A stretch of 64,000 nucleotides of DNA, from NCBI GenBank assembly GCA_951406725.2, contig OX597843.1, forward strand, positions 5,580,001 through 5,644,000, written 5' to 3'. The DNA comes from Octopus vulgaris (taxonomy: Eukaryota). Below, in pieces: positions 1 to 64,000 of this stretch. How positions within the stretch are numbered: position 1 is the stretch's first letter; each line of letters starts with the position of its first letter. The position numbers and the translations under genes were made by a program. The notes under the pieces were generated by a model. The model searched no databases. It was given only the letters and a program-made list of their open reading frames with translations, and was not told where the DNA came from.

Positions 1-47
1 GTGTGTATATATATATATATATACATATATGATTGCACATATATATA

Positions 48-78
<31 letters not shown>

Positions 79-2041
79 GTATATACATACATGTATACAT
101 ATATATGTATGTATAAAGATGTGTGTAGTATGCCAACCCAATATATGTATATATGTGTGTGTGTGCGTATATATATATATGATATATATTGATGCGTGTG
201 TGTGTAACTTATGCCATATACATAAGTTTTGCATGTCATACATATTTATATATAAACAATGTTGAATTTGTCTATTCAGTGTTTATTCATGAATTTCCAC
301 GCAATGGCCCATGGGTTAGAAGAGTACATGCGGACTCGCGGTTTCGATGTCCCTGTGCTGGGCAGTTTCCGTGAGTGTATATGGGGTCAGCAGAAAAACA
401 CCCACACACATAAGCTCCACAAGTGTCCTTCACTGCAGGAATTCATCCACGGCCATGGTGGTGATCCCGTGTACTCTTTCACCACAATGCTCGTCTCTCT
501 CTCTTACTTCCTGTTTCTGTTGTACCTGTATTTCAAAGGCGTACGACAGGCCATGTCACGTCGGTCATGTGTCGACTGCTCGAATCTGCCTTGAGAACCG
601 TACGTTAAGGGTACACGTATATATATAAGCTGTTAGTATATATATAAGCTGCTTATCATAAACCACTTTTCCAACTCTCTAACTTCTTTCCAGTCGCCAG
701 AAACAGGAAGACTTCTCCAATGGCCCCAGTATCACACACCACAAATATCTTGTTGGCACTGGTTGCCATTACGTAAAAGTCGGAGAACTCGCTGAAATAT
801 TGTAAGTTGGTTTACGTTTATCCAAGATTTTGAGGCCAAAACCGTAGGTTCTTATGCTGGTGCCACGTAAAAAGCACTCAGTCCACTCTGCAGGGTGGTG
901 ACATAAATTGGAAGGTCATCACGGTTCTGGTCAGTTTCATTTAGACTGACCTCACCTGTGCTGGTGCCAGAGTAAAAAGACCCTACTCAGTCCACTCTGT
1001 TTCAGTCATATGGCACTGCGGCCATGCTGGAGCATCCAGCCTATAAAAACGGTCGAGCAAATCGACCCTGTGGACTTATTCTTTGTAAGCCTAGTACTTA
1101 TTCTATCGGTCTCTTTTTGCCGAAGGGCATCCAGCCATAGTGACGGGGACATATAGACACACCAGCATATGTGTTGTATAAGCAATGCTAGGGTGTATAA
1201 ACACAGACACACATACACATAAGTGTATGGTATATATATACATATATACAGAACAGGCTTCTTTCAGTGTGTATAAGGTACAAGGCATTGGTCGGCGGGG
1301 GTATAGCAGAAGACACTTGCCCAAGATGCCACACAGTTCCCTGGCTTTGTGGCTGGTTAGGCCTAAGCTTCTCTTGAGCACAATGTAACCAAAGGCTTCG
1401 GTCATTGTTCATATTCTCTATGTAAGGCCCAACGCTCAGAGTGAAGGCACATGGCCCTAGTGGTTAGGATGATTGCATTTACAGTCAGGAGATTGCGGGT
1501 TCAATCTCCAGGACTGGGTGGTGTGTTATTTATGAGCAAATATCTAAGCTTCATTCCACGTGGCTCTGCCAGGCGAACTTCTGTTGGCAGAATTGTTAGT
1601 GCACCATTCTGAGTTCAAATCCCACCAAACTGAAGAAGGCAACTGGAAGCCACTCCAGTATTCATCCAAAGTCATGGATGGCTGTAGTTCCAGTAATGTA
1701 CTTAATGGCCGCAGGGGAGGGCACAGGACCTGCCCAAGGGCTGACCACCACTAAACTAGAGACTTAACAGCATGTGTTAACTGTTTTATTGCCTTATCAT
1801 GCGACACCAGCATATGAGGTATAAAAAAACAAATGTGTAAATAAATATCAAAAAGGGATCATGTTAAAACTCACTCTGTTACGATGCGTCCAAAGCGTTG
1901 TAGGATGTACACGTGTTTCACCAAAATGCTGAACTGATTACATAACATTAGAGACATTATGCAATCAAGCATTACACCTCATCAGTGTCCTGCCACAGAT
2001 ATGTATGTGTATGTACGTTTTGGCTCTCCCGTGGTCAAACT

Positions 2042-2082
<41 letters not shown>

Positions 2083-2991
2083 GATACAAAAGACAGTCGC
2101 CATGATAGATCGTTAGCCCTGCATCATCATCGTTTTTTTTCTCTCCTTGTTCCATGCTGTAGAAGAGCGTTATACTGGGAAGCCATCTGAAGGTTTTGTA
2201 CACCACCTCCAGTCTGATCTGGCATGTTTTTTTCATAAATTTCCCCTCCTATATATATATATATGTAGTGTGTGCTTATGCCACCGACACATATATATAT
2301 CACACGGTCGGATTCTCTTTTTCAGTCACTGGCATGGAAGGGTGAAGTGCGGCGCTGGCATCGGCCACGTTTGGATAGGTGCTTCATCAAAGTCCTTCAT
2401 TGCTACTTGAAATGGCCCATTATACAGACAGAAAGAGGGTTGGTCCTACTCACTTGTGTATATATATATGTGGATATATCTTAACATTAACTTTGGCCAT
2501 GCTGGAGCAACATCTTAAAAATCCTAAGTAGAATGAATCGACCCCAGTACTTGTTCTTTTCTCTCTCTCTTTTTTTTTTTTAAGGCCTGATACTTATTCT
2601 GTCAGTCTCGTTTTGCTAAACTGCTAAGTTGGGGTGGTGGGGTGTAACATACACTGACATCAGTTGTCAAGCAGTAGTGGGGGACAAACACACATTATAT
2701 ACGATGGGGCTTCTTTCAGTTTCCGTCCACATCCACTCACAAGGCTTTGGATGGCCTCAGTGTATGTGTGTGTGTATATATATATATATACATATACACA
2801 CACATACACTTATGTATATATATACACACACGTGTATAATTCCGTGCTAGTACGGGAAACGGACATTAAACGATGATGATATATAGATGTATATATGTAT
2901 ATATATATATATATGTATATATGATTGCACATATATGTATGTGTGTGTATATATATATATATATATACATATATGATTGCACATATATATA

Positions 2992-3022
<31 letters not shown>

Positions 3023-3379
3023 GTATATACATACATGTATACATATATATGTATGTATACATTGATGTATATATGTGTGTGTGTGCGTATATATATATAT
3101 GAGTGTGTATATATTGATGCGTGTGTGTGTGTAATTATGATATACATAAGTTTTGCATGTCATACATATTTATATATAAACAATTGTTTGTCTATTCAGT
3201 TTTACCTCTGAATTTCCACGCAAGCATGGGTTAGAAGAGTACATGGAAAAATGGATGTTAAAATAACAACAATAAAAACGGTGATGATGTCCCTGTGCTG
3301 GAAGCCGCAGTTTCCGTGAGAGGGGGGTCAGCAGACATGCTCTAGCCACACACACACACATGCGCACGTGCAGTGTCCT

Positions 3380-3626
3380 TCACTGCAGGAATTCATCCAC
3401 GGCCACGGGTTTCCGGACCCACCCCCCAATGCTCGACTCCACGCAGTGTTCGTAAAACTTCGTCTTCGCTTCCTGGTACGCCGCGGCCGACTGCTTCGTC
3501 TCAGCGTACGACAGGCTCGGGTCGACGTCGGTCATGTGCGACTGCTCACAGTACTGCCGGAACCGTCGCAGCATCGCGGCTTTGCACAGTCGGCTGGACA
3601 TGGTCGCCCCACTCTGGGTCGGGGAT
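3380..3626 (-). CDS. ADAD1: ADAD-like terminal coding exon 11
   Basis: ccttgcAG|A. Encodes SSRLCKAAMLRRF...YAETKQSAAAYQEAK...GWVRKPVAVDEFLQ, then TGA at 3382-3380. Confidence 0.92.
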
Positions 3627-6600
3627 CTGCAAGGGAGGATAAATAAAAAAATTACGTTAACCTCAAAGGCATGAGAAAACCAGTATGAACATACATATCA
3701 TCATCATCATCATCATCATACTATTATTATCGCCCCCTCCAATGGCCCCTCCCCTCTCAAAATTCCTTCTCTGTGCTGGTGCCACGTAAAAAGCACTTGG
3801 TCCACTCTGCTGGGTGGTTGGCATTTGGAAGGGCATCCAACTGTAAAAACCTTGCCAAAACTGACCTCACCTGTGCTGGTGCCATGTAGAAAGCACTCAG
3901 TCCACTCTGCAGAGTGGTTGGCATTTGGAAGGGCATCTAGTTGTAAAAACCTTGCCAAAACTGACCTCACCTGTGCTGGTGCCACATAAAAAGCACTCAG
4001 TCCACTCTGCAGGGTGGTTGGCATTTGGAAGGGCATCCAGCTATAAAAACGGTGCCAAAACTGACCTCACCTGTGCTGGTGCCATGCAAAAAGCACACAG
4101 TCCACTCTGCAGGGTGGTTGGCATTTGGAAGGGCATCCAGCCATAGTATGTACAGTATATATAGAGAAGCATATGTGTGTGTATAAGACAGAGAAGGGTG
4201 TATAATAATCAATGTAGAAGTCAATAAGTGTATGGTATTTGTGTGTGTGTATATATATATATACAGAACGCTATATGAGGTGTGTATAAGGTACAGGAGG
4301 GTATATATATGAGGGGTGGTGATAAGTTCCTGGCTTTTAGGTATCGTGATAGGCCTGGCTTCTTCTTGAGCACAATGTAATGCCAAAGGCTTCGGTCATT
4401 CGTCATTGTCTCCATGAGGCCCAACGCTCAGAGTGGAGGTACATGGCCCAGTGGTTAGAGCAGTGGGCTCGCAGTTGAGGTGTCGCGGGTTCGAATCTCA
4501 GACCGGGCGATGTGTGTATTTATGAGCGAAATATCTAAGCTCCGGCAGAAGGTAATGGCGAACTTCTGTTGACTCTTTCGTCACAACTTTTTCTCACTCT
4601 TTCCTCCTGCATCTTGCAGCTCACCTGCGATGGACCGGCATCCCATCCAAATGGGGAACCTATATGCCGAGGAAATTGGGAAACCCGCCCTTATGAACCA
4701 AGCATGGCTTGAGAAGGAACAAACACAACACTCGGAAGGTACTTTTCACGTGCCACCAGCATTGGCCATTGTGCCTCTGTGAGGCCCAATGTTCAAAAGG
4801 CACCTTTTATGTCTGACTGACACGGGTGCCAGTCATGCGACACCAGCATTATATATAAAAAAACAAATGTTAAATAAATATAAAAAGGGATCATGCTACT
4901 CACTCTGTTACGATGCGTCCAGTCAATCCGTTGGTCAGTTCAATCTTGTCTTGACCTTTGGCCCAATTCAAAGCAAGCTCGGTGGATTCAGCGTTCCTGA
5001 GATCATGGATCGGGGGTATAAACGACTGGTACAACCAGGGGTGGTTGATGCTGTAGCCGCGGGGCAACTGCGAGTTCAGTTCATCATAGAGTCGGCAGCA
5101 AACGGCTCGGGACAGATGACCGTGGTCAAACTGACTGGCTGGAAAATGGAGGGAACAGAGATAAAAACAGAAAAGCAAAAAAAGACATGCTGACATCATC
5201 ATCATCATCATCATCGTTTAACGTCCGTTTTCCATGCTAGCATGGGTTGGATGGTTCGACCGGGGTCTGGCAAGCCAGGGGCTGCACCAGGCTCCAGTCT
5301 GATCTGGCAGTGTTTCTACAGCTGGATGCCCTTCCTAACGCCAACCACTCCGTGAGTGTAGTGGGTGCTTTTTACGTGCCACCGACACATGTGCCAGACG
5401 AAGCTGGCAATGGCCACGGTCGGATTGGTGCTTTTTACGTGACACCGGCATGGGGGCCAGTCAAGGCGCTGGCACTGGCCACGTTCGGATGGTGCTTTTT
5501 ACATGCCACCGGCACGGAAGCCAGTCAAGGCGGCGCTGGCATCAGCCACAATTCGGATGGTGCTTTTTAAGTGCCACCGGCACGGAAGCCAGTCTAGGCG
5601 GCGCTGGCATCGGCCACGTTCGGATGGTGCTTTTTATGTGCCACCGGCACAGAAGCCAGTCGGGGCGGTGCTGGCATCGGCCACGTTCGGATGGTGCTTT
5701 TTATGTGCCACCGGCAAGGAAGCCAGTCAAGGCGGCGCTGGCATCAGCCACAATTCGGATGGTGCTTTTTACGTGACACTGGCATGGAAGCCAGTCAAGG
5801 CGGCGCTGGCATCGGCCACGTTTGGATGGTGCTTTTTACATGGTCCCTACATTAGGGGATGACATTCCAGCTTTTATCAACATGAAACAGGTAGAATATT
5901 TTGAGCTGGACAAGGTTTAAAACTGCTGCAATTTCACAAAGGGTTTCGTTAATTGGTCCGACCCCGGCGTTTTTGTGCATGGTCGCACTCTAACGAACGA
6001 AACCAGGAATATAAAAGTAAAAGACATAAAAAAAACCCAAAAAACAAACAAGCAAAGAATGAAAAAATGAAGGGGTATTTACCAAGGGTGATGCTTGAAA
6101 AGTAAAAGGGTGCCATGATTTTGGTGAGGAGACAGCCTTGGACCCCTAGCACGTTCCACTTAAGGATTTTATCACAGGTTGACATCACCTGAAGTTGCTC
6201 TTGGCGACTCTGCGTTATGTCCATCGTCTCTCGAACCACTGTGTTTTCAATGATGTGTTCCAAGCTACCTGCAGAAGAAAACCACCGTCAAATTAGTCTT
6301 TATTATCTTTATATATAAAACCAAAGTTGTGTGTGTGAGTGTCTGTCTCCTCCGATTTAGATTCCTAACTACTCCCACATTTAGCGGTGCAGTTTAACCA
6401 AAACCGGGTATCTTATAGTCGTGATTCATATCGAGCCCTTCTGGGTATTAGCACGCGTCTACGATGAGTCTACGATTTTAAAAATAATTTAACATCATTT
6501 TTTATTCCATTTTAATGCATATTTTTTCGTGTGTCGATGCACCTGTTTGCTTCTCCCCCTTCTTCCCTCCCTCGTAAAGCTGTGGGGAAGGGAGTGTAAG

Positions 6601-9600
6601 GAAATCAACGTCGTAAAGCGTTGTCAAGGAGACCAGCGTTCTTTTAGAACGACGACTTCATGGCTTGAAGACACCAAAACAGAAATGGCTAAGAAAGCCC
6701 GAATTGGCATCTATAAGGGAAGTAACTCTCTAAAAATGCTTATATAGTTATTTCCCTTACAAACCCGAGCAACGCCGGGCGATACTGCTAGTTATCTATA
6801 TATATAAAACTGTAGTTGTGTGAGTGCCTGTCCCCTTCGATTTAGATTCCTAACTACTCCCACATTTTGCGGTGCAGTTTAACCAAAACCGGGTATCTTA
6901 TAGTCGTGATTAATATCAAGCCCTTCTGGGTATTAGCGCGCGTCTACAATGAGTCTACGATTTAAAAAAAAAATTTACCATCATTTTTTTCCATTTTAAT
7001 GCATTTTTTCGCTATTACATAAGGGAAGTAACTCTCTAAAAATGTCTACGATGAGTCAATGATTTTTTGAAAAATTTACCATCATTTTTTTCCATTTTAA
7101 TGCATTTTTTTCGCTATTATATAAGGGAAGTAACTCTCTAAAAATGTCTACGATTTAAAAAAAAATTTACCATAATTTTTTTTCCATTTTTAATGCATTT
7201 TTTGCTATTTTTTGGCTATAACTCTCTAAAAATGCTTATATAGTTATTTCCCTTACAAACCCGAGCAACGCCGGGCGATACTGCTAGTTTATTATAAAAG
7301 AGAAGCCCGATCTTCATGTCTGTCTGTCTGTCCCGACGTATCTTGGAGGGAGAAGAGAAGGGAAGGAATCAGAAGGGGAGATAACTCATGTCACACCGTT
7401 TTGTTTTTGTTTTTTTTTAGAAAGGAAAAAAAGCTGTTGAGAGAGAAATAGTGAGAAAGAGAGATAGGCAGACAGCATTCACCCGGGGTGGGTTGAGCTG
7501 GCTGACGCACTACCAAAGTACGGATCTACCAAGCTCTAGTGCGAACGATTCTCCTTTACGGCAGCGAGTCATGGCCGACGAGGGTGGAAGATATTAAGCG
7601 ACTACAATCCTTCGATCACCTCTGTCTACGCCGCATCCTTCGTGTCCGATGGCATCACTTTGTCTCCAACAATTCGGTGCGACACCAGTGCAGAATCACC
7701 TCCCTCCGACAAGTCATCCTAACGAGACGTCTGCGTTGGCTGGGTCATGCCCTCCGTCGTCAACCAGGAGAATTCATCTACGAAGCAATTGCCCCAGCTC
7801 CCCTTCAGGGTTGGCGAAAGCGATGTGGTGGACAACGAAAAACCTGGCTGATGACAGTCAAGGCTGATCTGGAACCCAACCTACGAAGCAATTGCCCCAG
7901 CTCCCCTTCAGGGTTGGCGAAAGCGATGTGGTGGACAATGAAAAACCTGGCTGATGACAGTCAAGGCTGATCTGGAACCCAACCTACGAAGCAATTGCCC
8001 CAGCTCCCCTTCAGGGTTGGCAAAAGCGATGTGGTGGACAATGAAAAACCTGGCTGATGACGGTCAAGGCTGATCTGGAACCCAACCTACGAAGCAATTG
8101 CTCCAGATCCCCTTCAGGGTTATGGCTGATGAGGGAGGAAGATATTAAGCGATTAGAATCCTTCGATCACCTCTGTCTACGCCGCATCCTTCGTGTCCGA
8201 TGGCATCACTTTGTCTCCAACAATTCGGTGCGACACCAGTGCAGAATCACCTCCCTCCGACAAGTCTGCGTTGGCTGGGTCATGCCCTCCGTCGTCAACC
8301 AGGAGAATTCATCTACGAAGCAATTGCCCCAGCACCCCTTCAGGGTTGGCAAAAGCGATGTGGTGGACAACGAAAAACCTGGCTGATGACAGTCAAGGCT
8401 GATCTGGAACCCAACCTAGGCTCCCATATCTACGGCGTTCGCCACTGGAATAAGGAGTGGTTGGAGATCATGCGGTCATTAGCCTTAAATCGCCAGGCCT
8501 GGTCAGCGTTTGTGAGAGATGCAGCATTGAGGATGAATCAAGCCAGCTCAACCCACCCCGGGTGGATGCTGTCTCCAACAATTCGGTGCGACACCAGTGC
8601 AGAATCACCTCCCTCCGACAAGTCATCCTAACGAGATGTCTGCGTTGGCTGGGTCATGCCCTCCATCCTCAACCAGGAGAATTCATCTACGAAGCAATTG
8701 CCCCAGCTCCCCTTCAGGGTTGGCGAAAGCGATGTGGTGGACAACGAAAAACCTGGCTGACGACAGTCAAGGCTGATCTGGAGCCCAACCTACGAAGCAA
8801 TTGCTCCAGATCCCCTTCAGGGTTGGTGAAGGCGATCTGGTGGACAACGTGACATTACCACATTTTATTTAGACAAGAAAGAGTCACATTCACGCTGTGT
8901 GTGTGCATTCATAAACACACCAGGGCGTCTACGTTCGGTGACCGCAGTCACCTCCCCGGGACCTGGTCCCACGCCCAGCAACCGAACTCATAGGCGAAGG
9001 GGAACCCGGGGTGCCGGTGTATTAAGGTGGACGGCTGCCACCCGTCGAGGGTTAGAGCTTCCCCATCGAAGCGAACTAAGAGCATGTCCACCGCGGATGG
9101 ATTCACCCCCTGGCCGCATGGCTTCGTCCACTCAAGTCGGGGCCCTACATGATTCCCCGCTGGTTCGCTCGGGGACATGCAGACAATCGGCGCACACACT
9201 CACGCACAATATGCACGGAGAAGGACTCACCATCTGTGTACCGTAAACTCAAGGCCCCGTGATCTGATTCTTCAAATGCTGGTTTGTGAACTCCTCTGGC
9301 AATTTCTTCGTTATCTTCATGGGTAAGCAGTGCACTTGGCCTACAATCGGAAAGGAAACAAAAACATCAAACAAAAATATAAAGATTGCTGTGTGGTAAG
9401 TAGCTTGCTTACCAACCACATGGTTCTGGGTTCAGTCCCACTGCGTGGCACCTTGGGGAAGTGTCTTCTACCATAGCCTCGGGCCGACCAAAGCCTTGTG
9501 AGTGGATTTGGTAGACGGAAACTGAAAGAAGCCCGTCGTATATATGTATATGGGCGCAGGAGTGGCTGTATGGTAAGTAGCTTGCTTACCAACCACGTGG

Positions 9601-9968
9601 TTCCGAGTTCAGTCCCACCGCGTGGCACCTTGGGCAAGTGTCTTCTACTATAGCCTCGGGCTGACCGAAGCTTTGTGAGTAGATTTGGTAGACGGAAAGT
9701 GTAAGAAGTCCGCTGTATATATGTATATATATATATATGTATGTGTATGTATTTGTTTGTGTGTCTGTGTTTGTCCCCCCGACATCGCTTGACAACCAAA
9801 TGCTGGTGTGTTTGTGTCCCTGTAACTTAGCAGTTCAGCAAAAGAGACCGATGGAATAAGTACCAGGCTTACAAAGAATAAGTCCTGGGGTCAATTTGGT
9901 CGACTAAAGGCGGTGCTCCAGCATGGCTGCAGTCAAATGACTGAAACAAGTAAAACAGGAAAAAGAGA

Positions 9969-10012
<44 letters not shown>

Positions 10013-10620
10013 TTATATGAATGTATAAAATATATCTATGCCTCTCTCTCTGTATATATATATATATATATATATACATATAGGCGCAGGAGTGGCTGTG
10101 TGGTAAGTAGCTTGCTTATGAACCACATGGTTCTGGGTTCAGTCCCACTGCGTGGCACTTTGGACAAGTGTCTTCTACTATAGCCTCGGACCAACCAAAG
10201 CCTTGTCAGTGGATTTGGTAGATGGAAACTGAAAGAAGCCCATCGTATATATGTATATATATTTATGTATGTGTATGTCTTTGTTTATGAGGAATTTTAA
10301 GAAATGCAGAGGATTTAACAACAGCAAATAATATGTACAAAGAAAAAAAAATCGACTCTTCCCCTCCCCCATACCTCATACATATGCATGTATGTACACA
10401 CACACAGATATATGCATACATTCATCTGTACATACACACTTGCACATTCACGCAAATACATATACACACACACACTTATAAACATACACATGCATACATA
10501 CACACATGTACACACACACCCATGCATATATATATATATACACACACATAAACATACACACACACACACACAGACATGCATACACACACACATGTACACA
10601 CATATACACACACACACCCA

Positions 10621-10673
<53 letters not shown>

Positions 10674-12626
10674 TCATATACACACAGAGGTCACACATGA
10701 TGCCATGCAGTGGCAGACTGAATCCTGGGACTGTGTGGTTCAGAAGTCAAATCCTCGACCATCCAACCATGCCTGTCCCTATCAATTATCTTCACGGATT
10801 ACAATAAAAGAAAAACCAGACACTGGACTTACTTGCTCAAGAAGATACTATAGTCACCGGAGGGGGGGTCACTGAGGAAGAGGTGAAAGGTCACGTCCTT
10901 TTTTACATTCAAAAGACCCCCACTTTCGGGTGACATTTCGTATATACAGATGGGGGAATTCGGTTCAGCCAGGTAGCGCTGGAGTTCTAAATACAGGTAC
11001 CTGAAGGAAATGAAATGAAGAAGGAATGTGTAGGAATCTGTATTTGTGTGTGTGTGTGTGTGTGTGTGTACACATCTAGGTATGTGCTTCTTTATATATA
11101 TACTAGCAGTATTGCCTGGCGTTGCTCGGGTTTGTAAGGGAAATAACTATATAAGCATTTTTAGAGAGTTACTTCCCTTATAGATGCCAATTCGGGCTTT
11201 CTTAGCCATTTCTATTTTGGTGTCTTCAAGCCATGAAGTCGTTCTAAAAAAACGCTGGTCTCCTTGACAACGCTTTACGACGTTGATTTCCTTACACTCC
11301 CTTCCCCACAGCTTCACGAGGGAGGGAAGAAGGGGGAGAAGCAAACAGGTGCAGCTGTGAGCGTGGACGCCAACTCCGCCGCCATCGACACACGAAAAAT
11401 TATGCATTAAAATGGAATAAAAAATGATGTTAAATTATTTTTAAAATCGTAGACTCATCGTTGACGCGCGCTAATACCCAGAAGGGCTCGATATGAATCA
11501 CGACTATAAGATACCCGAATTTGGTTAAACTGCACCGCAAAATGTGGGAGTAGTTAGGAATCTAAATTGAAGGGGACAGACACTCACACAACTACAGTTT
11601 TATATATATGTTGGTGTAACATATGGATGCGAGACCTGGACACTAAAGAAAGCTGACCAGAAGAGAATTAATGCATTCGAGGTTTGGTGTTGGAGAAGAC
11701 TTTTACGGATTCCATGGACAGCGAGGCTCACCAATGGAGAAGTTCTTAAGCAGATCAGGCCGAAAATGTTGCTAGAAGCTAGGATCACCAAGCATAGATT
11801 GGCATATTATGCGGAGAAAATCCCTGGAGAAGGACATCATGCTCGGAATGGTCAGTGGCAAGAGAGGAAGAGGCCGACCAAGAACCCGCTGGCTTGACAC
11901 CATCAAGAGTGATACCGGAATGGACATAGCCAGTCTGAAAGAAGCAGCCCAGGATAGAACTGACTGGAGGACACTGATCCAATGAGTGACCAAGAGTCGA
12001 CTTGGACTAAACGGATAGAGAGATGTTGGTGTGTGTACATATATACAAGTGGATGCTGAAAAGCTCCTGGCTTTGGATAAAAGAAAATACAGGAGAATCA
12101 GTGAATTATGATTTTATTCAACATATTCCCCTCTCAGATTCACATACTGAGATTGCAGCGGTCCTTAAGTTTTTATAAGTCCTCTAAAAGAACTCAGGTT
12201 ACCACCCATTACACTCATGGAGTGGTTGGCGTTAGGAAGGGCATCCAGCCTTAGAAACATTGCCAGATCAGACTGGGCCTGATGCAGCCTTCTGGCTTCC
12301 CAGACCCCAATTGAACCGTCCAACCCATGCTAGCATGGAAAGCAGACGCTAATCGATGATGATGATGATGTACATACACACATATATCTATCATTATCAT
12401 CATTGTTCGACCGTGGTCGAGACAATGGAATTTACCATGCTACGCCAGACTTCACGGTCCATCATGGCATTACGGAGGTCCTGTTGCTGGATGCCTGTAT
12501 CCCTGGAGATTACATCAGGGTAGGAGAGTGTGCGCCCTCTGGTATTGCGAGTAGATGGCTTCCAGAGGAGAAGAGTAGAAATTACCTCTTTTTCAGCTCC
12601 ACAACAATGTCCAGCAAACTGGACTC

Positions 12627-12680
<54 letters not shown>

Positions 12681-15600
12681 ACCAGTCGCTATGATAGATT
12701 GTTAGCCACTACACACATTTTTTTCTCTCTTTGTTTCTTCTGTGTCCCTTTCTGTAGAAGAGCATAGGCTCGAAACGTAAAAGACTTCGAAACGTGGAGT
12801 AGATGAAACAAAGGCGACTGAAGAAGGGGAATTTTCCTTGTTTTGTATGTCCTGTACTCTATTTTTTCGTTGTTTAAGAAAAATGTCCATTTCCTTGGTT
12901 TTGTGTTTATGTTTTCGTTTCTCATTGTGTTCGACGTTTTTTTGGTGTCCTGTACTCATATATGCATGTATATATACATGTAGAGGTAGGTACGTACATA
13001 TATGTATGTATATATGCATATGCTTTGTTTATTATTTTTATATATATATATATATGGTTTTGTGTACATGCACAAATGTGTATGGTGAATGAATGTAGAC
13101 AAAGCTAGAAGGTACATTATTTACATCATTTACATTTGACAGATATTTGTCCTCATCTTGTTTGTTGTTAACGTTTTGGCTGATATACCCTCCAGCCTTC
13201 TTCAGGTGTCTTGGGGAAATTTTGAGCCTGGCATATAGCGTAGTGGTTAAGAGTGCGGGCAACTAACCCCAAGATTCCAAGTTCAATTTCAGGCAGTCCT
13301 GAATAATAATAATAATAACAACATCAAAAAATACCTATTTCTTTATTACCCACAAGGGGCTAAACACAGAGGGGACAAACAAGGACAGACATAGGTATTA
13401 AGTCGATTACATCAACCCCAGTGCTGTACTTAACTGGTACTTAATTTATCGACCCCGAAAGGATGAAAGGCAAAGTCGACCTTAGTGGAATTTGAACTCA
13501 GAACGTAACGCAGATGAAATACCGCTAAGCATTTCGCCCGGCGTGCTAACGTTTCTGCCAGCTCGCCGAGAACCCAGGTTCGAAATTTTCCCAAGACACC
13601 TGACGAAGGCTGGAGGGTATATCAGGCGAAACGTTAAGTGTTAACAACAAACAAGATGAGGACAAATATCCATCAAATGTAAATAATGTAAATAATTCTT
13701 CATTGAGGAAGAGAGAGGGAAAGAAGGGACAAGCCCCCTACCTGCGAAAGGCTCTGCATGCCAGCACTGCTGCATCGCTGTCGATTAAACATCGACCGTC
13801 GCTACTCAGGTTGCCGGGGGTCAGGCACTGGTGACCGATCGCCATGGAGATTACTTCTGGTTTATTATCTGAAGAACACAAACGAGAAAACATTTCGGAT
13901 ATGAAAAAGGTCTGTCAATGATGGCTTTGGAATGGCTTAAAAAATCTGGCATCTTTTCTTCCACCCGTCCACCCATTTTAACCCACCCTGTATTCCATGG
14001 AGGGATTTAAGGGTAGAATCCACTGAGCAGAATATCTGGGCTGGATATGGGCTTAAAAAAGTTATATATCTATACATGAAGCAATGAAGACCTATTGAGT
14101 CAAGTACATCAACACCAACATCAAAATATAAATCAAATGGAAATTATAGTTAAGATACCCATGCCGATGGCATGTAAAAAGCACCATCCGAACTTGGCAG
14201 TTGCCAGCGCCACCTGACTGGTGTCCGTGTCGGTGACACATAAAAGCACCATCTAATCGTGGCCCTTTGCCAGCCTGCTCTGGCCCCTCTGCTGGTGGCA
14301 TGAAAAAGCACCCACTACACTCATGGAGTGGTTGGCGTTAGGAAGAGCATCCAGCTGTAGAAACACTGCCAGATCAGACTGGAGCCTGGTGCAGCCCCTG
14401 GCTTCCCAGACCCCGGTTGAACCGTCCAACTTGTGCTAGCATGGAAAACGGACGTTAAACAATGATGATGACCAGTTTTTCATTGGAGGGCAATTAGAAA
14501 ATTTTACTGTGGGATAGATAAAATTTGTGTACCACACGAACCCCCATCGCCCACCTCACACCAGACCGCCATTAAAAAGAATAAAAGGGGATGAAGAACA
14601 AAAAAAAAAAAAAAAAACGGAAGAGAAAATGAGAATTCCTCACCGGACACAAGGATGACGGCTGCCACAGACTTCCTTCGGTAACGTAAGACTGAATACT
14701 GTTCGAGATACATGTACAGGTGGTTGTAGACGAGGTCGGTGAACTGTTGGCCCAAACTTTTACCTTCTGGTGCCACTTCCTAGAAGACAGGGGAAGGAAA
14801 ACAATGACACACACACACAAAACATGTTTACAGAGTGGGCCAAAAGTCATGCACCAAAACCCATCCGACATTACATCATTGTAATTCACTGCAACATGGT
14901 CTTTGCTCAGTGATCTTGGTGCAGGACTTTTATATTAGATTATATTCGATGATGGACAAAAAAATATATTGTTGCATCTCACTGAAATGTTTAATTCTGG
15001 GAGACAGCATGCGTGCCTCAGCAGGCCATCCTCATCCTTAAATGTCTGTCCAAATACACCTACATACATACACATGTATACACACATATGCACACACATA
15101 TGTACACACACGTACATGCATATACACATACGCACATATACACACACATACATACATATGCACATACACATGCATGCACACACACACAAATGCACACACA
15201 TGCATACACACACACACATGCAGATACATACATATATATACATGCATCATGCACACACACTTATATACATAAACACACACACTTGCATACATACATATAC
15301 GCATATACACATGCACACACACACATGTGCATACATACACACATAAATGCATAGATACATACATATATATACACACACACATGTACATATATACATACAC
15401 ACACAAGTGCATAGATACATTTATATACACGCATGTATGCACACACACACACTTATATAAACACACAAACACACACACACTTGCATACATTCATACATAT
15501 ATACACACACGTTCAACAGGCTTCTTTTCAATTTCTTTCATCCTAATCCACTGACAAGACTTTGGTCAGCCTAGGGCTGTAAAAGAAGACTTGCCTAGCA

Positions 15601-18600
15601 AAGTACCACTCGGTGGGACTGAACCTGGAACCTGGACCCCCACAAGAGCACAACAAAACCTACCTGGGCATATCTAATGTTCAGTTTTTCGAGGGCAGCC
15701 ACGCCGGCCAACCGCTTTGCCTCTTTCTTATTTTGTGCGACCGCCTCAACAAAATATTCGTTGTTCAACATCACACAAGCCTTGAAGCTGAAAATACACA
15801 ACACAGATCGCACAGTCAATGAGGGGTCACTCAATATGCTAAAAATGCCAGCTAAACCTCCCTTCGTTTACATATGTGTCTAACAAAGTTATATTGAGGG
15901 TTTTTGGTTTTGCGAAATACGGAAACCACCCATTGTAATTTTAACCCTTTTGTGTTCAAACCAGACAGATCCAGTCTCTCACACCTACCCTACAATGTCA
16001 TTCTAAAAATAAACAATAACAATCTTCAAAATCTCAAAGCTATGAGATAATCCAGGATTAAATCAAAACAATGTGGATAAATAAGGATTAGATTTGACAG
16101 GGTGATCTGAATGCTAAAGGATAATACATGCATAAGACATATGGTGTGGTTTGAGGGAGATTTGGCTGCTATTTCTAACAGGCTTAGCTACCATGTAGAG
16201 GTCTCCCTCATTGCTTCATACATATATATAATCCTTTAACATTTAAACTGGCTATATCCAGGCCGAATATTCTACTCCTTTCATGTTCAAACTAGCCATA
16301 TCTAGCTTCTCACACCTACCCTACAATGTCATTCTGAAAATAAACAATCACATCATTGAAATCTCAAAGCTATGAGATAATCCAGGGTTAATTAAAAACA
16401 ATGTGGATAAACAAGGATTACATTTGACAGAGTAATCGGAATGGTTAAAGGGTGATACATGCATAAGATGCCCTCTGACTGGCTCCCCCGTTTTATCCAC
16501 TCCCCGTTTCAAACGTAAACCCATGCCAGCATGGAAAACAGACATCAAACAAAGATGATGAAGACGATGACACACACATACACAGACATTAAAATATACA
16601 CTATTATACCGCCTTACTGGCACCTGTGCCCCGTGCTAGTAGGGTGCTAAGAGCACCATCCGAGCATGGTTGTTGTCAGAGTGGCTAACTGGCTTCCGTG
16701 CCAGTGGCACGTAAAAGGCACCATTTGAGCGTGATTGTTACCAGCGTCACCTTACTGGCACTCGAGCCCCGTGCTAGTAGGGTGCCAAGAGCACCATTCG
16801 AGGGTGATTGTTACCAGCATCACCTTACTGGCACCTGTGCCATTGGCATGTGTAAAAAGATTTGAACGAGGTTGTTGCCAGTACTACCTGACTGGCCCCT
16901 GTGCCGGTGGGACGTAAAATCACCCACTACACTCTCAGAGTGGTTGGCGTTAGGAAGGGCATCCAGCTGTAGAAACTCTGCCAGATCAAGATTGGAGCCT
17001 GGTGCAGCCATCTGGTTCGCCAGTCCGCAATCAAATTGTCGAACCCATGCTAGCATGGAAAGCGGATGTTAAACGATGATGATGATGATGATATACTACA
17101 CTGAAATATGCACTAAACATTATACAACACACACAGAATCAAACTACAGAGAGAAATAGATGGAGGTGTTCTTACCCCATTGGACCACGTTCGTCTCCAA
17201 CGACGATTTCGCAGGATTTCCCTGCTGCCAGCGCATACTCATAGAGCTGAGTGACCGAGTGTTTTTCTGCTGTTTTGCCAAGGTCGAGGGAAGGTTGGCT
17301 GTTGGTCACGGTTTGGGAGACACATTCTGTGGATAGAGAGAGAGAGAGAGAGAGAGGGATATACAGATAGGGGTCAATGCCTGGAATAAACACACTAGAT
17401 TAATTACTGACAAAATTATCTTATCAAATACTTCGTTATTATCTAAATTAATTAAAACAAAAACAGTGTATTTCAACAGAAGTATCCTCGTCCTGTGAAG
17501 TGGCTTGCAGATCTTTCCATCATGTTTCTGGGTTCAGTCCCACTGTGTGGCACCTTGGGCAAGTGTCTTCTATAGCCATGGGCCAACCAAAGACTTGTGA
17601 GTGGATTTGGTAGACTGTGTGGTTCAGAAGTCAAATCCTCGACCATCCAACCATGCCTGTCCCTATCAATTATCTTCACGGATTACAATAAAACAAAACT
17701 AGACACTGGACTTACTTTTGATACCAACCCATCTGAGACCATCCCCACTAGTTCTGTTTTACAAATTTCTTCTTTTAGTGTGACCTGAATTAAAACCTTC
17801 CAGAAAGATTTCATGTTAATTTAGGATCTGAACACCAGATTAATTAACAACAAAGTTGTTTAACTAAATTCATTATTTTCAAAATTAACTGAAAAAAAGG
17901 CAGGGTATTTCAACAGAAATATTGGGCAAGACTTCTGACCGTCCCCTACAAAAACCACCCTTTAAAAAAAAAAATTTTTTTTTGACACAAATCCCCCTTC
18001 AGCTACGGGGAATACAAATCCGCAAAAAAAAATTGGCAAAAATAGACATTTCTAAATGACCACCCCCACCCACATTTCCTTCATTTAAAATTTTTTTCTG
18101 ATTTTTTTTTCAAAATATGCAGAAAAATACGGAGATTATGATTCAGACAAAAATTTCAAAACATTTCTCTACTTTCGGTTAGGGTTTTTAGGGTTGGGGT
18201 TTTAGGTCTGTCTGGATCAGAATTGACCTGGGACTAAACTACAACAAGGAAGGACACAAAGAATGTACTTTGAACTACATCATGTTTGAATTAAAAAAAA
18301 CAAGATGGTCACATCTGGAGCGTCTTTGATCATCGATCTGTCTGGATCAGGACTGACCCAGAGCACAACAAAGCACTTACCGTTTCCATTAGATTTCTGC
18401 AAGACACCAATCTCAAAAGCTTTGATCGCAGCATTCGTCTTGGCTTCTTTCTTGGTGTTCCCGACACCCTGCGGGTACATCACATTGTTTATCTCCACCT
18501 GAACGGCGAAGATGGCCAGCGGGTGTTCTCGTGAAGGAAGGACATCGACTTCGTGGAAGGAGAGCTGGGGAAAGAAACAAAAACAAGGTCAGCTGTATTA

Positions 18601-19793
18601 AGGGGTTTTACTTGTCTCTGACATTAGAATGTGGCTGTGCTGGGGGCGTTAGAATGTGGCTGTGCTGGGGGCGTTAGAATGTGGCTGAGCTGGGGCCGTC
18701 AGAATGTGGCTGAGCTGGGGCCGTTAGAATGTGGCCATGCTGGGAGCGTTAGAATGTGCACAACAGGCGAACCACAACAGACCAAGTGCACGACAGGTGC
18801 ATCACGAAATGCAAGGGGTTACTGTATGTGTGTGCACTTTGCATGTACCACGTCCTTGCATTGTTTTTCGTTTATATATATGTGTGTGTGTGGAGGCGCA
18901 ATGGCCCAGTGGTTAGGGCAGCGGACTCACAGTTGTAGGATCGCGGTTTCGATTCCCAGACCGGGCGTTGTGAGTATTTATTGAGCGAAAACACCTAAAG
19001 CTCCACAAGGCTCCAGCAGGGGGTGGTGGCGATCTCTGCTGTACTCTTTCACCACAACTTTCTCTCACACTTTCTTCTGTTGGCCTGCTCGCTTAGCCAG
19101 CAGGGTGGTGTCATTTGAAGGCTAAAAAACAATGCGAAGCGCATTGTGACCAGCGATGCATAGCAACATCTGATGGCCTGGTCGGTCACGGTGATCATAT
19201 GATATATATATATATCATCATCATCATCATCATTTATCATCCGTTTTCCGTGCTAGCATGGGTTGGACGGTTCAACTAGGGTCTGGGAAGCTCGAAGGCT
19301 GCACCAGAGTCCAGTCTGATCTGGCAGTGTTTTTACAGCTGGATGCCCTTCCTAACGCCAACCACGCCGAGAGTCTAGTGGGTGCTTTTTATGTGCCACC
19401 GAAACAGGTGCCAGATGAGGCTGGCGAACGGCCACGCTCGGATGGTGCTTTTTACGTGCGTATTTATGTATCTATGAATGAATGTGTATACATGTAAATA
19501 TGCTTGTGTATATGCGCATGTATGTATATACATGTGTGTGTATGTATATGCATATTAGTTGTGTTTGAAAGAAGTACCTTAACTTTCCTCTGACTTGCAT
19601 ATTCATGAAGACACTGCACAGGGTTTTTCTCTTTGGATTGGTATTCCTTAATAAGGGTCTCCGATGCCCTTGCTAGTGTGCAGCTGACTGGGGCACTGTT
19701 GGGCGGTGCTTTTGATAAGCCTGGAATATATGGTTGATTGGGTGGGGTTTTTTTCTCGTAGTGTTTCTGGCCTGATTCCATTCCTTGGTACAT
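3380..19793 (-). CDS. ADAD1: ADAD-like (adenosine deaminase domain-containing, ADAR family) protein, 627 aa, 11 coding exons: 19793-19578, 18564-18381, 17326-17176, 15787-15664, 14779-14644, 13868-13742, 11000-10833, 9340-9231, 6268-6083, 5138-4904, 3626-3380
   Basis: All ten introns are GT-AG and the phases chain without a stop (1884 nt = 628 codons). It encodes two dsRBDs and an A-deaminase domain (FHLFLSDPPSGD, MSTCDKILKWNVLGVQG, LNW, SRLCKAAML, WVRKP). LIKEYQSKEKNPVQCLHEYA and SPTQSGATMSSRLCKAAMLRRF resemble vertebrate ADAD1 as I recall it. ADAD1 versus ADAD2 orthology is not resolved. Confidence 0.9.
3771..4145 (+). repeat. ~100-bp tandem repeat (x4) related to the RTE tail
   Basis: Unit cacctgtgctggtgcca...ggaagggcatccagct...aaaactgacct. 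Confidence 0.75.
4904..5138 (-). CDS. ADAD1: ADAD-like coding exon 10
   Basis: ttttccAG|CC ... GA|GTGAGT. Encodes HGHLSRAVCCRL...YSINHP...LALNWAKGQDKIELTNGLTG. Confidence 0.9.
5195..5840 (-). mobile_element. RTE 3'-end copy with ~67-bp tandem array
   Basis: Reverse complement of the 33400-33783 tail; the unit ccaccggcacggaagccagtc...ggtgcttttt repeats about 5 times. Similar tails at ~12200-12370, 14090-14470, 16610-17090, 19220-19460, 33940-34380, 39420-39730, 52950-53210, 59030-59570, 61400-61515 and 63580-64000. Confidence 0.8.
6083..6268 (-). CDS. ADAD1: ADAD-like coding exon 9
   Basis: ttctgcAG|GT ... TTG|GTAAAT. Encodes QLQVMSTCDKILKWNVLGVQGCLLTKIMAPFYFSSITL. Confidence 0.9.
6306..7287 (+). 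mobile_element. Two tandem non-autonomous Helitron-like elements (6306-6791, 6795-7287)
   Basis: Each starts A|TC-(TA)n and ends with the hairpin CCCGAGCAACGCCGGG followed by CTAG|T. Confidence 0.75.
7470..8850 (+). mobile_element. Rearranged concatemer of RTE-like LINE ORF2 C-terminal fragments
   Basis: LLYGSESW...RLRWLGHALRR...GGQRKTW occurs about 3 times with internal sub-duplications. 7473-7503 is the reverse complement of 8541-8572. Confidence 0.85.
9231..9340 (-). CDS. ADAD1: ADAD-like coding exon 8
   Basis: ttgtAG|G ... ATG|GTGAGT. Phases (2 in, 1 out) fit both neighbours. Encodes PSALLTHEDNEEIARGVHKPAFEESDHGALSLRYTD. Confidence 0.8.
10833..11000 (-). CDS. ADAD1: ADAD-like coding exon 7
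   Basis: tccttcAG|G ... AA|GTAAGT. Encodes YLYLELQRYL...VKKDVTFHLFLSDPPSGDYSIF. Confidence 0.88.
11103..11609 (-). mobile_element. Non-autonomous Helitron-like element, same family as 6306-6791
   Basis: Reverse complement of 6306-6791, with CTAG end at 11103-11106. Confidence 0.75.
11610..12025 (+). mobile_element. BovB-like RTE 3' fragment
   Basis: YGCETWTLKKADQKRINAFEVWCWRRLLRIPWTAR...EKDIMLG...RGRPRTRWLD. Confidence 0.8.
12398..12630 (-). mobile_element. LINE (RTE-like) 3' fragment; near-identical copy at 55845-56082
   Basis: RRVQFAGHC...LLWKP...AMMDREVWR with a (TGA)n tail. Confidence 0.75.
12690..13695. mobile_element. Penelope-like terminal-repeat remnants with degenerate hammerheads; inverted pair 13113-13230 / 13570-13692 around a SINE
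   Basis: 12748-12783 (+) reads CTTT-CTGTAGA-A-GAGC-ATAG-GCTC-GAAAC-GTA-AAAG. 13595-13642 (+) reads GACAC-CTGACGA-AGGCTG...CAGGC-GAAAC. An inverted copy lies at 13165-13210. Confidence 0.45.
13742..13868 (-). CDS. ADAD1: ADAD-like coding exon 6; degenerate HAE motif (DSDAA)
   Basis: ttcttcAG|AT ... AG|GTAGG. Encodes PEVISMAIGHQCLTPGNLSSDGRCLIDSDAAVLACRAFR. Too short for the ORF track. Confidence 0.85.
14644..14779 (-). CDS. ADAD1: ADAD-like coding exon 5; start of deaminase domain
   Basis: tcttctAG|GAA ... CCG|GTGAG. Encodes QFTDLVYNHLY...RRKSVAAVIL. Confidence 0.85.
15664..15787 (-). CDS. ADAD1: ADAD-like coding exon 4; rest of dsRBD2
   Basis: attttcAG|C ... CAG|GTAGG. Encodes FKACVMLNNEYFVEAVAQNKKEAKRLAGVAALEKL. 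Confidence 0.9.
17176..17326 (-). CDS. ADAD1: ADAD-like coding exon 3; linker and start of dsRBD2
   Basis: (ct)n-ccacAG|AA ... GG|GTAAG. Encodes KHSVTQLYEYALAAGKSCEIVV. Confidence 0.85.
18381..18564 (-). CDS. ADAD1: ADAD-like coding exon 2; rest of dsRBD1
   Basis: ttccccAG|CTC ... ACG|GTAAGT. Encodes LSFHEV...YPQGVGNTKKEAKTNAAIKAF (KKxAK motif). Confidence 0.9.
18624..18757. repeat. 25-bp minisatellite, ~5.5 copies
   Basis: Unit ttagaatgtggctgtgctgggggcg. Confidence 0.85.
18891..19200 (+). mobile_element. Second tRNA-derived SINE family
   Basis: Head ggaggcgcaatggcccagtggttagggcagcggactc...ttcgattccc with A/B boxes. Copies at 4434-4730, 44441-44745 and 49960-50230 (-). Confidence 0.8.
19578..19793 (-). 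CDS. ADAD1: ADAD-like coding exon 1 (exon starts at 19808, ATG at 19793); N-terminus and start of dsRBD1
   Basis: Acceptor cttccAG|G at 19809/19808, donor AAG|GTACTT. Encodes MYQGMESG...KNPVQCLHEYASQRKVK. Confidence 0.8.
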
Positions 19794-20384
19794 TTTTGGT
19801 AATGGTACCTGGAAGAAAGAGGAAGAATATACAGTAATGACTCAATATACAAGTTAATTTGTTCCCAAAGACTGCTCGTTAAGTGAAAACTCGTAAAGCA
19901 GAGCAATAATTTCCCACACAAGCAATGTTATAAATCATAATTCATTCCCAGGAAAATATTTTACCAAAAAATTTATAATACTCTCTTTTACTTGTTTTGG
20001 TCATTTGACTGCGGCCTTGCTGGAGCACCGCCTTTAGTTGACCAAATCGACCTCGGGTCTTATTCTTTGTAAGCCCAGTACTTATTCTATCGTTTTTTTT
20101 GCCGAACCGCTAAGTGACGGGGAAGTAAACACACCAGCATCGGTTGTCAAGCAATGCTAGGGGGACAAACACACACACACAAACACATACATATATATAT
20201 ATATATATACATATATACGACAGGCTTCTTTCAGTTTCTGTCTACCAAATCCACTCACAAGGCTTTGGTCGGCCCGAGGCTATAGCAGAAGACACTTGCC
20301 CAAGGGTCCACGCAGTGGGACTGAACCCGGAACCATGTGGTTGGTTAGCAAGCTACTTACCTCACAGCCATGGCAATAAAACAA

Positions 20385-20585
20385 CAGTAGAATGTAAAGA
20401 ATATTTTGTGTAAAGTAAAAACAATGTAAAGACCCTGCGTATGGAGAGGGTGCCATAGCTGAAAGAACCGCTCGTGATTGGTGTGCCAAGTTCAAAAATG
20501 GAAATTTTGACCTCAAAGACGCACCTCGTTCTGGCCGTCCAGTTTGATGAAGAGCGATTAACCTTACTTTTGTATGAAAATTCTT
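20385..20585 (+). mobile_element. Mariner transposase N-terminal remnant
   Basis: YGEGAIAERTARDWCAKFKNGNFDLKDAPRSGRP. Confidence 0.75.
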
Positions 20586-21214
20586 GCAGGAGAGGCTGCG
20601 TAGTAAGTAGCTTGCTTACCAACCACATCGTTCCAGGTTCAGTCCCACTGCGTGGCACTTTGTGCAAGTGTCTTCTACTATAGCCTCGGGCTAACCAAAG
20701 CCTTGTGAGTGGATTTGGTAGACGGAAACTGAAAGAAGCCTGTCATATATATATATATATACCTAAGCGTAGGAGTGGCTGTGTGGTAAGTAGCTTGCTT
20801 ACCAACCACATCGTTCCAGGTTCAGTCCCACTGCGTGGCACCTTGGGCAAGTGTCTTCTACTATAGCCTCGGGCTGACCAAAGCCTTGTGAGTGGATTTG
20901 GTAGACAGAAACTGAAAGAAGCCCGTCGTATATATGCATATGTGTATATATATATGTGTGAGAGTGTATTTTGTCCCCCCCCCCCACCCAGCATTCGCTT
21001 AACAACCGATGGTGGTGTGTTTATTTTCCCCGTAACTTAGCGGTTCGGCAAAAGAGACTGATATAATAAGTCCTGGGATCGATTTGCTCACCTAAAGGTC
21101 GTGCTCCAGCATGGCTGTAGTCAAAAGAGTAAATGTCAAGAGAAAATGGAAAGCTCCCACGCTGCTATTCGCTCCACACCGAACGTTTCTGTTCGGTTTA
21201 ATTCTTCAAGTGTG

Positions 21215-21271
<57 letters not shown>

Positions 21272-21349
21272 CTTGTGTAGGAGTGGCAAATCATACGAGA
21301 GACATCTATGCGTTAGAAAACAGAGACGATTACACTCCCAACATAGCTC

Positions 21350-21420
<71 letters not shown>

Positions 21421-22010
21421 GCGTGTGTGGTGCTCCAGCATGACCATATCCGCATGGCCGAAACACGTCAGATAAATACGGAGAGAATATATGCGGATTT
21501 GCCTGCGCATGTGTGTAGAAATAAATAAATAAATAAATATATATACACACACACACACGTTTTGATTAGACTCCTGTCAATTATTTATTAAAGACATGAT
21601 TATATATCCTCATTCTTGTGCAGTATTTTTCCTGTCACAATCACCATAGATATGTGTATATATATATGTATGTATATGTATATGCACACACGCAAAAAAA
21701 CTGGGAGTGGTGAAGTACTAAATACGAAACGTAGAGTTTATTAATGGAAGAAAAACAGGAATTATATTCACCCTGTTTATCACTCCGAATTTCACCTTAA
21801 TTGCTTTCCCATCCATTATGTGTGTATATATATGTCTTATCTTTTAATTGATTATTCACTGAGCTGCGGCCACGTTGGGGCACCGCCTTAAGGACTTTAG
21901 TCAAACAGATCGCCCGAGTACTTTCACACACAGACGTCCGTATATGCGTACGTGTACATTATACATACATATATGCATATATATATATATGTAAACTACG
22001 TACGTGTGCG

Positions 22011-22041
<31 letters not shown>

Positions 22042-22125
22042 TATATATGCCGTCTAAGAATCCATAAATCAGAAAAGATATTCACTCGTATATTTGTCAA
22101 TAGAGTGTGTATAATAATCGAAGTG

Positions 22126-22177
<52 letters not shown>

Positions 22178-22617
22178 GAATGTATATGTATATATATATA
22201 TATATATACGAATGTATATGTATATATATATGCACGGATGTATACAGATGAAGAAGAAAAACGAACAATATATGAATAGAAACACCTATGACTTAATTAA
22301 GAAATTCAATTTAATTACATAATTAATTTAATTGATATATATGAAAGCAATTAAGGAGATTAAATAAATAAAAAAAGCGGAGATGCGAGGCCGATGAGAG
22401 AACAGGATCTGAGCTGATTTCAGAAGGTAACCCCCCGTCCTTATGGAGACCCGAACAGAGGCAGACAAGGGGTCGTTTGTGGGCAATAGGGGCCGCGGTG
22501 TTGAGAGATAGGGGCCATCCCAGCTGATATGGGTGCAGCAAGTTGGTTGTTCAAAGGGTGTGAAATATGAATTAAATATAAATGAAAGTGGGGGGAATTA
22601 GTTGAAAATTGTCTTAC

Positions 22618-22708
22618 CCGGGAATTCCGGAACACGCTCGACGTGAAATGGTGAAATTTAGTTGTCTTCTCTTTGCTTAAAATAACGGCCAAAAAGGAAG
22701 AAGGACGA
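22618..22708 (-). other. Candidate 5' UTR exon of the ADAD-like gene
   Basis: Strong minus-strand donor CGG|GTAAGA at 22618/22617 in unique, CpG-containing sequence, with a pyrimidine tract near 22710-22735. A second donor (TGG|GTAAGG) lies near 23097. No transcript evidence. Confidence 0.35.
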
Positions 22709-25700
22709 CTTGGAGTAGGAAAGAAAGATGAAGGCTGCCTTCCCTCTCTCTCCGTCTAGCTTTCACTCCCTCTCCGCCTTTCTCTATCGTTTACTCTCCC
22801 TTTGTTTGTTTGTCTTTCACCCGCTCTCTTCTGTTACGATAGTGGCGGCGGTGGCGGTTTACTACGGATGTACAGAAGCGCTGTATTTGTAAAATCCAAG
22901 CGAAAACCCGACACTCCTTCGTCGTTGTTTCGTAGATGATATTTGAAACTCAACTCAATTCGTTTTTCTTTCGTTTCATTTATCATGTCCGGGTCATGTA
23001 ATCGAGTTGGCCTAATCCGTTTTCGACATTGCATAACGACATGGTGTTGTATTCTGCCGTGGTTCGGCATTTCACTGCACGGACACGTGTACCTTACCCA
23101 AAATACTCACACACACGACCCTTCATTTCCGGAGCACATAAGTATCTTAATTTATTTCAGTTCCCTTCGATCTGACCAACTGAGCTTGTCTGGTCCATTG
23201 TGAATCACACAGTGTTGTATCTATCATTTGACTTGAGACAGCATTCACCCGGGGTGGGTTGAGCTGGCTTCATTCATCCATCAGATGGTTGAGCATTTCG
23301 CGGGCCGTGTGGGCTCTTCACAAAATGCTCAAATATGAGTAACCATTCAAAGACTGAGCATTTCAGTTGAGGTTGCTGGTCACCCGGGGTGGGTTGAGCT
23401 GGCTTCATTCATCCATCATATGGCTGAGCATTTCGCGGGTTGTGTGGGCTTTTCACAAAATACTCAAATATGAGTAACCAGTCAAAGACTGAGCATTTCA
23501 GTTGAGGTTACTGGTCGTGTTCGGTTTGATCAACTGACCATGCGTAGCTAAATAAGGTGAACCAAATTATTATATTGTGGGGTTAAATATTGCTTATCCG
23601 TGCGTAACCATAAAAAAATTTACCAAGCATGAGTGATATTTCGCTGAGTATATCATTAATTCCAGTTGTGTGTGATTCCTTCAGACGAATTCGCCTACTC
23701 AGTGGTATATTATTATAATTGAGACTACCCTCGAGTACTTCACGAGTACGTATATTCTTAACATAAATCCTTGGAACAGAATCCACATGAAGAAAGGTAA
23801 AAAAAAAAACACTGGATCTTTTGAATTAGATAAAGTTCAATGAGAACGGCTGAAGATTCCGCAGATATGTGTGCCCTTCCTCGAGCAGAAACAGCAAGAA
23901 AAAGTGGGTACTTTGAATTACAGCTGGACTTCAGTGAGCACGTCCGAGTACTCCATAGTCGTACATGTACCCCTGGCGTAATCCACAGGTAGAAATAGCA
24001 CGACTGGTACTCAGGTGTGACAAGATCTGTTCCTTTAAATCACAGGATGCAATCCGTTTTGTACATAACATGGTGTTAAGAAATTCACAATTCTGTCGGT
24101 CCCTTCAAGTAAATCCAATCTTCCAGGCAGAAACGGCGGGTCCTTAAAATTACAGGTAACCAATCCATGCGATGAGCTTCCACGCAGTTTCCCACCAAAC
24201 CGATAACACTCACAAAGTTTTGGGTCAACCCGATTCTATGGTTTTAAAAAAAAAAAACAGTTCGAGGGATGCTATGATGTAAAATCGAACCTGGAACCTT
24301 GTGCTTGCAAAGCGAGCTTCTGCACAGCTTCCATATAACTGATAGCACTCACAAAATTTGAGTCAACTCGGGGCTATGGTAAAAAAAAAAAAAATGTTCA
24401 AGGATGCCATGGTCTACGATCGAACTCAGGACTTTACGATTGAGAAGCGACCTTCTTAACCACTCGACCACTACGTCGTCCAGTGGCGGCCATAATCGTC
24501 CTAACTTAATTCCACAAATATTGTCAAACTCTCTTTATCTTATCCATTTTCTTTCTTAATAAATACATATTTAGGTGTAATTTGCAAAAGAAAATTGGCT
24601 GTTATTTCTAGCAAGCCGAGTGACCACATAGAGGAGGGCTTTTTCCCCTCGTTGACTCGAGCCAATCAGGGAGGCCTGTATGTGGTCGCCCGACATGTTA
24701 GAAATAGCAGCCAAATCTCCCACAAATCACCCCACATCGTTTTTTTAGGGGAAAAAAATAAATAAAAAGGACAAATTAGATGATACAACCCTTGTTACAT
24801 ACAACATGGGTAATAATAATAATAGTAATAATAATAATAATTATAATAATGATAATAATAATAATAATAATAATGATAATAATAATAATAATAAAGAATT
24901 CGTTGTCGGATTAGAAGTGTGCAAGATTTTAAAGGCTCACCTGGGGTTAATTAACAACAGCAATAAGGTAATTTAGGGGGTAGAAAAGAATTTTGGTGAG
25001 AAGAGAAGTGGGGGGGAAGCAAAGATAAAATAAATAAATAAATAAATGTGTGTGTGTGAAATAGTTTTGCCTATTGTAAACTCTGCCGTCCTGAGTTCGA
25101 TTTCCCGGTTGTCGCAGAAAGCCAAAGAGGGCACCTTGGGATGACCAATACCAAAAAAAATTGCGAGTGGTGAACGGAAACTGCGAGGAAGCCCCATATA
25201 TATATAAATGCATATACACACATATATATATATGTTTATATAATGATATATATATATATATGTATATATATGCTTATATCGGGTGGAAAAAAGTGCAGGC
25301 GATCTCTGGTTCTGCACACATCATCGAATGGGTAGAACAATAAAGAAAAAAAATTACCATTTAAACCGGTGCGTCGAACAACAATACCTTGTGGTATTCA
25401 TTCCGCCCGAGTTTCGCACACACTCCCTTCTTCTCTCTTTATTCCCCCACCCCCACCACCGCCACCACCACCACCATCAGGAAAAAAGCAAAAAAATACA
25501 ACTAATCAAAATTTCTGTAATTAATTAATTAAAAAAAAAAAAATGCACCCTTATAGATATCAATTAATGATTGGGACTTCGAAGCATTTTCATAAAAATC
25601 GCATATTTTATTTTTGCGCAAAGTGGGAGGATACAGTCCGTTATTCTGTTTCGTTTTTCGCTTCTTAGGTTTAGTATTCCGGTTTTCTTTTTATATGTAC

Positions 25701-25754
<54 letters not shown>

Positions 25755-25896
25755 ATACGCATATATTAAGCTAAGCTTCAAAACTCTCCCTTAACTAAAA
25801 TTGCTACAATATTTCAGCTTAAGAATTTATTATTATTATTATTAATATTATTATTATTATTATCAGTAAAAGAGTATTATCATTATTATTATTATT

Positions 25897-26114
25897 GGTA
25901 CTATTTAAGAAAAGTGGTCCCGGTGCGCGCACTCGCGTACACGCGCGTCCGTGCTAGCTAGTCGTGACTAGTCGATCCTACAACGACTACCTAGCAAAAT
26001 AAATATAACACAAAACACAAAGTAAATAAATTTTAAAACAAAGTAAATAAAACACAAAAACACGACTAGCTAGCGCGGATGCGCGCACCGGGACCACTTT
26101 TCTTAAATAGTACC
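25897..26114. mobile_element. MITE with ~35-bp TIR GGTACTATTTAAGAAAAGTGGTCCCGGTGCGCGCA
   Basis: Perfect terminal inverted repeats; further copies at 29991-30191 and 26745-26837 (partial). Confidence 0.8.
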
Positions 26115-26124
26115 ATTATTATTA

Positions 26125-26490
26125 TTCTATGTTTGACTTTCGCTTTACATTTGTACAAGTTGTCTCCAAGTCTCACCCAGAAACCTCAAGAGACAACAAG
26201 TTAGAAGTTGGTGTTGGTGTTATGCCTAGGGTGCCATATATTTGGTTTTGTACAGAGTATTGTTCTAGGGAATGTTTAAGAAACCTTAAGAAAATTATGT
26301 TTGTTTTAAAACTTGAAATTACATAGAGAGTATTTTGCGTAGGATATGAGCAGTTCCCTTGAGCACTATCTTTTGAATTTCTGCCATTTTTGGGGTTTCC
26401 TGGTATCTGAACTAGGTAGCAATCAGCCCCTTTTGCTATCATCCCCAGGGCACCTTTGACAACAGGTATTGTTTTAGTGCTATCATTCCC
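26125..26490 (-). mobile_element. R4/Dong-like LINE 3' fragment
   Basis: With a frameshift, the minus strand reads ALGMIAKG...IPGNPK/MAEIQKIVLKGTAHILRK, typical of the C-terminus of RLE-type elements. Confidence 0.55.
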
Positions 26491-27249
26491 AGGGCACCCT
26501 TATTATTATTTATTAATATTATTATTATTTTTATTAATAAACGTCACTGATTGGTTGAAATTGCCGAAATGCAAGACATTTAACAACAAATATCTTACAA
26601 ACTACAGAATTTTCTCAAGAAAGCCAAGAGAAAAAGATGTTTTATAAACACATTCTACCAGTGTACGAAATTAAAAACTTTTTTAGTTTCATACAACTTA
26701 TTTTAAAAATCTGCCGGTCAAAGTGAAAAGATCCTAATTTTTTAAAAATAAAACACAAAAACCCAAAGTAAGGATCGACTAGTCACGACTAGCTAGCGCG
26801 GATGCGCGCTCCGGGACCACTCTTTTTAAGTAGTACCTTCGATATAATTGTAATCTGCATCATCTGATAGTTTATTTGTAGAAAATCTCATTTAAAAATA
26901 TCTGTTTTTCTGAGAGTTATGAGGAAACAAATTCTAGCGGAGATCCACAATTGCGTAAGCGGGCCCCGAGCATCACTGTATCAGTTATCTCCCTTCCTTT
27001 AATGACGTCACTTATACGATGTACAGCTAAACAAATCTCTTTTCTACTGTTGGTCCACTGAAACCCATTCATCAGAATATTATTAAACATTATGCTTTAC
27101 ATCAGGGGATACTAGGGCGATCCTTCGGTATAGGTACCGTAATTACCGGAAGTGGCTTTGGTTACATTTCTGAAGATAACAGAAACCCTTTTCTCCCACC
27201 CCTAACACACACCTTCATATATAAAAAGAACACTTTCTTGAAATACATC

Positions 27250-27650
27250 ACTGGCAGAATCGTTAGCACGACGGGTGAAATGCTTTGCGGTATTTCGTCT
27301 GCCGTTACGTTCTGAGTTCAAATTCCGCCGAGGTCGACTTTGCCTTTCGTCCTTTCGGGGTCGATAAATTAAGTACCAGTTACGCACTGGGGTCGATATT
27401 ATCGACTCAATCCCTTTGTCTGTCCTTGTTTGTCCCCTCTGTGTTTAGCCCCTTGCGGGTAGTAAAGAAATAGGTATTTCGTCTGCCGTTACGTTCTGAG
27501 TTCAAATTCCGCCGAGGTTGACTTTGCCTTTCATCCTTTCAGGGTCGATAAATTAAGTACCAGTTAAGCACTGGGGTCGATATTATCGACTTAATCCCTT
27601 TGTTTGTCCTCTCTGTGTTTAGCCCCTTGTGGGTAGTAAGGAAATAGGTA
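27250..27650 (+). mobile_element. Third SINE family (Nin/Deu-domain-like), tandemly duplicated
   Basis: gcctttcatcctttcggggtcgataaattaagtaccagt occurs twice. A minus-strand copy lies at ~13335-13565. Confidence 0.65.
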
Positions 27651-28045
27651 CCTATACCGAAGTTACCCCATATTAAAGGCATATTCCATTTGTTTATTAA
27701 ATGCTTAGAGGCATTTTGTCCGTAAAGCCCTGGGATTTAGCACTTACATGGCATGGGCTGCTGAGCACATTTTATGAGAATGAGACTACCATTAACACAT
27801 AAAAAACAAAAATTAGTTAAAATATCTCCTTAGTATATAATGGTGGCAAGTTTTATACATCAACGGAAAATTCATTAGTTGAACTATTAGCCCTCTTGCA
27901 CTGTGGTGGGTATCGGAGTGTTTGAGTGACATTAGACCTCGAGAAGTGCCCTTAAATTAAATGCATCTGGGCCACGATCGTGGCCTGTCGCGCTTTGTGT
28001 GTTAAGATCTAGTACAGTACGGTAGGGTATTAAGATATTTTAAAT

Positions 28046-28246
28046 CAGTGCTTTTCAAACTTTTTGCTGGAGCGGAACCCCAAGGGAGCATTCCACTGGC
28101 TCGAGGAACCCCTGTGCAATAATTTAATAGTCTTATGCAAACATATCTGCAAAGGAGAATTAAAAATTACTGCCGATTTTAGCAGTTTTGTAACTTCTTG
28201 CGGAACCCCTGGACTGTACTGGCGGAACCCTGGTTGAAAACCACTG
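28046..28246. mobile_element. hAT-type MITE with 8-bp target-site duplication
   Basis: CAGTGCTTTTCAA...TTGAAAACCACTG flanked on both sides by TTTTAAAT (28038-28045 and 28247-28254). Confidence 0.85.
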
Positions 28247-28699
28247 TTTTAAATGAAGAGGGTGGTCGATGCGGAAGAAGTGACTAAAGGGGGTCGGTGG
28301 TCGAAAAAGTTTGGCGACCCCTGATTTAATGCAACCGTATCTAACGGACTTCTCGTCGGTCCCGTATAAGACGGGGCTGATGGGAGATGCGTTGGAAATG
28401 TAGGAATTGAATAATTGTCTACAAATATGGATTTTGGAATCATCCATGAGTTGGAAGATTAGATACAATATTAGTTAGACAGAGATTGCGGTTTCGAGGC
28501 CAGTTCCACTGAACAATAGCCTGGGGAAACTATTATATTCTTGGGCCGACTGGTACCTTGTTGTGAGTCTAGTTGGAGGTAACTATTTGGAAGCTGAACA
28601 GTAGAGACTTAAAAGAACATTCTTTTACGTTCGTTAGCACTCCTATGGGAAAACTAATTCTGAAATTCTGACAGCTTCGGCCATCCGTAGTTTAGTGGA

Positions 28700-29572
28700 A
28701 TGCGGACAGAGTTGAAAAAGAGAGAGTACGGGAGGGAAAGAAAGAGGAGAGTTAATGTGATAGTGGTGGTAACCAGTTGAGAAACCACTCCCAAAAGGGA
28801 CAAATTTTGACAGTTTTGACCATCCATAGTGTTGGGAGAGAGAGAGGGAAAAGAGGAGTGACAGAGTTTAAGGAGGACAGAAAGACGAGAGGGAAAGAGA
28901 GAAAGAGAAAAATGGATGAAAATGGGAAGAGTGATGGAGAAGAAGAGAGTAATAGAGAGAAAGAGAGTGGAAGAGAAAGTATGAGCGAAAAAAGAGGACA
29001 GAGAGGGAGACAGAAAGAGTATGAGAGGGAAAGAGGAGAAGAGACAAAAAGTATGAGTGGGAGAGAGAGGGAGAAAGAAAGAGTATAAGAAGGAAAGAGA
29101 GGGGGGAAAGAAAGAGTATGCGAGGGAAAGAGAGGGGGAAAGGAGTATGAGAGAGAGAAAAAGGGAAAGAGAGTATAAGAGGGAAAGAGGAGAGGAGACA
29201 AAAAGTATGAGTGGGAGAGAGAGGGAGAAAGAAAGAGTATAAGAAGGAAATAGAGGGGGAAAAGAAAGAGTATGAGAGAGAAACAGAGGGTGAAAAAAAG
29301 AGTTTGCGAGGGAAACAGAGGGGGAAAGGAGTGTGAAAGGTAAAGAGTGAAGAGACACAAAGAGAGTATGAGAGGGAAAGAGGAGAGGAAACACAAAGTA
29401 TGAGTGGGGGAGAGAGGGAGAAAGAAAAAGTATGAGAGAGAAACAGAGGGGGAAGGAGAAAAGAGACACAAAGAGTGTATTAGAGGGAAAGAGGAGAGGA
29501 GACAAAAAGTATGAGTGGGAGAGAGAGAGAGGGGGAGAAAGAAAGAGTAATAGAGGGGAAAGAGAGAGAGTA
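28700..29572. repeat. Purine-rich (GA) degenerate tandem repeat
   Basis: Recurrent gagtatgagagggaaagaggag units; source of the spurious L/S/F-rich ORFs. Confidence 0.85.
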
Positions 29573-29990
29573 GCGAGATAGTGGTTGTGGTGGTGGTTGC
29601 GTCGGTAAGACTCTCGTGCAGTTTCCGCTTCCTGTCCATCAGCTGTGTTCACGCTGGCTTCTTCATGTGGTTGTGAATATGTCGTAGTTTTATATACGCA
29701 TGGCCAACGGAAGAGCTTCCAGTGAGTGTATATAGAATATATATTACATAAATATAGGATCAACAAATAGACAGGGTAGGTATCCCTCGGCATTTAGTAA
29801 TATTTATTATATATCCATGAATTCCCGCGCACATGGTCGATGTTTAACTATATATATGTGTATATATGTATATATATGTATTTAAAGTTGCTTTTTGTGT
29901 TTTCTACGGGTTTCTTGAAGCCCACTTTGTTCCTACACCTTGATTCTTGGATTTTACATTTACACACACACAAACTAAGCGCCGAGAATC

Positions 29991-30191
29991 GGTACTACTT
30001 AAGAAAAGTGTTCCCGGTGCGCGCACTCGCGTACTCGCGCATCCGGGCTAGCTAGTCGTGACTAGTCGATCCTACAACGACTACCTAGCAAAGTAAATAA
30101 AACAAAAACATAAAGTAAGGATCGACTTGTCACGTCTAGCTAGCGCGTGTACGCGTGTGCACTTCCGGGACCACTCTTCTTAAATAGTACC
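29991..30191. mobile_element. MITE, second copy of the 25897-26114 family
   Basis: Same TIRs with a few mismatches. Confidence 0.75.
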
Positions 30192-30566
30192 CCAACGATC
30201 TCTCTATCTTTCATATATTATGTAATTAATTGCGACAGAAGCAATATTGATATCAATATATGGATATTATACATATATACTGACGATCAGTTAGTTATGA
30301 TTTTTATTCAACATATTCCCCTCTCAGATTCACACACTTCCTGCAGCGGTCCTTACGTTTTTTCTAAGCCCTATAAAAGAACTCGGACGGTTGGTCCTCC
30401 AACCAGGCCTTTCACGACACCCTTAAAGCCTGGAACTTTTCAACACCCCCTCGTGTATGTGTATATATATATATATATAAAATTTAATAAGGGTAGAAAT
30501 TGATATTAATCAATTAAAACCAGTGGCTTAGCATATTAAAAAAATCCGAAGATTAAATTTTTTGTT

Positions 30567-30621
<55 letters not shown>

Positions 30622-30920
30622 TAATAAGGGTAGACATTGATAGACTTGTATATTTTGAGCTTGAAAGATTTTTGGAGTCGTAAGGCATCTATATATATAA
30701 AACGAAGAATATGTGTCTGTCTGTGTGAATCCCTAAAACTTGAGAACTACGCTACCAATTACATTCAAATTTTCAACCTCTTGCCTAGGGCGAGCCCACA
30801 ATAATATCATATCTTTACTATTTCAGTATTACGTGTCAAAAATGAAAGAAAACCATCTCTCTATTGTAATGTCAGATGCTTTCACTTTAATACTGAAACT
30901 ATTAAAGTCAAACTATTATA

Positions 30921-33783
30921 TAAGAGGAGCATCACATAATGTGGAAGACAACTGGAGGTTTCTACGGGAAAACCTGCTGAGAGCCACTGACCAGATCTGT
31001 GGCTGGTGCAAAGTCCCCACTCGACCCAAAGTAATGTGGTGGTGGAACGACGTGGTTGACAGGGCTATTAGACAAAAGAAACAGGCTTGGAAGGACGGAG
31101 GTAGCAGGGAAGTGTATCAGACTGCCAGAAGGGAAGCTAGGAGGCAGGTCTATTTAGCCAGAGGGGAAGCAGATAAGAAAAAAAATTGCCAATGTTCTGT
31201 GCCATGAGGACCAAAGACTTGAGGTATTTCGTGTTGCAAGACAGTGTGTGAGAGAGAATCGTGATGTGGTAGGAAAGAAATGTGTTCGCATGGAGGATGG
31301 TTCACTTGCGCTAAATGAGGATGCAAAGAGAGAGGTTTGGAGATGCCATTATGAAAGGTTGCTGAATAAAGAAAATGAATGGGATAAAGAGAGTCTGCCG
31401 AATGTCGACCCAACAGAGGGACCAGCTATCCGAGTTGATAGTTCCTTGGTAGTTAAGGCAATTAGAAGCATGAAGACAGGGAAAGCCCCAGGCTCATTAG
31501 GAATTACTGCAGAGATGCTCAAAATATCTGGCAGTGTCGGCTATAGCCTAGTCATCCGTATAGTTAACCAAGTGATACACTGAGTCATACCCAATGACTG
31601 GTGTAGCAGCATAATAGTCAACTGCTACAAAGGTAAAGGAGACGCCCTAGATACAAATAATTACAGAGGTATCAAGCTGTTGGATCAGGTAATGAAGGTT
31701 ACGGAGAGGGTCATAGCCTAACTGATTAGGGAGAGAGTCAACTTGGACGAGATGCAGTTTGGTTTCGTGCCAGGGAAAAGCACCACTGATGCCATATTTC
31801 TGGTGAGACAGCTGCAGGAGAAATACCTAGCCAAAGATAAGCCCCTGTACCTGGCTTTCGTTGACATGGAGAAAGCCTTTGACAGGGTCCCCCGATCCCT
31901 TATCTGGTGGTCAATGAGGAAACTAGGGATAGATGAATAGCTGGTGAGAGCTGTGCAAGCCATGTACAGGGATGCTGTAAGTAAGGTTAGGGTTGGCAAC
32001 GTGTACACAGAAGAATTCAAGGTAGAAGTTGGGGTCCACCAAGGTTCAGTCCTCAGCTCCCTCCTATTTATCATAGTCCTCCAGGCAATTACGGAGGAAT
32101 TCAAGACAGGTTACTCCTGGGAGCTCCTCTATGCTGACGACCTAGCTCTAATTGCTGAGTCACTATCAGAACTGGAGGAGAAGTTCCAGGTGTGGAAGGA
32201 GGGTTTAGAATCGAGGGGCCTTAGAGTCAACCTAGCTAAAACCAAAGTACTAATAAGTAGGAAGGTAGACAAACCACAAATGTCTTCAGGAACTTGGCCC
32301 TGCTCAATCTGTAGAAAAGGTGTAGGTAGAAACTCTACAAGATGTACCAAGTGTAAGCTATGGACACATAAGAGGTGCAGCAATGTCAAAGGAAGGCTAA
32401 CTAGGAAAATAGTTTTTATCTGTGGCAGATGCTGAGGAGCAATAAACTCTGAAAATCTGCAGAAAACAACTTCCGTCACTTTCCAGGGGGAAAAACTAGA
32501 AGTAGTTGATAGCTTCCGTTATCTAGGTGACCAAGTCAGTAGTGGGGGTGGGTGCGCTGAAAGTGTAACTGCTAGAGTAAGAATAGCCTGGGCAAAGTTC
32601 AAGGAGCTCTTACCTCTGCTGGTGACTAAAGGCTTCTCGCTCAGAGTAAAAGGCAGACTGTATGATGCATGTGTACGAACAGCCATGCTACATGGCAGTG
32701 AAACATGGGCCATGACTGTTGAGGACATGCGTAAGCTCGCGAGGAATGAAGCCAGTATGCTCCGATGGATGTGTAATGTCTGTGCATACTCGACAGAATG
32801 TAAGTACCTTGAGAGAAATGTTGGACTTAAGAAGCATCAGATGTGGTGTGCAAGAGAGACGATTGCGCTGGTATGGTCATGTGGCGAGAATGGATGAAGA
32901 TAGGTGTGTGAAAAAGTGCCAATCCCTAGCAGTTGAGGGAACCCGTGGAAGAGGTAGACCCAGGAAAACCTGGGACGAGGTGGTGAAGCACGACCTTCGA
33001 ACTTTAGGCCTCACCGAGGCAATGACTAGTGACCGAGACCTTTGGAAGTATGCTGTGCATGAAAAGACCAGGCAGGACAAGTGAGTCCAGCCCACTTATG
33101 CATGTCTTTCCTCCCTTGGACACAAAGACCTGTTGAGGCAAGCGAAGTTGATATCGAACCTCATCCGACGACAGGCACCCATGCCAACCTCCCTTCACTG
33201 GACACTAAACTCTGCTTGCAAAGACCTGTTGGGGCAAGTGAAATCGAAATTGAACCAATCCTATGACTGGCACCCGGCAGTTGCCAGGACCGCTGGACTG
33301 ACTCCTGTGCAGGTGGCAAGTGAAGAAACACCATTTCGACCCTCTGCTTGAGGAGATCCATTGAGTCAAGTACACCAACATCAAAATCAATGGAAACTGC
33401 AGTTGTGACCCCTGAGCCGGTGGCACATAAACAGCACCATCTGAAAGTGGCCGATGCCAGCACCGCCTAGACCGGCTTCCGTGCCGGTGGCATGTAAAAA
33501 GCCCCATCCGAATCGTGGCCGATGCCAGTGCCGCCTCGACTGGCTTCCGTGCCGGTGGCACATAAAATGCACCAATCCGATCGTGGCCGTTGCCAGCCTC
33601 GCCTGGCACATAAAAGCACCCACTACACTCACGGAGTGGTTGGCATTAGGAAGGGCATCCAGCTGTAGAAACACTGCCAGATCAGACTGGAGCCTGGTGC
33701 AGCCTTCTGGCTCCCCAGACCCCGGTCGAACCGTCCAACCTATGCTAGCATGGAGAACAGATGTTAAACGATGATGATGATGA
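30921..33783 (+). mobile_element. 5'-truncated, decayed RTE-clade LINE: RT region, Cys-rich insert, 3' UTR with internal tandem repeats, (GAT)n tail
   Basis: Motifs GKAPG, QFGFVPGKSTTDAIF, AFVDMEKAFDRV, GVHQGSVLS, LLYADDL, RLRWYGHV and RGRGRPRKTW. In-frame stops at about 31581, 31938 and 32433, plus frameshifts. Confidence 0.93.
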
Positions 33784-35695
33784 GGAGGAGGAGGAACTGT
33801 AACTGGACATCCATTCTGCTAGCAGAAGATCCGCTATGGTCTTATATACTCCACCACTGGTTTTAAATTCATACTAATCAAATTAATAATCAATTTTTCA
33901 CCCTTATTATTTTAAATCTAAATTTACATATATATATAGATCATCATCATCATCATCGTTTAACGTCCGTTCTCCATGCTAGCATGGGTTGGACGGTTCG
34001 ACCGGGGATCTGGGAAGCCAGAAGGCTGCACCAGGCTCCAGTCTTATCTGGCAATGTTTCTACAGCTGGATGCCCTTCCTAATGCCAACCACTCCGTGAG
34101 TGTAGTGGGTGCTTTTTACGTGCCACCTGCACAGGTGCCAGGCGAGGCTGGCAACGGCCACGGTCGGATTGGTGTATTTTATGTGCCACCGGCACGGAAG
34201 CCAGTCGAGGCAGTGCTGGCATCGGCCACGAGTCAGATAGTGCTTTTTACGTACCACCAGACCAGGGATCCTGGCTGGTTCAATTCGATTTCGATTTCGC
34301 TTGCCCCAACATGTCTTCACAAGCAAAGGGGGTTGGCATGGGTGCCTGTCGTACGGCCGGATTGGTGTATTTTACGTGTCCGGCCGTATGATATATATAT
34401 ATATAGATGTATATATATATAGATGTGTATATATATATAGATAGATGTATATGTATACATGTAGTATGTACACATATATACAGCCATACACACACACATA
34501 CATATATAGGTGCAGGTGTGGCTGTGTGGTAACAAACTTGGTTCCAAAACACATGGTCCTCAGTTCAGTCCCACTGTGTGGTGACTTGGCATGTGTCTTC
34601 TGCTATAGCCTCAGACCAACCAAAGCCTTGTCAATGGATTTTGTAGACAGAAACTGAAAGAAATCAATTGTATATGTAAGTCTATGTGTGTGTGTGTTTG
34701 TGTTTCTCCCTCATCACTGCTTTACAATTGGTGTTTGTTTATTTACATCCCCATAACTTACTAGTGTCACAAGAAGAAACTGATAGAATAAGTACCAGGC
34801 TTATCCAAATAAAAAAAAGCACTAGACAGTGTCTCATATTTTTGTTTGCCTACACAATTTATCTTTGTGTGTGTGTGTATACATACATATATATGTATAC
34901 ATATATGGATTTCATGGACAGTAACTGAAACAAATCAATCATGTATATATATGTATGTTTATATGTAAGTGTATGTGTGTCTTTGTCTCTGTTTTTCGCC
35001 CTCATCACTGCTTCACAACTGGTGTTCGTTTATTTACATCCCCATAACTTACTGGTGTCACCAGAAGAAACTGCTAGAATAAGTACCAGGCTTATCAACA
35101 TAAAAAAAGCACTACCCTGTGTCTCATATTTTTGTTTGCCCACTCAGTTGTATCTATCAATTTATCTTTGGTAGACGGAAACTGAAAGAAGCCCGTCGTA
35201 TATGTATATGTGTGTGTCTGTGTCTGTCTCCCACAACATTGCTTTACAACCGATACTGGTGTGTTTATGTCCCCGTAACTTAGCGGTTCTGCAAAAGAGA
35301 CCGATAGAATAAGTACTAGGCTTACAAAGAATGAGTCCTGGGGTCAATTTGCTCGACTAAAGGCAGTGCTCCAGCATGGCTGCAGTCAAATGACTGAAAC
35401 AAGTAAAAGAGTAAACCATTTTCTTGTGGGACAGTTAGTCAAACTGATCGTGCTGAAGCTCTCCACTTTGTTTAGCTGTTCCAACCGTGACCATCCTGTC
35501 TTTCTTTTTTCTTTCAGATTGTTTTCATCTAGAACCCCTTTGCCTTTGTCCTTCGTATTTCGAAAGAGAAAAAAGACAGTGAAAAGAAGTTTGGCTACTA
35601 TTTCTAGCTGCTCGAGAGACCACCTCGTAAGAAGTAGCCACATTTTTTTTTTTTTTTCCATCCATTCGAGAGGAAGGCCCCCAGGTCCAGGAATA

Positions 35696-35941
35696 ATGGT
35701 TGTCTACCACGACGAGGTTGAAATCGAAGACATGGAATACGACGAAGAGTCCGAACTCTACCACTTCCCGTGTCCGTGCGGCGACCGGTTCGAGATCAGC
35801 TTGGAAGACCTAGAAAACGGTGAAACCGATGCCACTTGCCCCGGCTGTTCCCTGGTCATTAAAGTCATATATGATGTTGAGGACTTCATGCAGACTGAAA
35901 AAGTGAGCCGTGTCCCCAAACTCCAGACGGCCTGCGCTTAA
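35696..35941 (+). CDS. DPH3: Diphthamide biosynthesis protein 3 (DPH3/KTI11, CSL zinc finger), 81 aa, uninterrupted ORF
   Basis: [60 protein letters not shown] contains the CPCGD...CPGCSL signature. ATG context is ataATGG. The longer ORF-track start lies in SINE sequence. Confidence 0.95.
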
Positions 35942-36545
35942 AGAGGAAAGCCGAAGCAATTGTATAATTTATATTCCAAAGTAAGTATTGTTATTAATCT
36001 TACTAGGCAGTCTTTGACTTTAACGTCCCACTCGGCCAAAGGGCAGTCTTTGACTATAAGCATGTCATTTATTTAGCCAAAATTAAGCTGGTATTGTATA
36101 ATTTATATATCAAAATTTAGCTGGTATTGTATAATTTATATATCAAAGTAAGTATAGTTATTAATCTTACTAGGCAGACATACTTAGTATGTCCTCTAAT
36201 TAATTTTAATCCCTCAGCTAATTAATGCTATTTTTTGGCCTGCTATCGCCTGTGTCATTGATTCTGTTATTATCATTTTTTTAAATAGTACATTGGATAA
36301 TAATAGAATTAATGACACCTTCGCAAATTAATTTTTGGTGAATTATATATACATACATACGACAGGCTTCTTTCAGTTTCCGTCTACCAAATCGACTCAC
36401 AAAGCTTTGGTTGGCGCGATGCTATAGTAGAAGACACTTGCCCAAGGTGCCACGCAGTGGGACTGATCCCAGAACCATGTGTTTTGTAAGCAAGCTCCTT
36501 ACCACACTGCTACTCCTGCGCCTGTATATACTTATTCATACATAC

Positions 36546-36596
<51 letters not shown>

Positions 36597-36695
36597 GATA
36601 AATATTAGGGAATAAATCCAAACTTACAGGGAAAAATCAGATTTAGAATTGAATCCAATTTTATAGTATTATTGGATGCTCAGGAAAGAAGGAGG

Positions 36696-36730
36696 GTTTA
36701 ATGTTTCGAGCGGAGCTCTTCGTCGGAAAC
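36696..36730 (-). ncRNA. Degenerate minimal hammerhead motif (Penelope-type)
   Basis: GTTT-CCGACGA-A-GAGC-TCC-GCTC-GAAAC-ATT-AAAC. Stems I and II pair, but the core and stem III deviate. Confidence 0.45.
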
Positions 36731-36779
36731 ATAGGAGAAGGGAAGACAGAGGAAAAATCGCCACATACATATATATATA

Positions 36780-37556
36780 ACGGGCTTCTTTCAGTTTCCC
36801 TCGACCAAATCCACTCACAAGGCTTTGGTCGGTCCGAGGCTATAGTAAAAGACACTTGCCCAAGGTGCCACGCAGTGGGACTGAACCCGGAACCCTGTGG
36901 TTCGTAAGCAAGCTACTTACCACACAACCACTCCTGCGCCTATGAAAATGAAAACCATTTGAACGGACCGTGGAATTACCCTCAGGCAGAGAAAACGAAA
37001 GCATTTAAATAATTGGACGACAAGGAACACACCTCCATTCCGTTTGACCTCACCCAATCGAAAGTGAAACTTCAGGAAAACCCACAGGAAAATCACCTAA
37101 ATTTTATGCTTATATTTTACTTGTTTCAGTGAAATGACAGCGGCCGAGCTGGAGCAATGTCGGGAAGAATTTTAGTTGAATAAATCAACCCCTAGTACTC
37201 TTTTTTTTTTTTTTTTTTGTGTGTATGTATATGTGTTGCTTTTTTCTTTTCTTTTTCGAGTCTGGTTTTTATTGTCATTCTGTTTTGCTGAACCGCTAAG
37301 TTACGGGGGATGCAAACACACCAACATTGGTTGCCAAGCGGTGTAGATGGTGGTGGTGGTGGTGGTGGGCAGATACACTCACACACACATATGTATATAC
37401 ATATGTATTCTATTCAGTCTTTGGTCTGTGGCCATGCTGGAGTCTACTCCAGTTCTAAGTCTGGTGCCTTTTTGCCAAACCGCTACATAATGGGGAAGTA
37501 AACAAACCATCACTGTCAGGCAATGGTGGGGGACAAACACAAACACACTCATAGGC

Positions 37557-37595
<39 letters not shown>

Positions 37596-38866
37596 TGTGG
37601 CCATGCTGGAGCACTGCCTTTAGTCGAAACAAATCAGCCCCCAGGACTTATTCTTTGTAAGTCTAGTACTTATTCTATCGGTCACTTTTGCCGAACCGCT
37701 AGGTTACGGGGACGCAAACAAACACACACATTTACGTTGGGCTTCTTTCAGTTTCCATCTACCAAATCCACTCACAAGGCTTTGGTCGACTCAAGGTGCC
37801 CTGATGTGGGACTGAACCCGGATCCCTGTGGTTGGGAAGCAAGTTTATTATCACACACCCTAGCCTACGCCTGTGTGTATATCGCTTTTCTTTTTTCTTT
37901 TACTTGTTTCAGTCATTTGACTACGGCCATGCTGGAGCACCGCCTTTAATCGAGCAACTTGACCCCCAGGACTTATTCTTTGTAAGCCTAGTACTTATTC
38001 TATCGGTCACTTTAGCCAAACCGCTAAGTGACGGGGACGTAAACACACAAGCATCGGTTGTCAAGCAATGCTAGGGGGACAAACACACATATACATATAT
38101 ACGACAGGCTTCTTTCAGTTTCCGTCTACCAAATCCACTCACAAGGCTTTGGTCGGTCCGAGGCTATAGTAAAAGACACTTGCCCAAGGTGCCACGCAGT
38201 GGGACTGAACCCGGAACCCTGTGGTTCGTAAGCAAACTGCTTACCACACAGCCACTCCTGCACCTATGAAAATGAAAACCATTTGAACGGACCGTGGAAT
38301 TACCCTCAGGCAGAGAAAACGAAAGCATTTAAATAATTGGACGACAAGGAACACACCCCCATTCCGTTTGACCTCACCCAATCGAAAGTGAAACTTCAGG
38401 AAAACCCACAGGAAAACCACCTAAATTTTATGCTTATATTTTACTTGTTTCAGTGAAATGACAGCGGCCGAGCTGGAGCAATATTGGGAAGAATTTTAGT
38501 TGAATAAATCAACCCCTAGTACTCTTTTTTTTTTTTTTTTTTTGTGTGTATATGTGTTGCTTTTTTTTTTTCTTTTTCGAGTCTGGTTTTTATCCTGTCA
38601 TTCTGTTTTGCTGAACCGCTAAGTTACGGGGGACGCAAACACACCAACATTGGTTGCCAAGCGGCGTAGATGGTGGTGGTGGGCAGATACAGACACACAT
38701 ATGTATATACATATGCATTTTATTCAGTCTTTGGACAGTGGCCATGCTGGAGTCTACTCCAGTTCTAAGTCTGGTGCCTTTTTGCCAAACCGCTGCATCA
38801 TGGGGAAGTAAACAAACCATCACTGTCAGGCGATGGTGGGGGACAAACACAAAGACACTCATAGGC
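36780..38866. repeat. Local direct duplication of ~780 bp (36780-37555 and 38100-38866)
   Basis: SINE head plus the non-repeat sequence atgaaaatgaaaaccatttgaacggaccgtgg... present twice with high identity. Confidence 0.85.
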
Positions 38867-40148
38867 ATATATATAAAGCTGCTGTTGTCTGTGTATGGCA
38901 GGTTTGGTAGCCTTCAACTAACACAATCTCCTCCGGGACCCTGCGGCACAAGTTGACCAAAATTGAGAGTTTGATAAAAGAAGGCTTGCTCTTCCTTCCG
39001 TAGAAGAAAAAAATTCAAATGGGACAATGTTAACACCAAAAATTATTTACATCAAAAAGGTGCTTTTTTTCTATGAAAATCCCTATTTTTTACTACTTTT
39101 TTACTGCTGTGTCGCCATTTTTCGGTGTATTTCAACCAGAAAAATGTTCACTTAAAGAGAATAACAAGCTACATAATGCAAAATTTTTACTTTTCAAAAA
39201 TTCCAATTCTAAAGGGTCGAAACAAACCCGAGTAACGCCGGGCGATACTGCTAGTTTACATATATATATTTGTGTGTGTATTTATATTTGTATAAATGTT
39301 TGTCTTGACTTGATTTTTCCCTCGTAGACTTAAAGGTGGGGGCTGATAAATCAAGAACCAACTGGATATTGGTCCTCATTCTATATGCTGGGTGATATTG
39401 AAATTTCGCTAAAACCATGCACCATTCAAGCGTTGGGCCTCACGGAAGCAACGACAAATGACCGAGGCCTTTGGCAATATGCGGTGCCTGAGAAGAAGAC
39501 CCCATGAAGCCCCCAAGTGAAATAGCAGTCGTGGCAGATACTGGTGTAATGCAACTGGCACACAAAAGCACCTATTACATTCTCGGAGTGGTTAGCGTAA
39601 GGAAGGGTATCCAGCCGTAAAAACCATGCGAAACCTATCTGGAATCTGGTGCAGCCCCTCGGTTTACCAGCCCTGGTTAAACCATCCAACCCATGCCACC
39701 ATGGTCAACGGACGTTAAGTGATGATGATGATATATACAGAGAGAGCCGGGGGGGGGTTAATGTATGAAAACAAGAGAGAGAAAATTTTGAAATACCTTG
39801 TTTTTACTCATCTTTTCTTTGGTGTATATATATACGTGTGTAGAAATCAAAATATGTGAGTGTGTATAAATAAAAATAAATATATATAATTGTGTCTGTA
39901 TGTAAGTTGTGTATAAATGTACTTATATATAGCACTCTCTCCCCGTGTAAACTCCAGCAACATTGAAGTGGTTTCGATTTTATCCACCCACAAGCAGTGA
40001 TCACGTGGCTTTCTGTTTACCCAGGAAGTACAGAGGTCTCTTGCAGTCTGACCTATTTATAAAGTAGGGGAAATCCCACCGTAATATGGTCACGAATATG
40101 CTGTCTCTCTCACTCTCGTTCTCTCTCTCTCTCTCTCTCTGTCTATCT

Positions 40149-40183
<35 letters not shown>

Positions 40184-40216
40184 TGTCTCTCTCTCTCTCT
40201 CTCTCATTATGTATCT

Positions 40217-40331
40217 TTAAATGGGCAAAGGTAAAAAAAATACGCACACCACCCGATTTTCGGCGTAAACCTAACCCTGCATCCTAACCCTAACCACCGG
40301 GTGTGCGTATTCTTTACCTTCGCCCTTTAAA
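40217..40331. mobile_element. Small palindromic MITE-like element with TTTAAA ends and internal CCTAAC units
   Basis: gggcaaaggtaaa...atacgcacacc pairs with ggtgtgcgtat...tttaccttcgccc. Confidence 0.5.
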
Positions 40332-41034
40332 CGTATTTGTATGTATGCCTATACATATGTGTATTTGTGCTCCAGCATGGCTGCAGTCAAATGCCTGAAA
40401 CGGGTAAAAGAATTCACACGCACCCGTTCATTCTCTCTGACATAGAATATGGTGGGTTGCTCGTCCTGTTAGAAAGAGCCGCTAAATTCACTTCAAGCCA
40501 CATCTATCTGAACAGGAAAGTCGTGATGGCCACAACTGGAATGTCGGTGAGAGGCTTGGACTGTCCAAGGGTGAACAACAACGTAGGGTAATTTAGCGCA
40601 GTTATGTCCCTTGCCCCATTAACGAATCTATTCAATAAAGGGGAAGGAGTTATGTCCCTTGCACCGCCAACATAAAGTAATGGCGAACTTAAGACTCTTT
40701 CGCCACAACTTTCGTTCTACCTGCATCTTGCGGCTCACCTGCGACGGACCGGTGTCCTGTCCAGGTGGGGAACCTATACGCCAAAGAAACCGGGAAACCG
40801 GGCCTTATGAGCCAGGCTTGGCTTGAGAAGGAACAAACAAATATATACTCTACTCTTTTAGTTGTTTCAGTCATTTGACTGCGTCTACCAGCACCGCCTT
40901 TATCTACAAATCGACCACTTATTATTTGTAAGCCCAGTACTTATTCTATCGGTCTCTTTTGCTGAACCGCTAAGTAACGGGGACGTAAACACACCAGCAT
41001 CGGTTGTCAAGCAATGCTAGGGGGACAAACATAG

Positions 41035-41089
<55 letters not shown>

Positions 41090-41307
41090 TACGACGGGCT
41101 TCTTTCAGTTTCCATCTACCAAATCCACTCACAAGGCATTGGTCGGCCCGAGGCTATAGCAGAAGACACTTGCCCAAGGTGCCACAGCAGTGGGACTGAA
41201 CCCAAACCATGTGGTTAGTAAGCAAGCTACTTACCACACAGCCACTCCTGCAACTTGTTTATTAATTAGTTTAAATTAATTTTATTTTCTCTTTTGTTGT
41301 GTTCCAG

Positions 41308-41459
41308 GTCCTGCTTGCCCCGGCCGTTGGTTGCCGTGGTCATCATCATCATCATCATCATCATCGTCATGATCCAAGAAAGTTGTTGACTGTTGCTGTG
41401 GTGACCCAACAAAATAATTAAGTATATCACCAATAAAAAAAAAAAGTGATAAATATCCG
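41308..41459 (+). other. Candidate non-coding exon upstream of RFXAP
   Basis: Long pyrimidine tract with ttccAG|G at 41307/41308 and a possible donor CCG|GTAATC at 41459/41460. Confidence 0.35.
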
Positions 41460-42066
41460 GTAATCGGCAAATTTTGAAATTTCCTAACAAATTAATTCTA
41501 CGTTTTGGAGAAGTGAAATCTTGCTTTTTTTTTTTTGCATTTTTAAAAACTTTTTCTTTGTTTTTCAAATTTCTTTATTATTGATTGAAAAAAATTTTTT
41601 AATTTCGAATTCAATTCATTTCTCTCATTTTACAAATTCAGAAAAGAATATAATAATAATAATGATCCATTTTACTATAGGCACAAGGCCTGAAATTTTG
41701 TGGGGAGGGGCCAGTTGATTTCCTTGACCCCCCCACTCCAATGCTGGACTGCAGCTTGGTTTATTAACCCCATGAGGACGAAGAGCCAAATTTGACCTCA
41801 ACATAATTAGAACTGAGAGCATGAAACCAGGAGAAATAATAATAATAATAATGTTGATTTCAAGTTTGGTGTAAGGCCTGCAATTCCATCGACCCCAGAA
41901 CACTACTGGTACTTTATTCATTTCACCCTGAAAGAATAAAAGATGAAGTTTGATTTTGGTGGAATTTGAACTGACAATATAAGAAATAATAATAATAATA
42001 TTATGAGAAGGTATTTGTGTTTCTTAATTGGATATTAATTAAACAGGTGTACGACATTTTGAATTC

Positions 42067-42786
42067 ATGGACAGTGAGGAGGAAATGCCAGACTCTGAGG
42101 TACTTTTGCCGAGTGTTGCGAAACCAGCTGTTGTTGGTTCAAAACGCAGGCGTGTCAAACGTAAGGGGAATCCAGCCACTGGCTCCAAGATGGGGTCTGG
42201 TTCCACAGCGACTTCGACTTCATCGGACAAGGTCCGAATCACGGAGTCTACAGCGGCGACGGCAGTGATGACAGCAGTGACCACCAGCAACTCCACCACC
42301 AGCGCGGCCACTGTATCTCATGTGAGTAGTAAAAAGCAATCGCGTAAGAACTCGACGAGCCGACAGGAGGCTCAGAAGGAAACGAAGGGCGGTCAGGCTT
42401 CGGTGGCGCTGACCCCTAGTACGGCCGTAGTGAGTACAGGGGGCGAGAGTAGGCCCTCGTCAACGACGAGCCTGGACACGTCGACCGTAACACCACCTCC
42501 CCCTTTGCCACCCCAACTGCACCCGCACCCTTCCCTGCTGGTGAAGGAGACCCATGCCTCGTTTAACGAACCCGTCGTCAGTGAGTACAGCTTAACCCCG
42601 AGTCTACTCGACGAGGTGCTCTCACAGAAAAAACTCAGGCTCTTACGGTCCCCCGATGTGGTGAAATTCTTCAAACAACGACAACAGCAGACCCTGTTGG
42701 CCAACAGCCGGAGCATACGGGGCTTAGGACAGCTTTCGGTGACCACCACCACTAATGTTGCTGATAGGACTCACTTCAAAAACTGA
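42067..42786 (+). CDS. RFXAP: Regulatory factor X-associated protein-like (RFXAP), 239 aa: low-complexity Ser/Thr body, basic NLS-like stretch and conserved C-terminal motif
   Basis: PSLLDEVLSQKKLRLLRSPDVVKFFKQRQQQ matches the human RFXAP C-terminal region as I recall it (PTLLEQVLNQKRLSLLRSPEVVQFLQKQQQ). KRRRVKRK is NLS-like. Acceptor aacAG|G at 42046/42047 and AATAAA at 42877-42882. The frame is open back to the acceptor, so an upstream coding exon is not excluded. Confidence 0.75.
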   Translation: MDSEEEMPDSEVLLPSVAKPAVVGSKRRRVKRKGNPATGSKMGSGSTATSTSSDKVRITESTAATAVMTAVTTSNSTTSAATVSHVSSKKQSRKNSTSRQEAQKETKGGQASVALTPSTAVVSTGGESRPSSTTSLDTSTVTPPPPLPPQLHPHPSLLVKETHASFNEPVVSEYSLTPSLLDEVLSQKKLRLLRSPDVVKFFKQRQQQTLLANSRSIRGLGQLSVTTTTNVADRTHFKN

Positions 42787-42876
42787 CAACTTTTATTTTA
42801 CAAAAAAAAAAAAAAAAATTGAGACTCTCTTTTTTAAAAAAAAAATATTAATTAAAAAAGAGAAACTAAATTATTT

Positions 42877-42882
42877 AATAAA
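42877..42882 (+). terminator. Polyadenylation signal for the RFXAP-like transcript
   Basis: AATAAA about 90 nt after the stop, followed by T-rich sequence. Confidence 0.5.
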
Positions 42883-43059
42883 TGTAAATATATTTATATA
42901 TATTTTTTGCTATTATAGAGTTCTCTTTTTTTTTTTCTTCAATTGCTGTTACTGTTTTTCACGCGTGCTTTATTTCTTTAGCTTCCAGGTCAAGCCATAT
43001 AACACACCTGGCTACAAATGTTCGGATTATGTTCACTGTATCTTTTATTTCAGACCTAG

Positions 43060-43405
43060 TGCATCTAGGACTACATTATTTAATGTGTCCTTCCCTGTCG
43101 TTTAGCCCCGGGTCAGTCCTGATCCAGCAGACCTATGATCAGAAATGGTCCAACTGTGACCATCCTGTCTTTTATTCTGACGTAGTGTACCTAGGACTAC
43201 ATTATCCAATGTGTCCTTCCTTGTTGTTTAGCCCCAGGTCAGTCCTGATCCCGCAGACCTATGATCAAAGATGTTCCAGCTGTGACCATCCTGTCTGTTA
43301 TTCTGACATTGTGTACCTAGCACTACATTATCTAATGTGTCCTTCTTTCTTGTTGTTTAGCCCCAGGTCAGTCCTGATCCAGGCAGACCTATGATCAAAG
43401 ATGCT
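43060..43405. repeat. ~120-bp tandem repeat x3
   Basis: tttagccccaggtcagtcctgatcc...ctgtgaccatcctgtc...ctaggactacattat; related units at 18200-18370 (inverted). Confidence 0.75.
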
Positions 43406-43790
43406 CTCAGGTGGTCAGGATATGTCATCCAAACGGTCCCTTCAAGACTCCTGTAGACCATTCTCTACAGTGGGGAGCTCCAAAATGCAGATTCAGGGAC
43501 CAGCTGAAGTGTTCCCTTCTTCAAGCTGGAATTAGCCCCTAAAACCTGGGAGACAAGCTGCCGACCTTCCATCTTGGTGAAGAACAATCCATTTCGGTTG
43601 TTCCACTTTTGAGGAGAAGAGAAAGACTGAAGAAGCTAAGAGAAGGCAACGCAGGGCCCTCCAGCCAAGACCACCACCCTCCCTGCCAGGCGACCAGTGC
43701 CCAAGAATGTTCCATTCCTGACTTGGCCTTCTGAACCATATCAGGTTTAAACATTATGGAGGCACTGGATGAACCAAACTTAGACATGAG
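43405..43790 (+). mobile_element. Decayed RTE-like LINE 3' fragment
   Basis: RFRDQLKCSL...W.RTIHFGCSTFEEKR...KRRQR followed by CPRMF...GLLNH, with stops. Confidence 0.55.
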
Positions 43791-43811
43791 TGATGCTGCT
43801 GCCGCCAATTA

Positions 43812-44210
43812 TCTCTCTCTATATAAACGGCAGTTTGTCTGTCTGCGTGTCTGTTAGGTTGTACCCTCACCCTGACCACGGCTTTCAACCGATGATGAAA
43901 CTTGACACACACATAGCCCAATGTTGTAATTCAAAACTAACGCAGCGAAAATTTTGAAAAGTTCCCCCAGTTCTGAAAAAATCGATAAATTCGACATGGG
44001 GTCGAGAATCAGAAACACAAACCACAGACCGTCTAGGGGACGCAACTCGACCTTCTTAACTCACATCGTATACACAGAAGTATTGGAGTGAGGAGAAGAC
44101 ATTGCAACCTACACATGCGCCTTCGTTCCCAAGAGGGAAAGGACTAGATTGGGATTAGTCGTTGCCTACTAGGGTTTACATACCCGGGCAACGCCGGGGT
44201 ATGCTGCTAG
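43812..44210 (+). mobile_element. Non-autonomous Helitron-like element, second subfamily
   Basis: A|TCTCTCTCTATATAAA start and CCCGGGCAACGCCGGG...CTAG|T end. A related 3' end lies at 39225-39254, and related 5' ends at ~30688 and ~60900. Confidence 0.65.
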
Positions 44211-44759
44211 TGAGTGGATAAATACATTATCACCAACTTGGGAATTATACACTCATACATGGGAAAGAACAGATACACACATATATGTCCATATACCTTA
44301 TTTATATATGTGTGTTTATGCATCTATATGTATGCATGTATTTATCTCTCTCTATATGTATGTGTGTGTGTGTGTGCATATGTATCTATATATATGTGTG
44401 TATATGCATCTTTATATAGTTGTATATATATCTATATATGTGGAGGCGCAATGACCTAGTTGTTAGGGCAGCGGACTCGCAGTCGTAGGATCGCGGTTTC
44501 GGTTCCCAGACCGGGCGTTGTGAGTGTTTATTGAGCGAAAACACCTAAAGCTCCACGAGGCTCCGGCAGGGGATGGTGGTGATCCCTGCTGTACTCTTTG
44601 CCACACTTTCTTTCTTCTCTTGGCCTGCTCGCTTAGCCATTGGGGTGGCGTCATTTTGAAGGCTAAAACAATGCGAAGCACATTGTGATCAGCGATATGT
44701 AGCAACATCTGATAGCCTGGTCGGTCACGGTGATCACAGTGATATCTATATATATGCCT

Positions 44760-45045
44760 GTCATCGGCACAGATGGAGGAAGCACGTTAAGGAGGGGATC
44801 GACACTTTTGAGAGAGCACGTATCCAGCATGAAGAACTTAGGCGAGCTGCGCGAAAGCGCACGGCTCGTATAGTGAATGGGGAAAGCTTGGTCTGCAATG
44901 TTTGCAGTCGTGTATGCTTGTCAAGAGCAGGGCTCATTAGCCACCAACGGAGCCGCAAATGCAAAATATAAGTTAGTCCTAGAGCACACAATGTTCCTGA
45001 AGGTCGGCAATGGTCTTCCTCGGTCACGAGTGGACGGCCATCATC
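44760..45045 (+). mobile_element. RTE-like LINE 3' fragment with C-terminal C2H2-like motif
   Basis: RWRKHVKEGIDTFE...CNVCSRVCLSRAGLISHQRS. Confidence 0.6.
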
Positions 45046-45057
45046 ATATATATATAT

Positions 45058-45428
45058 AGGCGCAGGAGTGGCTGTGTGGTAAGTAGCTTGCTAACCAACC
45101 ACATGGTTCCAGGTTCAGTCCCACTGCGTGGCATCTTGGGCAAGTGTCTTCTGCTATAGCCCCGGGCCGACCAATACCTTGTGAGTGGATTTGGTAAACG
45201 GAAACTATATATATATATGTGTGTCTGTGTTTGTCCCCCTAGCATTGCTTGACAACCGATGCTGGTGTGTTTATGTCCCCGTCACTTAGTGGTTCGGCAA
45301 AAGAGACCGATAGAATAAGTACTGGGCTTACAAAAAGAATAAGTCCCGGGATCGATTTGCTCGACTAAAGGCGGTGCTCCAGCATGGCCGCAGTCAAATG
45401 ACTGAAACAAGTAAAAGAGAGAAAGAGT
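45058..45428 (+). mobile_element. tRNA-derived CORE-type SINE; representative of the most abundant family (more than 25 full or partial copies)
   Basis: tRNA-like head, CORE-like gcgtggcaycttgggcaagtgtctt, internal (TA/TG)n, and tail gctccagcatggccgcagtcaaatgactgaaacaagtaaaaga. Other + copies at ~9388-9970, 10082-10260, 20590-21140, 34508-35412, 47360-47728 and 48137-48907. Confidence 0.85.
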
Positions 45429-45459
45429 ATATGTGTATGTGTGTGTATGCATCTATATA

Positions 45460-46235
45460 TACAGGGTGCGGTGGGTAAATTGGCACCTATTTTGTTTTTG
45501 ATTTTCTCGACTACACAGTATCGTAGGGTCAGTCGGGCACTGTCTGTGAGAAAAACAGCACTGCGACCACATCACCCCTTACATCTGCCCACCTAACTCC
45601 CCAGACTGAAACCCCCTTGATTATTATGTGTGGGGGCACAGTTGAGCGAGAGACCAACAAAACTCCCTGCAACACCAAAGATGAACCGAAGGCAAGGATT
45701 ATGGCAGCATTTACCAACTTAACCCTTTAGTGTTCAGATTATTCTATCAAACATAATCTTATTGATTCACATTGATTTGAATTAATCATGCATTATCTCA
45801 TATCTTCAAGATCTTGATGGTGTAATTACTTAATGTAGAATAACATTGTAGGGTAGGTGTGAGAGCCTGGATCTGGTCAGTATGAACATAAAACAGATTA
45901 AATATTTTGGCCGGTTTAAATACTAAAGGGTTAAACAATAAGGAGACCATCCAGAAGTGTTGCAGGGTATTTCGAAGTTCCTTTACTCTCGACACATGTT
46001 TCGAAGACAGCATATATTCATTCCAAAGGAATAAAGGGTGCATTATGCAATCTTCTCATCAGGAAAGAAAGGGAGCCTCTCTCGACAAGACAATGGTGAT
46101 TTTATTGCATGAATTTACTCTTTAGTATTTCAAAATGTTTTTAGGTAATTTTGGTAAATGTGTCTGTTAAAATGAGATGTCGGCGAAATTTTCATTTTTA
46201 TGGAATTTAGACGACAGTTTATTCACACACACGGA
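45460..46235 (+). mobile_element. Internally deleted Tc1/mariner-superfamily remnant with nested insertions
   Basis: TA|CAGGGTG start and PPNSPD*NPLDYYVWGTVE. Interrupted at ~45720-45935 by another repeat and at ~45977-46090 by the hammerhead-bearing segment. Confidence 0.6.
45986..46067 (-). ncRNA. Type I hammerhead ribozyme motif, intact core, GUC cleavage triplet
   Basis: Minus strand reads CTTTC-CTGATGA-GAAGATTGCATA...TATGCTGTCTTC-GAAAC-ATGT-GTC-GAGAG. Stem I is CUUUC/GAGAG, stem II is extended, stem III is AC/GU with a 4-nt loop. Confidence 0.7.
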
Positions 46236-46299
46236 TTGTATGATGTTATCTGCATAAGTCTGTGGTGACCCAGACTTTGCATCACACCATCTTGGCAAC

Positions 46300-47080
46300 C
46301 CTTCCCCCCCAATTCTCCTCATCCCCTCTTCTCTCATTTTCTCTTCCCCCTCTCCTCACTTCTCCTTCCTCTCCTTTCCTCATCTTCTTTCTCCCTCCTC
46401 TCCTTCCCCCTGCCCCCTTTTGTACCCTCACAACCTACCCCACATACCACTCCACCCACCCACACTCTTCTCCCTCCCTCTTCTCCTCCCACTCTCCTCC
46501 TTCCATCTTCCCCTCTTCTCCTTTCCCTTCCTCCTCTCCTTCACCCTACCCCCTTTTGTACCCTCATCCCCCTCCCACACTCAGCCTCTCTCATCCCACT
46601 CCTCCCATCCTCTTCTCCACTCCCCATCTCCCCCTTCTCCTTCCTCTCCTCCCCTCTCCTTTCCTCATCTTCTTTCTCCCTCCTCTCCTTCCCCCTGCCC
46701 CCTTTTGTACCCTCCTCCCTTCTCACACCCTGCCTCTCCCATCCCACTCCAACCACACTCTTCTCCCTCCCTCTTCTCCTCCCACACTCTTCTCCCTCCC
46801 TCTTCTCCTCCCACACTCTTCTCCTTCCATCTTCCCCTATTCTCCTCATCCCCTCATCTCTCATTTTCTCTTCCCCCTCTCCTCACTTCTCCTTCCTCTC
46901 CTTTCCTCATCTTCTTTCTCCCTCCTCTCCTTCCCCATGTCCCCTTTTGTACCCTCCTCCCCTCTCCCATCCCACTCCACCCACACTCTTCTCCCTCCCT
47001 CTTCTCCTCCCACCCTCCTCTCCTTCCCCCTCGCCATCATCTCCCACCGTTCCCTCCTCTCCCTTTCACCCCACTCTCCA
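46300..47080. repeat. Pyrimidine-rich (CT) degenerate tandem repeat
   Basis: Recurrent cacactcttctccctccctcttctcctcc and ccttttgtaccctc units. Confidence 0.85.
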
Positions 47081-49070
47081 TACGAAACCATAGCAACTGG
47101 TCTCCATGGTTTCAAGCCTAACTTCCATTTCGTTTCCCATTCATCCTCAATGAAAAGAACGACTTCCACCGAACGAGCCATTAATTAGCAATTGTTTTGT
47201 TAACGAGGTTTATCAAGGTAATATCGAAAGAAAGGCAATGGATTCAATTATGCAGATTCGAGGTAGGGAGGGAGGGAAGGGTGGAGAGTCATGATCTGGA
47301 AGCGTCTATGATCTGTACAGATTTATGAGCATGAAATATATATATATGTGAATATATATAGTGGCTGTGTGGTAAGTAGCTTGTTTACCAACCACATGAT
47401 TGCAGGTTCAGTCCCACTGCGTGGCATCTTGGGCAAGTGTCTTCTGCTATAGCCCCGGGCCGACCAATGCCTTGTGAGTGGATTTGGTAGACGGAAACTG
47501 AAAGAAGCCTGTCGTATATATGTATATGTGTGTCTGTGTTTGTCTCCCTAGCATTGCTTGACAACCGATGCTGGTGTGTTTACGTCCCCGTCACTTAGCG
47601 GTTCGGCAAAAGAGACCAATAGAATAAGTACTGTGCTTACAAAGAATAAGTCCCGGGGTCGATTTGCTCGACTGAAGGTGGTGCTCCAGCATGGCCACAG
47701 TCAAATGACTGAAACAAGTAAAAGAGTATATATATATATATATAAAACTTACTTGACCAAATTCACTCACAAGAATTTGGTCAGCCCAAGGCTATAGTAT
47801 AAGATATTTGCCCAAGGTGCCATGCAGTGGGATTGAACCTATAACCATGTAGCCGGGAAGCAAGCTTCTTACCACACAGCTGCTATTTATGTATAACTTC
47901 TGAGGTTCTGCCAGCAATGGAACATATGTAGGTAAGATTTCATCTACCCCATTCTCTAATTTTAGATTTTTATTCACATACCCAGCCACCCCAGCTGCTA
48001 ACTGTAAGCTATAAAACAAATTTTTCAGCTTATTGAACTTCGACAAAACCAACCAAGCACCCACGTCAATAAACCACTATTGCTCCTGAAGGTTTTTTTT
48101 AGACCATCTACTATGGACTGCTTGAAGTTTACTAACGGCGTAGGAGTGGCTGTGTGGTAAATAGCTTGCTTACCAACCACATTGTATAGGCGTAGGAGTG
48201 GTTGTGTGGTAAGTAGCTTGCTTACCAACCACATTGTTCCGGGTTCAGTCCCACTGCGTGGCACCTTGGGCAAGTGTCTTCTACTATAGCCTCAGGCCGA
48301 TCAAAGCCTTGTGAGTGGATTTGGCAGACGGAAACTGAAAGAAGCCCATCGTATATATGTATAGGCGTAGGAGTGGTTGTGTGGTAAGTAGCTTGCTTAC
48401 CAACCACATTGTTCCGGGTTCAGTCCCACTGCGTGGCACCTTGGGCAAGTGTCTTCTACTATAGCCTCAGACCGACCAAAGCCTTGTGAGTGGATTTGGC
48501 AGACGGAAACTGAAAGAAGCCCGTCGTATATATGTATAGGCGCAGGAGTGGTTGTGTGGTAAGTAGCTTGCTTACCAACCGCATGGTTTCGTGTTCAGTC
48601 CCACTGCGTGGCATCTTGGGCAAGTGTCTTCTACTATAGCCTCGGGCCGACCAAAGCCTTGTGAGTGGATTTGGTAGACGGAAACTGAAAGAAGCCCATC
48701 GTGTATGTGTGTGTGTATGTGTTTGTGTGTCTGTGTTTGTCTCCCCAACATCGCTTGACAACCGATGCTGGTGTGTTTATGTCTCTGTAACTTAGCGGTT
48801 CGGCAAAAGAGACCAATAAGTGCTGGGGGTCGATTTGCTCGACTAAAGGCGGTGCTCCAGCATGGCTACAGTCACATGACTGAAACGAGTAAAAGAGAGT
48901 AAAGAGTTCCTACACCTTGATCGGTTGGTGTGTCATATATATATATATATATATATACGATGGGCTTCTTTCAGTTTCCGTCTACCATATCAACTCACAA
49001 GGCTCCAGCATGGCCACAGTCAAATGACTGAAACAAGCAGAAGAGTAATAGAGTAAGGGTGTATATATGA

Positions 49071-49478
49071 TACTCTTTTCTCTTTTACTCTTTTACTTGT
49101 TTCAGTCATTTGGACTGCGGCCATGCTGGAGCACCGCCTTTAGTCGAGCAAATCGACTCCGAGACTTACTCTTTGTAAGCCCAGTACTTATTCTATCGGT
49201 CTCTTTTTGCCGAACCGCTAAGTGACGGGGACGTAAACACATCAGCATCGGTTGTCAAGAGATGCTAGGGGGACAACCACAGACACACACACACACACAT
49301 ATATATATATACATATATACGACAGGCTTCTTTCAGTTTCCGTCTACCAAATCCACTCACAAGGCATTGGTCGGCCCGGGGCTATAGCAGAAGACACTTG
49401 CCCAAGATGCCACGCAGTGGGACTGAACCCGGGACCATGTGGTTGGTTAGCAAGGTACTTACCACACAGCCACTCCTG
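49071..49478 (-). mobile_element. CORE-type SINE, full-length minus-strand copy
   Basis: Reverse complement of 45058-45428. Other - copies at ~19982-20365, 36360-36942, 37590-38265, 40850-41250, 51140-51505, 53222-53995, 58505-58890, 62122-62490 and 63410-63580. Confidence 0.85.
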
Positions 49479-49773
49479 GTGATGACGATGACGTTGTTGG
49501 CCTAATTGCACTTGTAATTCAAATGTCGCTGCTTTCGTGTGCCCCACGTTTATGTATTGAACACCACACAACAGAAGCTGCTGCTACTGGATTGCTCCGT
49601 TATGTGTGAGAAAGAGAACAACCTGATGTATTGATTAACGAATGCTATTGATCGATTATCTTTCTTCTTTCCTACGTTCTCGACATCCATGTGTGCCAGG
49701 TGCCAACAAGCTGTCGACAATGATGGGCGGGTTTCCTTCTGAACAGCTGCACGTGTGAATGTGTGTGTGTTTG

Positions 49774-49806
<33 letters not shown>

Positions 49807-50474
49807 GGATATATATAGGCGTAAGAGTGACTGTGTGGTAAGTAGCTTGCTTACCACCCACATGGTTCTGGGTTCAGTCCAACTGCGTGGCATCTTGGGC
49901 GAGGGTCTTCTGTAGCTACACATATATACATGTGTGTGTGTGAATATATATATATATATCATGATCACGTGACCGACCAGACCATCAGATGTTACACATC
50001 GCTGGTGACAATGCGCTTCGCATTGTTTTAGCCTTCAAATGACGCCACCCCGCTGGCTAAGCGAGCATGTGAAAGAGTACAGCAGGGATCACCACCCCCT
50101 GCCGGAGCGTCATGGAGCTTTTTTTTTAGGTGTTTTCGCTCATAAACACACAACGACCGGTCTGGGAATCGAAACCGCGATCCTACAACCGTGAGTCCGC
50201 TGCCCTAACCACTGGGCCATTGCACCTCCACATATATATATATATATGTATGTATATATATATATGTGTGTGTGTGTATATAATGAAAGAAAATGGAGAA
50301 TTATGGATGTATACTCTTTTAGTCTTTTACTTGTTTCAGTCATTTGACTGTGGCCATGCTGGAGCACGAATAATTTATTTGTATGACTTTATGAGGTTGG
50401 AAGTTTTTTTTATAAAAACAATGCAAATAAATTGTAAATTATGAAGCTCAGAAATAGAAATGGCAGATGCCAAC

Positions 50475-50595
50475 AACCTACACGTGTTTCGATTCCTGCC
50501 CCTTGGTGATTCGTAAGTCTAAGCATTTGGGTAGGGCCATGTGCTAAGAATTGGTCCTCATTTTCAACTATGCGGGGTAGAATCTCATCAGGGCT
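50475..50595 (-). ncRNA. Type I hammerhead ribozyme motif with palindromic stem III and 84-nt loop-2 insert
   Basis: Minus strand reads AGCC-CTGATGA-GATTC-(84 nt)-GAATC-GAAAC-ACGT-GTA-GGTT. Confidence 0.65.
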
Positions 50596-50724
50596 TTATA
50601 GGCTTATTACAACAAGGGTCCATATATTTCTAGAAAGGATACAGATGAATGTCATGTAGGAGCATGAATCGAAACAGGTGTAGGCTCTTGGAATCAGACA
50701 TTTCTTTTAGAGTTCTATAATTTA

Positions 50725-51114
50725 CTAGCAGTATCGCCCGGCGTTGCTCGGGTTTGTAAGGGAAATAACTATATAAGCATTTTTAGAGATGTAAAGTATA
50801 ATAGCCATCTCAATAGGGCTAACCACAAAGGGGGAGGGTGTTACTGTAGCTTTTTACGTTCTGAGATTTAATAATACATTTTTAGAGAGTTACTTCCCTT
50901 ATATAATAGCAAAAAAAATGCATTAAAAATGGGAAAAAATGATGGTAAATTTTTTTTTTAGACGCACGTTAATACCCAGAAGGGCTCAATATGAATCACG
51001 ACCATAAGATACCCGGTTTTGGTTAAACTGCACCGCAAAATGTGGGAGTAGTTAGGAATCTAATTCGGAGTAGACAGACACTCACACACACAACTTCAGT
51101 TTTATATATAAAGA
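50725..51114 (-). mobile_element. Non-autonomous Helitron-like element
   Basis: TC start at 51114, hairpin plus CTAG end at 50725. Confidence 0.75.
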
Positions 51115-52890
51115 TTTGTATTTATTCTTTTGTTTTATGTTTTTATTTGTTTCAGTCATTTGACTACAGCCATGCTGGAGCACCGCCCTTAGTCGAGCAA
51201 ATCGGCCCCAGGACTTATTCTTTGTAAGCCTAGTACTTATTCTATCGGTCACTTTTTGCCGAACCACTAAGTGACGGGGACGTAAACGCAGGAGCATCGC
51301 TTGTCAAGCGACGTTGGGGGGCAGGGACAAACACACACACACACATATGCGAAGGGTTTCTTTCAATTTCCATTTACCAAATCCACTCACAAGGCTTTGG
51401 TAGGCCCAAGGTTATAATAAGAAGATACTTGCCCAAGGTGCCTCGCAGTGGGACTGAACCTGGAACCATGTGGTTGGTAAGCAAGCTTCCTACCACACAG
51501 CCAATACACACACATTTGTTTGTGTATGTGTTAAGGTCATGCGTTTGGTAACGAGCCGCAGGTGTCAAAGCAGGTGAATATGAAGTATTTTTATTGATCT
51601 TATATTTATCGTTTTTGTTGTTTTTGATGCGGTTTTAGGACAATTCAGGTGTTGCCATGACGATGTAACAGCTAAACTTAAATGCACACACGTGTGTGTG
51701 TGTGTGTATCTGTTTCTCTGTGTGTGTGTGTGTGTCTATCTCTGTTTCTGTGTGTGTATGTGTAAGAAAAAAGAAGAAAACTCTTTTACTTGTTTCAGTC
51801 ATTTGACTGCGGCCATGCTGGAGCACCACATTTGCTCAATCAAATCAACCCCGGGACTTATTCTTTGTAAGCCCAGTGCTTATTCTATCAGTCTCTTTTT
51901 GCTGAACCACTAAGTTACGGGGATGTAAACACCCTCAGCATCAGTTGTTAAGCAATGTTGGCGGGGACAAACAAAGACACACACACATATATATACATAT
52001 ACATATATATATACACTTCTAAGATAAAGAGCTTTTGTATATACTAGGATACAGAAATGTGTGTGTGTGTAGAAGTGTGTATGTGTGTATGTGTATGCAT
52101 GGGTATGTGTGTGTGTATGTGTGATTGAAGAGCTTTTGTGTATGCTAAGATACAGAAATGTGTGTGTGTGTATATGAATGTGTGTGTGAGTGTGTGTAGA
52201 AGTGTATATGTATGTATGTGTGTGTGATTTAATGAGCTTTTGTATATGCTATGATACAGAAATGTGTATGTGTATGCATGTATATGAATGTGTGTGTAGA
52301 AGTGTGTATGTATGTTTATGCATGGGTGTGTGTGTGTGTGTGTGCATGCATGCATGTGCGTTTAATATGTATGTAGTACGTGGTGGGTGTAATTATGTAT
52401 ATGTGTGTGTATGGAAGATAGAAATATATAAACTTAAAAATTTAAATTACATTGAGAAATTAAGAAAATAATTAAATTTTAATTAAAGAAATTTTTTAAT
52501 TAATTTAAGAATTAATTGAAAGAATCAAATTAGATTTAAGAAATGAAAAAATAAAAAATAAAAAAACAAAAATCAATTTAAGAAAATAAATAAAAAATTA
52601 AAATATGAAAGATTAAAAAATTAGAAAATTAAATTACATTAAGAAATTGAAAAATATAAAAATTTTAATTAAAAAATTAATTACTCTTTTACTTGTTTCA
52701 GTCATTTGACCGTGGTCTTGCTGGAGCACCGCCTTTAGTCAAGCAAATTGACCCCAAGACTTATTCTTTGCAAGCCTAGTACTTATTCTATCGGTCTCTT
52801 TGGCTGAACTGCTAAGTTACGGGGACATAAACACACCAACATCGGTTGTCAGGCAATGTTGCGGGGACAAACGCAGACACACAATCGTAT

Positions 52891-52937
<47 letters not shown>

Positions 52938-54534
52938 CATATATATATATATGTCGCCTTACTGGTACATGTGCCGGTGGCATGTGTAAAAAGATTCGAG
53001 CGAGGTCGTTGCCAGTACCACCTGACTGGCCCCATGCTGGTGGCACATAAAAAGCACCCACTACACTCTTGGAGTGGTTGGCGTTAGGAAGGGCATCCAG
53101 CTGTAGAAACTCTGCCAGATCAAGACTGGAGCCTGATGTGGCCATCTGGTTTGCCAGTCCTCAGTCATAATCGTCCAACCCATGCCAGCAAGGAAAGCGG
53201 ATGATGATGATATATATATATTACTCTCTTACTTGTTTCAGTCATTTGACTGCGGCCATGCTGGAGCACCGCCTTTAATCGAGCAACTCAACCCCGGGAC
53301 TTATTCTTTTGTAAGCCCAGTACTTATTCTATCGGCCTCTTTTGCCGAACCGCTAAGTTACGGGGACGTAAACACACCAGCATCGGTTGTCAAGCAATGC
53401 TAGGGGGACAAACACAGACACACAAACACACACACGCACATATATATGTATACATATATACGACAGGCTTCTTTCAGTTTCCGTCTACCAAATCCACTCC
53501 CAAGTCATTGGTCGGCCCGGGGCTATAGTAGAAGACACTTGCCCAAGGTGCCATGCAGTGGGACTGAACCCGGAACCATGTGGTTGGTTAGCAAGCTACT
53601 TACCACACAGCCACTCTTGCGCCTATATATATATATATATGATGGGCTTCTTTAAGTTTCCGTCTACCAAATCCACTCACAAGGCTTTGGTCGGCCCGAG
53701 GCTATAGTAGAAGACACTTGCCCAAGATGCCATGCAGTGGGACTGAACCCGGAACCATGTGGTTGGTAAACAAGCTACTTACCACACAGCCACTTCTGCG
53801 CCTATATATATACATATATATACATAGATACGACGGGCTTCTTTCAGTTTCCGTCTACCAAATCCACTCCCAAGTCATTGGTCGGCCCGGGGCTATAGCA
53901 GAAGACACTTGCCCAAGGTGCCACGCAGTGGGACTGAACCCGGAACCATGTGGTTGGTTAGCAAGCTACTTACCACACAGCCACTCCTGCACCTATATAT
54001 ATATATGTGTGTGTATGTATTTATAAGCATACATAATATGTACATACACATACATATTCATACACACACACACATGTTTGGCTGCTTGTGTCATTACCAA
54101 ATGTAAGACTATCTCTTCCTCCTCATCCTCCTCCTCACCCTCCTCCTCCTCACCCTCCTCTTCCTCCTCCTCCTCCTCCTCCTCATTAATCCTCCTCCAG
54201 ATATGTTTCTTCATGGCGCAATCATGTTTGTAATTCCCCCATCTTCAGTTTCACCCTGGGCTTGGCTAAATGGGGACATGAATATCCAATTTGTAGCCTT
54301 GCTAACCTCATTAACCTACATTTGTAAAATGATTAACCCTGATGCTGTCTCTCTGTCGACAGCCCCCTGCCCCTACCCCCAGTCTCTCTCCCTGGTTTTG
54401 TGGTTGGGTAAGTCTTTTACTTCCATCAAGAAATTTCGCAGTTTTCGCCATTGGAATTGTCTAAGGTTCATCATTGCTTCTCTCGTCAACATCTTCGTTA
54501 CCACCACCACCACTCTAAGGGAGACAGACACTTG

Positions 54535-54902
<368 letters not shown>

Positions 54903-55844
54903 TGTTTCTTTATTAGCCACACAGACAAGACAAAATTACAAGGTAGAGCTTTTCTTTTGGGGGTAAAAGAAGGGGGTTTGGTTTTCGATCAAAAGGGATC
55001 GTAAATGGAAAGAAAGAGGACAAAAAAGGGGGGGGGGATAAAAGAAAAAAAGATAGACAGACACATGGATAGATAGATAGATATATAGATAGATGGATGG
55101 ATAGATAGATAGATATATAGATAGACAGACAGATAGATAAATCGGTAGATAGATAGACACAGGCATACATGCACACATATACACAGAGATATACATACAC
55201 ACACATACATGAGAACACACCTACACAAAGAGACGCAAACACGCACACAGATATATACTTAAACGCACTGACAAAAACACAGACACACGGGGAGAGGTTA
55301 TCCCCTCCCTAATACATGGGCTTTCGCCCCCTCCTCCCTGCTCTGCTTTAAGTATGATCCCCCACCCCCTCATTCTCCTTGACCCCTTAACAAAATCACC
55401 TTTGAACTCCGACACCCCTCACCCCAGTGCAGCCTGTGCTAGCATCCGGGGGGGGGGAGGGGGGAGGGGGGCGGTTTGACAGTGTCCAGATGTTTCCGGG
55501 ATGGGATACGGAAGAGGAGGATAAGCCACTGGAAGAATAAAGGGTCTCACACATACACACAGACAGGACGATTTCAGGTGGTTGCTTCACATGCTAGAAA
55601 TAGCAGCTGAATCTCTTTAAAAGCTATTCTCTGTGACCTTAACTTTTACTCGTTTCAATCGTTACACTGTGGCCATACTGTAGCATCACTTTGAAAGGGT
55701 TTTTTTTAGACAAGTGAATCGACCCTAGTGCTTGGTATCTGTGGTAAAGCCTGGTACTTATTCTATCGGTCATTTTTGCAGAACTGCTAAGTTATTGGGA
55801 TGTAAACACACCAACACCGGTTGTCAAGCAGTAATGGGGGACAA

Positions 55845-56082
55845 TCATCATCATCATTGTTCGACCGTGGTCGAGACAATGGAATTTACCATGCTACGCC
55901 AGACTTCAGGGTCAATCATGGCATTACGGAGGTCCTGTTGCTGGATGCCTGTATCCCTGGAGATTACATCAGGGTAGGAGAGTGTGCGCCCTCTGGTATT
56001 GCGAGTAGATGGCTTCCAGAGGAGAAGAGTAGAGATTACCTCTTTTTCAGCTCTACAACAATGTCCAGCAAACTGGACTCTC
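55845..56082 (-). mobile_element. LINE (RTE-like) 3' fragment inserted in a SINE
   Basis: Matches 12398-12630. Confidence 0.75.
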
Positions 56083-56299
56083 CTACCTTTCTTTTCTTTG
56101 GGGGACAAACATAGGCACAAAGACACACACGCACACTTATATGTATTTATATATACGCAGGGCTTCTTTCAGTTTCCATCTATACCGAATCCATTCATAA
56201 GATTATAGTCGGCCCGTGGCTATAGTAGAAGACATTTGCCCAAGGTGCCATGCAGTATCAACTACTTCTAGTTTCTCCCCCTGGAGTGTGATGGAATCT

Positions 56300-56650
56300 G
56301 TTTCTTGAGGATCTATACATACATTTGCTCACAACATCATAAGCGGAAAGTGTAACCTCTCGAAAGAGCTGTTCTTCACTCCTGCTCCAGATCGTCGGCT
56401 GCGGGGTCACTCCGAAAAGCTCTATCTGCGACGGTTTCATCTCAATCGAAGGAGAGGGGCTTTCTCCGTCTGGGTTGCGGATCCGTGGAATAAGCTGCCG
56501 GATGAGATGGTGAAGATATCAACGACCGCTTGGTTCAAAGTCTCCCTTGACCTTAGTGGCCTGAACTCTTTACCCTGTACATAACTCCATGTCGCCCTAC
56601 ATGGCCTTGCTTTTTGCTTTTTGAGCCAAAAAATTAACTTATTAACTTAA
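56300..56650 (+). mobile_element. CR1-clade LINE 3' fragment
   Basis: RLRGHSEKLYLRRFHLNRRRGAFSVWVADPWNKLPDEMV...FKVSLD with a (ttaac)n-like tail. Confidence 0.7.
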
Positions 56651-56651
56651 C

Positions 56652-56670
56652 TATATATATAAATATATAT

Positions 56671-56719
<49 letters not shown>

Positions 56720-56722
56720 TTA

Positions 56723-56788
<66 letters not shown>

Positions 56789-56877
56789 AATATATATACA
56801 TATATATATTTATATATAAATATATATACATATATATATTTATATATAAATATATATATATATATATTTATATATAA

Positions 56878-56942
<65 letters not shown>

Positions 56943-56997
56943 AATATATATACATATATTTATATATAAATATATATACATATATATATATATATAG

Positions 56998-57028
<31 letters not shown>

Positions 57029-57088
57029 ATATGTTATATATATATATATATATATGTATATGTATATGTATATATATATATATTATAT

Positions 57089-57187
<99 letters not shown>

Positions 57188-57221
57188 ATTGTATATATAT
57201 ATTGTTTTTATATTTATTTTA

Positions 57222-57276
<55 letters not shown>

Positions 57277-57340
57277 CATATATATATGTATATATATATA
57301 TATATTATATATACATATATATATTATATATATATATATT

Positions 57341-57384
<44 letters not shown>

Positions 57385-57616
57385 CATATATATATTTATA
57401 TATACATATATATGTATATATATATACATATATATATGTATATATATACATATATATGTATATATATATATGTATATATATATATTTATATATACATATA
57501 TATGTATATATATATACATATATATGTATATATATACATATATATGTATATATATATATGTATATATATATATTTATATATACATATATATATGTATATA
57601 TATATACATATATATG

Positions 57617-57713
<97 letters not shown>

Positions 57714-57752
57714 TGTGTTATATATATATATATATATATATGTGTATATATA

Positions 57753-57803
<51 letters not shown>
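56652..57803. repeat. ~1.15-kb degenerate (TA)n microsatellite
   Basis: Directly visible. Confidence 0.95.
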
Positions 57804-57805
<2 letters not shown>

Positions 57806-57864
57806 GACCACCATGCAGTTGGTAAGCAAGCTTCTTTCCACACACACCCACACATGCCCAGACA

Positions 57865-57900
<36 letters not shown>

Positions 57901-57978
57901 TATCACTTGACACCAATTTTTTTTTCTGTTTTGGATAATTGCTTTTTCTTTCAGGTCATTAAAGGCTGTTACCAGCTG

Positions 57979-58385
57979 CACCACCACCACCACCGACACC
58001 ACCACCACCAACAACAACAACAACACCAACAACAACAACACCACCACCATCACCAATAATTACCCTGCCACCAATTGTACCATAATAACCACCAAATACA
58101 ATTGCTATCATTCCCCCCACCCACCGGCACCGCCATCACTACCACCACCGCCACCACCATCACCACATCATCACTACCACCACCACGACCACCACCATCA
58201 CCACTACCACCACCATCACCATCCCTACCTCCACTACCACCGCCACCACATCGTCACTACTACAACCATCACCGCCACCACCACCATTGCTACATCAATC
58301 CACCACCACAACCATGACGACAATAACCATGACAACCACAACCACGACCACCACTACTGCCACCATACCTACTTCAACCACCCCA
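57979..58385. repeat. (CAC/CAA)n trinucleotide low-complexity tract
   Basis: Directly visible. Confidence 0.85.
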
Positions 58386-58678
58386 GTTAACTGTAGTAGT
58401 AGTAGTAGTAGTAGCATTAGCAGTGGTAGTAGTTTGACAAGTAGTCAGTAAGGTGGTGGAGGGGTTGTGTGGTCGATCCTGCAGGTATAGAATCAGAGGT
58501 GTTCAGTCGAGCAAATCGACCCCAGGACTTATATTTTGTAAGCCTAGTACTTGTTCTTTGTAAGCCCAGTACTTATTCTATCGGTCTCTTTTGCTGAACT
58601 GCTAAGTTACGGGGACATAAACACACCAGCATCGGTTGTCAACTGATGTAAGGGGAACAAACACGGACACACACACGG

Positions 58679-58725
<47 letters not shown>

Positions 58726-60800
58726 CGACGGGCTTCTTTCAGCTTCCATCTACCAAATCCACTCACAAGGCTTTGGTCAGCCCAAGGCTATAGCAGAAGA
58801 TACCTGTCTAAGGTGCCATGCAGTGGGACTGAACCCAGAACCATGTGGTTGGTAAGCAAGCTACTGACCACACAGCCACTCCTGCACCTATATATACATA
58901 CAAACATAAATACCTTGTCGATGTTGTTGAAATTCCAATGAAGGATCCTTGGATCTAGGCTAGAAACCAGCTCTTTCTCTGTTGGCGAGAAATCTTGAAA
59001 TAAAACTGAATTATAACATGAATTCGATATCGAACCAAATTCGATGACTGCCACCCATGCCAACCCCCTTCATTGGACACAAAACTCTGCTTGTGAAGAC
59101 CTGTTGGGGCAAGTGAAATCGAAATTGAACCAAATTCGATGACTGGCACCCATGCCAGTGGAGCGTTAACAGCGACTCTCTGGCTTCTGTGCCGGTGGCA
59201 CGTAAAAAGCACCATTCGAGCGTGATTGTTACCAGTGTCGCCTTACTGGCACTTGTGCTGGTGGCACGTGAACAAAACATTTGAACGAGGTTGTTGCCAG
59301 TGCCGCTGGACTGGGTCCTGTGCAGGTGGCACATAAAAACACCATTTGAGCGTGGCTGTTGTCAGTAACGCCCGACTGGCTCTCATGCCAGTGGCACGTA
59401 AAGGCACCCACAACACTCTCGGAGTGTTTGGTGTTAGGAAGGGCATCCAGCTGTAGAAACTCTGCCAGATCAAGACTGGAGCCTGGCGCAGCTGCTGGCT
59501 CTCCAGCCCTCAGTCAAATCCTCCAACCCATGCTAGCATGGAAAGCAGACGTTAAACGATGATGATGATGATACATACATGCATGCATACATGAGAGAGT
59601 AGTGCATGATTTGAGGGAGATTGGGCTGATGTTTCTAGCAATTGTAGCTACCATGTATAGGTCCCCTTCATTAGGTCAGAGGTATGAAGTAAGAACTGAC
59701 AGATTTCTCTTCAACCAGCATTGGTGAAATCTACTGAGCAAAACAACGGAAGCAAAAAATGGACCAGTTGTCATAAACCAGAAATGACAGAAAGGATTGA
59801 TCATGTCGACAGCTTGACACGTCAATAGGTTGATATGTCAAAAGCCTGTCATAGATAGATAGATTTCTTTATTGGCAACGCAGGGCTGAACTCAGAAGGG
59901 CCAAAATTCAAAGTAGAGCTGTTCTTTTTGGGGAGAAGAGGAGCAAAAAGAAAAGGGGTTGGATTCCGATCAAAAGGGATCGTGAAAAGAAAAAAAAGTG
60001 GGGCCGATCAATAGGGATCGTGTATCACAGAAATGTCAATGTAAAAAGGGAAAACAGATTAGGTTTTTCCGTGGATAGAAAAACCTACGGAAAAGACCTC
60101 GAGAATCTTTCCCACATAGGGGATTGTAGCCCCCCTCCCATACGACCCTTCCAATTTTATTTTTTTTCACTGATATAATACCAAATTTGGCATGAAGGTT
60201 TTTTTCATCACTCGGAGTAGGTTCTAGGGGGCTACAGCCCCCACCATGCATCCCTTCCAATTTTTTCAGTGGTATAATATTGTTTCACTTTTGACTTCCG
60301 ATATTTTTTCAGCAGTATAATAGTTTCATTTTTATTCTTTCACTTTTGATAAGACTATAATATTGTTTCACTTTAATTCTTTCACTTTTGACTGCCGATG
60401 TTTTTTCGGTGGTATAATAGTTTCACTTTTGATCAGACTGTAACATTATTTATACTACATACATAAACAACTGCTTACAAAAATAGAGTTTAATGTATAA
60501 CTTTTTCTATGTTCATAATTTTTTGTCTACAATATTGAAAGATGTCACCAAAGAAAAGATGTAATCTCTCCAGAAACAAAGCAAGGAAGATCGTAGAAGA
60601 CAGAAGGCAAAAGTCTCAAGAGAGAAAGGAGATGAGACTTTCTCAAGATCAGCAAATATTTTGTAAGGTATGCACTTTTATATATCAAAAACAGTTGGGA
60701 ATAATTTAGGAGAAAGAAAATATTCAGAATCATGAAAAAAAAAGTGTAGGGGAAAAAAATTAGTGTTATTTTTATTTATGGTAATGAAGGAAAAATTATA

Positions 60801-60842
<42 letters not shown>

Positions 60843-62325
60843 ATTTTTCCTTCATTACCATAAATAAAAATAACACCAATTTTTTATATATATATATAAT
60901 CTCTCTATATATAAACAGCAAAATGTCTGTGTGTGTGTCCTCTATACAAATCCACAATTTTTCAGTTATAGCCCAAGATGCCACGCAGTGGGACTGAACC
61001 CGGAACCATGTGGTTGGTTAGCAAGCTACTTACCACACAGCCACTCCTGCGCCTATATATATATATATATGTAATTAAAGTCAAAATAAGGGTGAAACAA
61101 TTGAATATTAATTAATAACATCGATTTAAACACCAAGTGGCCTAGTGTATAAAAGACTGGGATACAGTAAATATTAATACAAAACAATAAGAGAGAATCC
61201 ACTATGTGGACGCTCTAACGCTAGAGTTAATCTATTTTTTCGTTATTTTTCATTTGTCCTGCTCGCTTACGTTCTTGGCGTGTTGAATTAATTCTTGAGA
61301 ACAATTCCTTGGTGGTGGATTCCCTTTGCGGATCTATATCTAGCGTTAGAGCGTCCACATAGTGGATTCTCTCTTATTGTTTTGTATGTATATATATAAA
61401 CTCTGCCAGATCAGACTGGAGCCTGGAGCAGCCCCTGGCTTCCCAGACCCCGGTCGAACCGTCCGACCCGTGCTAGCGCGGAAAACGGACGTTAAACGAT
61501 GATGATGATGATGATATATATTTATTTATAACATATATATATATAATGTATATACATATATATGTGTGTGTGTATGTATGTATATATATATATATATATC
61601 AAAAATATGGGTGTAGAAAATCACATCTTTAATTGCTGAATTTAGCATACAATGATGAATAGTGTTTACCCAGTAAGTCCCAACGTACTTAACTTCCTGA
61701 CTGTTGCTTTCAAATTTTCACAAATAATTGAAAGTAGGTTAAAATGAAGAAAAAAAAAATCAATTATTAAAACTCCTCTACTTTGAGTAGAAATGGAAAT
61801 ACCCGGTTTCCTCTGAACAGGACACTGCGACAATGTGATATAGCTTATTTAAGGTTTTCATTTCGTGTCCTATTTATAGGACAGTGGGACTTAATGGGTT
61901 AAGATCATTACTAAATTGACCACCAGGGTCATGCGATGAATTAATTGAGTTGGACTTATCAATGAGATTTTTCATATATTCTTTTCTAGGTGGTAAAGGT
62001 ATGTCCTTTGACCTTTAGCATGCCGTAGGTGCATTATGTCGCCATATGAGTTATCTCCCCCTATAGTTACAGGGCAGTGGCATGGGAAACAATTCTAGAG
62101 AAAATGCTGTGTGCTAAAGGTTACTCTTTTATTCTTTTGCTTGTTTCAGTCATTTGACTGTGGCCATGATGGAGCACCACCTTTAGTTGAGCAAAGTGAC
62201 CCCGGGACTTATTCTTTGTAAGCCTAGCACTTATTCTATCGGTCTCTTTTGCCGAACCGCTAAGTTACGGGGACATAAACACACCAGCATCGGTTGCCAA
62301 GCAATGTTGGGGGGACAAACAAACT

Positions 62326-62370
<45 letters not shown>

Positions 62371-62966
62371 GTATATATATACATACATATATACGTTGGG
62401 CTTCTTTTCAGTTTCCGTCTACCAAATCGACTCACAAGGTTTTGGTCGACCTGAGGCTATAGCAGAAGACACTTGCCCAAGACATTTGTGGTTCGGCAGT
62501 GTTTCTACAGCTGGATGCCCTTCCTAACACCAACCACACCGTCAGTGTAGTGGGTGCTTTTTACGTGCCACCGGCACAGAGGCCAGGCGAGACTGGCAAC
62601 GGCCGTGATCGGTTGAGGCCAGTCGAGGAGACATTAAATGATAATGATGGTGATGATGAACACAATGTGTCACCTGGTTCAGGAATCAAACCCCAAATCT
62701 TCCAATCACAAGTCTGACACCCTAAGCACAAACCCACGTGTCCTCTACTGAGTGGGATCATTCGTTGGATATGAAATCCAACCATGTGTAACCCACAACA
62801 ATAAGAGTTATCCTGGCAACTGAAGCGCTTCGGGTGGATTTTAAGCTGTGAGATGTGGACCATTCACGCATTTAACGACGAATATTGCAAGCAATGTGTT
62901 ACCTTGTCGTGTGTGTGAATCGTAAGGGTTGGTTGGAGTAAAGCAAGCACCAAGATTAAGCTCTTA

Positions 62967-63112
62967 TATAACGATTCATCACTGTTACGTAACGATCCAT
63001 AACTATTATATAACGATTCATAACTTATATAACGATCCGTAATTGTTATATAACGATTTGTAACTGTTACATAACGATTCGTAATTGTTATATAGCGAAT
63101 CATAACCGTTAT
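62967..63112. repeat. 21-bp minisatellite, ~7 copies
   Basis: Unit approximately ataacgattcgtaactgttat. Confidence 0.8.
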
Positions 63113-64000
63113 ATATATATATATATATGTATGTATATAGGTGTGTGAATGGGTTTGTGTTGGGGGTGTGGGGTGAGCGTGTATTGAATAGAAAACATGA
63201 AAAGCAATTTAATAAATGCAAAATATCATGATGTTACATAAATTGAAAAACCTGTGGCGCAACTTAGGGTCACCATCATCGCACAATTGTAACAAGAAAC
63301 ATACAAAGAGACACACACATATGTATATATATGTATGCACACATACACCATCTATTTATACATTCTCTACAATTTCCCCATTATACACACACGCACACAC
63401 ATATATATACTCTTTTACCCTTTTACTTGTTTCAGTCATTTGACTGTGGCCATGCTGGAGCACAGCCTTTAGTCGAACAAATCGACCCCCAGGACTTATT
63501 CTTTGTAGGCCTAGTACTTATTCTATCGATCTCTTTTGCCGAACCACTAAGTTACGGGGACGTAAACACACCAGCATCGGTGCCAGTACCTCCCCACTGA
63601 CTCCTGTGCCAGTGGCACATAAAAAGCACCCACTACACTCTCGAAGTGGTTGGCATTAGGAAGGGCATCCAGCTGTAGAATGCAAGACATCTGTGTTTGG
63701 AGTAAAAGAACTCCATTTGATTTTTTTTTAAATGCGAAGAAGGCATTTTTGGCGGAATTGTTCTAACAATTTAAAATGCTTTTCATAGCAATTCCATTTT
63801 TTTCACAAGAATACAACAGGAATGGTAAGACGGATGATCTGTAAAGAGCCAGCCCTGTATTCTTATTTATATGTGGCGAACGGCCACGCTCGGATGGTGT
63901 TTTTTTATGTGCCACCGTCTGGCACCTGTGTCGGTGGCACATAAAAAACACCATCCGAGCGTGGCCGTTCGCCAGCCTCGTCTGGCACCTGTGTCGGTGG

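What the first reader, a model, noticed from the sequence alone, without database searches (positions are those of the whole stretch)
3380..19793. Catalytically dead ADAR-family (ADAD-like) gene with two dsRBDs in a probable cephalopod
Seen: a complete 627-aa spliced ORF. Against human ADAR2 motifs (recalled numbering), CHAE becomes SDAA (H394->D, E396->A; 13768-13776), PCGD becomes PSGD (C451->S; 10859-10861) and MSCSDK becomes MSTCDK (C516->T; 6177-6179), so all three Zn ligands and the catalytic Glu are gone. None of these codons (GAT, GCA, TCC, ACC) can be restored by A-to-I editing. Established: vertebrate ADAD1/2 are inactive germline proteins with a single dsRBD, and an inactive ADAR/ADAD-like gene has been reported in coleoids, so the gene class is not new. 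Inference: with two KKxAK-bearing dsRBDs, it could compete with or modulate active ADARs in a lineage with extensive recoding.
Basis: partly seen in the sequence, partly recalled or inferred. Interest (0 to 1): 0.72.

Follow-up and report, generated by a model that had tools for sequence, protein, structure and literature searches.

The report
Octopus ADAD: a dead RNA editor
This octopus gene is the counterpart of an already described squid protein that looks like an RNA-editing enzyme but lacks the residues needed to edit, and it likely serves as an RNA-binding scaffold; the surprise is that relatives in a lamp shell, a tube worm and two moss animals keep a complete active site and may still be working enzymes.

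Summary
Eleven minus-strand exons give a 627-aa protein identical to RefSeq XP_029652946.1 (Octopus sinensis ADAD1). It has two KKEAK dsRBDs and an ADAR-fold deaminase domain with H394D, E396A, C451S and C516T, plus R400C and a lost base-flipping loop; most IP6 contacts remain.

Two dsRBDs are usual in lophotrochozoan ADADs, not a cephalopod novelty. The likeliest role is a germline-type RNA-binding scaffold, inferred from vertebrate ADADs; octopus tissue expression was not obtained.

New by-product: the ADAD clade (100/99 support) includes Lingula, Owenia, Bugula and Watersipora proteins that keep every catalytic, flipping-loop and dimer-helix residue checked, and amphioxus keeps H/E/C/C. ADADs were therefore probably not dead at origin, and octopods lie at the far end of the decay. 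Ten searches of open papers found no report of this. Activity is untested and the branching inside the clade is unresolved.

The parts
39797..39811 (-). Upstream coding mini-exon (MSKNK) of the 637-aa X1 isoform
   Evidence: Single degenerate-pattern match followed by GT; equals residues 1-5 of P0005
19578..19808 (-).
18381..18564 (-). Exon 2: rest of dsRBD1 with KKEAK
17176..17326 (-). Exon 3: linker and start of dsRBD2
15664..15787 (-). Exon 4: rest of dsRBD2 with KKEAK
14644..14779 (-). Exon 5: first helix and strand of the deaminase domain
13742..13868 (-). Exon 6: decayed HAE motif (H394D 13776-13774, E396A 13770-13768, R400C 13758-13756)
10833..11000 (-). Exon 7: decayed PCG motif (C451S 10861-10859); 168 nt, absent from one O. 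vulgaris model
9231..9340 (-). Exon 8: 5' RNA-binding loop region, K483->R
6083..6268 (-). Exon 9: lost GEG flipping loop, C516T (6179-6177), IP6 contacts K519 and R522K
4904..5138 (-). Exon 10: deaminase domain core (DHGHLSRA helix)
3380..3626 (-). Exon 11: ADAD-type SP loop before SRLCK, IP6 contacts K629/Y658/K662/Y668/K672/W687/K690, stop codon

Best explanation
The gene encodes the octopus ADAD, a protein with two dsRNA-binding domains and an ADAR-type deaminase domain that has lost its zinc, catalytic and base-flipping residues, is predicted to be unable to edit, and likely acts as an RNA-binding scaffold, probably mainly in germ cells. Shown here: gene structure, identity with the RefSeq protein, orthology with squid sqADAR/D-like, loss of H394/E396/C451/C516, the GEG loop and R510, and retention of 9 of 12 IP6 contacts unchanged plus one conservative change. 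Predicted: an intact ADAR fold. Inferred: the dsRBDs grip duplex RNA; IP6 keeps the dead domain folded as a protein-binding platform, as the mouse ADAD2 deaminase domain is for RNF17; the complex controls mRNA fate or piRNA-related processing in RNA granules. Competition with ADAR2 for duplexes is a real in vitro property of the squid orthologue but is read here as a secondary effect.
For: Identity. Single copy beside intact ADAR1 (C5), ADAR2 (C6) and an ADAT-like gene (C1): 13 matches at 4 loci from 17 candidates scored. Orthology: Octopus+Argonauta sister to the cuttlefish cluster at 100/100, inside a mollusc clade (100/99), inside an ADAD clade with vertebrate ADAD1 (100/99). The published squid qPCR oligos translate to peptides found only in those decapod proteins (9 of the stored proteins), and the squid gene also has 11 coding exons. 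Inactivity: squid orthologue shows no deamination even at 5-fold excess and octopus has lost H394 as well. Fold kept: mean pLDDT 86.6, TM 0.89 to human ADAR1 9b83. Across 42 dead ADADs, R401 is kept in 42, K519 in 41, K629/K662/W687 in 40, against E396 in 1 and C451 in 9. dsRBDs are the best conserved parts (84-85% Octopus vs Argonauta; deaminase domain 70%, linker 41%). Vertebrate function: germ-cell specific, needed for fertility, no effect on editing in mouse; a missense change in the dead domain acts as a null in zebrafish; the dead domain binds RNF17.
Against: The germline role is transferred from vertebrates; no octopus or mollusc gonad expression or phenotype data were found. The squid gene was cloned from neural cDNA and is expressed at low level in nerve and gill; gonad was not assayed. 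The squid protein does inhibit ADAR2 in vitro. Lophotrochozoan ADADs keep a second dsRBD that deuterostome ones lack, so their RNA binding may differ. An octopus RNF17 partner was not looked for.
Confidence: 0.55

Rival explanations
1. It is a physiological brake on ADAR2, working like vertebrate ADAR3: it occupies duplexes through its two dsRBDs and lowers recoding at ADAR2 sites in neurons or other somatic tissue.
For: Squid orthologue blocks sqADAR2a/b but not sqADAR1 in excess in vitro; it is expressed in three neural tissues and gill; both KKEAK motifs are intact in all full-length coleoid copies seen; ADAR2-like two-dsRBD layout.
Against: Inhibition needed excess protein while the message is the scarcest of the three in nerve. 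Two dsRBDs are shared with mussel, abalone, brachiopod and bryozoan ADADs. Mouse ADAD loss does not change editing.
Confidence: 0.27
2. It is a positive targeting cofactor like C. elegans ADR-1: it binds RNA and recruits an active ADAR by protein contact, steering which sites are edited.
For: ADR-1 is a dead paralogue that works this way (PMC7360552 passage) and falls in or beside the ADAD group in the trees of PMC9989829 Fig. S2. The octopus protein keeps the residues aligned to ADAR2 T501 and D503 (their role in ADAR2 dimers is recalled).
Against: Mixing squid proteins gave no synergy, only inhibition of ADAR2. T501/D503 equivalents are kept in only 31% and 24% of the ADAD clade.
Confidence: 0.1
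3. It is a decaying, functionless relic.
For: All four catalytic residues, the flipping loop and two IP6 contacts are changed; the coleoid stem branch is long (0.64).
Against: Open frame over 11 exons, identical protein in the O. sinensis record, 94.8% identity to an O. bimaculoides fragment over 174 aa, domain-biased conservation, orthologues across molluscs and deuterostomes.
Confidence: 0.03
4. It has a hidden route back to activity (other exons, editing of its own message, or a shifted Cys at position 517 as metal ligand).
For: A Cys follows T516 in both octopods.
Against: No intronic stretch matches intact ADAD/ADAR motifs and no HAE, SCSDK or GEGTIP motif occurs in any frame of the window; the one PCGD match lies in DPH3. 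A-to-G changes cannot restore any codon. Squid message is unedited and the protein inactive.
Confidence: 0.03

Closest known systems
sqADAR/D-like of Doryteuthis pealeii (Vallecillo-Viejo et al. 2023, PMC10278661)
   Same: Orthologue: two dsRBMs, 11 coding exons over about 15-16 kb, E396A, C451S, C516 lost, R522K.
   Different: Octopods have also lost H394 (to D) and R400 (to C), and have T rather than A at 516. The octopus protein has not been assayed in any paper found here.
RefSeq XP_029652946.1 / XP_029652945.1 (Octopus sinensis ADAD1 X2/X1) and O. vulgaris models such as CAI9744312.1
   Same: X2 is identical over all 627 aa.
   Different: Automated annotation only; the models differ in 5' exons and one lacks exon 7.
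Vertebrate ADAD1 (TENR) and ADAD2
   Same: Same clade as ADAD1, dead catalytic site, kept IP6 pocket, shared SP loop before SRLCK and helix before dsRBD1.
   Different: One dsRBD (aligned to octopus dsRBD1) instead of two; vertebrates keep H394; different substitutions (H/V/K/S versus D/A/S/T); testis specificity is shown there and untested here. No named ADAD2 was in my trees.
Mollusc and other lophotrochozoan ADAD clade (Rosani et al. 2019 PMC6651903; Zhang et al. 2023 PMC9989829)
   Same: Single-copy ADAD clade distinct from ADAR1 and ADAR2; oyster ADAD has 2 dsRBDs.
   Different: All 8 ADAD rows in Zhang's Table S2 lack a full H/E/C/C set (2 are fragments). Here 9 of 51 clade members keep H/E/C/C and 4 keep the flipping loop as well.
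Vertebrate ADAR3 and C. elegans ADR-1 (inactive regulators of editing)
   Same: Inactive ADAR-family proteins with two or more dsRBDs that can alter editing by active ADARs.
   Different: ADAR3 is an ADAR2 paralogue that keeps its catalytic residues; the octopus gene lies in the ADAD clade. ADR-1 was not in my trees.

Membership tests
ADAD family | Deaminase domain groups with vertebrate ADAD, apart from ADAR1 and ADAR2 | tested here: met
   100/99 with 8 catalytic columns removed, 40 rows; same 51 of 201 rows, SH 0.999, with 53 catalytic, loop and signature columns removed
ADAD family | dsRBD(s) plus A_deamin, no Z-alpha domain | tested here: met
   Pfam: 2 dsrm stretches plus A_deamin, no Z-alpha
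ADAD family | Loss of Zn-binding and catalytic residues | tested here: met
   D/A/S/T at 394/396/451/516; note that this feature fails for 9 of 51 clade members
ADAD family | Clade-specific sequence marks (SP loop before SRLCK; YIPGL) | tested here: met
   Loose SP mark in 39 of 51 vs 0 of 150; YIPGL in 28 of 51 vs 0 of 150; octopus has both but not the strict SPF(K/R) form; marks were chosen after viewing the alignment
ADAD family | Single dsRBD (vertebrate definition) | tested here: not met
   Two dsRBDs, as in 8 of 9 lophotrochozoan ADADs; one in 7 of 7 deuterostome ADADs, so the feature fits deuterostomes only
ADAD family | Germ-cell-specific expression and need for gametogenesis | not testable with these tools
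   No tissue-labelled data were reachable; squid orthologue is detectable in nerve and gill, gonad not assayed
ADAD family | Binding to RNF17/PIWI-pathway proteins through the dead domain | not tested
   Known for mouse ADAD2; no octopus partner sequence was in hand
sqADAR/D-like orthologue group | Sister relationship, 11 coding exons, two dsRBMs | tested here: met
sqADAR/D-like orthologue group | No deaminase activity; inhibits ADAR2 in vitro | not testable with these tools
   Shown for squid only
Active ADAR1/ADAR2 | H394, E396, C451, C516, K483, GEG loop, R510 | tested here: not met
   0 of 4 catalytic residues; loop reads GSL; the genome's ADAR1 and ADAR2 lie elsewhere with intact motifs
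ADAR3 (ADARB2) | ADAR2-clade deaminase domain with catalytic residues kept | tested here: not met
   Outside the ADAR2 clade; residues lost

The most novel reading that the evidence does not exclude
The ADAD family began as a third class of active ADAR and still is one in some animals. ADADs of Lingula (XP_023930977.1), Owenia (CAH1802225.1), Bugula (KAF6037789.1) and Watersipora (XP_067932536.1) keep H/E/C/C, K483, the GEG flipping loop, R510 and the TxDG helix while carrying ADAD-only marks. Amphioxus keeps H/E/C/C without the loop. Molluscs, ambulacrarians and vertebrates then lost activity separately and stepwise (loop first, then E396, then Zn ligands), and the octopod gene, with all four catalytic residues and R400 gone, is among the end points of the series.
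Probability: 0.45. Interest if true: 0.7.

Novelty: already known. Interest (0 to 1): 0.38.

Why it matters
The gene itself adds little: it is annotated, and its squid orthologue has been cloned and assayed. It matters as one end of a natural series. If the brachiopod, annelid and bryozoan ADADs edit RNA, the working definition of ADAD as catalytically inactive is wrong. Those animals would have an unrecognised third editing enzyme, and its targets could show what ADADs did before they became fertility factors, a question still open for human ADAD1/2. The series from intact enzyme to the octopus protein also separates what the dead domain must keep (fold, IP6 pocket, SP loop) from what it can lose. 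For cephalopod recoding, one cheap measurement (gonad versus nerve expression) and one knockout would decide between germline scaffold and ADAR2 brake.

Tried and rejected
Expression from public runs: no RNA holder on record was listed. Four guessed-RNA contig runs were laid on window 3200-6000 only. They covered intronic repeats and gave no cover of exons 10-11 and no splice joint. The runs had evidently been picked by repeat words, tissues are unknown and contigs show presence, not absence, so this says nothing on expression; junctions of exons 1-9 and the exon-7 skip were not examined.

Homodimer of the deaminase domain (residues 228-627, two copies): no verdict, score 0.00 in two runs, alignment not used; not evidence either way.

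AU tests gave no rejection: dead ADADs as one clade p=0.19; the four intact ADADs joined to ADAR1 p=0.052; lophotrochozoan ADADs as one clade p=0.08. Repeated loss is therefore not proven by the gene tree alone. A first IQ-TREE run on 57 rows timed out; 17 rows were left out for the 40-row tree, and flipping-loop columns could not be removed there but were.

Hidden restoring exons and self-editing: rejected. Extra gene copies in 20 kb of flank on each side: none. Two dsRBDs as a cephalopod novelty: rejected.

Gonad expression in print: term searches of PMC11202624 (supplement), PMC9699675 (text and supplements), PMC6341066 (text and supplements) and PMC9068888 (one supplement) found no ADAD entry. 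The 2015 octopus genome paper is not held. dN/dS could not be computed because no other species' CDS was in hand. Earlier findings of the scan: none by sequence or place; three by words concern unrelated protist and fungal deaminases.
Full report
1. Observation. Eleven minus-strand exons between 19793 and 3380, with GT-AG at all ten introns, give 1884 nt and 627 residues without an internal stop. The product is identical to XP_029652946.1, Octopus sinensis ADAD1 isoform X2, and to residues 11-637 of isoform X1, whose first five codons lie in a small exon at 39811-39797. The window is therefore from an Octopus of the vulgaris/sinensis group. One O. vulgaris model lacks exon 7 and another uses different 5' exons. 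The four codons are at the stated places, and no A-to-G change restores them. Alignment to human ADAR1 and ADAR2 PDB chains puts them in the HAE, PCG and SCSDK registers. ADAR2 numbers for Zn, proton-shuttle and IP6 residues follow Table 1 of PMC10278661 and were mapped through a bat ADAR2; numbers and roles for E488, R510, T501/D503 and K594 are recalled.

2. Anatomy. Pfam finds two dsrm stretches and a full-length A_deamin domain. Both dsRBDs carry KKEAK. AlphaFold2 with a 58-row alignment gives mean pLDDT 86.6, with low confidence only in the N-terminus and linkers; Foldseek matches human ADAR1 (9b83, TM 0.89 by target, rmsd 3.0) and ADAR2 (1zy7, 0.85). Of 12 IP6 contacts, 9 are identical, R522 is K, and R400 and S531 are C. 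No intronic segment or frame of the window holds an intact motif. The genome search scored 17 candidates and kept 13 matches at four loci: this gene, ADAR1 (C5), ADAR2 (C6) and an ADAT-like gene (C1); the other three show intact motifs where seen.

3. Identity. In an IQ-TREE PMSF tree of 40 deaminase domains (17 of 57 rows left out for run time; 8 catalytic columns removed), Octopus and Argonauta are sister to a cuttlefish cluster (100/100). They sit inside a mollusc clade (100/99), inside an ADAD clade with vertebrate ADAD1, tunicate, amphioxus, hemichordate, echinoderm, brachiopod, annelid and bryozoan members (100/99). A FastTree of 201 non-redundant domains (382 aligned, 1 dropped for gaps, the rest filtered at 80% identity) gives the same clade of 51 at 0.999, also after 53 catalytic, loop and signature columns are removed. 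The published qPCR oligos for sqADAR/D-like translate to peptides found only in the decapod sister proteins. The gene is thus the orthologue of sqADAR/D-like. PMC10278661 (main text read, parts 1-5 of 6) reports two dsRBMs, 11 coding exons, no activity, inhibition of sqADAR2a/b but not sqADAR1 when in excess, an unedited message and the lowest neural expression of the three genes; gonad was not sampled.

4. What is particular to octopods. Octopus, Argonauta and an O. bimaculoides fragment have D at 394 and C at 400; the full-length decapod proteins seen keep H and R (squid Table 1). Two dsRBDs are not particular: 8 of 9 lophotrochozoan ADADs scanned have two and 7 of 7 deuterostome ones have one; oyster ADAD is listed with two in Table S2 of PMC9989829.

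5. Mechanism. Selection has spared the RNA-binding domains and the fold, not catalysis. Octopus versus Argonauta identity is 84-85% in the dsRBDs, 70% in the deaminase domain and 41% in the linker. Among 42 clade members lacking a full H/E/C/C set, R401 is kept in 42, K519 in 41 and K629, K662 and W687 in 40, whereas E396 is kept in 1, C451 in 9, and H394 and C516 in 17 each. This fits a pseudoenzyme whose IP6-filled domain serves as a platform (inference). In vertebrates (passages read): mouse Adad1 and Adad2 mutants are sterile with unchanged editing (PMC7360552); a missense change in the zebrafish Adad1 dead domain behaves as a null (PMC10437952); the ADAD2 dead domain binds RNF17 and recruits it to P-bodies (PMC10040813). 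I commit to an RNA-binding scaffold acting mainly in germ cells (0.55), with a somatic brake on ADAR2 as main rival (0.27). The weak step is the tissue: nothing here shows where the octopus gene is expressed, and the squid gene is detectable in nerve and gill.

6. By-product: intact ADADs. Nine of 51 clade members keep H/E/C/C, and four (Lingula, Owenia, Bugula, Watersipora; accessions) also keep K483, E488 and R510. At 26 columns where non-ADAD proteins are at least 85% conserved and most ADADs have drifted, these four mostly keep the ADAR residue, including the GEGT-P loop and TxDG helix, while they share ADAD-specific residues such as the SP loop. That loop mark occurs in 39 of 51 clade members and 0 of 150 others; the marks were picked after viewing the alignment. 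Lingula has a separate ADAR1; Watersipora has a second, divergent ADAR outside the ADAD clade. Amphioxus ADAD (XP_066304477.1) keeps H/E/C/C but not the loop; a tunicate keeps H and E; hemichordates and an oyster have lost E396 but keep the Zn ligands. Since the intact state equals the ADAR ancestral state, the founder of the ADAD clade most likely had a complete site (inference). Against over-reading: intact residues do not prove activity, as ADAR3 shows (passage). The gene tree joins molluscs with deuterostomes (89/85; 0.98), against the species tree, which is either long-branch attraction or two ancient ADAD paralogues. AU tests reject neither a single dead clade (p 0.19), nor joining the intact four to ADAR1 (p 0.052), nor lophotrochozoan monophyly (p 0.08). 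E396V recurs in several lineages and could be shared rather than convergent. There was no ADAT outgroup, named ADAD2 or ADR-1 in my trees.

7. Literature. PMC6651903 (section 5 read whole, other passages) recovers a lophotrochozoan ADAD clade from genomes that include Lingula, without comment in that text on ADAD catalytic residues; its alignment files were not seen and may show them. PMC9989829 (passages, part 1 of 2 of the supplementary figures, all 8 ADAD rows of Table S2) calls ADAD catalytically inactivated, lists no intact member and no octopus or lancelet ADAD. PMC7761149 (passages) reports only two ADAR-family genes in B. lanceolatum. PMC4323055, PMC5558901, PMC8797187 and PMC9068888 were seen as passages; the figure in PMC9068888 on ADAR-family expression is not held and may bear on the tissue question. 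The 2015 octopus genome paper was not available; that it lists an ADAR-like gene is recalled. Ten full-text searches found no report of intact ADADs; subscription journals and bioRxiv supplements were not covered.

8. Verdict. The finding is accurate but known: an annotated gene whose squid orthologue has been assayed, including the proposed competition. The octopod losses of H394 and R400 are a small addition. The lead worth following is the set of ADADs with complete active sites. Interest 0.38; novel case probability 0.45, interest 0.7 if true.

Noticed in passing
window 35696-35941 (+): Single-exon DPH3-like gene (CSL zinc ribbon, Pfam E 7e-23) lying on the opposite strand inside the 20-kb first intron of the X1 isoform.
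   Followed up: partly
window 42043-42783 (+): RFXAP-like open frame (PF15289, E 6e-9), head-to-head with the upstream MSKNK exon about 2.2 kb away; a shared promoter region is possible but untested.
   Followed up: partly
window 1-2450: Colinear, garbled copy (roughly 55-75% alike) of about 2900-5500, with shards of exons 10-11; no open frame recovered. A 100-N gap lies about 7 kb further on (L013:2966-3065). Likely a poorly polished assembly duplicate or a decayed tandem copy.
   Followed up: partly
window 30700-33100 (+): Frameshifted LINE-type reverse transcriptase remnant with a PHD-like finger in the long first intron.
   Followed up: no
window 10833-11000 (-): Exon 7 is a symmetric 168-nt exon missing from one O. 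vulgaris model (P0004); skipping it would delete a core strand and the PSG motif. Annotation error or real isoform is open.
   Followed up: partly
window 7500-8850: Array of about 60-nt and longer imperfect tandem repeats in intron 8, seen by eye.
   Followed up: no
L016:4445-6561 (-): Array of about 107-nt tandem repeats, open in successive frames, 10-12 kb beyond the window's right end.
   Followed up: no
proteins P0076, P0249, P0276, P0290 (unnamed sources) and P0278 (amphioxus): ADAD-clade proteins that keep H/E/C/C but have lost the GEG loop and R510: a possible zinc-binding, non-flipping intermediate state.
   Followed up: partly
G000:C1:137351422-137357997: Fourth A_deamin locus with intact HAE and SCSDK motifs, taken as ADAT1 by elimination; not tested by tree.
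   Followed up: no

Follow-up and report, generated by a model that had tools for sequence, protein, structure and literature searches.

DPH3 and RFXAP have, to our knowledge, no functional link, and in humans their genes lie on different chromosomes. In the octopus window analysed here (64,000 nucleotides of Octopus vulgaris contig OX597843.1), complete ORFs for DPH3, a small translation-fidelity gene, and, downstream of it, for an RFXAP-like gene lie on the same strand, raising the question of whether they are expressed from a single spliced mRNA. A preliminary description had proposed that DPH3 is either the upstream cistron of an RFXAP mRNA or a cassette exon behind a shared promoter. We conclude that the locus is probably one transcription unit that yields a two-ORF mRNA as well as single-ORF isoforms, with the link from the third to the fourth exon (E3 to E4) being inferred. 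Use of the DPH3 donor, the internal position of the DPH3 exon behind a distant first exon and the linkage of the pair in other molluscs bear part of the proposal out; among the contigs mapped at the DPH3 exon, none reached 42047.

Both ORFs stand as previously read, DPH3 without interruption and the RFXAP-like ORF followed by AATAAA (Table 1). The upstream ORF encodes DPH3/KTI11, a CSL zinc ribbon in an acidic protein of about 80 residues: it covers the whole Pfam Zn_ribbon_CSL profile (E = 1.1e-23; 83.2 bits, cut-off 29.2) and matches Octopus bimaculoides DPH3 at 94%. The downstream product ends in an RFXA_RFXANK_bdg domain (36.7 bits, cut-off 26.1) that aligns only to profile positions 72–109 of 122, and it matches PDB 2kw3_C with an E value of 5.4e-7. 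It resembles vertebrate RFXAP (PDB 2kw3 chain C) in this C-terminal helical domain, whereas the remainder of the octopus protein is low-complexity and unalignable. Molluscan RFXAP-like homologues span 89–326 aa and, as far as we know, the vertebrate role of RFXAP in MHC class II expression cannot apply to them. The Octopus sinensis RFXAP-like protein carries the name integrator subunit 6 homolog. The two ORFs are thus independent, conserved and unfused; an in-frame DPH3–RFXAP fusion was rejected because the DPH3 stop precedes the donor, as the earlier reading of the visible donors had held. Retrocopies were also rejected, as DPH3, the RFXAP domain and E1 each have one match in the genome and the E3 region has only a weak second one.

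Table 1. Features of the DPH3–RFXAP locus, in window coordinates.
Feature	Position	Strand	Remarks
E1, first or upstream exon	29580–29775	+	3′ end shown, 5′ end approximate; loose end of X5
E2, internal exon containing the entire DPH3 ORF	35518–35980	+	spliced at both ends (run X5)
DPH3/KTI11 ORF	35696–35941	+	81 codons (81 aa), uninterrupted, strong start context
Local duplication with second donor copy (GT at 36148)	36078–36153	+	zero depth, no use seen
E3, non-coding spacer exon	41308–41459	+	6-codon uORF; start shown by loose ends in X5, X14 and X7, end inferred
AATAAA in E3, at start of an A-run	41432–41437	+	candidate early poly(A) signal, from sequence only
E4, terminal exon	42047–42900	+	acceptor 42046 predicted from sequence; end approximate
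RFXAP-like ORF	42067–42786	+	239 aa, low-complexity, C-terminal RFXAP domain
AATAAA, likely poly(A) signal of the RFXAP exon	42877–42882	+	sequence

Contigs from 6 of the 24 listed runs were examined, and cover of the DPH3 exon was usable in four (X1 and X16 lacked it). None of the runs is recorded as RNA; it is the GT–AG joins themselves that mark the contigs as spliced. The proposed junction from 35980 to 41308 is present in three of the four runs, each from a different study (X5, X14 and X7), whose contigs leave the genome at 35982 and resume from 41310 onward. In all four runs, and in both mappings, depth is zero right after the donor, with 35985–36152 empty. This donor (GT at 35981) is the consensus site already noted 39 nt 3′ of the DPH3 stop, and its nearby duplicate is likewise present. 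At the other end of E2, the X5 contig (cover 35517–35982) also departs from the genome, and in this one run position 29775 is joined to E2, entering the genome at 35517. The exon reached in this way, E1, had been missed in the preliminary description and carries three short uORFs. Both acceptors described downstream, 41307 and 42046, exist, and two further acceptor-like sites lie between, at 37912 and 39327.

By the mapping tool's 31-letter rule, E2–E3 is bridged only by two X7 records (30 letters displayed); the short sides hold 30 letters at each junction in X5, and 26 and 11 in X14. Logan unitigs overlap at branch nodes for k = 31, and the X5 unitigs include 30 letters from E1 and 30 from E3, exactly as such an overlap predicts. 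The pattern fits an E1–E3 join that skips the DPH3 exon; it is seen in one of two runs at the 5′ junction and in one of three at the 3′ one, and might stem from unspliced RNA or from alleles instead.

E3 lies about 600 bases upstream of the RFXAP-like gene, and its end is placed by the GT at 41460, the donor-like site that scores highest (5.1) of the three passing the threshold in the 200 nt from the exon start. The AATAAA at 41432 within it, which the preliminary description had overlooked, makes a DPH3-only mRNA possible. The sequence past this hexamer forms a poor U-rich element, with a T fraction of 0.38 compared with 0.62 after 42877. Nearer the DPH3 stop, the reported lack of a poly(A) hexamer over some 400 nt extends further, as neither AATAAA nor ATTAAA occurs in 35942–36610 and the first lies at 36611; this absence is weak evidence: when the 400 nt after the stop were shuffled 2000 times, 34% of the products also had neither hexamer.

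The short distance from the DPH3 stop to the first junction had been taken to protect a two-ORF mRNA from NMD. That argument was misapplied, as the 55-nt rule, in the available text of PMC3951408, concerns the terminal junction. If E3 is spliced onward at 41459, the last junction is 191 nt downstream of the DPH3 stop; a DPH3-only mRNA that ends in E3 therefore accounts for the 39-nt spacing at least as well. Against our reading, the hexamer at 41432 and the 39 nt separating the stop from the E2/E3 junction together make a complete, NMD-immune DPH3-only mRNA.

In the single-unit reading that we favour, a four-exon mRNA (E1–E2–E3–E4) would carry both ORFs, with 211 nt from the DPH3 stop to the RFXAP start if donor 41460 is used, and would be translated mostly into DPH3. 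Leaky scanning to RFXAP is unlikely because the DPH3 start is strong and seven ATGs occur from there to the RFXAP start. Most RFXAP would be made from an isoform that skips the DPH3 exon and some through re-initiation on the two-ORF mRNA, and a DPH3-only mRNA may arise by early polyadenylation in E3. In this scheme one promoter would serve both proteins, and their ratio would depend on how often the exon is included.

The alternative that survives best, although we consider it unlikely, is a shared promoter giving single-ORF mRNAs only: DPH3 from E1–E2–E3 ending at the 41432 signal, and RFXAP from E1 joined to E3–E4 or directly to E4, the latter through donor 29722, which would lengthen the N terminus slightly. 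It agrees with the AATAAA inside E3, with the X5 branch pattern and with a DPH3 stop 39 nt short of the junction that would then be the last. Of nine donors tested, 29722 alone would bring an upstream ATG (29700) into frame with RFXAP, provided that the DPH3 exon is skipped. Similarity to a cephalopod-like homologue starts six codons ahead of ATG 42067, at position 42049, where the first complete codon of E4 lies. For the 24 residues by which the cephalopod-like protein is longer at its N terminus, no homologue in the window is among the matches listed. This donor and its ATG had gone unremarked in the preliminary description. A precedent exists in the 130 fly genes in FlyBase with a common promoter and 5′ exons (PMC4528330, in the part available). 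The poor U-rich element after 41432 speaks against single-ORF mRNAs only, an E3 that is spliced onward in the skip isoform could be so in E2-containing transcripts too, and an unbranched contig with both whole ORFs, suggested by size matches in other molluscs, would be unexpected.

Two separate tandem genes, with DPH3 ending in E3, an RFXAP promoter within 36–42 kb and the order being plain microsynteny, seem improbable. No E3–E4 contig was found among those mapped at the DPH3 exon, and the sequence near 39,990–40,065, in an interval that consists largely of repeats, as described before, contains promoter-like motifs that we take to be E-box-, ETS- and TATA-like. However, the motif stretch is probably itself a repeat because three further copies at 74–77% lie on the same chromosome; the X5 branch at the end of E1, the isoform labels of the Crassostrea virginica pair and size matches down to 912 nt also argue against tandem genes. 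Least probable of all is that the two-ORF RNA is an unproductive read-through or NMD target yielding no RFXAP: its second junction would lie the same 191 nt after the DPH3 stop and mammalian ribosomes re-initiate poorly after 81 codons, but the layout is apparently retained across bivalves and cephalopods. Moreover, the RFXAP ATG lies 20 nt past the last, predicted junction at the E4 acceptor, near enough to clear the junction complex according to human data in the accessible part of PMC3951408.

The linkage expected in other molluscs is found in scallop and oysters. DPH3 and an RFXAP-like gene share a scaffold in all three named bivalves in which both were seen, with consecutive accessions in Mizuhopecten (OWF35591/OWF35592) and Saccostrea cucullata (XP_062577172/XP_062577171), and in C. 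virginica both lie on the same chromosome with the labels isoform X2 and isoform X1. The entries P0023 and P0164 have ENA contigs of identical size (339,427 bases). The pairing is old. Among Logan proteins, 30 DPH3 and 36 RFXAP rows gave five exact matches in longest-contig size (shifted control: mean 0.54, maximum 3, n = 120), three of them above 1500 nt (mean 0.125, maximum 2, n = 200); a further match (996) came from a cluster opened afterwards, two RFXAP rows having 996. Equal sizes suggest that both ORFs lie on single contigs of 0.9–4.5 kb in three other mollusc groups; equal size does not prove one contig, nor does a contig spanning two genes prove a single molecule. The 1124 match, pairing a hydrozoan-like DPH3 with an oyster RFXAP, is probably chance, and size 2463 is also found for a JGI protein. 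In Magallana gigas, none of four DPH3 members matched in size any of the 15 RFXAP members listed (of 21).

Elsewhere, DPH3 seems to keep other company. Three metagenome contigs carry an animal-type DPH3 followed closely by PDCD2, Ipi1/TEX10 or RPC31. Of 80 metagenome loci with DPH3, most of them non-molluscan, none had an RFXAP-like match nearby; a metagenome scan with an RFXAP alignment confirmed none of 595 candidates, and a protein atlas search gave no usable match. The functional coupling of the two proteins once suggested finds no evidence; other animals seem to place different genes after DPH3. What joins the pair is probably a common housekeeping promoter rather than a common pathway. 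More tentatively, the two-ORF mRNA may have been kept since the bivalve–cephalopod ancestor, with DPH3 as a serial hitchhiker, a 5′ cistron that swaps partners (RFXAP, PDCD2, TEX10/Ipi1, RPC31); the DPH3 tree is poorly resolved, with one other clade not placed with octopus, and the RFXAP tree is a quick one.

The pairing was not found in the papers searched: the one paper listed for the two genes together is, by its listing, unrelated, no DPH3 paper with a dicistronic or polycistronic term was among the matches listed, and no literature on RFXAP evolution or orthologs in oyster was found. Term searches were empty in the available main text of PMC9115989 and PMC2276209 and the available supplements of PMC4528330, PMC7896298 and PMC8573964; Dph3, sought by a fly gene number, was not found in the 11 of 12 supplementary files of PMC4528330 that were searched.

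Long-conserved two-ORF mRNAs are rare in animals, and a bivalve–cephalopod pair with a skippable upstream cistron provides a system in which dosage control of two unrelated proteins by one promoter, via splicing and re-initiation, can be tested. The arrangement also explains gaps in annotation: with pipelines that retain a single ORF for each transcript, DPH3 or RFXAP may seem to be missing or may carry a wrong name, as in Octopus sinensis. Should DPH3 be an upstream cistron time and again, the supply of diphthamide and Elongator would be linked to the translation of other housekeeping mRNAs; were the hitchhiker reading true, these loci would offer a ready-made set in which to study how re-initiation proceeds past an ORF of 80 codons.

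A conserved small housekeeping protein also serves as the upstream cistron in ASDURF–ASNSD1, MOCS2A/B and altMIEF1–MIEF1, although the MOCS2 and MIEF1 pairs are functionally linked, which DPH3 and RFXAP are not known to be. MOCS2 is also named in the available part of PMC4528330, in which small proteins are over-represented at dicistronic or shared-promoter loci of Drosophila and many such loci also make single-ORF isoforms, some via splicing. Stop-to-start gaps in the obligate cases given there run from −34 to 319 nt, compared with the 211 nt possible in octopus; unlike those loci, the mollusc pair spans bivalves and cephalopods. The SNURF–SNRPN bicistronic mRNA, as presented in the accessible text of PMC3951408, places a short conserved ORF upstream of a longer unrelated one on a spliced mRNA, as the predicted octopus mRNA would, with 45 nt from upstream stop to junction against 39 nt for octopus DPH3. 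It differs in that the octopus upstream ORF lies whole in one apparently skippable exon and encodes a known metal-binding electron donor.

The DPH3 and RFXAP-like open reading frames (ORFs; table) each have one match in the genome, and Octopus proteins are the nearest named relatives of both. The latter ORF also matches human RFXAP in PDB 2kw3 (E 5.4e-7); one of its relatives, an Octopus sinensis protein, carries the label 'integrator complex subunit 6 homolog', a misnaming that probably stems from low complexity.

Coordinates of the ORFs in the window and of metagenome contigs pairing DPH3 with another ORF
Feature	Positions	Strand	Description
DPH3 ORF, 81 aa	35696-35941	+	Pfam Zn_ribbon_CSL, E 1.1e-23
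RFXAP-like ORF, 239 aa	42067-42786	+	RFXAP C-terminal domain, 36.7 bits (cut-off 26.1)
Contig L005	134-1775	same strand	DPH3 nearest Aplysia, then PDCD2 after 253 nt
Contig L006	344-1359	same strand	arthropod-like DPH3, then Ipi1/TEX10 after 23 nt
Contig L009	436-1459	same strand	animal-like DPH3 of unclear group, then RPC31 after 4 nt

As the preliminary description had it, a splice donor follows the DPH3 stop by 39 nt and has a duplicate copy, AATAAA and ATTAAA are missing just 3′ of the stop, and the interval to RFXAP is made up mostly of repeats; the second donor copy is at 36148 and the first of the hexamers at 36611. Because 34% of shuffles of the 400 nt also lack both hexamers, the missing poly(A) signal alone is a weak argument. 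Transcript evidence came from contigs of 6 of the 24 listed runs, none recorded as RNA, aligned as two sets (X1, X5, X6 and X14; X5, X14, X7 and X16), with the DPH3 exon uncovered in X16. In the first set, X5 cover spans 35517–35982 and depth over 36000–36209 is zero in all four runs. Loose contig ends past 35982 resume at 41310 onward in three runs from three studies, with 1–3 letters differing, and the proposed junction 35980→41308 is therefore in use; bridging by 31 letters per side was found here in X7's two records only. On the 5′ side, the DPH3 exon in X5 joins an exon ending at 29775 through anchors unique in the window, a junction based on 30 letters in one run. Both joins together place DPH3 in an internal exon (E2) flanked by E1 and E3; E1–E2–E3 is the only part of the exon chain shown.

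Around these exons, a long GA-rich tandem array (29000–29530) lies immediately 5′ of E1, and a MITE-like inverted-repeat element occurs in several copies (25915–26110, 26780–26830 and 30000–30190). The E1–E2 intron holds what we take to be a decayed LINE-type reverse transcriptase copy (30900–33100). The E2–E3 intron contains a duplication of ~0.8 kb (36762–37565 and 38086–38875; 94–96% identity), and E-box-, ETS- and TATA-like motifs occur at 39990–40090, a stretch of which three further copies (74–77%) cluster at another place on this chromosome. Exons of a minus-strand gene with a double-stranded RNA binding motif occupy 14640–22900 (Pfam dsrm, 18388–18567), and a CpG-rich stretch at ~22,600–23,200 is its likely promoter region.

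Our preferred reading is a single promoter from which three products are possible. A form joining E1–E2–E3 to the RFXAP exon (E4) would yield DPH3, plus some RFXAP via re-initiation over ~211 nt; a form skipping E2 would yield RFXAP; and one ending early would yield DPH3. Leaky scanning to RFXAP is unlikely, as the DPH3 start codon has a strong context and seven ATGs run from the DPH3 start to the RFXAP start. None of the contigs aligned at the DPH3 exon was seen to reach 42047, where E4 begins. The E3 donor at 41460 is moderate (score 5.1), and E3 contains an AATAAA at 41432, overlooked previously, with a poorer tail than the 42877 signal (T fraction 0.38 versus 0.62). NMD-escape spacing had been cited for the two-ORF form; the 55-nt rule applies to the terminal junction (a passage of PMC3951408), the four-exon form has a junction 191 nt 3′ of the DPH3 stop, and a DPH3 mRNA ending in E3 satisfies the rule, so the spacing does not favour two ORFs.

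Skipping is hinted at by X5, whose unitigs carry exactly 30 letters of E1 and exactly 30 of E3, the number that a k = 31 graph would leave if it branched at both points; with X5 cover absent from the introns flanking E2, this is most simply explained by an E1→E3 skip. The 5′ junction in X6 has 28 letters, and X14 and X7 unitigs are not broken at 30, making this a hint from a single run. A second E1 donor, at 29722, is the sole one of nine tested to put an upstream ATG into the RFXAP reading frame; similarity to a homologue begins at 42049, six codons 5′ of the ATG at 42067 (7 of 12 identical).

DPH3 and RFXAP-like genes share a scaffold or chromosome in all three named species in which both proteins appeared; Ylistrum, Ostrea, Tegillarca and Saccostrea echinata each showed one partner only. 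Their accessions are consecutive in Mizuhopecten and Saccostrea cucullata, and the Crassostrea virginica labels (isoform X2, DPH3-like; isoform X1, RFXAP-like) may denote one annotated gene. An ENA pair lies on contigs of equal length (339,427). Among Logan proteins (30 DPH3 versus 36 RFXAP-like rows), the length of the longest contig matched exactly five times (4509, 3393, 2463, 1124 and 912), against a mean of 0.54 and a maximum of 3 over 120 offsets in a shifted control; above 1500 nt there were three, against a mean of 0.125. The 1124 match, between an oyster protein and a DPH3 of hydrozoan type, is probably chance; the other four fit plausibly by group. A single DPH3 clade (support 100/100) is tied three times to a single RFXAP clade, which a quick tree places together with the octopus protein; we infer that these clades come from squid or cuttlefish. 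Opening a Mytilus-type cluster after the 30 × 36 comparison brought one more match (996), and Magallana gigas gave 0 of 4. Equal lengths, which are blind to strand, order and RNA origin, suggest that both whole ORFs lie inside 0.9–4.5 kb of contiguous sequence in other molluscs.

No RFXAP-like hit lay near the DPH3 relative in 80 metagenome loci; 19 of the 80 have a same-strand ORF of at least 120 aa starting within 600 nt of DPH3, and 6 of the 17 such ORFs scanned have Pfam matches. The three tabulated contigs, with uninterrupted ORFs, animal-like DPH3 and neither AATAAA nor ATTAAA in the gap, look like mRNAs, and the remaining partners (kinase, Arm repeat and bromodomain) may be ordinary neighbours. 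These other partners are a lead; because they change, they argue for shared housekeeping expression rather than a shared pathway.

The DPH3–RFXAP arrangement is real and old, and apparently undescribed so far: no report of the pair was found in the literature searched, outside which fell most subscription papers and bioRxiv supplements. It does not yet count as a true bicistronic mRNA; its layout works like that of SNURF–SNRPN and of the fly dicistronic and shared-promoter loci, most of which, according to a passage of PMC4528330, also produce single-ORF isoforms.
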